Shown here: positions 1 to 64,000 of the stretch, piece by piece
How the letters are laid out: every line of letters starts with the position of its first letter
Numbering within the stretch: position 1 is the stretch's first letter
NCBI GenBank assembly: GCA_035221665.1
Contig: CM069155.1
Coordinates: 34,906,001-34,970,000, forward strand
Length of the DNA stretch: 64,000 nucleotides
Source of the DNA: Okamejei kenojei
Taxonomy: Eukaryota
Direction: 5' to 3'
Translations under genes and position numbers: made by a program
Notes under the pieces: generated by a model
The model's database searches: none
What the model saw: only the letters and a program-made list of their open reading frames with translations
Told to the model about the DNA's origin: nothing

Positions 1-86
1 AACAATATGGTGTGTATAACGTCTTTCATGTAGTTTGTTTTTTTAAGTATAGGTATTGCTATTCTTGTTTTGTTTTTCCCCTGCAG

Positions 87-294
87 TTCATCAACAAACT
101 GATGGAAGTAGTACCTATGTCAGTATCATCAGAGAGTGACCTTGCATTACCAGGTGACATCAAAGCTATGCAGAGGCACATGTTTGTCATCCAGTTTGCC
201 AGATTGTTAGGTCTTCATGAGGCCTTGGACCAGGAACAGAAACTCAGTCTTGTCGAGGAGCTGATGCAGAGATACAAACATGCCCTGGAGTTTG
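87..294 (+). CDS. NAA25: NAA25 internal coding exon (first in window; gene begins upstream)
   Basis: ctgcag|TTC ... TTTG|gtgagc. Encodes FINKLMEVVP...LALPGDIKAMQRH...LMQRYKHALEFG, matching recalled vertebrate NAA25 (FINQLLGVVP...LMLRYQHGLEFG). Confidence 0.93.
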
Positions 295-1207
295 GTGAGC
301 CCACTTTTTAAATTCAGTTTATGTTTGGTCAGCATATTCTATTGCCTGAAGTTATCTCCAATATGCATATTTGAAAGATTATATTTACACATTTTTTAAA
401 TTGGAAGTCTGTATTTGATGTCAAATTAGAATCGCTGCTAAAATTTAACTCTCTAAAACTTTGCATTATATAACACTGGAATATTCTGATGTTTAAGTTT
501 TTTTGTTCATGTGATTTCTTGAACTAATGCGAACTGTTGAGAACTATATTGTGCACTCTGTACCTTCTCTTTGATTTGTTCTGTGATTTGTACATGAGTT
601 AATTGTATTTATGTATAAGTGATCTGTTGGGATAGCAGGTGATACAGGTTTTTACTGTACCTCAGCGCAGGTGACAATATAAACAAACAAATAAATAAAC
701 AAGGTGAAGTACTGCATTAGGTTGGATGCAGTTTGAAGTGTCAGTTCAGAGTTCAAAGTACTACAGTAACTGAGTGTGTCAGGCATCATCTTTGGAGAAC
801 ATGAAGAGGGGACGTTTTGGGTTGGGACCCTTCTTCAGACTGAAGTGCCAGTTGTCCAGTTTTAGTGGTTGAAAAGCTATTTCATCAGGTATGACCGGTT
901 GAATGGACTAGTACATTCAGTGAACCTGTTGACTGTGCAACGGCACTACTCAAAACACAGATCAAAATACAATTTTTACGAAACTAACGGGAGAGCTGTG
1001 TAACTTGTACAGCAACTTAATGACCAATGCCATTGGTCTTATGTTACCTCGACAGAAAATTTTAAGCATTTTGTTAATCGGCATTGAGCCAACAATTGTG
1101 GTAATTCCTGGTTGCGCCAGTCTCACTATTAACTACGCTGCCTTGCAACAAACTACCTTCAAATCCCCACGTATGGAAAAGCCAAAAAGCTACAGATTTG
1201 GAAAATA

Positions 1208-1209
<2 letters not shown>

Positions 1210-1240
<31 letters not shown>

Positions 1241-2188
1241 TACCAAAACGGTACACGATAGCACTACAATTTTTGGCCCACCTTACTATTGTCCTGCGAT
1301 GTCAATGAAACACATTTTGTTCAGATTGATGGTATATTTTACAAGTTATTGACATTTAAAAGTTAAATTTAATTAAAACAGTGCCCCCACTTGGCAGCCG
1401 TGCCTGCGCAGTTGGGGGAGCCCCGTTAGCCCCTTGCGTGTGCAGTGGGCCCGGTATTCGAGCTGCGGTGGGTCCGGGGACGGGGAGAGGCCGTGCCGAG
1501 GACCTGGGGCTGGGTCTGAGGGCGGCGGCGCTGCAGCTCCGGGCCCGCGGGGAAGGAGAGGAGCGAGACCCAGGGCAAGGTCTAGGGTCGGTGATGGTTT
1601 GCATCGAGATTCTGGGGAGGTGAGGAGGGAGAGTGGGGGGGATTGAGGGAGAAGGAGGGGATAGGGAGGGAGAGGGAGGGCAACGTGGGGGAGGTGAGGA
1701 GGGAATGTGGGGGAGGAGGGGGGTGGGATGGGGGGGAGGTGAGGAGTGGGGTTGGAGGGAAATGAGGGGGATAGGGAGGAGAGAATGGTTATGGGGGGAG
1801 GGAGTGACTGAGGGTAGGGTAAATGCGAGGGAGAGGGGAGGGGAGGAGGAGAGGGAAAAGAAGAGAGAGGGTAAAGAGAATGGGGAGGGAGTGCTTGGGG
1901 ATGAGGGGCAATGGAGAAGGAAACGGGTAGGACGAGGGATGGCGAGGTAATGTGGAGGGGTGAAGGGAGGAAGCAGAGGAGGGTTGGTGGAGGCTGGGGA
2001 GAGGGAGGATAATGGAGGCGGGGAATAGGGGATTGAAGAGGGAGTGTGAGATGCATTCACATTGATCTTATTTATTGCCATTTTAAACTTTAAAAACGTC
2101 AGCTGCGCCTGCTCAATTGGGGGCTATGGATGAGTGGTAGAATATTGCGTTGGGGGAACGTGGCCCAACGGGTCCCACTTGGCCTAGT
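1210..2188 (-). mobile_element. Possible Helitron/Helentron-type non-autonomous element with a purine-rich low-complexity core
   Basis: On - it begins ACTAGGCCAAGTGGGACCCGTTGGGCC, has internal repeats of GTGCCTGCGCAGTTGGGGG-like units and ends in (TG)n(TA)n. Class inferred from architecture only. Confidence 0.35.
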
Positions 2189-2395
2189 ATCCTTCTAAAC
2201 CTCTCCTATCGATGTACTTGTCCAAGTGTCTTTTAGTAATGCCTGCCTCAACTACCACCTCCAGTAATTTCAACGCAGAGAGAAACCGGAGCTAACATTT
2301 CAGTTTGATTTGACCTGCTGCGTATTTCTGGCATTCTCTCGTATCAATGGGGTTTATTTAGTTTTTTATATTTTACGGCCTGTTCTGTTTAATAG

Positions 2396-2485
2396 GAAAG
2401 TCGTGCTTAAAAACGGAATTGCAGTTCTCTGATAATTATTGTCTCTTCGCTGTGCACCTTCTTCTTGACATCTGGAGACAATCAG
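2396..2485 (+). CDS. NAA25: NAA25 coding exon
   Basis: aatag|GAAAG ... ATCAG|gtcagt. (G)KSCLKTELQFSDNYCLFAVHLLLDIWRQS(G); phase 1-1, in frame with neighbours; absent from the ORF track. Confidence 0.93.
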
Positions 2486-2579
2486 GTCAGTGATTTTCTT
2501 CTCAGTTCAACCTGTAGCCTTGTCAGCTGAAAATGCTATTATATTCTGTGGTGAAAAAAATCAGCTCAAAGGTTATTTT

Positions 2580-2900
2580 ATTGGTCACATACACCAATTG
2601 GTGTAGTGAAATGCTTCTTGCCAATGCAGCACATAAATAAAAAAGAATACAGACATAACAATAATAAAGAGATTTTAAACATATAAAACATCCCCCCACA
2701 ATGATTCCCATTATGAGGGAAGGCACAATGTCCATTCCCCATCCCATGTCCACCCATAGTCGGGCCTATTGAGGCTTCAGCCGTCGCCTCCACAGAGGCC
2801 CGATGTTCCAGGCCGTTCTCGCCGGGTGATGGCGCTCCGGCATCGGGGGGAATCCTCTCAGCGGCTTGGGACACCTGGAACGGCCGCTTCCTTACCGGAG
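2580..2900. repeat. Unclassified dispersed repeat (second copy at about 22480-22715)
   Basis: Both copies share GTCAC.TACACCAATTGGTGTAGTGAAAT ... CACCCATAGTCGGGCCTATTGAGG ... GCCCGATGTTCCAGGCCGTT. Confidence 0.7.
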
Positions 2901-3912
2901 TCCGGACTGTATTTCAGACTTGTTTAATAGTGCCACCTATTAGTAATCGTACTGTTTTTCTTAATTATAAGTAAACTCAAATTTAGTATTTTCTAAGCTC
3001 TCTTGAAAAGGTAACATTAACACAGTTGTAGATTTTATCGTGAGGTTGTGGGATTATGCTGCAGATTTCAACAATGGTGCATTTAACTTGTTTATCAACA
3101 CCGAGGGCCATAGAAAATTCCCAAGTTCATCATCCTCATTGACTTCTTAATTTCTATTATACTTGTGTGGGAGGAACACAAATTTAGGCCTGCAGCCTTA
3201 TCACGTATTCCATAACCCTGAGTTGGAAAAGAAGGAATTTTAATTTGAGTGATGTAAAGAAATGTAGCAGGTGCATTTATATTTTTCTCTTTACCTTTTC
3301 CCAGACAGATCAGCTCTGATTTAGCAATCTTTAATTTCCCTCTCAAATGGTGCCAAAAATAGTTGTCAGCTGGAACCCTATCACAGACATTCCCTTTGTT
3401 ATCACTACCCTTTCTCCATTAACGTAAAAGGGATTTCAGAGGTTCAGTTAGTGGACTATTTATTGGTTTCTGACAAAAAAATTGTCCAAACCAAAGCCAT
3501 GGACCTTCATCTATTATGGACGTATATAATTTTGGTCTTTGAACCTCTGAATTTATTTACCCATTAATCCACATGCAATTTTGAGACCTTGATTTATGTA
3601 CGAGTAGCTTTTTATTTCTAAATTTCCAGTCTCTCGGAATTCAAGGCAAATCAGTTAAAGAAACCAACATCTGTTCTCGGCTACAATTAATATTTTGAAG
3701 GGAAGTTGGAGTAGGATTATTTTCTTTTGTTTTGGAGATAACATTGGAAAAGGTTTAAAAAGGCAAGAAGGAGAATGATCTGCAATGGTTTCAGTAATTC
3801 ACCTGATGAAATGGGTACAATGCTTTAGTGGTTGATTGTAACGCATCTGATGTTGACACTGGATCCATGAATAGATTCTGCTTCACCCCCTTGTGTCCTG
3901 ATGTTCCCACAG

Positions 3913-4093
3913 GTGAGGAGGGACCATTGTGGCAGTCTCTGGCCCTACTGGAGGAGACTCTCTCCAACAGCCCCTCTAGTGCTCAGTTCAAGTTGCTGCT
4001 CATTCGAATCTACTGTCTTCTGGGAGCTTTTGAGCCAGTCGTAGACTTGTACACCAGCCTTGATGCCAAGCATGTGCAACATGATACAATTGG
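3913..4093 (+). CDS. NAA25: NAA25 coding exon
   Basis: cccacag|GT ... ATTGG|gtgggt. EEGPLWQSLALLEETLSNSPSSAQFKLLLIRIYCLLGAFEPVVDLYTSLDAKHVQHDTIG. Confidence 0.95.
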
Positions 4094-5221
4094 GTGGGTA
4101 TTTATTTAGATTGATTGTTGGTGGGTAAATGTCAACCCAATAAGAACCTTTGACCAGACTAACCATGAAGAATGCAGCCATTCATTGCAACTAGCTATTA
4201 TGTGCAGTTGCATTTCCAAAGAAAACACAAAGAATAATAATATTTAACTTTAATCGTTTTCAATTTTCCACATAACCAATATTACATAATGCTTGGAATT
4301 TCAGAAATGTTGTCTAAGTCAATGTTATCTGTCCGATGGCATGAATTGCGGTATACATTTGTTTGATAGTGCTTTATTGTCGCATGTGCAAAACACAGTG
4401 AAGTAATTTTCCGAGTCACTGGATTTGGCACCATTTCCAAAGTCCGATCTGCACGCTAGGTCTCTTGGAGTGACACCCGATCCAGGCTAGCCCCTGGATT
4501 GTTCAGCGTACTGGCGTAACTCTTCTCACCCGCCACCTTTGTGCCCCGGGGGCGCCTCCTGCAGCGACCTTGAGGACACAGAAGGCAAGACTTCCTACTG
4601 GCCTTGATCTTCGAGATCATTGTTGCCAGCTGTCTCCTCTTTGGTACTTCGGTCTTCGGGGCAGGTTCCTGGTTCTGGTTCTGAGACGGGAGAGCCAGGC
4701 CATTCTCGACAACCCGAAACTCTTTCTGACAATAGAAAAATTGTGTGGAATAGTGACTGTGTGGAATCTGGCACTTTTAGGATTTTGGTTTTAGGCTAGC
4801 AGGTTTTCGAGGCAATCGGATGTTGTTCTAACGCCCGGTTAGCCAGATGCTGAACCATTGGCATTTCGGAACAGTTGGATCACAGATTATTGGAGAATTT
4901 TACAGTGTACTCAATGGGTACTTCTGAGCTCGGGCATTTAATACATGGAATGTGATTTTAGACAGAGTGGCTAATTTAGATCAATAATGATGAGTGTTTA
5001 TGCTGTGTGGTTAGATTTCCATCAGAGCTTTGGCAAAACAAGAGGCAATAATTAGATCAAGCAGGTTCGAGTCTATACATTAGTTTCAGATGTAAAAATA
5101 ACTATACGCCTTTCAGGTTACCTGAAGGGCAAAAGTTATCTTCTGCGCACATTGCAGATGACATTTGATATTGTAATATTTTTCCTCAGTGTTTGTGATT
5201 GACATTATATTTAACTGGCAG

Positions 5222-5321
5222 GTATTTGCTGACTCGATACGCTGAGCCATTGGGCCACCTTGCTGCTGCTTCCCAAGCGTGTAACTTCACACTCAGGTTT
5301 TTCCACTCCAACCAGAAAGAT
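5222..5321 (+). CDS. NAA25: NAA25 coding exon
   Basis: ggcag|G ... GAT|gtaagt. YLLTRYAEPLGHLAAASQACNFTLRFFHSNQKD. Confidence 0.95.
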
Positions 5322-7147
5322 GTAAGTGTGCCATGAATTGTGAGCATATTGAATAGAAAGAGGACACTGTACACCCTGGCAATTAATAGTTCTCTTGTTC
5401 TTACCCTAATTTTCCTCAATAAGAGCGCATGTAACAATACAGTTTGCAGTAAAGTCAAGGCTATTTGTAAAAACAAAAGACGGAAAGTGTTGGAGTAACT
5501 CGGTGGGTCGAGCAGTTTCTCTGGAGAACATAGCTAGGTGACGAGTCGGGATCCTTTTTCAGACTCTATGCAGCTTATTCATGTTCTCCAGAGATGCTAC
5601 CTGACCTGTTGAGTTATTCGAGCATTTTGTCTTTTTGTGTAAACCAGCATCTGCAGTTCCATGTTTGTACTATTTGGTTGTATGTTGTCTCTGGGAATGA
5701 ATTTAAATTGAATTTAAAATGTTCTCCTCATGCCATGTATCCTTCTGTAAACTCTGATTATTGATCGCTTACGGAAAGGTGCCAGATCAGCCACACGGGT
5801 GCACTACTATAATATATCTGCCCCTGGGTGACCTACTACATTATAAAACAATAATTATGCAACCATTATATTATTCCTTTTTTAACTTCGCTGAATTGCA
5901 TTTAGGTTTTTGGACATACACTTCACTCCCCAAGAGGTGTTGTTGGTTTATGTTGCACACCAAACTGTTCCTGCTATAATTGTCATATTATCCAAACAGT
6001 GCAGCATGAAGTATTTGAGATGCTCTGATAATTTAATGCACCTTGCAAGTTTCAGATGCAGTCATGAAATGTTCTCCGTGTCAGATTCGCTTTCCACAGA
6101 CGATAAGTTCTGCTGAAATTCATGGACTCCAACGCCTTTTGAAACCTTCCCAGTAACTTTATTGTTTATTGTTCTTATATCTTTTATTTGCGATGAGATT
6201 ATTTTGCGAGTACATGATTTATGATAGGACCATAGGATAGGTTGATATGCTGCTTTTATTCGAGCAGAGACGAAGACTCCAAAGATGTTCAGGTTTGTAG
6301 GTTAATTGGCTTTGGTATAAATGTAAAAATTGTCCCTAGTTTAGGATAGCGTTGATTTGTGGGGATTGCTGGCTGGTACAGACTCGGTGGGCCAAAGGGC
6401 CTGTATCTCTAAACTAATCAGAGCATACCAATCTTCCACACTTTTGGGGTTGCCAAAGCTGCATCTTGGTTTGGAGCAGAGGTTTACAGCACCACAACCA
6501 CAACATTGTTGTATCAGCCATTTTTTGCTGCCATGTGGAGAAAACTGAGTTGGTTGAAGGCCAGAACAGGTGAAGAAATGGGCTTCAGTAGAAAGCTGAT
6601 GTAATTATGTGTTTGCATATCTGGCTGAAGTTAGTTGCAAATACCTTTGTACTCTCACATTGGTTTCTGATGATATTGCACATTATCTATTGTGCTGCTG
6701 CTGCACAATTCTCCTGCTGCTGCCACCAACCTCATAAGTGGAGAAACAAGGAACTACAGTTGTTGGTTTACAAACAAAACACAAATTGCTGGAGTAACTA
6801 AGCAGGACAGGCAGCATCTCTGGAGAGAAGAAATGGGTGATGTTTCGGGTCTAGACCCTTCTTCAGAAACGTCACCCATTCCTTCTCTCCAGAGATGCTG
6901 CTGTTCCGTTGAATTACTCCAGCATTTTGTGTCTATCTATGGACAGTTGACATTTTGGGTCAGGATCCAGCTTCAGACACAAGCCTAAAGAAGAATCCTG
7001 ACTTGAAACCACACTCCGGGGATGCGACCTGACCTGCTGAGTTTCTCCAGCACTTTGAACCTCTTGTTTTGAGACAATGATTGTGTTCAAGAACAGTCCT
7101 AGCTAACATGATGTATGTACCGTACAATAGGTATTATCTCCCAAATA

Positions 7148-7540
7148 TAGACACAGAAAGTGGAGTAACTCAGCGGGTCAGGCAGCATCAAGAGAGAAGG
7201 AATGGGTGACGTTTCGGGTCGAGACCCTTCTTCAGACTGGTTAGGAATAAGGGAAATGAGAGATATAGACGGTGATGTGGAGAGATAATGAACAATGAAT
7301 GAAAGATAGGCAAAAAAATAATGATGATAAAGGAAACAGGCCTTTGTTAGCTGTTTGTTGGGTGAAAATGAGAAGCTAGTGTGACTTGGGTGGGGGAGGG
7401 ATAGAGAGAGAGAGAGAGGGAATGCCGGGGCTACCTGAAGTGAGAGAAATCAAGATCATACCACTGGGCTGTAAGCTGAGCAAGCAAAATATGAGATGCT
7501 GTTCCTCCAATTTGCGTTCAGCCTCACTCTGACAATGCCA
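7148..7540 (-). mobile_element. Penelope-like 3' fragment with an intact hammerhead-like core (7208-7235)
   Basis: End of the GIY-YIG ORF near 7435-7535, then a 3' UTR reading CTGAAGAAGGGTCTCGACCCGAAACGTC on -. Confidence 0.75.
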
Positions 7541-7904
7541 GCTCCATTGGGTATTATGTCCCTGCAGATTATGTGATGGTTACTCCTGCTATACTCTAAT
7601 GAAAAATGCATCTTGGAAAATTGAGATTGGAAAGGAAAAGGTGGTTACCTCATGTTGATTCTCTGCATACCAGCCTCCGTCTCTGGTTCTTCATTGGTTG
7701 CTCAGCTCTGTTATTACTGATGCTACTGAGCCATTATGTAATGGATACTGAACTCTTCCCCCGAGAGTATGTTCAGTGCTTGTGTCAATTGTGTTGCGTT
7801 TCCATCATAATGAACTTTGCAAATCCATTCCGTTTTTGGACATAATTCAATAATTCATCAGCCGCAGGAGAAAGATTGCACAATCGGCTGTATGTTTCCT
7901 TGGC

Positions 7905-8205
7905 TTAGATTTAGAGATACAATGTGGAATCAGACCCTTAGGCCCACTGAGCCTCACCGACCAACGACCCCAGCAAACCAATATTATTCTACGCACACCA
8001 GGGACAATTTACAATTTTACCAAGCTAATTAACCTGCAAACCTACAGATCTACATGTCTATGGAGTGTGGGAGGAAACCGGAGCTCCCGGAGAAAACCCA
8101 CGCAGGTCATGGGGAGAACGTACAAACTCCATACAGACAGCACCCACGGTCTGGATGGAACCCGGGTCCCTGGTGCTGTAAGGCAGCAACTCTACCACTG
8201 CGCCA
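7905..8205 (-). mobile_element. V-SINE (HE1-like)
   Basis: Reverse complement of the same consensus. Confidence 0.8.
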
Positions 8206-9231
8206 GTTACAATCTAAAGTTGATATTGATTAATCCTTCAGCCACTGCCTCCTGAGTGTTTTTGCTGTAGCTCCATTGGTGTGTTAATGCCACCCAGATC
8301 AGAAAGTACCCAGGGAAAGTGATGGGGCAGTCAGGAATATTGGCTGTATGATTTTGGGTATGTTTATGTTAGTTGTTGTTTGATTTCTCAATGTGCCAAC
8401 ACTTCTTATTTTGGCACATCTCCCAATATTAGCAAGGGGGACTTTGCAAAGTTCATTGGACTTGGGTCATGGCCTTTGTTATGTCTGGTGTTCATGTTAA
8501 TACGGGGTAACCTATCAATTTTTTGGTGTCGCTTTGGGCCATTTCAGAGGGCGGTTTAGAGTAAATTACATTACTGCAGAATCATACATAGCCCAGACCT
8601 GATTAAGAGAGAAGATTTATTTCTCTACGCAACATTAATGAACAAATTAGATGTTTTGAACCACTATGTCATTATTATTCCAGCCTTTGGTCCTGTATTC
8701 AGGGATTCTAGAATTCATTATGTTGGAGAATAAAATGCTTCATTATCCAGCTTGAGCTGTATATGCTCCTTCTATAGATCGGAAATAGGTTTTGTTCCCT
8801 CAGGCTTCAAGATGTTCTACAATTGAGGTTACTGTTGCTGATGCCAGTAGTATAATTGTGTGAATAATATATCAGAGTTGGTTTGAGTTAGTGAAATAAA
8901 AACAAATGACTAACAGGCCAGACAATCTCTGCAGAGAGCATAAAACGGTTAACGTTTCAGATCCATGATATTTTATTAGACATAGGATTGGGGTTAATTG
9001 TGACTTCACCCCAATAGTTTAAAAGTCTATTATTCTCTTGTGTGAAAAATGGCTTTTTGAATATTTTGGGAACTGGTTTTGGAGTTTCTGCAATTGTGAT
9101 CTCGCAAGAGTTGGTGTTTTCAGGAGGAAAGATGAGGAAATATGTGTAGGAAGGAACTGCAGATGCTGGTTTATACTGAAGATAGATAAAAGGTGCTGGA
9201 GTGACTCAGTGGGTTGGGCAGTATCCTACTG

Positions 9232-9540
9232 GATGTCCAGAACCAGGGGCCACAGTTTAAGACTAAGTGGTAGGACATTCAGAATGGAGATGAGTAAAAA
9301 CTTTTTCACCCAGAGAGTTGTGAATCTGTGGAATTCTCTGCCTCAGAAGGCAGTGGAGGCCAATTCTCTGGATGCTTTCAAGAGAGAGTTAGATAGAGCT
9401 CTTAAAAATACAGAGTCAAGGGATATGGGGAGAAAGCAGGAAAGGGGTACTGATTGTGGATGATCAGCCATGATCACAGTGAATGGCGGTGCTGGCTCGA
9501 AGGGCCTAATGGCCTGCTCCTGCACCTATTGTCTATTGGA
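9232..9540 (+). mobile_element. CR1/HER1 LINE 3' end
   Basis: SRTRGHSL...FFTQRVVNLWNSLPQKAVEA, plus tail GGCTCGAAGGGCC...CTCCTGCACCTATTGTCTATTG. Confidence 0.85.
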
Positions 9541-9652
9541 TGCTCGCCATTAAATAGCTTCACAAGAGATTTGTGAAATAGCTTGCTTGCAGGGGTGTTG
9601 CTTGCAGTAAGAACAGTTTTATTTGACAATGCTGGTTCACTTCATTTTACAG

Positions 9653-9804
9653 ACCTCTGAATACATAATCCAGGCGTATAAATATGGTGCTTTCGAGAAG
9701 ATCCCAGAATTCATTGCCTTTCGGAACAGGCTGAATAACTCTCTGCATTTTGCACAAGTCCGTATTGAACGTATGCTGTTAGACCTCTTCCTCGAAGCAA
9801 ACGT
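9653..9804 (+). CDS. NAA25: NAA25 coding exon
   Basis: ttttacag|ACC ... AACGT|gtacgt. TSEYIIQAYKYGAFEKIPEFIAFRNRLNNSLHFAQVRIERMLLDLFLEAN. Confidence 0.95.
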
Positions 9805-11121
9805 GTACGTATTGCTATACTTTACATCACTTTACCAGGGGAGCAGAGCTTATTGCTAATTGGGTCACTTGCTTAACGATAACTGCTTGACAGTGCTTGA
9901 ATCTATGTCAAATAGTTAAAGATTATATATGAATCAAAAAATCTGCTGATGCTGGAAATGTGAAAACAAAACTGAAAATGTTGGAAATGCTCAACTGATC
10001 AGGCAACATTGCTTGAAAGGTTATGTCCTCATTCCCATGTTCACAGAAGTGTGTTCAATTTTACATTTACATGTAAAATTTCCTATTGTATGAAAACCTT
10101 TAGTAACATTTCCTAGGCAATATGTTTTGATTTGACTGCTTACTGAAGTATTAAGTTAGAGTTTCTTGACATGAGAACAATATTGTCGCAGGTACAGCAA
10201 TTTGTTTCGAAAATTTTTCATTTGGATCGACAATGAATCATTTTGGCAAAAGAATTTAAAACAAACTATTAATTAAAAATTCCTTCTTCCTTTTTGTTCT
10301 GGTCAGAAATGCACAAGGAATCTGTTTCTTCAACTCTGCAGAATATTAGAAATTCTTGGCAAAGAAAGCCATTTGCCCATTATTACTGTGACAGGCAGAA
10401 GTGCTATTTAGACGGTTGGAAGAAATCCCAGATCCTCAATGCACAAGAGACTGCAGATGCTGAACTTTTGCACACAAAAGAAAACTGGAGGTGGAATTCC
10501 GTGTACCAGGGAAAATAAAAATGAAAATTTCACTCGAAACATCATCAGTCCATTTTCCTTCACTGATACTACCTGGTCTGCTGAGTTCCTCCAGCATTTT
10601 GTTAAATTTGCCCAGATCTTGGACCATTGATCTGAAGATTACTCATGTTATTCAAATATTTTGTTTATAGAAATGAAAGCTTACCATTTCTGTAATGAGT
10701 TCCAGACCTACCTTTTTGTGAATAGAAAGGTTTTCTGTAACTTTCCTCTAACCTTTTCTCAATCTACCTTGAATTAATGTCCCCTGCTTTAAGGGGACGT
10801 TAATATCCTTCTACTCGCCTTGTCCAAGCCTCTAATACCGCAATAAATAGCGATGTGAATGAGGTCTACAATTAAGTTTGTTGTCTACTGTTACGAAGGT
10901 GGAGGTTTTTGTTCCATTTTCAGTTTTAAATGTCTCTCTACGTGTTGTTCTGTGTCGCAGTGAAGTAACTGGGGGAAAAAAAAAAAATTGGTACAGGCAT
11001 ATTGCTGCAGCTTTGTGCCTTCAGCCATGCACAATTATGACAATGTGGAAAAATTCCCTTTGTTAAAATCACACTTGTGTCAACATGTATATTTAATACC
11101 CTTTCTCTTTGTCGTTTGTAG

Positions 11122-11247
11122 AACGCAAAGCCTAGAAGAGAGTATAAAATCCATGGGTTTATGTCCAGACGAAGATGATATACCATGGGACAATCTCCGA
11201 GATAACCGGGATCTAACTGTTCTCTTTTGCTGGGATCCAAAGGGCAG
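11122..11247 (+). CDS. NAA25: NAA25 coding exon
   Basis: tttgtag|A ... GGCAG|gtatat. TQSLEESIKSMGLCPDEDDIPWDNLRDNRDLTVLFCWDPKG. Confidence 0.93.
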
Positions 11248-11324
11248 GTATATGAAGTTCATGAAGATTTCTCTTTTTTATATCTCCTCCTTATTCTCCC
11301 TCTCTCTCTCTCTCGGGGGAAGTT

Positions 11325-11705
11325 GGATTGTTTTCTCTATAACACTGGAGGTTGAGGGGTGACCTGATGGAAGTGTATAAAATTATGAGAGGCATAGACA
11401 GGGGAGACAATCAGAACCTTTTTGGAAATGTTAAAGGCTGGAAGGTGAAATGGGCAAAGTTTAAAGGGGATGTGCGGGTCACGTTTTTTTTTTTTTTTCA
11501 GAGTGGTGGATGCTGGGAATGTGCTGCCGGGGGCGGTGGTGGAGGCAGATACGATATTGGCATTTAAGAGATTTAAGTGGATATGCAGGAAATGGATGGG
11601 TGTGCATCATATACAGGCAGATGAGATTAGTTTAGCTTGGTATGTTGGGCACAGACATATTGGGCTGAAGGAGCTGTTTCTGTACTCTACTTTTCTATGT
11701 TCTAT
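11325..11705 (+). mobile_element. CR1 LINE 3' fragment
   Basis: RGDLMEVYKIMRGIDR remnant and CR1 tail. Confidence 0.75.
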
Positions 11706-12137
11706 TTCCTGTGAATGATTTGGTGCCTTAGTTGTACTCTTTAACCTTCTTTCACCTGCCTCTGCTGACCTCTGGATGCTTATCGGGGTGCATCTAAATT
11801 TTATGTCATCATTTTATGCATTACAGCGCTTTTAGATGGAGCTGTTCTACTCATGCTGGTGATGAGCATCCTTTCTTAATAAATTTGCATAATTACATTG
11901 CTGGTCTTGTTGAGTGTGATCCAAAATTGCACATTAATCATTGTGGGATGTAACTAATCTAAAATACTGCAGGCACTGGAATTCTGAAATAAACTAGAAG
12001 GCAGGACAAACAATACACAGCAGGTCAAGTCAGCATTTGTGGCAAAAGTAAGAGTTAATTGCTCTTAATTAAGTTAATTAATGATCTAATTGATTAATGA
12101 TCTAATGAACGCTGTTAATTAATGATCTAATGATCTA

Positions 12138-12945
12138 ATGAACGCTGTTAAGTGTGAAGTGCTACATCTTGGCAGGACAAATCAAAATAGGACGTACATG
12201 GTAAATGGTAGGGAATTGAGGAATGCTGTGGAACAGAGGGATCTAGGAATAACTGTGCTTAGTTCCCTGAAGGTGGAATCGCATGTAGATAGGGTGGTAA
12301 AGAAAGCCTTTGGTGTGCTGGCCTTTATAAATCAGAGCATTGAATATAGGAGTAGGGAAGTAATGTTAAAATTGTACAAGGCATTGGTAAGACCAATTCT
12401 GGAGTATGGTGTACAATTTTGGTCGCCTAGTTATAGGAAGGATGTCAACAAAACAGAGAGAGTACAGAGGAGATTTACTAGAATGTTGCCAGGGTTCCAG
12501 CAACTATGTTACAGAGAAAGGTTGAACAAGTTAGGTCTTTATTCTTTGGAGCGCAGAAGGTTAAGGGGGGTCTTGATTGAGGTCTTTAAAATGATGAAAG
12601 GGATAGACAGAGTTGACGTGGATAAGTTTTTCCCATTGAGGGTAGGGAAGATTCAAACAAGAGGGCATGACATGAGAATTAAGGGACAGAAGTTTAGGGG
12701 TAACGTGAGGGGGAACTTCTTTACTCAGAGGGTGGTGGCTGTGTGGAATGAGCTTCCAGCAGAAGTGGTGGAGGCAGGATCTATTTTAACATTTAAGAGT
12801 AAAGTGGATAGGTATATGGACGTGAAGGGAATGGAGGGGTGTGGTCTGAGTGCAGGTAGATGGGTCTAGGGGAAAACAAATGGTCGGCACGGACTGGAAG
12901 GGCCGAGAGGGCCTGTTTCCGTGCTGTAATTGTTATATGGTTTAT
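12138..12945 (+). mobile_element. CR1/HER1-type LINE 3' fragment with an open RT C-terminal ORF (243 aa)
   Basis: KCEVLHLG...ERDLG...LYKALVRPILEY...WSP...ERVQRRFTRM...LERRRLRG...FFTQRVV.WN.LP, plus a CR1 3' tail. Confidence 0.9.
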
Positions 12946-13359
12946 ATGGATATCTTTCAAGATCTCAATTAATAGCAATGTAAGATTATTGACATGGAAA
13001 GACATAAATTGCTCTTCGGGTTTGGCAAGACTGCAACTTGGATAATGAGGAAAATGTAATTGTGCATTCTGATATTTAATAGAGTCAGGTGTGTTTAATT
13101 GTTAGTGCAGGAAGGAACTGCAGATGCTGGTTTAAACCGAAGATGGGCACAAAGTCGCAGTAACACAGCATCTCTGGATAGAAGGAATGCGATGCGTTTC
13201 GTGTCCAGACACTTCTTCAGATTGTCTATCTGTTTAATTGTTAAATGTGCTGATAACAAAACGATGAAATTCTTACTTTTGCAAATAATTGAGTGAAAAC
13301 GATGTCACGTGTCCTTCCAAATCAAGTTTTAATGTCACTTTTCTCCCCAATTACGAAAG

Positions 13360-13603
13360 TGAATTGACAGAAGGGCAAAGGGAGACGTCGATGAAAGAAG
13401 AGCGGACGTGGCTTCAGATTCGTTCGTTGACGCTACGCTTAGTCTGTGCACTCGCTACCATTAGCCACACAGTTGAGCTGAAGAATTCCAACCGAACAAC
13501 AGAGAATGGTGTCGCTTCTAAAATTGACACACTACGTTATTTAATTCAACAGCTTGAATGTATCGTGCAGACGGAGAAGAAAAAGGACAAACAGGTTGTT
13601 CAG
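13360..13603 (+). CDS. NAA25: NAA25 coding exon
   Basis: acgaaag|T ... GTTCAG|gtaaat. ELTEGQRETSMKEERTWLQIRSLTLRLV...ENGVASKIDTLRYLIQQLE...KQVVQ; phase matches the upstream exon. Confidence 0.88.
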
Positions 13604-14238
13604 GTAAATTTCTTCGAAAGAAATGTAATTTGGTTCTAAGTGAAATGTACGTAGCTAAGTTACTGCAATAAGTTGCCAGGTAATGGCAATACTTGGCACT
13701 TAAAACTAAATTTTCGATGATCTCAAAACCAAATTCTCACTATTCTTTCTCCCCACCAAACCTTAACACACAGTTTCCCCAGGCACAATTGACAAAGAGC
13801 ACAATACAGTGATTTGCGGAGGAGGAGGATCACAGAATCAATCCCTTGTATGTTGAAATTAAGAATAAAATATTTGAGGTTAACCACCTTTGCCAATTTG
13901 CACAAAAATTGGTGGCGTTTCTTTTGATATCTGATCTGATCTGATATGTGTTAAATTATACTTGGGTGGATAAGAGTGTCCAGCAATTAAATAAATTACC
14001 AACTAAAAGAATACCAGAAGAAGTGGCACATTGGAATGCATTGTTCTTTATTAACAGAAATGAGAAGAGAGAAGCTGTTTCTACATATCAAAGTGTTTTG
14101 GTTGGACCATAGTTTGTGACTAATATTTAAAAACTGGTCTTCAAAAGCGTCGCCAGGGGGACATTTTCTGTTAATCTCTCTCTGATAGTACCAGAAACTG
14201 CATGCAAACCTGAGTTCCACATTCTGTTCTGTTCACAG

Positions 14239-14362
14239 TTTCTAGTCCAAGGGTCACCTCCAGCCCGCATGATCACTTACCTGGAAAGCACCAGCTGCTG
14301 GTGTCAGATTAACGCTTTCCATCTGGTTATCGATGTTTACGAATTGGATGCCAGTGGATTAG
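14239..14362 (+). CDS. NAA25: NAA25 coding exon
   Basis: ttcacag|TTT ... TTAG|gtaaga. FLVQGSPPARMITYLESTSCWCQINAFHLVIDVYELDASGL. Confidence 0.9.
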
Positions 14363-14480
14363 GTAAGAATCTAAACTCGTGAAAAGAAGAAAATTACAGT
14401 TACTTCTATAAAATAATAATGCAAATGGTAGAGGTGGAAACTTTTTAAGTTCGATATCAATCAGATGTGTTTCCACCATG

Positions 14481-14780
14481 TTTAGCTTAGAGATACAGCG
14501 AGGAAACTGGCCCTTTGGCCCAGCGATCCCCGCGTATTAACACTATCTGACACACACGCACTCACACACTCGCATTCACACACTCACTTGCACGCGCACA
14601 CACACCGGGGACAATTTTACATTTATACCCAGCCAATTAACCTACAAACCTGTACGTCTTGGAGAAAACCCACATGGTCACGGGGAGAATGTACAAACTT
14701 CGTAAAGGCAGCACCCGTAGTCAGGATCAAACCAGGGTCTCTGGCGCTGTAAGGCAGCAACTCTACCGCTGCGTGCCGCC
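14481..14780 (-). mobile_element. V-SINE with an internal (CA)n expansion
   Basis: Reverse complement of the same consensus. Confidence 0.8.
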
Positions 14781-15258
14781 CTCCCCTATAATACAAGTTC
14801 ATACAAACCCATTTCATTCAACGTGAACAGAAGAAAGTAAATTAAGCTCTATTGGAGGGTAAAGCTTCTGAAAAAGTCTCCAACCCGAAACATCGCCTAT
14901 CCATGTCCTCCAGAGATGCTGCCCAACCTGCTGAGTTACTCCAGTATCTTGTGCCGTTTTTGTAAACCAGAGTCTCCAGTTCCTTGTTCCTAAGCTTTAC
15001 CTTGTTTGATTTCTCAAACTGCTCGGTTGATAGGAATATTGACCAGTTGAGAATTACACTGCAAATTCAGATTCCAGTATGCTCATGTATCCATCTCTTT
15101 CACCTTCAGCTGCTGTTGCAATCAAAGTGTGTGCAGCAAGCAATTGAGCACAGCTTGGAAAGCAGAAAGAGGGAGGGAAGTTGGAGACATTAAATGATCA
15201 TGTCATATTAGCTTCAAACAAGAAGATTGAATACAAATAAGTAATATTTGTAGGAATA

Positions 15259-15570
15259 GGGCAGCATGGTGGCATAGTGGTAGAGCTGTTGCCTTACAGT
15301 GCCGGAGACCCGGGTTCGATCCAGACTAAGGGTGCTGTCTGTACAGCGTTTGCACGTTCTCCCCGTGACCTGTATGGGTTTTCTCCGAGATCTTCGATTT
15401 CCTCCAACAATCCAAAGTAGTACAGGTATGTAGGTTAATTGGCTTGGTGTAAATGTAAAAATTGTCCCTAGTGTGTGTAGGATAGTGTTAATGTGCGGGG
15501 ATTGCTGGGCAGCACGGACCTGGTGGACCAAAGGGACTGTTTCCGCGCTGTATCTCTAAACTAAACTAAA
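15259..15570 (+). mobile_element. tRNA-derived V-SINE (HE1-like)
   Basis: Box A TGGCATAGTGG and box B GGTTCGATCC, V-domain GTTTGCACGTTCTCCCCGTG..GGGTTTTCTCC, CR1-like tail with (CTAAA)n. Confidence 0.85.
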
Positions 15571-15897
15571 GTAAGTATTACTAAATGACAGAATTAACCT
15601 TTTAGTGAGAGACAATTGTTTGGAATCTGTTAGGTTTACCCCATGGAAATTTACTGATATAAAGTATACCGTGGGTTTGTGGAATTACATTTCTTAAATG
15701 ATGTCTTGTAGTATGAATGAAAAGTGTCTCCACTATTTAGAAAAATAGTGAAATTTAACAAAAAAAATATGTGCTCAGAGTAATGGGCTATGCACAATAA
15801 AGTGATTTATTATGAAAAGTAGATGTATCCCAATTATGAGAAATTAATTTTGCTCTTTTAAAAAAAAAAATCTTTACTCATTTTTTATTTCTTGCAG

Positions 15898-15963
15898 AAG
15901 AAACACTGGATGTCCAAAACCGGATAGCAAATGATTTTAAGTCGTTATTAGGACAATTACAAG
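15898..15963 (+). CDS. NAA25: NAA25 coding exon (66 nt, NAGNAG acceptor)
   Basis: ttgcag|AAG ... CAAG|gtaatg. EETLDVQNRIANDFKSLLGQLQ, similar to recalled EDTMEIQERIENSFKSLLDQLK. Confidence 0.9.
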
Positions 15964-16455
15964 GTAATGATTTCTCCTAACCTTGCTTCCTCTTTGCTGT
16001 ATATCTCAGTTGCTGCAGCAGGGCATGTCGTATGAATCCGATTCAGTGGGCTGAGGAGAAGGAAAAAAAAAAGCTGATCTTCTCGAAGTTGCAGTTTTTG
16101 AAACGCATCAATAAAATAAATATAAAGAGGTCAAAGACGGAGCCGGTTTGCCTTTTCCTAGTTCGAAAGGTTGTCTCTTCCTGTGAGAAGAATAACTACC
16201 ACGACTTGTACAATATATCTGAGTAAATCATTATAACGTTCAGGCAATAAATATTTGGAGGAGATGAATAAAAAAAATGTCTGCTTCAATAAATTCTCTA
16301 GGAAACCTAAATCAAAATTTGATGAGCCAAAGCTGGAAATGTTGGCAGTGCTTGAGGTTGTCCACTATCATCATCTGAACTTGCATGAAAATAGCGTGAC
16401 AGAGAGTCCATTGTACGTGAAGGACATTTGTAACCTGTTTTCTTTTCCTCCTCAG

Positions 16456-16556
16456 AGTTATTCAATAATAAATGTAAAGGGAGTTTGTTGGAAGCTAACA
16501 AAACAAATTATACAACAAGACCAGAACTTTTAGAAAACCTGGTCTTTCTAGTTGAG
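16456..16556 (+). CDS. NAA25: NAA25 coding exon
   Basis: cctcag|AG ... GAG|gtaagc. LFNNKCKGSLLEANKTNYTTRPELLENLVFLVE. Confidence 0.92.
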
Positions 16557-17484
16557 GTAAGCAATGACAAAATTACCTTACAGTTATTGTCTCTCATCTT
16601 TGACTCAACACATTACTGGAAATAATGAAGCTTGTATATATAATTGTGGGTCTGCCTGGTATTTTGGGACACTGAAGGAAAGTGGTTAAATGAGAACTGC
16701 ACATTTTGTTAAAATGTATTACCCTAGACATTCCACAACCAGTAGCTTTTAAGTTTTGTTTTTAGTAAATTAATAGTCAGTGTTGAATATTTTGATCTCG
16801 GGTGTCTGTGTTCGATTCCAAGTAGACCCCAATTCACACCATAACCAATAGCGTACCATCCATTACTACCCAGTCTATTGAACAGTGCTTACTTAAAACA
16901 ATCTCTGTTGAGTGAGCAAGTATCTGGGGCAAGCTCAGGCAAATGGGAATCGCTTGGGTGAGATATCTTGATTGCACTGAACATGTTGGGCCAAAGAGCC
17001 CGATGTGCTGCAAGGCTCTCTGACAAATAATTATTTCCTTTGTAATTATGATACCAGACTTTATGTGACAATTGTGGGTAAATGCAGTCTTTTACCCAGA
17101 GTAGGGGAATCCGGAACCAGGGGACATAGGTTTAAGATAAAAGGGGAAAGATTTAATAGGGACTTGAGGGGCAGGTACGTTGATAGGATAGGTTTCGAAG
17201 GATACGGACCAAACGCAGGCAGGTGGAACTAGTGTAGATGGGACACGTTGGTCAACATAGGCAAGTTGGGCCGAATGGCCTCTTTCCAAGCTGTATAATT
17301 CGATGACTCTCAATTTGCTTTTTGTTAAAGATGTGCCCCATTTTCTTTTGATAAGTACCGTTCCTTCAATAGCTATCTACAACAAAAGGTTGACTTACAC
17401 TCCACCATGAATGCCACCCTCTCTTTACTCTCAGATTGTTAACACCTATCACAGATTGGGGAAGAGTACAGAGTCTAGGCATTA

Positions 17485-17797
17485 CCGGATGGCGCAGTGG
17501 TAAAGCTGCTGCCTCATAGTGCCAAGAGCCCGAATTCAATCCTGACTATGGGTATTATCTATGCGGAGTTTGTACATTGTCCCTGTGATCGTGTGGGTTT
17601 TCTCCAGGTGCTCCCACTTTCTCCAGGTTTCCTCCCACTTTCCAATAATGTGCAGGTTTGTAGGTGAATTGGAATCTAAATTGCTGCTAGCATGTAGGAT
17701 GCAAAACTGCGATAGCATACAATGAGTGTGAATGGGTGATGGTCGGCATGGACTCGGTGAGCTGAAGGGCATATTTCCACATTGTATCTCTAAACTA
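17485..17797 (+). mobile_element. V-SINE, diverged
   Basis: TGGCGCAGTGG box A, V-domain and tail. Confidence 0.7.
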
Positions 17798-18118
17798 AGC
17801 TATTCAGGCTAAAGAGCTCAGGAAAGGATGCTGAGTGAATTGACCCTGAACAAATGCCATTTTCTTCCCCTAAAACTATTTGGAAAAACACCTCTGTGTT
17901 CAATTCCTGATTCTTATGTGCAATTAGCACTGACTTCTGCGTTCACGTGTCATTGCAAATTTGTTTCCATTGGGATCTGGTTGTGTACATACTTTTCAGT
18001 TAGTATGGTCTCTTGAGAAAATGCTGTCTCCCACTTGCCAGTTAACTGTTGTATTCCTCTCAAAGGCTAAATGTTCAGGAGACATTGACTAATGTGGAGT
18101 CTGTTCTTGTCATCTCAG

Positions 18119-18229
18119 ACTGTCTGCATAATCCTGTGGGTATCTTATTACTGTGGTAATGTCCTACGGCCGCTTAAATCCAGTTTACAGAAGAAAAAGA
18201 AGAAGAAAAAGGAAATCAATTTTGCAATG
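18119..18229 (+). CDS. NAA25: NAA25 coding exon with poly-Lys (NLS-like) stretch
   Basis: tctcag|ACT ... ATG|gtaaga. TVCIILWVSYYCGNVLRPLKSSLQKKKKKKKEINFAM. Confidence 0.94.
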
Positions 18230-18599
18230 GTAAGAATCTCGGCAGAGAAAAGGTCTTGAAAGTGGGAAAAAATAACGATCAAAGAGTTCCCCTGAAAGTA
18301 CAGCAATTTAAAGATGTGCCCCCTTTGCTTTTGATAAGTACCATTCCTTCATTAGCTATCTACAATCATTGACCAGGAAAAGGTTGACTTAGACTCCGCC
18401 ATGAATGCCACCTCCTCTTTATTCTCAGAATTTTTCTCCACTGAAATGTTGCTGTATGTATTTACAATGACAATAAAGTGTATTGTTATTATTCACTTCC
18501 TTAGCAGACGTGTGAGTGCTGTGGTCCCAGACGATTGTTAATACCGATCACAGAGTGGTGAAGAGTACAGAGACTAGGCATTACAGGGGGGTGGCACAG

Positions 18600-19320
18600 T
18601 GGCCAACAAAGTGCTGGAGGAACTCGGCGGTCAGGACAGCTGACGCTTTGGGTGGAGACCTTCTTCGGATTGATGGAGTTGGTGGGAGAAAGCTGAAAAG
18701 AAATGGGAATGGAGCAAAGCCGGGCAAGTGATAGGTGGAAAGATGTGAGAGGGGAGATTGGCAGAGAGGTGGAATAAGGAACAAAGGCCAGCGGTGAAAA
18801 GAAGACAAAAGGTTGTTGGATGAGAGAAAGGGAGGAAGGGAATTAGCGCGGGAAGGAGAGATATGGGTGGAAAGGGAGAAGGGGAGGGGACAGAAGGGAG
18901 ATGGAAAGGAAATCTGAGATTTGGGGATGAGAGGGGTGGGAAAGGAGCGTGTGGCGGAAGGGAAAGGTGCAGGGTGACTGGGGCGGTGCGAGAAATTGAT
19001 GTACACCATTTTGGAGGGGGGGGGGGGGGGAAATGGGCAGGGTGGAATATTTCTTGAAATTGGAGAATTCAGTGTTCATGCCTTTTGGTTGTATGCTACC
19101 CGTGGCATATGAGGAGCTGTTCCTCCAGTGGCCTCTAGCAATGAAGGAGGCCAAGGACAGAAAGATGGGACTGGGAGTTAAAATGGTTTGCAACTGGAAG
19201 CTCTTGCAGGCTGTAGCAGACAGAATGCGAGTGTTCTGTAAAATGGTTGCCTAGTCTGCACTTAGTCCAACCATATAAAGGAAGCTACATTGGAAGCACA
19301 GAATGCAAAGAATGAGGTGC
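18600..19320 (-). mobile_element. Degenerate Penelope-like 3' fragment
   Basis: Remnant 'QPKGMNTEFSNFK' C-terminus (ORF 18843-19193) and the same 3' UTR as the 38 kb element. Confidence 0.7.
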
Positions 19321-21897
19321 ATATTTTTTTTTAGTATAGTACAGCAACTTTATTCTCTCCATGTGTGCTCTATTAGCTTACAGAAATAGAAATTCAATTC
19401 AATTCCCTCTTTCAAAGGTAGACAAAAATGCTGGAGAAACTCAGCGGGTGCAGCAGCATCTATGGAGCGAAGGAAATAGGCAACGTTTCGGGCAGAAACC
19501 CTAAAGGTTGACTATTTCCTTCGCTCCATAGATGCTGCTGCACCCACTGAGTTTCTCTAGCACTTTTGTCTACCTTCGATTTTCCAGCATCTGCAGTTCC
19601 TTCCTAAACACTCCCTCTCTTTCAAGTTTAGAAAGTACATCTGCAGTCAACACTCTTGATTGTGATGCCTCTAAATCCACTAGAGGGCAGCTGTTACCTG
19701 ATTTATTCACTAAAAGACACATTAGTGCGGGAGGGAGAGATATGGGTGCAAAGGGAGAAGGGGAGGGGACAGAAGGGAGATGGAACTAAAAGACACTAAA
19801 AGACACATTTTGATGGCTGCGCAAGATTAGCAAATGTTGCTTTCATTTTTTTCCTGAAGCTGCATTCACATCAATGTGAATCATATGAGTGCTTACAAAC
19901 TGATAATGGTGGATCAAATTAACAAAGAATTCCTGTGTAAGCATCGTGGCGTAGCAGTTGGTGCTGCTGCCTCTATACTCCAGCGTCCTGGTTTGAATTT
20001 GTTCAGGGGGACTGTCAGTAGGGAGATAGCCTGTTCTCCCTGTGATTGCTTGGTTTCCCTCCGGTGCTCCAGTTTCCTCCTAATGCCAAGGATGTACCAT
20101 ATTTGGTGAATTGCCCACTCTTGGTTAGTACGGGTGTTAGCGGTTATGGGGACAAGGCAGGAGAATGGGGTTAGGAGGGAGAGATAGATCAGCCATGGTT
20201 GAATGGCGGAGCAGACCTGATGGACCGAATGGCCTGATTCTGCTCCTTTCTCGTTTATGAGCTTATGATCTATAAATTGTCCTTACTGTGTTTGGATGAC
20301 AAAGTGAGGAGTAGATGAAGATGCAAGAGGAAAAATGGGATTGGTGTAGATGGATCTTGATGGCCGTGATGGGCCAAAGATCCCCTTTCCATCCTGTGTG
20401 ATTCTATGACGCATGTTCCAACTCTAAGGCCTTCAGGAAACTTAGCTGGCATTTGGCAATTCCTTCTGGTAAGCTTATCTTTTTTTTCTTACCGGTGAAG
20501 CTTTGATTGCTTTGTCACTTTTTAAACACTTTCATACTTTGCTTGTATGTAACACAGGTCAAAATTACATCTCAAATAAATCACTGTATGAGAAGAACCA
20601 AGATATGAGCGGTTTTAAGTGAAGCCTAAAATTGCAGATTGAGAAGGTGCTGGCACGTCCCCTGGGTTTATCTGCATGACTACAAAGAACCCTTGGTGTT
20701 GGAAATCTAAAATAAAAGTAGTGGGAGACATATCCTTTGTGCATTTTGATGCAGGGTTCACGCCTGAAATATTAGTGTCTTTCCTTTGGTGTGCATTGAT
20801 CCCAGGAATCAGTCTCGTCCTCTGACAAATGAGATGTCAAAGCAGGCTCAGTGTGCTTTTGTCTGTGAAAGAGCTAACAATAGCAGGAGTGAATTCCTGC
20901 TATTTTTATCCCGCAAACAATAGTTAATCTGGTCGTTATTATGTTGCCACAAATGAAGGTTTGCAGCCAGTTGTCAAATCCTGAAAAAAACATGTACTTT
21001 TCTCTTTATAAATGTGATGCATTTATTCTCTCTTCAGCATTATTACATATTTTTAAAGTTCCACTGTTGCTGAATAGTCCTTTGACCAGTTTCTTATTGC
21101 ACCATCAGTTAGCCTAAAAATCTGCTCTATTTTTTGTATTGGCTCTTTGTTGTTGAATATTAAATGTGTGTCATGTTGCGTTTGCAATCTTCGATGAGTG
21201 TATCCACATTTAGCTGTCACTTAAATTCGTAACTAAACCAATTGGAAACTAGGGAAGGGAGAAAGGATACTCGGAAGCGGTCACAAAGTGCTGGAGTAAC
21301 TCAGTGGGACAGGCACCATCCCTGGAGAACATGAATAGGTGATGCTTTGGATTTGGACCCGTTCCTCAGTTTGATTGTAGAGGGGTGTGGAAGAAAATTG
21401 TGAAAGCAGTAGAAGGATGTAGATGGAGGAGGATGAGGACACATCAACACTATTCAGAGGAGGTCAAAGCATATCATACCAGACATTGTGTAGGAAGGAA
21501 CTGCAGATGCTGGTTTAAACTGAAGATAGACACAAAAAGCTGGAGTAACAGCGGGACATGCAGAAGGAATGGGTGCCGTTTCGGGTCGAGAAGAGCCAAA
21601 ACGTCACCCATTCCTTCTCTCCAGAGATGCTGCCTGCCCCACTGAGTTACTCCAGCTTTTTTTCCTACCAGAGATTGGTGTCTTGCAATGAGGTGCCATA
21701 GGTTCTACTGTGATGATGTCTGTGGACATACTTATTCTAATATCTATTGGAGAATTACATATTTTGGAAAGAGTCTGGCTGTTTAGGATTGGAGAATGGA
21801 AATTTTATAATTCAAAGTATATCATTTTTAGTTCATGTTGCAAAAAATGATGCCTTCATTGTCCATTATCTAACAATATGTTCGCGTCTTTCCGCAG

Positions 21898-22044
21898 CCA
21901 ATCGTTTTCAGCGGCTTCCAGGACTACGTGGCTGGATTACAGAATTTCTTGTCCGAAGTGGTTTACCATATTAAGGAATTAGAGTCTGCACTAACTGCAC
22001 TGAAATTTGAGGAGCTGACGATGGATGGACATTCAGCCATTGAG
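21898..22044 (+). CDS. NAA25: NAA25 penultimate coding exon
   Basis: ccgcag|CCA ... GAG|gtacgg. PIVFSGFQDYVAGLQNFLSEVVYHIKELESALTALKFEELTMDGHSAIE. Confidence 0.93.
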
Positions 22045-22053
22045 GTACGGATT

Positions 22054-22463
22054 TGTTAAGGTTCATTTTCTTAAAACAGACAACTTACAATAAGTTAAAA
22101 CCAATACAAGCGATAATGATCATTTAACTAGCGAGAGTGCTAGGAGATACAAAGTCAAACATACAGCAGATACTTAACTCCTCCTAGGCCATCACTCTAA
22201 TGAATGAAGACATACAGCATCTTTTATAGTATTTCAGAAACATAGTCACATGTTTATACAGAGTTGCAACAATGACGTCTAACATCCAATCACAACTCTA
22301 CCCATTCAAAGCATGCTTGTCACTCTACCCATTCAAAGCATGCTTGTCACTAATACAATACTTCTCATGCTATGGTTATATTGATCACAAACTTTAGTTA
22401 CGAAAAATATTCCATTATTAACTAGGATATTATCAGATTGTTCTACTCTTATGATGCTTGACA
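22054..22463 (-). mobile_element. Possible solo LTR starting 9 nt into NAA25's last intron
   Basis: TGTTAAG ... CTTGACA termini; CCAAT (22286), TGACGTC (22273) and TATAAAA on - (22228-22222); internal 27-bp tandem duplication; no clear TSD. Confidence 0.4.
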
Positions 22464-25400
22464 TTTCCAAAGGACAAAGGACATTTGTCACGTACACCAA
22501 TTGGTGTAGTGAAATTTGATTTGCCGTGCAGCACACAAATAAAGATAATATACAACATCATAGGATTTAACAGTAGACATAAAAACATCCCCCACAATGG
22601 TTCCCACTGTGGGGGAAGGCAGCAAAGTCCAGTCCCATCCCCAGTTCACCCATAGTCGGGCCTATTGAGGCCTCCGCAGTCGCTGCTACGGGGCCCGATG
22701 TTCCAGGCCGTTGCAGATGATTAAAAGTTGCTCCTGCTTCACACCCTTCTGTTGCTTGAGGGCAGTATCAGCAATGTTGGGTGAGATGTGGAGAAAAATG
22801 GGCAATGCTGCATAGCCTGGGAAGAAGCTACTGTTCTATCATTAACGGAAAATGAAGCACAGATAAGCTTCCACTGGTCAAGGTGGAAATGAGCAGGTGT
22901 ATCAAAAAAAAAACCAAAATAGAGTGGATGGTGAGAGGATGTTTCCAACATAGTCCAAGACCAGAGGGCACATCCTCCGAACAAACGGATGTCTGTATTC
23001 AATCATGGCTGATCTATTTTTCCCTCTCAACCCATTGTCCTGCATTCTCTGGGTAGCTTTTGATGCCCTAACTAATCAAGAACCTATCAGCGTCAGCTTT
23101 AAAAATACCCAATGACTTGGTCTCCACCAGCGTTTATGACAATGAATTCCACAGATTCACCACCCTCTGGCTAAAAAAACTCCCCTTCATCTCCATTCTA
23201 AAGGAGATGAGGCTGTGCCCTCTGGTCCTAGACATCCCCAACATGTAGTGGATTGAAATGCTACACATTTGTCCCATTACATTTACTTGACAAGCGATTG
23301 TGGGAACATTTAGTACGAAGCGAACATGTATAGTTGTCTTTATTTACCAGCTCTTGGTTGAGTAACTATCTTACAAAGTAAACTCCATATACTAACCGCC
23401 TATAAGGTGATTACTTTGTGATGTCTATTAATGATCAGTATATGAAATAATCCTTTGTTTCTAACAGCTCCTTTAAGTAAAATTAACCAGAACTTAACTT
23501 TAATGTTTTTTGTACCGTTGGCATGTTAGAAATTGATTGCAATGGTATCATAAAACTTATTGTTGACATTCCAATTCAATATATTGGACCTCCACGGGAG
23601 CATAAAGAGCAAGAATGAAAGCTTTCCCTAATAGGTGATACTATTAAAATATTAATCACATAATGAGGAGACGACCATCGTGCTGATCTCAAACATTAGA
23701 GTGTTTTTTCAAGCAGTGTTTTGAAAGATGATGAAGAGGAAGCAGAGCCAGCCATGGAAGCAGCTCCTCGTGGGATAGTTAGCTTGCTTTCCCACTATCC
23801 ATTTTGTTTCTATTGCCCTTTGTTTTTGTTCCTTCTTGATTTTGCATTAAAATCAGCATTTTGTCCATTGGGTATTGTTGTATTTATGTAATTTGTATAA
23901 TATAGAGTTTCAGACTAAAAAAATGCTATAAATTATTTCACTGAAGAATGTTAATGAAACTAATAAGAATTGATGAGTTTGTTTTATTTTGTGTTGTGGA
24001 TGCTGAGGCAGAAAGTCCATCGACTTTGAAGTCACGTGTAAATTGAGGTGAATTGTTTTTTGGCTGGACAGTCATGAGTGTATAAGGAGTATTGGGGACT
24101 GAGAATCTATCCTTGCACGGCACCGGTGTTGAGGATTATCGTAGAGGCTGATGTGCTGCTTATCCTCGCTGATTGCCAACTCATCTCATCAGCAAGCCCA
24201 GTATTTCTCCCATGATCCTGACCCTCAGGCCAACTGACTGTCCATTTTCCATCGCTGATTCCCTGCAATACCTTCTTGGGTATTGTCCCTTCCGTGCGAT
24301 TTCTCTTTAGAAAGAACTACCTTTGACCCTTTCATGGAAATTACAACCTCCCCTCCAGTCTCTTTCCTCTCAAGTCTTTTGTTCTGCAGCACTGCCTCCT
24401 AAGTCCGGCTGCAATCCTGTTTGATCAGAGCCACATCTGTGCTGTACCAGGGAAAGAGACTAAATTGGAAAATTTCAAAGTCCAAATAACGTCTTTTTGA
24501 CTGACTATAATACAGATGTCAAAGTCATAAAAAGCATATGAACGCATTTTCAACTTTGCTTCTCAAATCTTGCAGTACTGAGAATACCACAGTTTAAATG
24601 GGCAAGTGAAAAATGTGCTATCGTGGCACTTTACAAGTTATTTCAAGGGTGAGCGCTGCCAGGACTACTTGACCTGCATTACACATCCAGAATCCTTTAA
24701 GTTATGTGTCAGAGAACAGGTGGAGCCAAATCCAGCATGTCATTAATCAAAATCAATACTTTTGGAGAACAAAAAAAAAGCATTGATGTTAAAATTATTA
24801 ATTCCACAACATAATTGTACATTGAGAAATTACTGCAAAGTATATAAAATACATATAAAACTCAAATTTTTAAATTGAAATGTTACTGATATTTTTCCAT
24901 GATGGTTTTTACAGAATGGTTGCTACCAAAAATGTAACTCCAAATCAGATTGTCGACGCTACATAAAAGCTGATAATAATCTTTAAATTTTCTGATAAAT
25001 GGACCTGAAACGGTTCAGCACAGAAAGGTGATCTACGATAGATCAGTTTCTTGCCCTTAAGCCAAATTAAATAAAAAATATTACCCATATGATGTAATAA
25101 TGTTGCTTTCTCCCATGCTGTAAAATCAATCAAAGCATATTTATAGCTTAAGCACCTTTCTTGAAATAAGGAAGGGAAAATCTGGAGTCCAGTACATCTA
25201 GAAATGTTCTCATTCTGATTATGAGAAATCACAAGAGGCCCTTCAGGTCTGAAGCAGGGTCCTGGTGTGAGCAAGTTGACCAAATATCACCTGTCCAGGT
25301 TTTTGACATGGACTGGGCTGCGTCCATATCTCTGCAATATCTTGCAAATTTGAACAAAGTTGCCATACCAAGCCATGATGCATCCTAATAAGATGCTTGC

Positions 25401-27816
25401 TGTAGAACTTGATAAGTCATTGGAGAGATGCTGAATTTCCTTGGCCTTCTGAGAAGGTTTGGAAGTTGGTGTGCACACTTGGCCATAACGTCAATGTATT
25501 TGGACCAGGATAAACTGTTGTGATATTTGCACCGAGAAACCTAAAGCTCTCGGCCATTTCCACTTCAATACCATTGAAACAAACTGGGCATGTACTCCTC
25601 CTCCCTGCGTCCAGAAGTTGTCATATACACTAGGATACAATGATGTTTACAGAATACATAAGTATACATACAGTAATAATAAATACAGCAAAGAAAACAG
25701 GAACAGGTGCTAAACAGCAGGTTGGTGCACGATGTTAGTGCAAGGATTGAACAGTGCAAAATAATATTTAAGGCCCATTCTTAGTCACTGCATATATGAT
25801 TCTTAGTACTGCATATATTATTCATTTTTTTCGGTTTATCAAGTGAAATCTTTTGTGTTATGCTGACAATGTTTAAGGTAAGAGGTCAAATATGACTGGT
25901 CACCTGTGTGTCATAACACGGAAACATTTTACAAATTCTGTAAATTTTAAATAGCTAGAATGTTCATATCTTTAGCAGACATACATTATAGATTCTGTAG
26001 GTAGGAAAATAGCAATGAATAAGATTAATCTCTTACAAGAATCGCTTTGTGATGACATCTGGCCACGTGTGTGACATTTTGGTTCACTTTCCAAAAAATG
26101 GTCCTGAAGTACAATATTGGAATGACCTGCTGAGGTAGTTAAACGCAACTTTGTGGCAGCACTTCCTGGAATGGGGTGTGGAAGAGGGAGAAGATTGGAC
26201 TTTATTACCTTCCATCATAGTGAGGAATGTGGGGAGCCGCTGTGGTGAAATGTTTTTGTTAACTTTTATTTTATGTTACTGTGTGTCTTGTTGCTTTTCA
26301 CTTAGTATGGCTGTATGGTAACTCAAATTTACCTGTACCTTAATTGGTACATGTGAAAAAAAACTGACCTTGAAACCTTGAAAGGGGTGACTGATTCAGC
26401 GGTTAGATAGCAGTGGAGAAGAAGCTGGATGTCCCAGTGTTCAAGCTCCTGTATCTTTTCGTAGAAGTGAGAAAAGGGAATGGCTCGGGTGATAGACATT
26501 TTTAATGATGCCATGCACCATTGAGATGGAGTGGGTGGAAGGAAATGACAAGTCTGTGATGGACTGGGCTGTGCTCTTCACTCTTTGCAGATTGAAGCAG
26601 TTAAGAGCCGAGCAGTTGTCTTCCCGGGCTGAGATGCATCTTGTCAATACTTTCTATTGCACATCTGCGAAAGTTGGAGAGAATCCTCGTGGACATGCCA
26701 AGTCTTCTCCAACGCTTACGAAATATGCTGATGCGCTTTCTTGATCATCACATCAGTGGGAAGGGACGAGATTAGGTTGTTGGTGGTACAGTTATCCAGG
26801 AACTTGGTGTCACGACCTCTACAGCAGTTCCATTGAGGACTGGGCTGTGGATACCCCCTTGCTTTCTTGGGTCAAAAACATCTCTATTATTGATTATTAA
26901 CCTGGTTATTGGTTATTATTAACTTGATTATTAATGACTTGATTATTAACCTGACAATAATTTAGGTTAATTGTTACATATAATTTAGGTTACATTTTAG
27001 TAACATGAATGATAAGAAGCAATGTAAAATAGAGGACAAACTTCTAAGAGACATATAAGAACAGCGAAATCCCAAGGTATATGTATATAATTTGTTGAAA
27101 GCAGTTTTTGTTTTTAAAGGATCTTTAGATTTATAGAGGCACAGAGTGCAAGTGCAAGGACGTTATAATGAGATTTTAATACCAGAGGAGGGGTCTTAAA
27201 TTGCTTTGCACATTTTAAAGGGATTGTATTGTCATTACGACATTGAAATAATGATGTGCTCAAGTCGTTAAATATGACAAGAACCTGCAACCTTCTGACT
27301 GACACGAGCACCTGAATCTGCTTCTTGCTGCCTCAGTAGATTGCTACAACTGAGATTTGCAAAGGATTGTCAGTAAGGGAAAATATCCCTAGTACAGAGA
27401 TGGTCATATCTTCCTGACCTTAAAAAACACAAAAGTTTGTATGAAATCAAAGTAAAGCAAGTTTTATGCTTACGGAAACATTACTTATCCATGTCCTCCA
27501 GAGATACTGCCTGAGTGGCAGAGTTACTCCAGCATTTTGTTTTATTTTATTCACTGTAATGTTGCTTTAATTGACTGAACATAATTGACATTAATTCTCT
27601 GTGCCCAAGTTTATTTTGACTCTCAGCCGTGCTATTTCTCAACCTAAGCGGGAAATGAAAAGAATGAGTTTTCTGTGCTGCTGTGTGTATATAATTTGAA
27701 ATATATTTTGTGTGCTTGTGTTTATTTGGTACTTTTTGGTCATTTATTCTTCCTTCTATCTTTCTGACAAGAGGAGGCAGTTGATAAAATAAAATCATTT
27801 TTGTTGCTGGTTTCAG

Positions 27817-27939
27817 GGTGAACAGAAGTTCTCCAGGGTGGTGCGAGGAAAAATACAAAGCAGCTACCTGCGTTCCCTTCAGGAGATGGGAGAGCTACTG
27901 AGAAAGAGACTGGACACAGTTAAAAGCCTGAAAATTTAA
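27817..27939 (+). CDS. NAA25: NAA25 last coding exon including stop
   Basis: tttcag|GGT. GEQKFSRVVRGKIQSSYLRSLQEMGELLRKRLDTVKSLKI-TAA, matching the recalled NAA25 C-terminus (...EMGELLKKRLETTKKLKI). Confidence 0.95.
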   Translation, partial: GEQKFSRVVRGKIQSSYLRSLQEMGELLRKRLDTVKSLKI

Positions 27940-28133
27940 CTCTTTGAGGCGGAGAGGGAAGAGGAAGGTGGGGGGGGGGGGGGGGGGGAGAGACCAGTGG
28001 CAAAAAAAACTGCTGGGCAATGCCGCTTCACCCCAATACTGTTATCATATGTTCCTAGGACCCCATCAGATGCATCAGCTGATCCAGAACATTTACCAGA
28101 GAGCATGAAGGACTTTGCAACAAAAGAGTTTAA

Positions 28134-28168
28134 AATAAAAGGTTTTTAGAACAAAAAAAGTTAATAAA
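28134..28168 (+). terminator. Candidate proximal poly(A) signals of NAA25
   Basis: AATAAA at 28134-28139 and 28163-28168, about 200 nt after the stop. More AATAAA hexamers lie downstream, so the real 3' end is uncertain. Confidence 0.35.
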
Positions 28169-30716
28169 TTATGTACATAAATTCAGAGTCAGAGGCCTTC
28201 TCTCAGACTTGGCAGCAATATTTTTAGAAACTGTTGGGTGTTTCTCTTGTGTAGTTCAGTGCATGACACACCCAGCAACATCGCTACTAGATGCCGAGAA
28301 GTCAAGAGAAACATCAGACTGTGTTCAGTAGAAAATAGTACCTGTGTCGGTGCTGAAATTTTGACTGCAGCTTTTACATCACACATTGGTGTACAGACTG
28401 TATATGTTAAGTATCATATGTTCCATCATAATTTATTCAATATTTCAATTTTAATGTTTTTACTTGTATAAAATTTATGTTGCCTAAGCAGAACTCACTT
28501 TCAGCAACTGTGAAACACAGAAAATGTGCTCTTTCATTGTGAATCCGACTTCTCAAATTCATTCCCTTATTCTACCGTTCTCTTCCTCGAGGTTTTTAAC
28601 TTTGAAGGGGTTTTATTTTGCTTTTAAGGTGCTTCACTGTCAATTTTTTTTTCTTTTTTTCCCCCCCCAAGGTGTGTGTAAGCCACTTACCTGCAGTTTA
28701 TTGCGAATGGAATTAATACGTACGGTAGTTCTGAACAGACTAGGGGAGTCAAAATAATCTTCAGGCAAGTTGTTCAAAACCAGAAGATGTCAATGCCCGT
28801 CATATTTAACGCTGCCTCTATTCGCTGCCTCTGGTAAAAAATGCATCACATCTAATAGAGGCGGCCCCTCCATTTGCGTTCACTTCAGTTGACAACCAGG
28901 ACTAACAAAGAGAGGAGGAAACCTAATGTATTAAAGTTATAAAAGTATTCTTTGACAGGCGAGCCTGGATTTAAGAGATGAATTCAAATGTTAAACAGAA
29001 GATTGGAACTTATGGTGTATTTATCCTAAGTGTATTGCAAATATCTATCACCCTCCGAGACAAGAGACTTGAGTTTGAAAATAATTGCAGAACCCGATTC
29101 ATGCAAGCCTGCATCATGTGCTTCCCCTAGTGGTTGAATGAGTTATGTATTGTTGAACAATGTACATCAAATTTATTTCATTTACGCTCGGTTTGCTAAT
29201 GTCAAAATGGCTTTGAATTCTTAAATCAACAGTATTCCAAAGGATGAACATATCAAGTAACCCATTATTTTTCCGTAGTTTTTGCCCCACCCCCGCCAAG
29301 AGAAAGTATTTTCGTTTTAAATTAAACTGGGGTCAGTGTATTTTGGTGTGCTGTCAATTATGAAAAATCTGTCAACAGTCTTGATCTACTCTTGGTTTTG
29401 GATAAATTGCAAAAAGACGTCCGACCACCTTAAAATTTCCAAAGGATTGAGATGGTACTTCGAGAAAAGTGGGCGGGAAGGGGGAGAGGCAGGAAATTGA
29501 AAATGTTTCCTTGGCTTGCACATCAGTGTGAATTTTGTGCAGCAGCGCCATTTCAAGTTTGTATGTTCTCCAGCTTCAAATAAGCGAGGGGGTAGCATGT
29601 GAACGCAAAGAGCAGAGAAGCTGCTCACCTTAGAGCAAAGTAGGTTAAGATTTGACGAAGGTGTTTAAAATCCAGCAGGGTTATGAGGGGACTGTTTCCG
29701 GTGGTAAATGGAGGAAACAGAGGTCAGGAAAGAATCAAAGATCAATATAGTGATTATGATCTGGAAAGTCCTGCCTGAAAGGGTGACAGAAACCAATCCA
29801 ACAATTTCCTAAAGAGAATTGATTAATTACATGGCAAGACTATTTTCAGATTCTGTGGGAAAATAACCTGGGGGTATGTGTATAATTGGGGTTCACTGCT
29901 AAAAGCTAGCACTGGTAATTTGGCCTGAATGGCTTCCCTCATTCTGTCAGCCCACAAGTAAATGTGATCCCACGTTGACCCAAGGTTCTTTCTACTTTGA
30001 AGCTGGGATCTTGTTTTCTGTTTTGGATCACTTGTAGGAACCTTTACAAGAAGAGTTTTCATTTTCTCTCAACTACATTCAAGGCACTGCATAACAATTT
30101 TCATAACCCATTTCCCAGAGCATAATGCTGTTGAATGGAAATAAAAATTTGTCTCCTGTAATATAGGTGTCTAAAAAAATATAATTAGGGCCATGATTGA
30201 GAGAGTGCCTGGAGCATTATTGCTCCAATCAATTAAAAATCGGCAATGCATGGTAAAGGTGCAAAATACCAAAATGGGAAATTTTATCAAATTAGCCAAA
30301 TGCGTATTATGTGCAGTGTGGAAATGATATGAAGGCATTAAACAACTGGATAACATTCTTTTAAGTCTAGTTTTTGCCCATAAAAATAAACTCTTTATCT
30401 TTAACTATCAAATCATATAGCTTCTCATTGTGCCGTGTTCTTTTACAACAGTGAACTAGTTACACAGTTGACCACACTTTATATGAATGTGATATACCCC
30501 ATATTGTTTTACATAAATGTAACATTGATCAGCAGTTTGAACTTCAATGTGCAAGACAAACCATGTCCTGATCTACCATTGCCTTAGCAGGATGCTATTA
30601 TTGTCCATGTTTTCTGTTTATAATAGGAACAATGGAAAATATTCATGACCAGACGTTGTTATGGGATTGGGTGCTGTTGGCAGTCTGGCGTTTGCTTTCC
30701 ACTCTATTGATAATGT

Positions 30717-30939
30717 GTATAGACACAAAATGCTGGAGCAACTCATCAGGCCAGGCAGCATCTGGATAGAAGGAATGGGTGATGTTTCGGGTCGAGACGC
30801 TTCTTCAGACTGAAGAAGGGTCTCGACCCAAAAGGTCACCCATTCCTTCTATCCAGAGATGCTACCTGTCCCGCTGAGTTACTCCAGCATTTTGTGTCTA
30901 TCTTTGGTGTAGTCCACCTTATGCAGTTCCTCACTGCAC
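30717..30939. mobile_element. Palindromic Penelope-derived mini-element
   Basis: About 90-bp arms centred on TTCTTCAG-A-CTGAAGAA (30809); flanking direct repeat ATTGATAATGT at 30706-30716 and 30940-30950. Confidence 0.8.
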
Positions 30940-33900
30940 ATTGATAATGTACTCCCTGGCTCGGGATTTGATGCATTGGTTTTGAGATCTAAAATATAAA
31001 ATTTCAAAACTTTTTGTAGTTTTAAATTTTAAACTTAATGATCTGGGTCTGTGAAAACAAAATTGATGCTGCCGTTAATTTTTCCTACTCTTTACAAGTG
31101 GAATTCAAATTCAGATATTTTTAAAATCTGGGTTAATGTTTACTGCCTTTATATTGCTTTAGGTCTTTCAGCCATGATCACATTGAATGGCGGTGCTGGC
31201 TCGAAGGGCCGAAGGGCCTACTCCTGCACCTATTGTCTTCCTGATTCATCTAGCCATGGTTCCAAGATAATTGTTCCTTTGTGCTCACCACTCTTTCCCC
31301 TCCTGTGGAGTCTGAGTCGTAGAGTCTTACAGCATGGAAACGGGGCTTTCGGCCCAACTTGCCCACACCAGCTAATATATCCCATCTTCACTAGGCCCAC
31401 CTGTCTGCATCTGGCCCATATCCCTTTAAACCGGTCCTATCCATGCACCTGTCTAACTGTTTCTTAAATGTTGTACCTGCCTCAACTGCCATTCACATTG
31501 TTCCATTCACCCACCACCCTTTGCATGATAAAATTACCCCTTGGGTTCCTATTAAATCTTTCCCCCCCCCCCCCCCCCACCTTAAACCCATGTCCTCTGG
31601 TTCTTGGTTCTCCTACTCTGGGCAAGAGAATATCTGCGCCTATCCCATCAGTTCCTCTCGTGATTTTGTACGCCTCGAAAGGTAGTACTGCCCAGTTTCT
31701 CTTGGTTCAGGAAAGATTGGGAGCTGATTGGAAAGTTGCAACGTGGAGTTGCATTTTTGCTTTGTTGCTGAAACGATATGGCTCAGGTACAATATAGTTG
31801 TTCGATATCAAACATGATTGATTGTGGTGTTTTCCCCGTAATGATCTACATGAAATGAAGCAGAATGCCATATCATGTTGATCATTAAGCTGTATATAAT
31901 ATAAAAAGCTCTAAATTCCATCCACACTGTTAATGATTACACAAGCCTTGTGCAATTCAAATTGGAAGCCAGCCTAGAATAAATAAATATTCTGATTTTT
32001 AATATCCTCAACTGTACATGTGAATAACTGCATTGTAACTGCATAATTGTACACCGTTCAACTGTACACCTGAATAATAGTGATTAGCATGACCTACACA
32101 AATTCTAAACTTCCTATTAAACTCAAACATGTAATAAAAACAGAAAATCGGTTCACGCAGGGTTCACACACTTTTTAATTTCAGATTTTCAGCATCTACA
32201 CTTAACAAATTTGCATCATATAACTATTTATGGAAATTGCCCAATTTAAATTCTGAACATTTACCTACTTCATGGCGGAATATAAATTGATTACATTTGC
32301 CTTTTTTCCTCGACATTTGCCTTTTATTCCCTATATTAGGTGAGGGAGATTCAGAGCACCTTTGCTCGGAGGCTGGATCCTATGAACGTTGCAATCTTGG
32401 CATAGAGGACAGACACATAAAGCTGGAGTAACTCGGTGGGACAGGCAGCATCTCTGGAGAGACATAAAGGAACTCTCTTTAGTCCCTTGCAATACTCCAT
32501 TGAGGTGAGGAAGGAAGCTTCATGTCTGACCAGATTGCAGGAATTGGAGAAGTAACAACACAGAAAGCATTTAGAATAATCCCAGTTCCCAAGACTAGCT
32601 TTGTGGGTTGTGGCAAAGTGAGTATTCATTGTGGTATGTTTAAATACAGGCAGTCAATTCTTCACCCCTCCTACTCATTAGGTTGAAAAATAATTGTTTC
32701 CTCTAATTTTTTCTGTCAAATGCCTTTTACATTTATCCCCTTACTATTATTGACTTCCTTGTTTGTGGAAATGTCTGTCTTGATGAACCTATTTCACTTT
32801 AAATCCTGATTTTCATTATCCATGAAAACCTCCATTAATTTGTCCATCAAGATGTCAGTTGACTCATTCACCGTATTACCTCTTTAAACACAAATAACAG
32901 ATGAACTTCCTTTACAGTCTTCCAGCATTGCACTGATTTGGGGGAAAAGTAAAAGAGCAGTGACAATAACAATTTTCCCCAATCCTTTTTCACAAAGGAG
33001 AGCTGATATGGGTATTGCACTCAAGGAGGAAGTGAAGAACAATGGATAAGATTGTCAATATTGGAGGAATTATTCAGGTGCTTACCTTTAATGAGGCACA
33101 TAGTCTGCAATTCAATTTGTCTGCTGGCAAAGTACCTCATTAAAGATAAGAAACACCTGAATAATTCCTTCCCCATTGATCTTCTTATCCATTATTACTC
33201 GCTTCCTCCTTGACTGCAATGTCCTGTACCAATTCTCTTTTATGAAGACATCTCGGCTATTTCTTCAGAACCATATCTATGTAATCTGCCAACATATTTG
33301 GGTTCTTTCTTTTGGTCACTATTGGACCTTGCTCTTTCCTTTATTTTTCCTTGTCCTATGTTGATAGAAGCATTCTTGGATTCCTTGATTTTTACCTCTG
33401 CTTTCTGCAGTATTGAACAGTTGTAACTTGATCAAAAGCTGTCCTCCTTGCAGCAGCATCTGCAGTATGCTGCTCTACACCACGTGGATCCAGGTTTTGG
33501 AGTTGATCAGCTTTCCCTTCGAGGCAACATTATTTGATTGTTGTTACTACCATGAAATGCAATGTTTTGCACTTGCCTTGTACAATAACCATTTCTAATC
33601 ATTTCAGATCGCTGCCAACTCAGTTTTGACATATTTATTGAGTAATTCTCTGTAAATCTGCCAGTTTAATTTAACGTGTACCAGATACGCCCTGCTCTTT
33701 TGTTCTATTTAAAGTTGTTGGCAAATTCACTTGCCACTTAGTCGTACAGTTGTAAAGCATTAGAAACAGGTCCTTCAACTCACTAGATCTATGCCAACCA
33801 TCGTATCCATCTGTCCTACTTGCCTGCATTAACCCCACATCCCTCTATGTCCTGACTCTTAATTGTTGTTTCTGTTACTGAAGTTCAATGATATGCAAGT

Positions 33901-36804
33901 AAAATATTGTTGCACCTGTGTAATGTTTTGTTTATAACAAAAATCTCAAAAGCTGCTAAAATGAAGAATCGTGAAGAAATGTAAACCTGTTTTTTTTGGG
34001 AGTGTCTTCATTTTGTAAATGTAGTTAATAGTAGAACTCTTGGTTTAAGCAATTATAGTTATTTGGGATTGTCCATTCCGGGCTTTTTAGTGTTTCATTA
34101 AAACGAGGAATATAAAGTAGACATTTAACATAACTAGATCCAATCTTGTATCTATAGATTTTTGACATAGATGAGTTGGGCCGAAGGACTTGTTTCCGTG
34201 CTACATGACTCTAACTCTAAGTAGTGCTTTTAAGGGGTGAATTTAACTTTTAAGATGTTTTCATGGAAATTTTTAGGAAAATTGCAAACATGATCTGAAT
34301 TCTTAATTTACAAGTTTTATCTATACATGGCTTTCCCTTTCAATGCTAATCAATGCATTGCAGAGTTTTCAATGCAAGTGAAAAAATAAAGCCTGTGGTT
34401 TTCTTCACAATTATTTTCTGCCTTCTTCCACAACCCTGTCAAAAAATTTGACTCGCACTTCGATGTTAAACACGCATAAGCATGTATGCTTAAGAAGGAA
34501 CTGCAGATGCTGGTTCTGAAGAAGGTCCCGAAACGTCATCCCTTCCTTCTCTCCAGAGATGCCTGTCCCGCTGAGTTACTCCAGCTTTTTGTGTCTGAGC
34601 ATGTATGTTTCGAGTATTGCTTGGATGTCTGCACTCCTGGCTGCACCTTCCACCTCCCCCCACCCATTACCCAATTTGGCCATCATGTGCAACCCTATTC
34701 ATAATTCATGAATCAGTATCGAACGCATACATTCATGCTGTTTGGAATTTCTGGAAGCTTAAAACAGATGACTTCTAGGACTTGATGCCGCTCCACCCAG
34801 TTGACTGGATTGTTAAACATAGCACGATATCTTTAAAAGGAAATAGCTTTGTCAAAGTTTTTTTTTTCCTAAATCCAAGAGAGCTTGCATTTAAAACCAG
34901 GAAAATGCATAAAAATGGGGTGCGTTTTCGCATCATCTCTTTCTACACAAAAATGAAAGTTTAACCCAAAATCAAGTTGCTCGTTGATAATCCTTGAATC
35001 TGTCTGTCTCTTTATCAACTGTGCTATTCACACAGCGTGGCTGGGTGGAGATGTAGATATCGGAAATTGACAATTTTTAATGATCTCCTGGCATGAATTT
35101 TTAAATTCGGAATTGAAGTGTGATACGCATGCTGTGATCCCATTGACAAGCCAAACGGTGTTAATATAAGGATTAAAGAATACGAATTGTGCTGGATTTT
35201 CTGCTAGAGACAGCCTGTTGATTTAATAAAGGGAGGGAATTTTTTGGTGATTGAGCTGTATGACACGTTGATAAACTAAGGAGCAGACAAAAGTATCGGT
35301 ACTGCATCCCTGACCGTGACAGTCACAAAGCATATGTATATGCTGCAGCAACTTCATGTTTAATTTGGTTAATAGTTCATGGAAAGATGACGAGTTTATC
35401 CTGGGCAATTAAAATTCTTGACTGGAGTTAGGCTCTTACTTTGTAACAGATGTTCTTCTAGCTTACAGCTTTCTAAGACAATTTGTCCAATTTGAAATGT
35501 AGTTTAGTGAGCCTTGCATTTCTTTTAATCCTGCTGTATTTTTCAGAGCTGCAGTTATCTTCCTCATTTTATTCTCCTTTCCAAATCTTGCTCTTGGTTA
35601 TAGATTCTGCTGTTTTATCTGATACATATTTGTAAATACTGTTTCTCTTTGAGTGTCTCCATATTTAATTAATCCAGAGAGTTTGGATTTACTAAGGCTG
35701 TGATGTCTCCGGAAGACCATTTTGTATGTAACAGAATTGGACAGCTGAGAATTCAGCAGGTTTCTGGGTGTATATTTAAATCTAAAGATTACTAAAGCAA
35801 TAAAGGTCAGCCAATAATTAAACTAACTTTTCAGTGTTGTATCTGATCTTTTACAACTGTCTTGTCTGTCTCTGCATCTGCCTCTGGGGCTTGCAATAGA
35901 TTGAAATACTGTCCTTCCATGGCATGGGACGTCATTGAAGCATTATTGTACATGCAATTTTGGACTTGCACTTACAGTATGTTTAACTGTATATGGTCCT
36001 ATAACTATCCATGTTGTCCTCTTTCTGGGGAATCTCTCCAATAATTCTGTTTGAGAAATTCACTTGGGTTCCTGCTTGTTCATGAGACTTTAATATATTA
36101 TGTTCTATGCCACTGAAAGCAGTGGAGGCCAATTCACTGGATGTTTTCAAGAGTTAGATTTAGCCCTTTGGGCTAACGGAATCAAGGGATATGGGGGAAA
36201 AAGCAGAAATGGGGTACTGATTTCGGATGATCAGCCAAGATCATATTGAATGGCAGTGCTGGCTCGAAGGGACAAATGGCCTACTTCTGCACCTATTTTT
36301 CTATGTTAACAGGCCTAAGGCGCTACTCGTTAAAAAATACGCATTCATGCAATTACAAATGCACTGGTCCACCTAGCACCCAATCATGATAATTGGCACC
36401 AAACAATCTTAAACGAGGAATTATTGTAGCTTTAGTTAAATTCACCAAATTTAAGAGATTCTTGTGATTGTGAAGGGACTAACTTTATAAAGTCAAACCC
36501 AACTTGAAAGCGCTGATCAGGAAGCAAATGACAACTGAAATGACTTTGAGATGTTGATCTTTCAACATATGAATTGTTCAAAAATTATCATTTAGGAAAT
36601 GGATTGCTTTTAATCTGCAGATGCAGTTCTGTGGGTTTGACTGATTGTGATTAGAAATCGATCAACTCCATAAATTGAAGTAGAACAATATTTTGCAGGA
36701 TTCCACATCAGTGATGCAAGTGTATAAAATCATGAGAGGAATAGTTCAGATAGATGCACAGAATCTCTTGCCCAGAGTAGGGGAATCGAGGACCAGAGGA
36801 CATA

Positions 36805-37440
36805 CAGTACCCTCCATAATGTTTGGGATAAAGACCCATCATTTATTTATTTGCCTCTGTACTCCACAATTTGAGATTTGTAATAGAAAAAAATCACATG
36901 TGGTTAACGTGCACATAGACAGATTTTAATAAAGGCCATTTTTATACATTTTGGTTTCACCATGTAGAAAATACAGGAATGTCCCTCCATTTCAGGGCAC
37001 CATAATGTTTGGGACACAGCAATGTCATGTAAATGAAAGTGGTCATGTTTAGTATTCTGTTGTACATCCTTTGCCTGCAATGACCACTTGAAGTCTGCAA
37101 TTCAAAGACATCACCAGTTGCCCGGTGTCTTCTCTGGTTATACTCTGCCGGGCCTGTACTACAGCCGTCTTTCGCTTATGCCTGTTTTGGGAACTAGTCC
37201 CCTTCAGTTTTCTCTTCAGCATATAAAAGGCATGCTCAATTGTGTTCAGATTGGGTGATTGATTTGGCCACTCAAGAATTGACCATTTTTTAGCTTTGAA
37301 AAACCCCTTTGTTGCTCTTGCAGTCTGCTTGTAATCATTGTCTTGCAGTAGAATGAACCTCCAGCCAATGAGTTTTGATGCATTTGTTTGAACTTGAGCA
37401 GATAGGATGTGTCTATACACTTCAGAATTCATTATGCTAT
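36805..37440 (-). mobile_element. Truncated Tc1 copy (one TIR), inserted at TA in a CR1 3' fragment
   Basis: TA|CAGTACCCTCCATAATGTTTGG; ORF 37049-37483 contains LQDND...WPNQSPNLNTIEH. Confidence 0.85.
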
Positions 37441-38165
37441 ATTCCTTGATTCCGTTCGCCCGGAGAGTATATCTAACTCTCATCTAACTAGTACTTTTGT
37501 TATGTATGGTTGTATCATAACATTGCTGACAAAAGTTAGCCTTTTAAGTTTTCCCCAAAATCTGAGTCCTTGTTATTTGTTGAATTCTGTCAGACGTTTA
37601 CTGTGTATATATCTTTATCTGTGTGTTTTTTTGTAACCTTAGCCAATATATCGTTGACAATCCTCCTTCCCTTTCCACATGTCCTTGGTGCGTGTCTTTA
37701 TTGATATGTTGAATTCCTGTTTCTTCCGAGGGTACAGTAGACATTCTGTGCCTAACATGAAATGGCAACAGACTGTCCTGGACTTGAAACAAAATGGTTG
37801 AGACAGCAACAGGCAAGATAAAATGAGGAAGTCATGGTGCAGTTTTTTGGACTTGGCTTCGGATGCATTTTGAGTATTGTGTGCAGTTCTGATCGCCCCA
37901 TTACAAGAATAACATGGAGGCTTTGGAAAAGGGTACAGAGGTTTACCAGAATTATGTTGGGAATAGAGGGTATTTAGTTACAGGGAGAGGTTGAACAGGC
38001 TTGGATTGGTTTCTCTGGAACTCTGAACGTTGTGGGGAAACCTGAGAGAAGTGTATACATTTTTTTTAAAGAGAGGTATGGATAGGACAGACGGTCCGAA
38101 TTCCTGCAGCAGTAAGAATTTCACTCTGGGTAATGCATTCAAGTACCAAGCTGAATAATGCACAA

Positions 38166-39022
38166 AGTACTCGAGTAAATTAGCGGGTCAGGCACCATCT
38201 TTGGAGAGAGACAAAAATGCTGGAGAAACTCAGCGGGTGCGGCAGCATCTATGGAGCGAAGGAAATAGGCAACGCTTCAGGCCGAAACCCTTCTTCAGAC
38301 TGATGTGAGGGTGGGGGGAATAAGAAAGGAAAAGGAGGAGCCAGAGGGAGAGCTAGGAAGGGGAGGAGAAAGTAAGGACTACCTGAAATTAAAGAAGTCA
38401 ATGTTCATACTGCTGGGGTACAAACTGCCCAAGCGAAATATGAGATGTTGCGCCTCCAATTTCCGGTGGTCCTCACTCTGACCATGGAGGAGGCCCAGGA
38501 CAGAAAGTTCGGATACGGAATGGGAGGGAGAGTTGAAGTGCTGAGCCACCGGGAGATTAGGTTGGTTATTGCGAACCGAGCGGAGGTGTTCGGCGAAACG
38601 ATCGCCAAGCCTACGCTTGGTCGCACCGATGTAGATCAGCTGACATCTAGAGCAGTGGATGCAATAGATGAGGTTGGAGGAGGTGCAGGTGAACCTCTGC
38701 CGCACCTGGAAACACGGCTTGGGTCCTTGATTGGAGTCAAGGGGGGAGGTAAAGTGACAAGTGTAGCATTTCTTGCGGTTGCAAGGGAAAGTGCCCGGCG
38801 AGGGGGTAGTTTGGGTGGGAAGGGACGAATGGACCAGGGAGTATGGAGGGAGCGGTGTCTGCGGAAAGCGGACGGGGAGGAGATGGGAAGATGTGGCAAG
38901 TGGTTCCGCCCAAAACGTCACCCATCCTTTATCTCCCGAGATGCTGCCTGACCTGCTGAGTTACTCCAGCACTTTGTGACTATCTTCACTATAAACCATG
39001 ATCTGCAGTTCCTTCCTACACA
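38166..39022 (-). mobile_element. 5'-truncated Penelope-like retroelement (GIY-YIG endonuclease, Neptune-like) with an inverted terminal segment
   Basis: ORF 38379-38921(-): PCNRKKCYTC linker, NLIYCIHCSRCQLIYIGATKRRL..RFAEH..HF..H..E..I..L..MN. The 3' UTR carries a CTGAAGA...GAA motif, an inverted copy of the 3' end lies at about 38905-39022, and the flanks repeat CTGAATAATGCACAA (38151-38165 and 39023-39037). Confidence 0.88.
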
Positions 39023-40269
39023 CTGAATAATGCACAAGCCTGGGCAGCATACGGTGGTTTGGGTATTTTTTTTTAACCCAGCTCTAACTGATGTGTAAGG
39101 TTTTTCACCCTGCAGCTCAAATGATGTATAAATACTTGGGATTAACAGTAAGTTGTTCTGAATCCCAGGATATCAAACTGGACACAAGGTACAAAAAAGG
39201 CAAGGTAAGAGTAAATTAATAATTTTAATACATTTTTAAAAACAATTAATTCATTAGAGCACACAAGTAATTGTTTTCACATGTGAACAATCATAACATT
39301 GATAGACTGGGGGGGGTAAAATCTTTTGAAGAATGGGGTGGAATGTGTTTGGATGTTACCAGATTTCCCCTTATTGCCACAAGTGCTGGTACAATTTGTG
39401 AATGTGGTCGCAGAGAAGCAGGATTTAGACTCTGCTTTGTTCATGGGGAGGTTGCTTTAGATGATGCTCTCAGAATAGAAGGGTTGTAATGTGAAAGGAT
39501 TTACTGGGGAGAAAAAAACGGGGTGAGATCAGGTTGACCTGGTGGGAGACAATAAATGTTCTCGCATTCCTCTTCGCTCGTGCATTGCATACCAATTCTA
39601 CTTGGGTTTAAGGTGAAGGGGAAAGGATTTAATAGGAATCTGAGGGGAAACTTTTTCCACACAAAGGGTGGTGGGGATATGGAACAAGCCAGCAGAGAAG
39701 GTAGTTAAGGCAGGGACTATCCCAACGGTTAAGAAACAGGTAGGTACATGGATAGGACCGGCTTGGAGGAATACGCAGGCAGGTGGGACTAAGTGTAGCT
39801 GGGACATGTTGGTCGGTGTGGCCAAGTTGGGCCGAAGGGCCTGTTTCCACGTTGTGTCACTCAATGACAACATCTAAGTGTGGACCTTGACAGGGATTTT
39901 GTAGAATTCCTCCTCTTACTCTCCAGCGACATTATTGGGGAATGTTTCTCAAAGGCGTTGCCAACACAGCAGCGAGAGCAAAGGCGGCTAAACTACAACA
40001 GTATCCAGTGTTAGTGAGACAAACTTCTGCTAGGTTAGTCCCTTAAACTTCTGACTTCAGTTTGCATACAGCCAAATTGGGACGTTTTTGTAATGAGACA
40101 CAGGTTTTTGGAAGGAGAGAGTGCCTGTTTGTCACATGTTGCTTAATGCTCAACAAAACATAAATGAAAAGGTTTTTTTAAGATATTGAAATTGTAAAAA
40201 GTCTTGTAAACAATTAAGACTCAGCCATGTCACTGCTGAAGAGCAAAATATAGGTAAGATTCACCGTAA

Positions 40270-40275
40270 TTTATT
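40270..40275 (-). terminator. Candidate ERP29 poly(A) signal
   Basis: TTTATT on + (AATAAA on -), about 410 nt past the ERP29 stop. Confidence 0.4.
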
Positions 40276-40686
40276 TTATGCTTGAGTTTTTAAAAAAAAT
40301 TACATTTGGATTCAATTGGTACAGCTCCCAGAGTTGTGCCATTTGCCATTCCCTTTTTGGTGTAGTTAGTCGCTGGGTTAGTTTGGGATGCGAGGGAAAT
40401 GGATCATGGCACAACTGGCTTCCACGCTCCAACACCGAGAGCTGGGAGTGAGGTTGGGCAGCGCAAGGGGTGGTTATTATCTATCTCACCGGCTCCTGTT
40501 GTATATCCAGTGGGCAATGCTAGGTGGCAGCTGAAAATGAGCTGTTAAGATAGTAACGATCAGGAAAGGGAGATGTGCATAAGGCAGATGCTCTCTTTCC
40601 TGATAACCTTAGCAGTAACATGGCTTACGGTAGGAAGCTTTTTCCCCGGTTAAAATGGATTCCCCATCCTCCACCACCCACCCCCC

Positions 40687-41189
40687 TCACAAATCCTCTC
40701 TTGGTGAGTTTGGTATCTGGAACGAGCTCAGGATATTCTGCCGCTTCTGGAACTCCATCTTCTTCGCCGAACTCATCTTGCTCTCTTCCAGCAGTTTGCC
40801 GATCCGCGCGATCTCCGAGCTAACAAACGGGTCGCCTTGCGCCAGCATCTTGCTCATGATTTTGTGGTACTGCTCCGCCAGTTTCTGATCTGACTCCGGC
40901 AGCTTTTCCATCCTGTTCTTCGCCTTCCCCATGATCTTCTGCCGTTCTTCCACGCTTCTCGTGCTGCTAAAATCCTGGGCGAGGAAATCGAACGCCTCCA
41001 GGCAGCCGAGCATCCCGACCCACACACCTTTGGTCTTCAACCACTGCTGAATGGCTTCCTGTGTAACCTCTCCAGTAAACCGGGCCGGATTCTCCAAATC
41101 CCCATCAATGAACAGCAGGTAGACCGGAAAGTCGTCCTTTTCCACTTTATATTTCTCCCCAAGTTCTGAATTTTCCTTATCACCATAAT
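40687..41189 (-). CDS. ERP29: ERp29 exon 3 (end of thioredoxin-like domain plus helical D domain; ER retrieval signal REDL)
   Basis: Minus strand cacag|AT TAT GGT. DYGDKENSELGEKYKVEKDDFPVYLLF...GMLGCLEAFD...RQNILSSFQIPNSPREDL-TGA. Confidence 0.96.
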
Positions 41190-41437
41190 CTGTGTCAAGA
41201 CAAACATTATAAAGTAACTATAAATCTTGCACCTTCTATAATTAAATCAAAATCTCACAGCTTGGCCCTAGCCACATAATGTGTTCTACCTTCTCTCCCC
41301 CCCCCCCCCCCACTTGCACCATGTTCTCACCCTCCCCCATGTGAATATAACGTTTCACACACAACCTAGGCATTGAACAATCTCTAACTTTTTGTGACCA
41401 AAAGTTACCGATTGACTTCAAGAAATTTTCGTGCTAC

Positions 41438-41696
41438 TTTAGTTTAGAGATACAGCGCGAACCAGAAATCCCGTACACTAGTAGTATTATACACACTGGG
41501 GACGATTTACAATTTTTACCGAAGTCAATTAAACTACAAACCTGTACGTCTTCGGAGTGTGGGAGGACACCGGAGTACCGGGGAAAACCCACGCGGTCAC
41601 GGGGAGAACATACAAACAGCGCCTGCTGTCAGGATCGAACCCGGGGCTCTGGCGCTGTAAGGCAGCAGCTCTACCGCTGCGCCACCGTGCCGTCCC
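41438..41696 (-). mobile_element. V-SINE (further partial copies at about 44226-44445 -, 62929-63127 -, 57355-58655 + split)
   Basis: Reverse complement of the same consensus. Confidence 0.8.
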
Positions 41697-41934
41697 TACT
41701 TGTGGGTGAATAAATGATTATGTAAATTTGAGTCTTTAATTTTTTTAAATTTCCTTTTCTACTTTCAATTCCAAGGTAACGGTGTCATTGGCCATGCTTG
41801 TGGAGATTTGCCCAGAATTTATGTTCAGGACCTCTGCTGACTGACGCAGCTTTACTTGCTGAGTGTTCTGAAGAAAATTTAGTATGACTAAGTAAAAGTA
41901 CTGGAAATATCAATGGAACTACAGAAAATAAGCT

Positions 41935-42405
41935 GGAAAGGGTGCAGAAAAGATTTATGAGCATGTTGCCTAGACACGTGGAGCGGAGCTGTAAGGAGAG
42001 GTTAAGTAGGCTAGGACTTTATTCCTTGGAGATGAGGGGTGATCTTATAGAGGTGTGTAAGATCATGAGAGGAATAGATAAGGTAAATGGCCAGTCATTT
42101 ACCTGGAGTACAGGTATCAAGAACCAGAGGGTGCAGGTTTAAGGTGAGGGGGGGAAAGATTTAATATGAACCTTTGGGGCAGCTTTTTTACACATAGGGT
42201 GGCGGGTGTGTGGAATGTGCTGCCGGAGGAGGTAGTTGAGGCAGGTACTATCACAATGTTTAAGAAACATTTAGACAAGTACATGGATGGGATCCATCGG
42301 AGAGATATGGGTGGCAGGCAGGTGGAACTATTCTAGATGGTCCATCTTGGTCGGCATAGGCAAGTTGGGCCGAAGGGTCTTTCTCCACACTGTACGTCTC
42401 TATGA
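41935..42405 (+). mobile_element. CR1 LINE 3' fragment
   Basis: QKRF..MLP...ERLSRLGLYSLE..RGDLIEV.KIMRGID. Confidence 0.8.
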
Positions 42406-42883
42406 GGAAATGAACAACTCTACTCCAAGTGACAACTGAGGGTTTAAAGAAAAAACAAATGGCCACAAAGACATTTTGTCTACTGGTTTTCTTTTACAGA
42501 TATTCCAGAATTGGAAAGGGAGCAGGGATAGTCCCACTGTTCAAGAAAGAAAGGAAGTCAAACAAAAGTAGGTCAAAACTAAATCAGTAGTAAATTAAAT
42601 AAATCAATTTAGGGAAGGATATTTAAGGAGAGCATTATAAAAGAGACATGATTACAGAATGCTTCTATTTTTTTTCACTTTGTAACTGATGTAAAGGTGG
42701 AAGAGCTAGGGAGAACAATGCAATTGGATTTAGACTCTTATGGATTTGGTTTCGTTAACAGACAATGTCAAAATAAACATTGCATTTTCAAGTTAGTAAG
42801 CAAATTGTGGTTTTGTTGTGGTTTTGTATTTATTACAAAGGATCGGAGTGTATGATTTAAAGTAAATCTCACTGCTGCTACAA

Positions 42884-43695
42884 ACACTGCCTCCATTATT
42901 TATTTGCCTCAAATCCACAATTTGAGATTTGTAATAGGAAAAAAATCACATATGGTTAAAGTACACATTGTCAGATTTTAATAAAGGTCATTTTTAGATA
43001 TTGTGGTTTCTTCATGTAGAAATTACAGCAGGGTTTATGGTGCCCCCCACTTCAGGGCACCATAATGTTTGGGACACAGCAATGTCATGTAAATTAAAGT
43101 AGTCGTGTTTAGTATTTCCTTTGCATGCAATGACTGCTTGAAGTCTGCAATTCATGGACATCCCCAGTTGCTGGGTGTCTTCTCTGGTGATGTTCTGCCA
43201 GGCCTGTATTGCAGCCATCTTTAGCTTATGCTTGTTTTGGGGGCTAATCCCCTTCAGTTTTCTCTTCAGCACATAAACGGCATGCTCAATTGGGTTCAGA
43301 TCGGGTGATTGACTTGGCAGCATAAGAATTGACCATTTTTTAGCTTTGAAAAAATTATTTGTCGCTTTAGCAGTATGTTTGGGATCATTGTCTTGTTGTA
43401 GAAGGAACCACCGGCCAATGTGTTTTGAGGCATTTGTTTGAACTTGAGCAGATAGGATGTGTCTGTACACTTCAGAATTCATTATGCTACTACCATCAGC
43501 AGCTGTATCATGTATAAACACAGCTGTAATTTCTACACGGTGAAACCAAAATGTGTAAAAATATCCTTTAATAAAATCTGACAATGTGCACTTTAACCAC
43601 CTGTGATTTTTTTCTATTACAAATTTCAAATTGTGGAGTAGAGAGGCAAGTAAATAAATGATGGGTCTTTGTCCCAAACATTATGGAGGGCACTG
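42884..43695 (-). mobile_element. Internally deleted Tc1 copy with both TIRs
   Basis: Right end GGAGGGCACTG|TA. The ORF keeps LQQDNDPKH...SQSPDLNPIEH (DD34E region), and the 5' TIR is fused directly to the transposase C-terminal half near 43510. Confidence 0.9.
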
Positions 43696-43889
43696 TACAT
43701 TAAGCATGTTAAGTCTATGCAAGAGCTTCCAAGTACAATGGGCTGCAACCGTGTGCTGCTGATATCCCACGTTGTTGTACAAGGACCAAGCTACGCAAAG
43801 TGGTTGAGTAGAGGACACTGGATGGGTGACAGAGCAGACCATATTTTTACATAATTTGTTTCAACTTGGACAAGCAATACAGTTCCTAC

Positions 43890-44028
43890 CTGATATTCCC
43901 ACTTCAGCCACCAAGAGTTCCTTGCTGGAAGCAGAGTTTTCCACCAATTTCTTAAACTCATCTTGCTTCTCTCCATACGGATACTGCGTGTCAATCTTTA
44001 CCAGGGCATACTTCAGTTTGGGGATTAC
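43890..44028 (-). CDS. ERP29: ERp29 exon 2 (139 nt)
   Basis: Minus strand ctgcag|GTA ... TCAG|gtagga. [46 protein letters not shown]. Confidence 0.96.
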
Positions 44029-44647
44029 CTGCAGAGAACGGCGACACCTCAGGCACCGAGTTTGCATAACTCTATAACATTTGAGGGATTTGATTTTGGA
44101 AAGGACCTCCTTTATAAGCAAACCAATTTGTTCAGTAGCCAAGAGTGTTGTGGTACTTACTCAATTGATCACAGTGAAATATAATGAAGAAATGTTCGAT
44201 TCACTTTCCATGCCTTCAACTTTTTGTTAGTTTAGTTTTGAGATACATCGCGGAATCAGGCCCTTCGGCCCCTCCGGTCCGCGCCGACCAGCGATCCCAG
44301 TACACTAAATCTATCCTACACACTGATGACAATTTTGTCTAAGCCGAATTAACCTGCAAACCTGTACATCTTGGGTGTGTGGGAGGAAACCGGAACACCT
44401 GGGGAAAGTTCACGAGGAGAATGTACAAACTCTGTACAGACAGCATTTTCTGTCTTAAATTCCTCACTCTATTCAATCATCCATAGACTAAGCTTGCATT
44501 AGAGTCGTAACATTTGTGGCATAAGTGTTTTAAGATGATTAACAGATTTGGTGTGGTAATTTGGTGTTTTTACTGGCCAGGGGAGCCTAAAACCAGCAGG
44601 AGATTGGTGCCAAACTATTTGGGGGTTCCTTAAAGCTTTCCTTTAAG

Positions 44648-45260
44648 CAGGGGGCCTCCAAGCTTTTCAGCATGAGGGCCACATATATTTGGCACATTTT
44701 TGCGGGCCGTAGATTTATAATCTCAAACAAGATTCTAGCCTATCACTACATCCCACTGTATAGCTAATACAATAAAACCTATAATAATTAATTTAATAAT
44801 ATGACAAAATATTGCACGGCTGCAATCACTAATTATCATGAAATATAATTATCTAGCAAGTAAAGAAAATGAATCATGTACTTTTGCAGAGTTGCTGGCC
44901 CGGCACCAACTCACTTTGACTCTCCCGTAGCTCTGGGCCTTCACACACACACGCACGCACTCGCACGTTCCAGGCTCAGCACCAGGCCCACAACCTCCAC
45001 TGGTCTGACTTTGCTGGGTCCTGGTGCTCCGCCCTCCCACACGAAACCTCAGTAGTGAAGCATCTTCCCCTTCCCCCTCTTTTAATCAGGTTACCCCAAC
45101 GGGGTAAATTCCCGTATATTTTTTTTTTTTTTTTGCAGAGCTCCGACAGCACTGCACCCCATCACAGAATCCGCCATACGGAACGTGTTAAGAGTGTGCT
45201 ACGGTTAAAATCTTGTGGCGGGCCTAATGTTGCCCGCGAGCCATAGGTTGGCGATCCCTG
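44648..45260. mobile_element. Non-autonomous hAT (Charlie-like) element
   Basis: Termini CAGGGGGCCTCCAAGCT ... AGGTTGGCGATCCCTG; 8-bp flanks CCTTTAAG and CCTTAAAG (1 mismatch). Confidence 0.7.
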
Positions 45261-46207
45261 CCTTAAAGCAAAGGCTGGTATGTTTAGGGATGTGGAATGA
45301 AGGTGTGTGAATGGATTTAAGACGGGACAATCTAAGTGTTCGCTGGAACCATTGTGAAGGGCTGAATTACCTTCTCATGATCCTGTATTTCTGATATCTG
45401 AACTGAATGGTTTGACTTTGTGTGAAGTCAGTATCAATTTGACTAAGGACAGGTATCATATTTGATGTCTCAGTGTATATTCTTCCAATAAGGACAATGG
45501 TCAGAAGATAGACACAAAAAGATAGAGTAACTCAGCGGGTTTGACAGCATCTCTGGAGGAAAATGATAGGTGACGTTTGGAATCGAGACCCTTCTTCCCA
45601 GTCCATCATCGGCTCTGACCTTTCTTCCATCGAGGGGATTTATCGCAGTCACTGCCTCAAAAAGGCTGGCAGTATCATCAAGGACCACACCATCCTGGCC
45701 ACACACTCATCTCCCTGCTACCTTCAGGTAGAAGGTACAGGAGTCCGAAGACTGCAGCAACCAGATTCAGAAATAGCTACTTCCCCACAGCCATCGGGCT
45801 ATTCAACCTGGCTCGGACAAAACTCTGAACATTAATAGGCCATTCAGCCCTGAGCCTGCAAATTCAATATGACCCATCCAACTATCCCGTGTTATTACCC
45901 TGCACCACAAGGGCCACATCCAACTCACTCTTATCAGTTTATTTAAAAAAGTCTTTCTCATCTCGTCTTAAAGGATTTCCCCCTATCCTTAAGCTGTGAT
46001 ATTCCCAACATCGGGAACAATTATCTATTATTAAGAATTTTGTAAGTTTTCTATGGACACACTGATTTGCACTGTTCTGTAGTAAATGCCTACTATGCTC
46101 TGTGTGCTGAAGCAAAGCAAGAATTTCATTGTCCTATCAGAGACACATGACAATAAACTCACTTGAACTTCAGACTGAAGAAAGGTCTCGACCCGAAATG
46201 TTACCTA

Positions 46208-47669
46208 CAGTGCCCTCCTTAATGTTTGGGACAAAGACCCATCATTTATTTATTTGCCTCTGTACTCCACAATTTGAGGTTTGTAATAGAAAACATCACA
46301 TGTGGTTAAAGTACACATTGTCAGGTTTTATTAAAGGCCATTTTTATACATTTTGGTTTCACCATGTAGAAATTACAGCAGTGTTTGTACATAGGCCACC
46401 CATTTCAGGGCACCAATAATGTTTGGGACACATGGCTTCACAGGTGTTTGTAATTGCTCAGGTGTGTTTAATTGCCTCCTTAATGCAGGTATAAGAGAGC
46501 TCTCAGTTTTTCCTCCAGTCTTTTCATCACCTTTGGACACTTTTATTGCTGTTTATCAACGACGAACAAAGTTGTGCCAATGAAAGTCAAAGAAGCCGTT
46601 ATGAGACTGAGAACCAAGAATAAAACTGTTAGAGACATCAGCCAAACCTTAGGCTTACCAAAATTAAATGTTTGGAACATCATTAAGAAGAAAGAGAGCA
46701 CTGGTTAGCTTACTAACTGCAAAGGGACTGGCAGGCCCAGGAAGACCTCCACAGCTGATGACAGAAGAATTCTCTCTATAATAAAGAAGACTTCATGAAC
46801 AGAAATACAGAGCTACACTGCAAGGTGCAAACCACTGGTTAGCCGCATAAATGGGATGGCCAGGTTACAGCAAGTACTTAAAAAAAAGCAACCACAGTTT
46901 TGGAAAAAGTTCTTGTGGACAGATAACTTATATCAGAGTGATGGCAAGAGCAAAGTATGAAGGAGAGAAGGAACTGCCCAATATCCAAAGCATACTACCT
47001 CATCTGTGAAACACAGTGGTGTGGATGTTAAGGCCTGGGCATGTATGGCTGTTGAAGGTACTGGCTCATTTCTCTTCATTGATGATACAACTGCTGATGG
47101 TAGTAGCATAATGAATTCTGAAGTGTTTAGACACATCCTATCAGCTCAAGTTCAAACAAATGCCTCAAAACACAATTATCCCAAACATACTGCTAAAGCA
47201 CCAAAGGAGCTTTTCAAAGCTAAAACATGGTCAATTCTTGAGTGGCCAAGTCAATCACCCAATCTGAACCCAATTGAGCATGCCTTTTATATGCTGAAGT
47301 GAAAACTGAAGGGGACTAGCCCCCAAAACAAGCATAAGCTAAAGACAGTTGCAATACAGGCCTGGTAGAGCATCACCAGAGAAGACACCCAGCAACTGGT
47401 GATGTCCATGAATCGCAGACTTCAAGCAGTCATTGCATGCAAAATGACATTGCCGTGTCCCAAACATGATGGTGCCCTGAAATGGGGGACTATGAATGCT
47501 GTAATTTCTCCGTGGTGAAACCAAAATGTCTAATAATGGCCTTCATTATAATCTGACAATGTGCACTTTAACCACATGTGATTTTCTTTCTATTACAAAT
47601 CTCAAATTGTGGATTTGAGGCAAATAAATAAATGGTGGGTCTTTGCCCCAAACATTATGGAGGGCACTA
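46208..47669 (+). mobile_element. Near full-length degenerate Tc1/mariner (IR/DR type) transposon
   Basis: TA|CAGTGCCCTCC ... GGAGGGCACT; about 220-bp TIRs, each with two (CA)TAATGTTTGGGACA direct repeats; frameshifted transposase (KHSGVDVKAWACM...WPSQSPNLNPIEH). Inserted at a TA inside a Penelope-derived repeat. Confidence 0.9.
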
Positions 47670-47779
47670 TTATTTTACTCCAGAGATGCTGTCGGACACA
47701 GGTCAATGGCCAGCCTGTTTTCTGTGTGCAAGAACAATATAGCATTTTACAGTAGTAAATGGAGGAGACAATAATGCTA

Positions 47780-48297
47780 CACAGGATCCATGGGGACTTG
47801 GTAGTTTGGATTCAGAACTGACTTGTCCATCGAAGATGGGTTCGTGGGGTAAAGGTGTTATCCTGGCTGCAGGTCGGTGGCCAGTGAAGTTCCGCAGGGA
47901 TCTGAGCTGGGACCTCTGTTGTTTTTGATATTTATAAATGACTTGGTTGGAAATGTAGATGGGTTGGTTAGTAAATTTGTAGACAGTGCCAAAATTGGTG
48001 GAGTTGCAGACAGTGAAGAAGGCTGTCAAAGAATACAGCAGGATACAGAAATGGGCAGAGAAATGGCAGATGGAGTTTAATTCGAGCAAGTGAGAGGGGT
48101 TGCAGTTTGGGCGATCAAATGCAAAGAGAAAATATACAATTAATGGCATGATCTTTAACAGTATTGATGTACAGATGGATCTTGGGGTCCAAGTCCATTA
48201 ACCCGCTTAAAGTGGCAATATAAGTAGATAGTGGCAAGCAAGGCATAAGGTATGCTTGCCTTCATCGGGCGGGGCACTGAGTACAAGACTAAGGAAG
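47780..48297 (+). mobile_element. CR1 LINE reverse-transcriptase fragment
   Basis: SEVPQGSELGPLLFLIFINDL...SKFVDSAKIGG (degenerate FADD motif). Confidence 0.85.
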
Positions 48298-48507
48298 ATA
48301 GACATAAAAAGCTGGAGTAACTCAGCGGGGCAGGCAGCATCTCTGGAGAGAAGGAATGGGTGACGTTTTGGGTCGAGACCCTTCTTCACATTTCGACCAA
48401 AAACGTTCTGCATTCCTTCTCTCCAGAGATGCTGCCTGTCCCGTTGAGTTACTCCAGCTTTTTGTGTGTATCTTCGGTTTAAACCAGCATCTGCAGTTCC
48501 TTTCTAC
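48298..48507. mobile_element. Palindromic Penelope-derived mini-element inserted in a CR1 LINE
   Basis: Inverted arms; flanks ACAAGA(C/G)TAAGGAAG at 48283-48297 and 48508-48522; the CR1 sequence resumes afterwards. Confidence 0.75.
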
Positions 48508-49459
48508 ACAAGAGTAAGGAAGTCAGGTTGCCTTTCGGAATCCTACAAAAAGCAATGTTTGATGAAAATACTACTTTGGAATAGTTCCAGCTTTTTACAA
48601 ATAAACACTGTTTTACTTGGCTGCAGCGCTGTGCATGAGCGGGTTGGATTCTAACAGTCTTGTGGTTTGTGCTGGGTCATTAATTTAACAAAAGCAGCAG
48701 AGATTAAATAAGAAGACAGAGAAACAGCCGGAGCAGGGAGTGACGAGAAGGTTAATTGTGTACTGTAATGTAGATGGGGGGCAAAATAATTTTAAAAAGG
48801 AGTTGAAAGTAGAAGCGGTACTGATGACGTAGGTCTGCTCTGCATATGTTGTGGACCCGATGGGCTGAATGGCCTTTTATTCTGTTATCAGTAAGGTGGG
48901 GGGGGGGGAGTAGTCAAGCAGGGCAGAGAGCAGGAGACAATCAGGGGTGAGGGTGGGGTGGACAAGGAGGTATCTCAGAGCTAGAGGAATGAGATAGGCA
49001 GGGGAGCGATAGAAGGGGTGGATGGGGCAGATAGAGACTGACCAGGTGGGCATAAAGTGATAAAAGGGGAGAGTGAGAGGGAAAGGGGGTTGGTTGGTCA
49101 GGCCAGATAGAGAGGGGCACGGAGAGGCTGGTCTCAGGGGAGGGAGGAGGGCAGAAGGGCGAGATAAGGGAGTTCGGCAGGGGCGAGAGGAAGAGGAGTA
49201 TAGGAAGGAACTGCAGATGCTGGTTCACACCGAAGATAGACACACAAAGCGGGAATAACTCAGCGGATCAGGCAGCATCTCTGGAGAGAAGGAACAGGTG
49301 CAGATTCGGGTCGAGACCCTTCGGTTCAGACTGAGAGTGGGGGGGGGGGGAAACTAGAGGTATGAAAAGGCACAAAGATCAGATGAATGAAAGGATCAGG
49401 CAGGGTCTGGAGAGAGGAGAGAAAGCAGTGCAGAAACAAGATGGAGCTGGCGAGAGGGA

Positions 49460-50420
49460 GGGACAGAAGCACGCGTGCAGAGGGGATTGGTGCTCGGAGA
49501 TCGCGGCTGTTGGTTGCACGTTTTCTATTGGGTTTTTGACTATTTTTCATCAGGCTGGCTTAAAAAATGCTCAGTGGCGATCCGGCTCCAGAAAATTCTG
49601 CACATCCTGGTTGTGGGGCGACCCTGGACCCTTACATAGATAGATAGATAGATACATGTGTGGACACACTCACTCCCACTCCCACTGACAGCGAGCAGCG
49701 GGAACTGAAACACCTTCACGCCTGCGCCACAATGTAACAAACTGCCCCCACACTGCAGAACCCGGCGCTTCACGGTCCTGTTTTTATTGATTTATTCCAA
49801 AATATTAACACGGGAATAACCTGCAAAAGACTCATTGCCAATCCCGCCGCTCCGCGATTAATACAATTCAAACATTAATTATTCTCTTTAAAATAAATTC
49901 CAAGCTGATTAATGTCCATTCCCTTCCACTCTTTTTTTTCTGCTCGCATCTATGCTATCTCGATTTTTTTTTAAATATATTCAATCATTTGAATTTTACC
50001 CGATGAAATTGTGTTCCAGCTGCATCCAAACATTAAGTAAGAGGCGGTAATGTCAGGCCAGTGAGTACATTTTCATGTTAAAAGCGGTCTTGTAATTACT
50101 ACTGCACTAGATGGCTCCATCGTGCTGTCGGATTTGACACGGGTTTCTGGCGGTTAAGTGAGTTTAAAACGTTGAATGCCAGCGGGGTTCGGGGTCCACT
50201 CACCTTGTAAAATGTGACCGTGTCCAGGGGCACGGAGCCGACCGTGTGCAGGGCTCCGGCGGGGACAGAAAGCTGCAGAAACGCTGCGAGCAGCAGGAGG
50301 AGCAGAGAGGAGCTGCCCGTGTCCGCCATCGTTCACCCCCTTTCGCTCTCGGCACCATGTGATTCTCGCAGCTGGGAGTTTAATGCAAATTGTACCAGCC
50401 CCCCCCCCCCCCCCCCCCCC
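49460..50420. promoter_or_regulatory. CpG-rich region around ERP29 coding exon 1
   Basis: Visibly more CpG than the surrounding CpG-depleted DNA; ATTGG (CCAAT) boxes near 49486 and 49527; octamer ATGCAAAT near 50383. Confidence 0.4.
50204..50329 (-). CDS. ERP29: ERp29 coding exon 1 (signal peptide)
   Basis: ATG at 50329; hydrophobic signal peptide MADTGSSSLLLLLLAAFLQLSVPAGA followed by LHTVGSVPLDTVTFYK|gtgagt. The three exons total 768 nt, i.e. 255 aa plus stop. Confidence 0.95.
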
Positions 50421-50939
50421 CCAACGCTGCCAATTCAAGAATCAAGAGTGTTTTATTGTCAAATGTCCCAGATAGAACAATTACATTCTTACTTGCAACA
50501 GTGCAAGAACCCGTGATGTGTAGATTTTACCAAACCCAAAACCCAAAAGGAGCAGACGAGGGCATTCGATTCAATTTGAGATACCATCTACCAAGACAGA
50601 TGTGTACAGCAATTCATTCTTCCCAGATCAATTAAAGCATGGAATAGTCTTCGCCCTACCATAGTGACTCAACCAGAAGCAACTACATTTAAGATAACTC
50701 TTCTTCTCCAAGAACCCTTTTTTGCTTAAGTCCACCTTCCGCCACCTCCAGTTTAAATGCCATTTGGAATATTTAGGAGGACCAAGAACCAAGTGGGAGA
50801 GGTCAGCAATGCTTAGTACACATGGCCAACGGAAGGTGCAAAGTATGAAGAAAGAGTATTAAATGTATTATTATTATTTCAGTGAATTTTATAATGGGGT
50901 TTGGTTTTTCTAAGTTATCATAAGGTCATAAGGGATAAG

Positions 50940-52250
50940 AGACAATAGACAACAGGTGCAGGAGGAGGCCATTCGGCCCTTCGAGCCTGCACCGCCATTC
51001 AATGTGATCATGGCTGATCATCCCCAATCAGTACCCCGTTCCTGCCTTCTCCCCATATCCCCTGACTCTGCTAATTTTAAGCGTCCTATCTAGCTCTCTC
51101 TTGAAAGCACCCAGAGAACCCACCTCCACCGCACTCTGAGGCAGAGAATTCCACACACTCGCCACTCTCTGTGAGAAAAAGTGTTTCCTCATCTCCGTTC
51201 TAAATGGCTTACTCCTTATTCTTAAACTGTGGCCCCTGGTTCTGGATTCCCCCAACATCGGGAACATAATAGGTCGGGAAACATTGGGATAGGAGTAGAA
51301 CTAGGCCATTTGGCCCATCAAGACTACTCTGCCATTCAATCATGGCTGATCTATCTTACCCTCCTAACCCCAACCTCCTGCCGTCTCCCCATAACCTCCA
51401 ACACGCAAACTAATCAAGAATCTATCTGCCTTAAATATATCCACTAACTTGGCCTCTGCAGCCTTCTGTGGCAAAGAATTCCACAGATTCACCACCCTCC
51501 GACTAAATTAATTTCTCCTCATCTCCTTCCTAAAAGAACATCCTTTAATCCTGTGGCTATGACCTCCAGTCTTAGACTCTCCCCCTAGTGGAAATATCCG
51601 CTCCACATCCACTCTATCCAAGATTTTTGCTATTCTGTAGGTTTCAATGAGATTGCCCCTCATTCTTCGAAACTCCAGCGAGTACAGGTCCAGTGCCGAC
51701 AAATGCTCATCATAGGTTAACCCACTCATTCCTGGGATCATTCTTGTAAACCTCCTCTGGACCCGCTCCAGAGCCAGCTCATCCTTCCTCAGATACGGTG
51801 CCCGAAATTGCTCACAATATTCCAAATGTGGCCTGACCAGCGCCTTATGGAGCCTCAGCATTACATTCCCTGTTTTTGTATACAAGCCCTCTTGGAATAA
51901 ATGCCAGTATTGTGTTTGCTTCCTTTACTACTGATTCGACTCGCAGATTAATTTTTTGAGAATCCTGCCAGCATTCCCAAGTCCCTTTGCACCTGTGATT
52001 TCTGGATTCTCACCCCATTTAGAAAATAGTCTATGCCTTTATTCCTACTACCAAAATGCAGGACTCCACACTTTGCTACACTATATTCCATCTACCACTT
52101 CTCTGCCCAATCTCCCAACCTGTCCAAGTCCTTCTGCAGAGCCCCTGCTTTCTCTACACTACCTGGCCCTCCACCTAGTTTCGTATCATCCGCAAACATT
52201 ACCACACAAAGCCTTCAATCCCCTCATCCAAATTATTAATATACATTTAT
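50940..52250 (-). mobile_element. Two adjacent CR1/HER1 LINE 3' fragments
   Basis: ORFs 51028-51267 and 51508-51885 (HKALVRPHLEYC..ERVQRRFTRMIPG). Confidence 0.85.
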
Positions 52251-53239
52251 CTCTGCTATCTCGCGATGTTCCTGCTTCCATCCGTGATGGACTCTCGGTT
52301 TAGGTTTATTATTGTCACGTGTATCGAGGTACAGTGAAAAGCTTTGTTTTGCACACAATCCAAACAGATCAGATAATACATTTGAGTGAGACCTGAGTGT
52401 AATAGATGGAGCAAAGGGAAGGTAGAGTGTGGAAATGGTTCTCAGCATTATAGCGCATCTCAAGAGTGTTTTCATTGTCATATGTCCCAAACAGAACAAT
52501 GACATTCTTACTTGCAGCAGCACATCAGAATATATAACCATAGTACTCTGTTAAGCAATATAATAAACGGAAAAAAGTTGTGCATGTGTATATATAATGT
52601 GTGTGTGTGTCCATGCACATAAGCAAAAATATAAAACGAATGTCCTCAAGTCAATGTAATTCAGACCTTGTGGTGTGGTGGCGTTTAATAGCCTGATGGT
52701 TGCAGGGAAGAGGCTGTTCCTGAAGCTGGGCGTCAGTTTTCAGGCTCCTGTACCTTCTTCCTGATGGCAGGTGTGAAGTGAGAGTGTGGCCAGGGTGGCG
52801 TGGGTCTCTGATGATGCTGGCTGCCTTTTTGAGGCCTTACTCTGAAATTAGCCACTAGGAGGCAGGGTAGAGGAAGCTATACAGGCGCCTCTCATTATAC
52901 GTGGGGGTTGTGGCACGTAAATCAAATGAACCATACATGTGACGACGCTGCTCTATGGTGGCATTAATTTCAGCGAAAATAGGATTTTTATTCAAAAATA
53001 AGTAAACTTTGGGAGTAATTAGGCAAGCATGTTGTTATGAAAACGCACGCATCCATGCGAAAAACATGTTATACTCTGTGGTGGAGACTCTTTGCCTTTT
53101 TCACCCTCTGTTCATGCTTTCCCACCGCAAGCCTGTTCAATATAAAGTAATCGCAACATGTCCTGCGCTCCAGACATTTCCTAAGCAATAGCTAAACTGG
53201 CATCTTGCCGTTCTCATTAAAGATTACGGAGTTGAAACT

Positions 53240-53455
53240 TCCTCTCGAACGTGAACGCCCAGGAACGAAGAAGATTGCAAAAAGTGGTGAAAGTGGTCAT
53301 CATCAGAGACCCACACCGACCTGGCCACACACTCATATCGCCCCTGCCATCGGGAAGAAGGTACAGGAGCCTGAAAACTGTAATGTCCAGGTTCAGGAGC
53401 AGCTTCTTCCGTACAGCCATCAGGCTATTAAACACAATGAACTCCAACTAAACTT
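53240..53455 (+). mobile_element. Rex1/Babar-type LINE 3' fragment (related pieces at about 45600-45830 +, 52680-52830 -, 26390-26870 -, 25240-25600 -)
   Basis: RRRLQKVV...HRPGHTLISPLPSGRRYRSLKT...RFRSSFF.TAIRLLN. Confidence 0.7.
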
Positions 53456-54031
53456 TGAACTACATAGACTTGGGGAGGAGGGGGAGGGGGGGGGCACAGT
53501 ATTTTGTCTCAGCTGGACAGGCAGCATTTCTGGAGAGAAGGAAGGAATGGGTGACGCTTCGGGTCGAGATCCTGAAGAAGGGTATTTAAGAGAGAGTTAG
53601 ATAGAGCTCTAGGGGCTAGTGGAGTTAAGGGATATGGGGAGAAGGCAGGCACGGGTTATTGATAGGGGAAGACACAATGAGTGCCGGTGCTGGCTCGAAG
53701 GGCCGAATGGCCTCCTCCTGCACCTATTTTCTATGTTTCTAAGGGTCTGCACCCGAAACATCACCCATTCCTTTTCCCCAGAGGTGCTGCCTGTCCCAGT
53801 GAGTTACTCCAGCATTTAGTATCTGTTGTGCTGCTGCAAGTAAGAATGTAATTGTTCTGTTTTAGGACATATGACAAAACACTCTTGACTCTGGACTTGA
53901 CTCTGCGGGTATGATACTTGTCAACATTCACTGCCCACCCTAGTTGCCCCTGCACTGACAGTCCAGTAAAGAGCCAACCACATTGAATGGTCAGGGGGTC
54001 ACATAAGGATCAGGGGCGAGAGGTTTCCTTA

Positions 54032-54310
54032 TGCCCCTGTCCCACTTCGGAAACCTGAACGGAAACCTCTGGCGACTTTGCGCCCCGCCCAAGGTTTCCG
54101 TGCGGTTCCCGGAGGTTTTTGTCCTCCGGCAACCACCTTCAACTAGCATCGCAACCGGCTTCGACTAAAAAAATACCGATTTTAAAAACGGAAACCACTT
54201 TCGACCATTAGGGAGACTGACAAAGAGCTCCGGGAACCGCACGGAAACCTTGGGTGGGGCTCAAAGTCTCCAGAGGTTTCCGTTCAGGTTTCCTAAGTGG
54301 GACAGAGGCA
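54032..54310. mobile_element. PIF/Harbinger-like MITE at the core of a 404-bp inverted repeat (53970-54373)
   Basis: TIR TGCCCCTGTCCCACTT ... AAGTGGGACAGAGGCA, with TTA on the left and TAA on the right. Confidence 0.65.
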
Positions 54311-55019
54311 TAAGGAAACCTCTCGCCCCTGATCCTTATGTGACCCCCTAACCATTCAATGTGGTTTGGCTCTGAGTGTCATTCTCTGGTCTTTGTTTCC
54401 TTTGATTAGGTGCCAGTGGCAGATTTTTTTTTTATTAAATCGGTGAAAAAACTTTCATGTGCAAAATAGAAAGTGCTGAAGGAACTCGGCTGGCCGGGCA
54501 GCACGTTGGAAAAGTAATTGGGAATAGATTCTTCGGGTCGGGGCCCGAAACGGGGACTTTCCATTCTATCCAGAGATGCTGCCTGACCCGCTGAGTTACC
54601 CCTGCGCTTTGTGTCTATCTTCGAGTTGTTCTGGCCACTGTGTAATTCTGTTCCAGATTCCAGCATCTGCAGGCTTCCCTCCGCTCTATGATCTTTGCTC
54701 TCGTGTCTGCAAAACTCTTCTTCCTTGTTCTGGAGTGGGTGAAACCCCAACCTGATGAGCCGAAAGTCCCCCACCCACGTTGCCTGGCCCTGGATATAAG
54801 GCTCTTCCGTAAACCCCGGGTGTGGATGTGGAGAGCTTTGGAGAGAACAGTCTCTGTCTGTCTCTCTGTCTCTCTCTCTGGTGGCAAACTGTGAGCACAG
54901 CACTCGGATCTCAGTATCACCCCCACTCGCTGCCAGCTCACAGAACCGGTTTGCCCAAACTTCGAGACAAAAACAAAATCAAAAACAAGAGGAGGAGGAG
55001 GAGAAAGAAGGAAATTACA

Positions 55020-55100
55020 ATGGAATATTTAACACGGAGTCAAGGGGAATCTCTCGGGACTTGGGATAACAGCGACGCCACAGAAGGCTGCTGGACCGAG
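55020..55100 (+). CDS. TMEM116: TMEM116 probable first coding exon
   Basis: ACAATGG (good Kozak context). MEYLTRSQGESLGTWDNSDATEGCWTE|gtgagg; phase 0, joins in frame to the exon at 60043. Confidence 0.6.
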
Positions 55101-55361
55101 GTGAGGAACAACTTTTTGTTTTGTAGAAACAAGGAACTGCAGGTGCTGGGTTACACAAAAGGACACACATTGCTGGATGTATCCAGCGGGCCAGGCAGCA
55201 TCTCTGGAGAATGTGGACAGGACAAATCCCACCCATCCACGTCCCCCAGAGATGCTGCTGCATCGCCCCCTCTGAGTTACTCCAGCACTTTGTAAATGTC
55301 CTTCCACTGTTTATGTTTGCTTTGAGTTACATTTATTCCGTTGCCAGGTTCAGTGTTAGGC

Positions 55362-55712
55362 AATAGACAATAGGTGCAGGTGTAGGCCATTTGGCCCTTC
55401 GAGCCAGCACCGCCATTCAATGTGATCATGGCTGATCATCCCCAATCAGTACCCCGTTCCTGCCTTCTCCCCATATCTCCGCTCTCTTTAAGAGCCCTAT
55501 CTAGCTCTCTCTTGAAAGCAACCAGAGAACCTGCCTCCACCGCCCTCTGAGGCAGAGAATTCCACAGACTCACCACACTCAGTGAGAAAAAGTGTTTCCT
55601 CGTCTCTGTTCTAAATGGCTTACTCCTTATTCTTAAACTGTGGCCCCTGGTTCTGGACTCCCCCAACATCAGGAACATGTTTCCTGCCTCTAGCGTGTCC
55701 AAGCCCTTGACA
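55362..55712 (-). mobile_element. CR1/HER1 LINE 3' end
   Basis: Near-identical to the 50940-51270 copy (GESRTRGHSLRIRSKPFRTE). Confidence 0.85.
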
Positions 55713-56845
55713 ATACATTTATCCGTAGCCAGGTTCAGTGTTTGCACAGTCCAATCAAAAACAACAGTGCTGGTAATCTGGAAATAAAACAGTTAAATGT
55801 AGGAAACTCTCAGTCGGTCGAGCAGCATCTGCGGAGAGAGGAAGGAGAGTCAAGCGTCACATCCCCAAAACTGAAGGTTCTGACCAAGAGTCTTCCACCT
55901 GAAACATTAAGTCTGTGTAGGAAGAAATTGCAGACGCTGGTTTACACCGAAGATGGACACAAAATGCTGGAGTAACTCAGTGGGACAGGCAGCATCGCTG
56001 GGGAACATGGAAAAGGTGACGTATCAGAATCAGAATCACACTTTATTCACCAAGTATGTTTTGCAACGTACGAGGAATTTCACCGGCCAGGTCAGTCATA
56101 CAATTAAAAGCAACAGACTCAAAAACACATTTTAACACGAACATCCACCACAGTGACTCCTACACATTCCTCACTTTGATGGAAGGTGAAATAAAGTTAA
56201 AGTCACTTCCTTTGTTCTCCGGGTCGATTCCTTTCTTCAGGCTGTTCCTCCAGCATTTTGTGTCCACATTAAGTCTGCGTTAGTTCTCGATCTCTCTCTC
56301 TGCAGCCGGTGAATGTTTCCAAAGTTTCATGTGGAAAACCAGTCCCTGGCGACGCTGGCAAGTGTGCTGACTTCCAGGGTTGGAGGAGAGAGGGAGAGAG
56401 AGAAGGGGGAATGTAGTTTATCTTCGCTCCAGGAAGAATTCCCGCACGTCCGGGAGGGGCTCCGAGTTCCCGCGACTTTCTATCGTTTGACCGCAGTTGG
56501 AGCGGCAGGAGTTGGAATGATCAGCTCCTTGCCATCTTTCCAGCGTTATTCTCCTTACTGTAATCAGTCTGGAGATGATGATTGATCCACCGAGTTACTC
56601 CAGCACTTTGCGCTTCATGCAAGATTCCAGCATCTGCAGTTCTGCGCCGTCAAACCTCCGTTTAGCTCAGTTACACACACGCTTTACTTACACCCCACCC
56701 AGCCGCCCCCCCTCCAGCTCTCCTCCTTCTCCCAGTGTCCCCCTTCTCTCTCCCAGTGCCCTCTCACACCCCACCCCTCAGTGCTCCACCTTCTCCCTCT
56801 CTGTGTCTCCCCTTTTCTCTCCCAGTGCCCCCCTTCTGGTTCTTT

Positions 56846-57235
56846 TGATTTCGCTTGGGCAGCTTACTACCCCGCGGTATGAATATTGATTTCTCTAACT
56901 TCAAGTGACCCTTGCATCCTCTCTCTCCCCCACCCTGGTCATCATATTAGTTTATTTGTATTCCTGTTGAGTTTCATTGTCTATGTAACTCATTATCACC
57001 TAGCCCACAGCCAACAATGGACCATTGTGGGCTCCACCTTTCCTTGATCATCGTTACATTCTGCATATATTTCATTAATGTGTTCTATATCTCTCCATAT
57101 CACCGTCTATATATCTTGTTTCCCGTTACCCTGACCCTCAGTCTAAAGAAGGGTCTCATCCCGAAACGTCACCGATTCCTTTTCTCCAGAGATGTTGCCT
57201 GACCCGCTGATTTACTCCAGCTCTTTGTGTCTATC
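56846..57235 (+). mobile_element. Penelope-like 3' fragment (inverted terminal-type piece nearby at about 56590-56642)
   Basis: FRLGSLLPRGMNIDFSNFK* followed by the family 3' UTR. Confidence 0.75.
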
Positions 57236-57684
57236 TGCTGCGATTCTTTTTCCTTTCTCAGTACTGTTTTATTCTTGTGATCAAGATGAGAGATGTTAGT
57301 AAGGAAGGGATATGGAATATTTTCCATTACAAACACACACAATAACTGTATTGGTGTCGCAGTGGTAGAGATGCTGTCTTTCAGCACCAGTGACCTGGGT
57401 TCACACTTGACTACAGGTGCTGTCTGCACAGTTTGTACGTTCTCCCCACGTGACCTGCGTGAGTTTTCTCTTGGTGCTTCGGTTTCCTCCCACACTCCAA
57501 AGACGTACAGGTTTGTAGGTTACTTGGCTTGGTATAACTGTAAATTATCCCAAGTGTGTAGGATTGTGTTAAGGGCCTGTGCCGGCTCCCGAAATTTTCC
57601 ACACACAATCCTACACACATAGGTCGCCGAAATTTTCAACGTGTTGAATATTCAGCGGCGACCAGAAAGATGCTACGTCTCTTT

Positions 57685-57860
57685 GGAGACCTCTCACGAC
57701 CACAGGAGACCTCTCACGACCACAGGAGACCTCTCACGACCACAGGAGACCTCTCACGACCACAGGAGACCTCTCACGACCACAGGAGACCTCTCACGAG
57801 CACAGGAGACCTCTCACGACCACAGGAGACCTCTCACGACCACAGGAGACCTCTCACGAC
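57685..57860 (+). repeat. 20-bp minisatellite GGAGACCTCTCACGACCACA, about 8.8 copies
   Basis: Near-perfect head-to-tail units (one C>G variant) with no spacers. Confidence 0.95.
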
Positions 57861-58429
57861 TGTGAATCTCGGTTTTTGCTTACATCGGTTGTTTCGACAA
57901 TAATCGACCGGACACCTGGGTTGGTTGAAGCGTACGTTTATTCGGCAGCAGTCTTTACACAGGTCAGCAACCTAGCAACGAGTCAAGCTCAATGCCTTTA
58001 GTCATAATGCCTTATATACTTTTAATGCTACCGTTTATGTCTCACACATGACCCAATTAAGCAACAGACCCGTACGCAATGGTCAAGATAACAGGCACAT
58101 ACACATGGGGAGATGTTATTTAGTGGAACAATACTAGGGCTAAGACAGATACATTCCTCAGACTTTCTGGCACAGCGGTTTGTATATTCCTCAGCCTTCT
58201 GCTCGCCGGCCATCTCAGTCAGACGGGTGCGGGGAATACCAAAGTCGCGAACATGCAGCGACAGCTGGACAATGTGTATTTCTCATGACCACAACTTCCT
58301 GAAACCTGCAGCCACATAGTCAGTAACTTTGGTCAGCGGGCATTTTATGTTTTAATCCAGTCCACCAGGCCAAACCATTTTGCCTTCACAGAGCAATCTT
58401 ACAGCGTTTATTCAAGATTTACATTCACA
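57861..58429 (-). mobile_element. Solo LTR (Gypsy-like), 569 bp
   Basis: TGTGAAT ... ATTCACA inverted termini; 4-bp TSD CGAC (57857-57860 and 58430-58433); TATATAA (58018-58012) then AATAAA (57942-57937) on -. Confidence 0.75.
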
Positions 58430-59159
58430 CGACCATGCAGGCTGTGTGGTTGTGAGAGGTCTCCAAAGAGTCGTAGTGTCTTTCTGGTCGCCAAGATGAA
58501 TTTTTAACATGTTGAAAATTTCAAAGACCTATGATGGGTGCCGGCAGTCGCCTGTAAAGGTCCCGTAAGTGGGACAGGCTTAGCGCGCGGGGATGCTGGT
58601 TGGCGCGGACTCGGAGGGCCAAAGTGCCTGTTTCCGCGCTTTGTCTCTAAACTAAAAAACGAGACGAAACTAAAACCTACTGAATATACACAATGACTGA
58701 GATTCACACCTCTTTTGGGCAGAGAACTCTCAAAAAGTGTCTTCCCATTTCACTCTTGAATGGACAACCCATTATTTGGAGACTGTGACCCTCCTAATTC
58801 TAGATACCCCATCTGGTGGAAACATTAACTCACATCAACTCCATCAAGTTATTTAACAATTTAGAGTGTTTCGATGAGATCACTTCTCATTCTGCTTAAC
58901 TTTGGAATTCAGGTCCAATCTGCCTATGCACTGCTCACATGACAGGCCCATCATCCCACCGGTCCAACCCGATGAATGTTCACTGCACTCCACCAAGTAC
59001 TCATTGTGAGAAGACAGACACAAAATGCTGGAGTAACTCAGTGGGAAAGGCAGCATCTGTGGAGAGAAGGAACGGGTGACATTTCAGGTTGAGACCCTTC
59101 TTCAGACTCATTCTGAGTTTGAGTGTTGTTAAAAAATCCCTCATACATCATACTTCCCT

Positions 59160-59440
59160 CAGGGGGAAGTCTTTTTGGACCGAGATGAGAAAATCATTTT
59201 TCACACAGGGAGTGGTGAATCTGTGGAATTCTCTGCCACAGAAGGTAGTTGAGGCCAGTTCATTGGCTATATTTAAGAGGGAGTTAGATGTGGCTCTTGT
59301 GGCTAAAGGGATCAGAGGGTATGGAGAGAAGGCAGGTACAGGATACTGAGTTGGATGATCAGCCATGATCATATTGAATGGCGGTGCAGGCTCGAAGGGC
59401 CGAATGGCCTACTCCTGCACCTATTTTCTATGTTTCTATC
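59160..59440 (+). mobile_element. CR1/HER1 LINE 3' end
   Basis: FFTQGVVNLWNSLPQK...FKRELD, plus tail. Confidence 0.85.
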
Positions 59441-60042
59441 AGTGTAGATGGGCCAAGAGGTCATTAATGGGCAAATATAAAGTCATAGAGTTGTAAAGTG
59501 CAGAAACCCTATGATTTGACATTTGGTTTGTTTGAACTCAGTTCCTGAAAAACTAATGGAAAAAAAAATCACAATGTGTGAGCAGGTGGGTGTCTGGCAA
59601 AGGGTAGCTTTATTTTTCGTGTTTTCCAGTCGGCTATTCAACATGCTATTTCTACTTAAGACGGAAATTGTGTTTGTGTTATTTTTGTCTCATCTTTTTT
59701 TGGCCTTTTTTTTCCATTATCTGCTAACTGCTCAGATTCATTTAATGGCACCCTGTAATACACCCTGGCTTGCTTTACCAGTGTCAAAAGGTGCTATTTA
59801 ACACACAGGTTGTTCAACCTGTTGGTTGACGATCCCTTTGTCCCTGCCCGCTGCCTAATGCCAAGGAAAATGTGAGAAAAAGCATTTTAAAATTAATAAA
59901 CAAATGTATATAATAAATTCAAGGTAAACTGATGTATCAAATGTAACGCGTTAAAACTCTAAAGAAAAATTTGCAGAATTGAATAGAGCCATCTGTTTTT
60001 GCTTGAAGTCATAATAAAAATATGAGTCTGTTCTTTTTGCAG

Positions 60043-60089
60043 TTCTTCAGGGCATTGCGGTGGATAGAGTTTTCAATGGTGATTTTGAG
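60043..60089 (+). CDS. TMEM116: TMEM116 coding exon (start of TM1)
   Basis: ttttgcag|TTC ... TTGAG|gttagt. FFRALRWIEFSMVILS; MVILS corresponds to recalled human MATLS. Confidence 0.8.
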
Positions 60090-61589
60090 GTTAGTATTTA
60101 AAAAATTTGTTAGCACTCATGCCCATTTTGGATTTCAACACATCCTCTTTTTCCCCTCAAGAATTTCCCTTTCTTACCTTCCCTGAGGACGTGACCTCTT
60201 TCTGGAGTTCCCCATGAGATAGCTTTCTTGCAGTAAATAGTTTATGGGAGGCTTAACTATTACAGCCAATAGCAGGAAGCACCAAAAGTGAACTATACCC
60301 TGCCTTGCTTGCATCAATACATGCGGATGTTCCAGTCGAAGGCAATCAGCACGAGGAACTCCACTGCAAATTCTCCTCGAGGGGTGCCTACTTTGAAGAA
60401 GTTCTCCTCCTCTCTCCGACGATAGTTCTGCACAACCCCCGCTCAATCTGTCGTTTTCACAACTTTAACCCTCCATATCACTAGACTCCCTCTCCCCTGA
60501 CTCTCTGTCTGAAGAAGGGTCTCGACCTGAAACGTCACGCACTCCTTTTCTCCAGAGATGCTGCCTGCCCCGCTGAGTTACTCCGGCATTTCTATCTTTG
60601 AGGTAACCTTGTCTTGCCCATGTGGACTGTGATCAGAACGACACTCATAATTCTTTGTCGATACACTCAAGATCAAACCAGGGATCCTCCTGGAGCCAGT
60701 GTCTATGCTCCACTGATCAGAGCACTTGTTCACATTGCTAAGTCTAAGTTTACGTTTCTCTACGTTTGAAGAGCAATAAAGAAACTGGGGAACTCAGCGG
60801 GACAGGCAGCATCTGTGGAGGCAGAGAAATGATTGATCAACATTTTGGCTCGAGACTCGGGGCTCACAGCATCTGCAGTCTCTTGTCTCTGTTTTTGAAG
60901 AGTTTTTTTTAAAATTGCAATGTGCGCAATGAATGTTTTGTTTTTCATTTTCCTCTCACTTTTCTCCGTCAAACAGCACAGAAACAGGCCTTTTCCCCAA
61001 CGCCTGTACCAACCATCTACATTAGTCCCACCTGCCTGCGTTCATCCCATATCCCTCTAAGCCTTTCCTATCCATGTACCTGTTTAAATATTGTTATGGC
61101 ATCTGCCTCAACTTCCTCCTCTGGCAGCGTCAGGTTCCTATTAAACCTTTCCCCTCTCACCTCAGTGGCATTCTCCAAGGAACATTTCTACTGGTTTCGA
61201 AGTCTTGTATCTCAGCCACTATTAATGCCACAGTAACCATAGGAGGTCTGGAATGCAGGGTTTGGAGCTTGATCCCGTCTCATTGACCAGGCACATGAAT
61301 CTTCAGTAGGAGCCACCAGGTGGCACTCACGAGCACCACAGAGATAACCATTCTACAGACCCAGTGCATTCAGCACAAACCAAGGATTAAACCTCGCTCC
61401 ACAATTAGACACCCTTTTGCTAATTTTGCTCATCAAGGGAATGATACAGATGGTTCTCACCCGTGGTGAATTCTTGACTACTATCAGGAATTTGTTTATA
61501 TTCCAAGTGGATCAGGGGAAGACTGTGGTCTTCCTTGTGGAAGGTGGAAGGTGTCTGCAAAGCCCTCAATGGGCTTGCCCCCGCCGACA

Positions 61590-61975
61590 TTAAAAGTCTG
61601 CTCACCCACAACTCCACCTCCAGGTCCCTCATATCGGCCGACAGGGTTGCTGAACATCCTGCGGTCTAGGCGTAAGCTCAGGGGCGACCGACCGCGCCTT
61701 TGCGGTCGCAGCTCCTAGACTGTGGAACAGCATCCCTCTTCCCATCAGAACCGCCCCCTCCATCAACTCCTTTAAGTCGAGACGAAAAACTCATCTCTAC
61801 TCCCAAGCCTTTCTTGACCTCCTCTGAGCGAGGGCTATATGTATGTAGTGATGTTTGTATTTAATCTATGAACCGCTGTTGTTTGTTATACTATTCTTAC
61901 ACCAATGTAAAGCACTTTGGCCAACGAGAGTTGTTTTTTAAATGTGCTATATAAATAAAAGTGACTTGACCTGAC
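61590..61975 (+). mobile_element. L2-type LINE 3' end
   Basis: GDR/AFAVAAPRLWNSIPLPIRTAPSINSFKSR.KTHL; ends AATAAAA followed by (GACTT)n. Confidence 0.75.
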
Positions 61976-62329
61976 TGTGGATAAGCATTCTCAGGGTTTA
62001 GATGATCACCATTATTCATTTATACTGTAGTATCTGTATCTTAGCCCAGTATTGTGTTTTTTTTTACATTATTCTCTATTTTACACTGTGTGTATTTTAG
62101 ATTAATTCTGCTACCTCACTCTGCTACAAATTCTAGTTTCATGCTCTCTAAATGTTTGGCCCTTCATCCTTTATCGGTGGTCTGTGGACAGCTTGATTGT
62201 AATCATGTATAGTTTTCCCTCTGACTAGATATCACACAAACCAAGGCTTTTCATTGTACCTCAGTACAGGATAAACAAAACTAAATCTTGTCTGTACATG
62301 TTTTGTGGGTTGTGTTTTAATACAGGATG

Positions 62330-62520
62330 TTCTCTCTCTTTCAATCTTCTCCCCCCCCCCCCCCCCCACTCTCCCTCCCTCCCCTCCCTCCTCCCCCCCC
62401 CCACTCTCCCTGTTTCCCCTCCCCTCCTCCCTTCCCCCCCCCCCCTCCTCCCCTCTCTTCCACCCATCTCTCTTCCACCTCCCTTCTCTCTCCCCCCTCG
62501 CTCCCCCTCTTACCCCTCCC
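62330..62520 (+). repeat. About 190-nt C-rich polypyrimidine tract just upstream of a TMEM116 acceptor
   Basis: Almost purely C/T; no AG between 62325 and the acceptor AG at 62521-62522. Confidence 0.85.
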
Positions 62521-62522
62521 AG

Positions 62523-62586
62523 TATAGTGGGCTCGGGCTCCATCATCGGATACACAGCATTGCAGCGGCTCGTACGACACCCAGAG
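62523..62586 (+). CDS. TMEM116: TMEM116 coding exon
   Basis: cccag|T ... GAG|gtaagg. (S)IVGSGSIIGYTALQRLVRHPE, similar to recalled SVIGSSSLIAYAVFHNIQKSPE. Confidence 0.88.
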
Positions 62587-63426
62587 GTAAGGGGTCACTC
62601 AGTTCCCTCTTTGTTTGAATTGGACCCCCGTGTGTTCACACTGGGCAACATACCTGGGTCTCCATTCCTCCTTGATGTTTCAGGCCTCTCCTTTAAGGAA
62701 TTGGGGCTGACTGGGGGATTCCCAGAGGCTTACAGCCGTATTGTAGTGGCAGCTATTATGCAAAGATTATTTTATATTGTCTTTGTTAAATATTTAAACT
62801 AAATTACATTCCCAGTAATCTTTGGCACCATTCCCAGGATATTCTGGAGCTTCAGTATCGGAATCAGTGATCCAATCTCCAGTAATCCCTCCTCTCTCCC
62901 ATATCTACAATTCTGCTGGTAATTTAGTCTTAGTTCAGAGAGACAGCACGAAAACAGGCCCTTCGGCCCACCTAGTCCACCCCAACCAGCGATCCCCACA
63001 CACTAGCACCATCCTACACACTAGGGACAATTTACAATCTTTAAAGAAGCCAATTAGCCTACAAACCTGTACGTTTTTGGCACGTGGGAGGAAACCGGAG
63101 CCCCCGGAGAAAACCTACGTGGTCATGTCATAAGGAATAGAGTAGAATTAGGCCATTTGGCCCATCAGTCACGGCTGATCTATCTCTCCTAACCCCATTT
63201 TCCTGCCTTCTTCACATAACCTCTGACACCAGTGCACAGAGAGAACGTACTCACAGAACCTGCACACAGAGCGGTCGGTCACAGAGAGAACATACAAACT
63301 CAGTATTCAGGAAACCCAGTAAAAAGTAATTGTTGTCTGCTTCTTATGATAAATGACCTGGAGTGGTCGGTAAATTCCTCCAATCAAGAAATGAAACTGA
63401 GATGAGAATGGACAGGGAATCACATT

Positions 63427-63737
63427 GGCACGGTAGCGCAGCGGGTAGAGTCGCTGCCTTTCAGAGCTTGCAGCGCCGGAGACCCGGGTTCGATCCCGAC
63501 TAGGGGCGCTGTCTGTACAGCGTTTGTACGTTCTCCCCGTGACCGCGTGGGTTTTCTCCGAGAAGTTCGGTTTCCTCCCACACTCCAAAGACGTGCAGCT
63601 TTGCAGGTTAATTGGCTTGGCATAAGAGTAAATTGTCCCTAGTGTGAGTGGAATAGTGTTGGTGTCCGGGGATCGGTGGTCAGTGCGGACCCGTTGGGCC
63701 GGTGGCTTGTTTCCGTGCTGCATCTCTAAAGTAAACT
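63427..63737 (+). mobile_element. V-SINE (HE1-like)
   Basis: Full head (GGTTCGATCC), V-domain and tail. Confidence 0.85.
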
Positions 63738-63816
63738 GAGCAGCGGAGGAGGGTTTGAGTGTTGCAGTTATGTACTCAATCACTTAATGACAGACCTGGT
63801 GTCCTTGTTTCTCCAG

Positions 63817-63948
63817 ATACGTCCATTATTCTACCTGAGTTTGAACGACCTGTTGCTGGGGTTTTGTTGGTTGACTGGACTTCTGTTCTACGGAGAGTCG
63901 TTCAGTGCTCGGAACATTGCCTGCTACAACGTCCAAGTGCTGGCTCAG
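63817..63948 (+). CDS. TMEM116: TMEM116 coding exon ending at a GC donor; gene continues beyond the window
   Basis: ctccag|ATA. IRPLFYLSLNDLLLGFCWLTGLLFYGESFSARNIACYNVQVLAQ|gcaagt, similar to recalled IRPLFYLSFCDLLLGLCWL...CYNLQAVGQ. Confidence 0.9.
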
Positions 63949-64000
63949 GCAAGTGCTCTGAAGGCAAATGGCGTTAGCGTGGGAGAGGAGGGGAGTGTTG

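Follow-up and report, generated by a model that had tools for sequence, protein, structure and literature searches.

A minimal hammerhead motif in the pseudo-LTR of an abundant Penelope-like element of the skate Okamejei kenojei, and the probable origin of most insertions from uncut RNA

Introduction

Minimal hammerheads have been described in the pseudo-LTRs (pLTRs) of metazoan Penelope-like elements (PLEs), fish Neptune elements among them (Cervera and de la Peña 2014, PMC4209133). As far as the available parts of that account go, the motif that we describe here from a skate shares with this class the core letters, an unpaired residue that separates position 9 from 10.1, the G10.1-C11.1 pair, a loopless palindromic helix 15.2-16.2, the location in the pLTR, and a pattern of mostly solitary dispersed copies with some opposite-strand pairs. 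Stem II has 4 bp in the skate core versus 7-8 bp in Schistosoma, whereas stem I has 2 bp, as in Drosophila virilis, instead of the usual 4-5 bp, and the skate has about 48,000 exact copies, where reported motif numbers are 4,000-9,000 in coelacanth and Xenopus. Names of sharks, skates, and rays are absent from two supplementary files of the same paper.

For a PLE of Anolis carolinensis, Poseidon PAc (Frangieh et al. 2024, PMC11167929), the available text reports that reverse transcription initiates internally at two sites, that the hammerhead is protein-assisted and dispensable for insertion, and that none of the reads ends at the cut. The skate element is alike in its hammerhead near the pLTR-ORF junction, in having a pair of 3′ end sites separated by 30-40 nt (tail) with no ends at the cut, and in the use of unprocessed RNA as template, which is likewise proposed for it below. 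It differs in that its ATG lies 162 nt after C3 and not inside stem II, and in its linker with a zinc motif, while its fixed 5′ edge at the core has no counterpart that we met in the available account of PAc. EN+ PLEs of the Neptune and Nematis clades (Craig et al. 2021, PMC8557442) are described with the same order of RT, CX2-5CxxC linker, and GIY-YIG endonuclease, and with the same partial tandems, inverted 5′-truncated copies, 30-40 bp tail, and pLTR hammerhead. Animal non-LTR retrozymes, as presented in the available parts of two reports (Cervera and de la Peña 2020, PMC7229834; Li et al. 2026, bioRxiv 10.64898/2026.07.22.740005), resemble the skate copies in their type I hammerhead, PLE pLTR ancestry, and large target-site duplications, but the skate copies lack tandem monomers, a canonical stem I of 6 bp, and unit ends at the cut.

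The kind of motif is already published, and the motif taken by itself is unsurprising. A literature search confined largely to open-access papers listed no account of such a family in cartilaginous fishes or of a fixed 5′ edge at the core. This genome offers both young near-intact elements and an estimated 600,000 stubs with sharply placed ends.

Sequences, numbering, and sampling

The window is the whole 64-kb stretch of contig CM069155.1 that was analysed. Positions relative to the hammerhead take C3 of the core as 0, which places the predicted cut between +27 and +28. The genome scanned (G000) comprises 2.76 Gb, and all genome-wide figures other than the count of the exact 28-mer are extrapolated from a sample of 160 stretches of 10 kb (1.6 Mb) at round coordinates on contigs C1-C29. 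The first 80 of these stretches supplied the ratio of stubs to ORF-bearing copies and part of the data on clusters of 3′ ends, palindromes, and 3′ UTR types.

Table 1. Coordinates of the features discussed (window positions unless a locus is named)
Feature	Position	Strand	Remarks
Minimal hammerhead core, 7.2-kb copy	7208-7235	-	C3 to A9, then an additional A; stem II of GGGU/ACCC and a loop of 4 nt; G12 to A15.1; palindromic ACGU; C17
pLTR remainder after the cut site	7150-7207	-	ends at about +88, the commonest 3′ end and likely reverse-transcription start
A-G-U directly 5′ of the core	7236-7238	-	5′ strand of the 2-bp stem I; within initiator-like YCAGTCT
Pyrimidine-rich 3′ UTR	7239-7431	-	
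Degraded final GIY-YIG endonuclease codons	7428-7537	-	5′ truncation point
Possible decayed target-site duplication	7125-7141	-	14 of 17 letters shared with 7545-7561; read by eye
NAA25 (NatB_MDM20) exons	87-299, 3909-4106, 9596-9799, near 11.1 and 13.4 kb	+	
ERP29 exons	41011-41211, 43891-44031	-	
Head-to-head palindrome of two stubs	30722-30898		meeting at the one base ahead of C3 (30809), with decay in both cores
5′-truncated PLE copy, sister subfamily	38211-38960	-	zinc linker and GIY-YIG, 3′ UTR, decayed core 38271-38298, tail
Inverted partial arm at 5′ end of the 38-kb copy	38909-38986	+	
Antisense open frame over endonuclease end	38376-38951	+	
Antisense open frame over endonuclease end	L051:6116-6880	-	
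Third descriptor-passing core	59078-59105	-	wobble pairs within stems II and III; stub whose start at -3 follows a G
Core with catalytic letters intact	60509-60536	+	G10.1-C11.1 closing pair of stem II is a G-U wobble

Results and discussion

A minimal hammerhead core in a 5′-truncated copy

An earlier note on this DNA, made from the sequence alone, had described intact hammerhead cores at 7208-7235(-) and 60509-60536(+), variants elsewhere, and a minimal hammerhead of the PLE kind with a questionable stem I. Read directly, the letters of the 7.2-kb core are exactly as described (Table 1). Both catalytic boxes (CUGANGA and GAAA...UH) are present, as is a helix II that has G10.1-C11.1 and a nucleotide separating 9 from 10.1, and helix III is a palindromic, loopless ACGU that permits a dimer. 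The extra A after A9, the 4-bp stem II, and the loopless helix III together uphold the identification as a minimal PLE hammerhead, with a predicted cut 3′ of position 7208 on the minus strand. Stem I, which the note had called weak, runs for 2 bp in register and then meets an A-C mismatch. The core at 60509-60536(+) can be called intact in its catalytic letters but not in stem II, where the closing pair has become a wobble. Variants placed near 30810, 46175, and 38272-38298(-) are all present, the last at 38271-38298(-), and count as decayed because of a G12-to-A change, a broken stem II pair, and an A15.1-to-G change, respectively.

Across the window, a 25-letter core pattern gave 11 matches at up to 3 mismatches versus none in 100 shuffles, and 15 cores were found at up to 7 mismatches. 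Three of the window cores, at 7235(-), 59105(-), and 60509(+), passed a minimal-hammerhead descriptor. The covariance-model search that the earlier note had proposed gave no support, with no hammerhead family at E ≤ 10 in an Rfam scan of the window.

The 7.2-kb copy spans approximately 7544 to 7142(-) and consists of the last endonuclease codons, the 3′ UTR, the core, and a tail to +88; over 7151-7431 it is 85% identical to the young family represented by locus L134. Its core lies antisense in an intron of NAA25, between the exons at 3909-4106 and 9596-9799, and the copy is therefore likely a silent passenger with an idle hammerhead. NAA25 (87-13640, +) and ERP29 (40687-44031, -) stand tail to tail. 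Around the cores at 59.1 and 60.5 kb, a search for a host gene among 64 plus-strand ORFs gave one weak Pfam match under the cut-off.

The parent Penelope-like element

The connection to a PLE, which the earlier note had drawn from a GIY-YIG ORF next to the 38-kb core, is confirmed: the ORF (38379-38960(-); Pfam E 0.0014, under the curated cut-off) is real, and related near-full-length elements carry the core in their pLTR. This ORF shares 79% identity with the endonuclease end of an RT-EN ORF of 974 aa at locus L051, one of 150 loci scored from 141,508 first-look candidates in a genome search with the 38-kb ORF. The L051 frame is open from stop to stop and matches RVT_1 (E 4e-6) and GIY-YIG (E 0.003), both slightly under the Pfam curated cut-offs, with an exact core about 350 nt downstream. 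At 10 of 24 further loci, a same-strand core lies 850-950 nt upstream of the 5′ part of the ORF, and nine of these continue into the ORF start: the endonuclease end and the stop are followed by the pyrimidine-rich 3′ UTR, then A-G-U, the core, some 135 nt, and the ATG at +162. This layout is the partial-tandem pLTR of EN+ PLEs. Both L051 and the window ORF at 38379-38960 have a CX4CX2C zinc linker between RT and EN, a signature that would mark the Neptune or Nematis clade, the assignment being taken from the linker motif and not from a tree. The choice between these two clades follows the vertebrate distribution given in the available part of a recent preprint (bioRxiv 10.64898/2026.07.22.740005).

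Two further features of these elements were observed. At 12 of the 20 ORF-bearing loci, an antisense open frame of 250-259 codons overlaps the endonuclease end (Table 1), and it may be no more than a shadow of codon use. At 60358-60591(+), the end of the element 5′ UTR and the first ORF codons are fused to the end of the 3′ UTR and the core, in an internally deleted unit that retains both splice-like sites; parts joined in this way were found at no locus of the 1.6-Mb sample.

Abundance and nature of the short copies

The family is as abundant as had been claimed, the exact 28-mer occurring 48,215 times in the genome (24,302 + 23,913) versus zero for a reversed control. The sample contains 30 exact copies per 1.6 Mb, or about 52,000 genome-wide, and therefore agrees with the genome count. 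It also contains 367 copies anchored downstream of the core (about 630,000 genome-wide) and 340 core matches, 65 of which have intact catalytic letters and stems II and III with wobbles allowed (about 110,000 genome-wide). Descriptor matches number 71 in the sample versus 1, 1, and 2 in three shuffles. The 37 motif types behind them, considered as a source of covariation from other hammerhead families, are all variants of a single family.

Most copies are short, and stubs are many times commoner than ORF-bearing copies. This excess could suggest a separate non-autonomous retrozyme or SINE family replicating through circular RNA, and PLE-derived tandem retrozymes are described for one chondrichthyan in the accessible part of the preprint cited above (bioRxiv 10.64898/2026.07.22.740005). 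Yet the stubs are identical letter for letter to the pLTR of ORF-bearing subfamilies, the 1.6-Mb sample holds no tandem arrays of intact cores (the nearest intact same-strand pairs are 453 and 957 nt apart), and copy ends do not fall at the cut site (3 of 367), all of which makes such a family extremely improbable. The first 80 stretches contained one 37-nt partial duplication among the sampled copies. We thus regard the stubs as products of the PLE itself.

Copies span the cut site and share a 5′ edge

The cut site is spanned by at least 8 nt in 313 of the 367 copies anchored downstream of the core, whereas three start at +28, no more than at adjacent positions. These three, considered as junctions restarting at the cut and set aside, all follow CAG, and two of them lie at inverted junctions. 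At the other end, 201 copies reach -1 or beyond, comprising 54 that run into the 3′ UTR, 53 that run into an inverted arm, and 94 that run into unique flank. Hence 147 of the 367 copies (94 unique flank and 53 inverted arm) stop at -3 to -1 with no element sequence upstream, a figure to be read with the upstream limit of the all-family alignment at -3, since 3′ UTR variants that went unrecognised may account for some of the "unique" flanks. In the young subfamily, for which an exact upstream reference was used, 26 of 59 copies stop at -7 to 0 (two of these being sister-subfamily copies with their own UTR), 10 extend further, and 23 stop at +1 to +36.

The letters at this edge are also distinctive. 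Of 16 copies, 9 have a G directly before A(-3), versus 25% expected (p = 0.008), and versus 6 of 41 internally truncated copies (p = 0.003). Because 23 further unique-flank copies carry C at -4, the edge is fuzzy and spans approximately -5 to -1. An extra G at the end of a full-length cDNA is expected from copying of the cap, and the YCAGTCT before the core fits the initiator consensus. The 5′ edge of the copies is thus likely the start of a capped RNA. Of 60 copies tested, 23 showed exact target-site duplications of 9-18 nt, in many cases accompanied by some additional letters on the 5′ side.

The A-G-U at 7236-7238(-), a frequent starting point of genomic copies, lies in a YCAGTCT that can also be read as a CAG|U acceptor. 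The edge might then be a 3′ splice site (pyrimidine tract, CAG|U), with splicing supplying another 5′ strand for stem I, as proposed for D. virilis Penelope, where the intron end is reported to map to the 5′ end of helix I (PMC4209133). In the skate, all observed 3′ UTR types finish with a pyrimidine tract plus YAG|U, and a donor-like AAG|GTATGC stands at the ORF start. However, stubs abut the target-site duplication directly or via a few extra, often G-rich letters with no common upstream exon, more copies reach -3 or -2 than end at -1, and no GT..AG joint into the site occurs among the 15 joints listed, of 73, from four contig sets, which are assembled from public runs whose RNA nature is a guess (one is probably DNA) and which are blind to ends, strand, and expression. 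On balance a splice-site edge appears unlikely, and we retain the capped start as the preferred reading.

In contigs of the same four runs, uncertain in kind, coverage of the pLTR is much deeper than that of the ORF. The donor-like site, strong and overlapping the ORF ATG (L134:761-770, +), has a further potential consequence: were it spliced to the acceptor-like site that follows, the entire ORF would be excised and hammerhead exons of 160 nt would remain in tandem. Splicing or back-splicing of such an exon was considered and set aside, with no such joint among the 15 listed from the four contig sets.

At the other end of the copies, 3′ ends cluster at +88 to +94 and at +120 to +130. Inverted arms are carried by 127 of the 367 sampled copies, which could yield double-stranded RNA, and several palindromes, including that at 30722-30898, are centred on base -1. 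Matches to plant miRNAs in Rfam at 19413-19581 proved to be a head-to-head pair of the core repeat that forms a long hairpin.

Conservation in subfamilies and decay of inserted copies

Conservation of the core relative to its flanks, on which the earlier note had made its reading depend, was compared across the 201 copies reaching -1. With a subfamily variant defined as a non-CpG column in which the second allele reaches at least 10%, variant columns number 0 of 17 in the catalytic letters and stem II versus 15 of 59 in the flank (p = 0.014); split by class, the counts are 0 of 10 catalytic and 0 of 7 stem II columns, and the catalytic letters alone do not differ significantly from the flank (p = 0.07). 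Subfamily changes inside the core lie in loop II, turn C17 into U, or preserve pairing. Covariation, the other pattern that the note had looked to, did not appear: no double-sided change was found in stems II or III among the sampled copies, where one-sided U-A to U-G changes alone occur (stem II in 15 of 201 copies, with stem I similarly changed in 52 of 201). A 2-bp extension of stem I past a 3x3 loop was left uncounted, as a single A-U to G-C change between two subfamilies and hence one event.

Inserted copies, by comparison, decay at CpG like neutral DNA, with G12 (in a CpG) altered in 49 of 196 (25%), a rate like that of other CpG sites (16-28%). Taken together, the invariant core columns and the CpG decay of copies suggest that the motif was likely kept by selection in master elements but not in copies. 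A lower per-copy decay of non-CpG catalytic letters (4.8% versus 6.9%) was set aside as evidence of selection because copies were picked by alignment through the core.

Conservation of this kind might also reflect an internal promoter or a protein-binding signal, with the 28 letters kept mainly for that role and the hammerhead likeness vestigial. The core directly follows the initiator-like site, the copies derive from uncut RNA, the predicted fold hides the core (see below), and D. virilis Penelope is reported to have an internal TATA-less promoter with an initiator and a downstream element (PMC2377424). Against a vestigial hammerhead, subfamily changes respect pairing, and the catalytic letters, the nucleotide after A9, G10.1-C11.1, and the palindromic helix III all match the PLE consensus as described (PMC4209133), while the Anolis PLE hammerhead is reported to cut in a C3/G8-dependent manner (PMC11167929). 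Since promoter and ribozyme roles are moreover not mutually exclusive, we consider it improbable that the signal is mainly a promoter, and favor selection on the ribozyme in master elements.

Predicted folding and the question of cleavage in introns

In predicted folds, the 4-bp stem II forms in an isolated 31-mer, whereas with at least 17 downstream bases the purine-rich core pairs with pyrimidines past the cut site. The core was hidden in this way in all four copies folded, with a stem II pair probability of at most 0.05, although the folds were no stabler than shuffles (z -0.18 to +0.75). Stem I had a predicted pair probability of 0.0, and a longer stem I was discarded as a candidate, the best upstream/downstream duplexes reaching -3.0 and -3.6 kcal/mol in the two intact copies. 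Helix III is predicted to form only between two molecules (ACGU duplex, -3.1 kcal/mol), and for the 7.2-kb copy, a dimer with stems II and III is predicted at -12.7 kcal/mol, far above the dimer minimum of -23.3 kcal/mol.

These results bear on the central proposal of the earlier note, that introns here may contain many dimer-dependent self-cleaving RNAs, which would make many intronic copies working ribozymes that cut host pre-mRNAs. The estimated 110,000 structurally intact cores and a helix III that is predicted to form between two copies are in its favor, and all six core-bearing copies up to 13.6 kb (838, 5565, 6866, 6976, 7.2 kb, and 13220) are antisense to NAA25, as expected if sense copies were avoided. 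The 7.2-kb copy is itself one of these antisense copies, however, and the NAA25 sample is small, with six copies of which two are adjacent, orientation being counted over the mapped NAA25 exons up to 13.6 kb. An antisense bias in introns is, furthermore, generic for retroelements. Among the 65 intact cores, an intact same-strand partner lies within 500 nt for 2, within 1 kb for 4, and within the 10-kb stretch for 14, so that cis dimers in host introns would be uncommon. Published minimal PLE hammerheads are described as weak even as dimers (PMC4209133). With the hidden core, the neutral decay at G12, and the rarity of starts at the cut, the proposal was not supported, and working intronic ribozymes appear very unlikely.

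Proposed model

We consider it probable that the motif is a minimal hammerhead in the pLTR of a Neptune-type PLE, that the 7.2-kb copy is 5′-truncated, antisense in an NAA25 intron, and likely silent, that insertions derive mostly from uncut RNA starting at about -3, and that the ribozyme is selected in master elements only. RNA polymerase II would start on the A that lies three bases ahead of C3, or close to it, and the element protein would begin reverse transcription internally, at +88 or +125, and copy the uncut RNA back to the cap. The outcome would be several hundred thousand stubs of 90-130 bp. Head-to-head palindromes may come from the pairing of two cDNA ends of this type: if both end at -3, they could anneal over five bases with one mismatch, giving a palindrome centred on -1. 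An alternative route to palindromes is self-priming on an antisense template, as outlined in the available part of another study (PMC3846280). In master elements, the ribozyme would cut slowly, as a dimer paired through the ACGU helix, and would probably need protein help, and cutting is likely no step in the making of most insertions.

A more far-reaching interpretation is possible, although we advance it tentatively. If the capped RNA starts three bases before the core, it would leave no room for a real stem I, the 5′ hammerhead would be held off by a competing hairpin, and the protein would copy the uncut 5′ end from +88 or +125. The stubs and hairpins would then constitute a genome-scale record of transcription start, reverse-transcription starts, and second-strand joining, and the hammerhead would act as a protein-gated switch, late or on tandem RNA, instead of a maturation step. 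The model predicts an RNA start at -3, reverse-transcription starts near +88 and +125, and no ends at +28, and confirmation would extend the single biochemical study of the Poseidon element to the Neptune type.

Other repeats in the window

The window also contains repeats of other kinds. Remnants of Tc1/mariner-like DDE transposases lie on the minus strand at 37049-37483 and 43012-43680 (DDE_3 matches) and at 46961-47302 (by likeness). Two open frames, at 12126-12869(+), for which Pfam gave no match, and at 51508-51924(-), resemble what we take to be the 3′ end of a CR1-type LINE ORF2. Finally, a minisatellite of roughly 57-bp units, with frames open on both strands, occupies 57650-57900.
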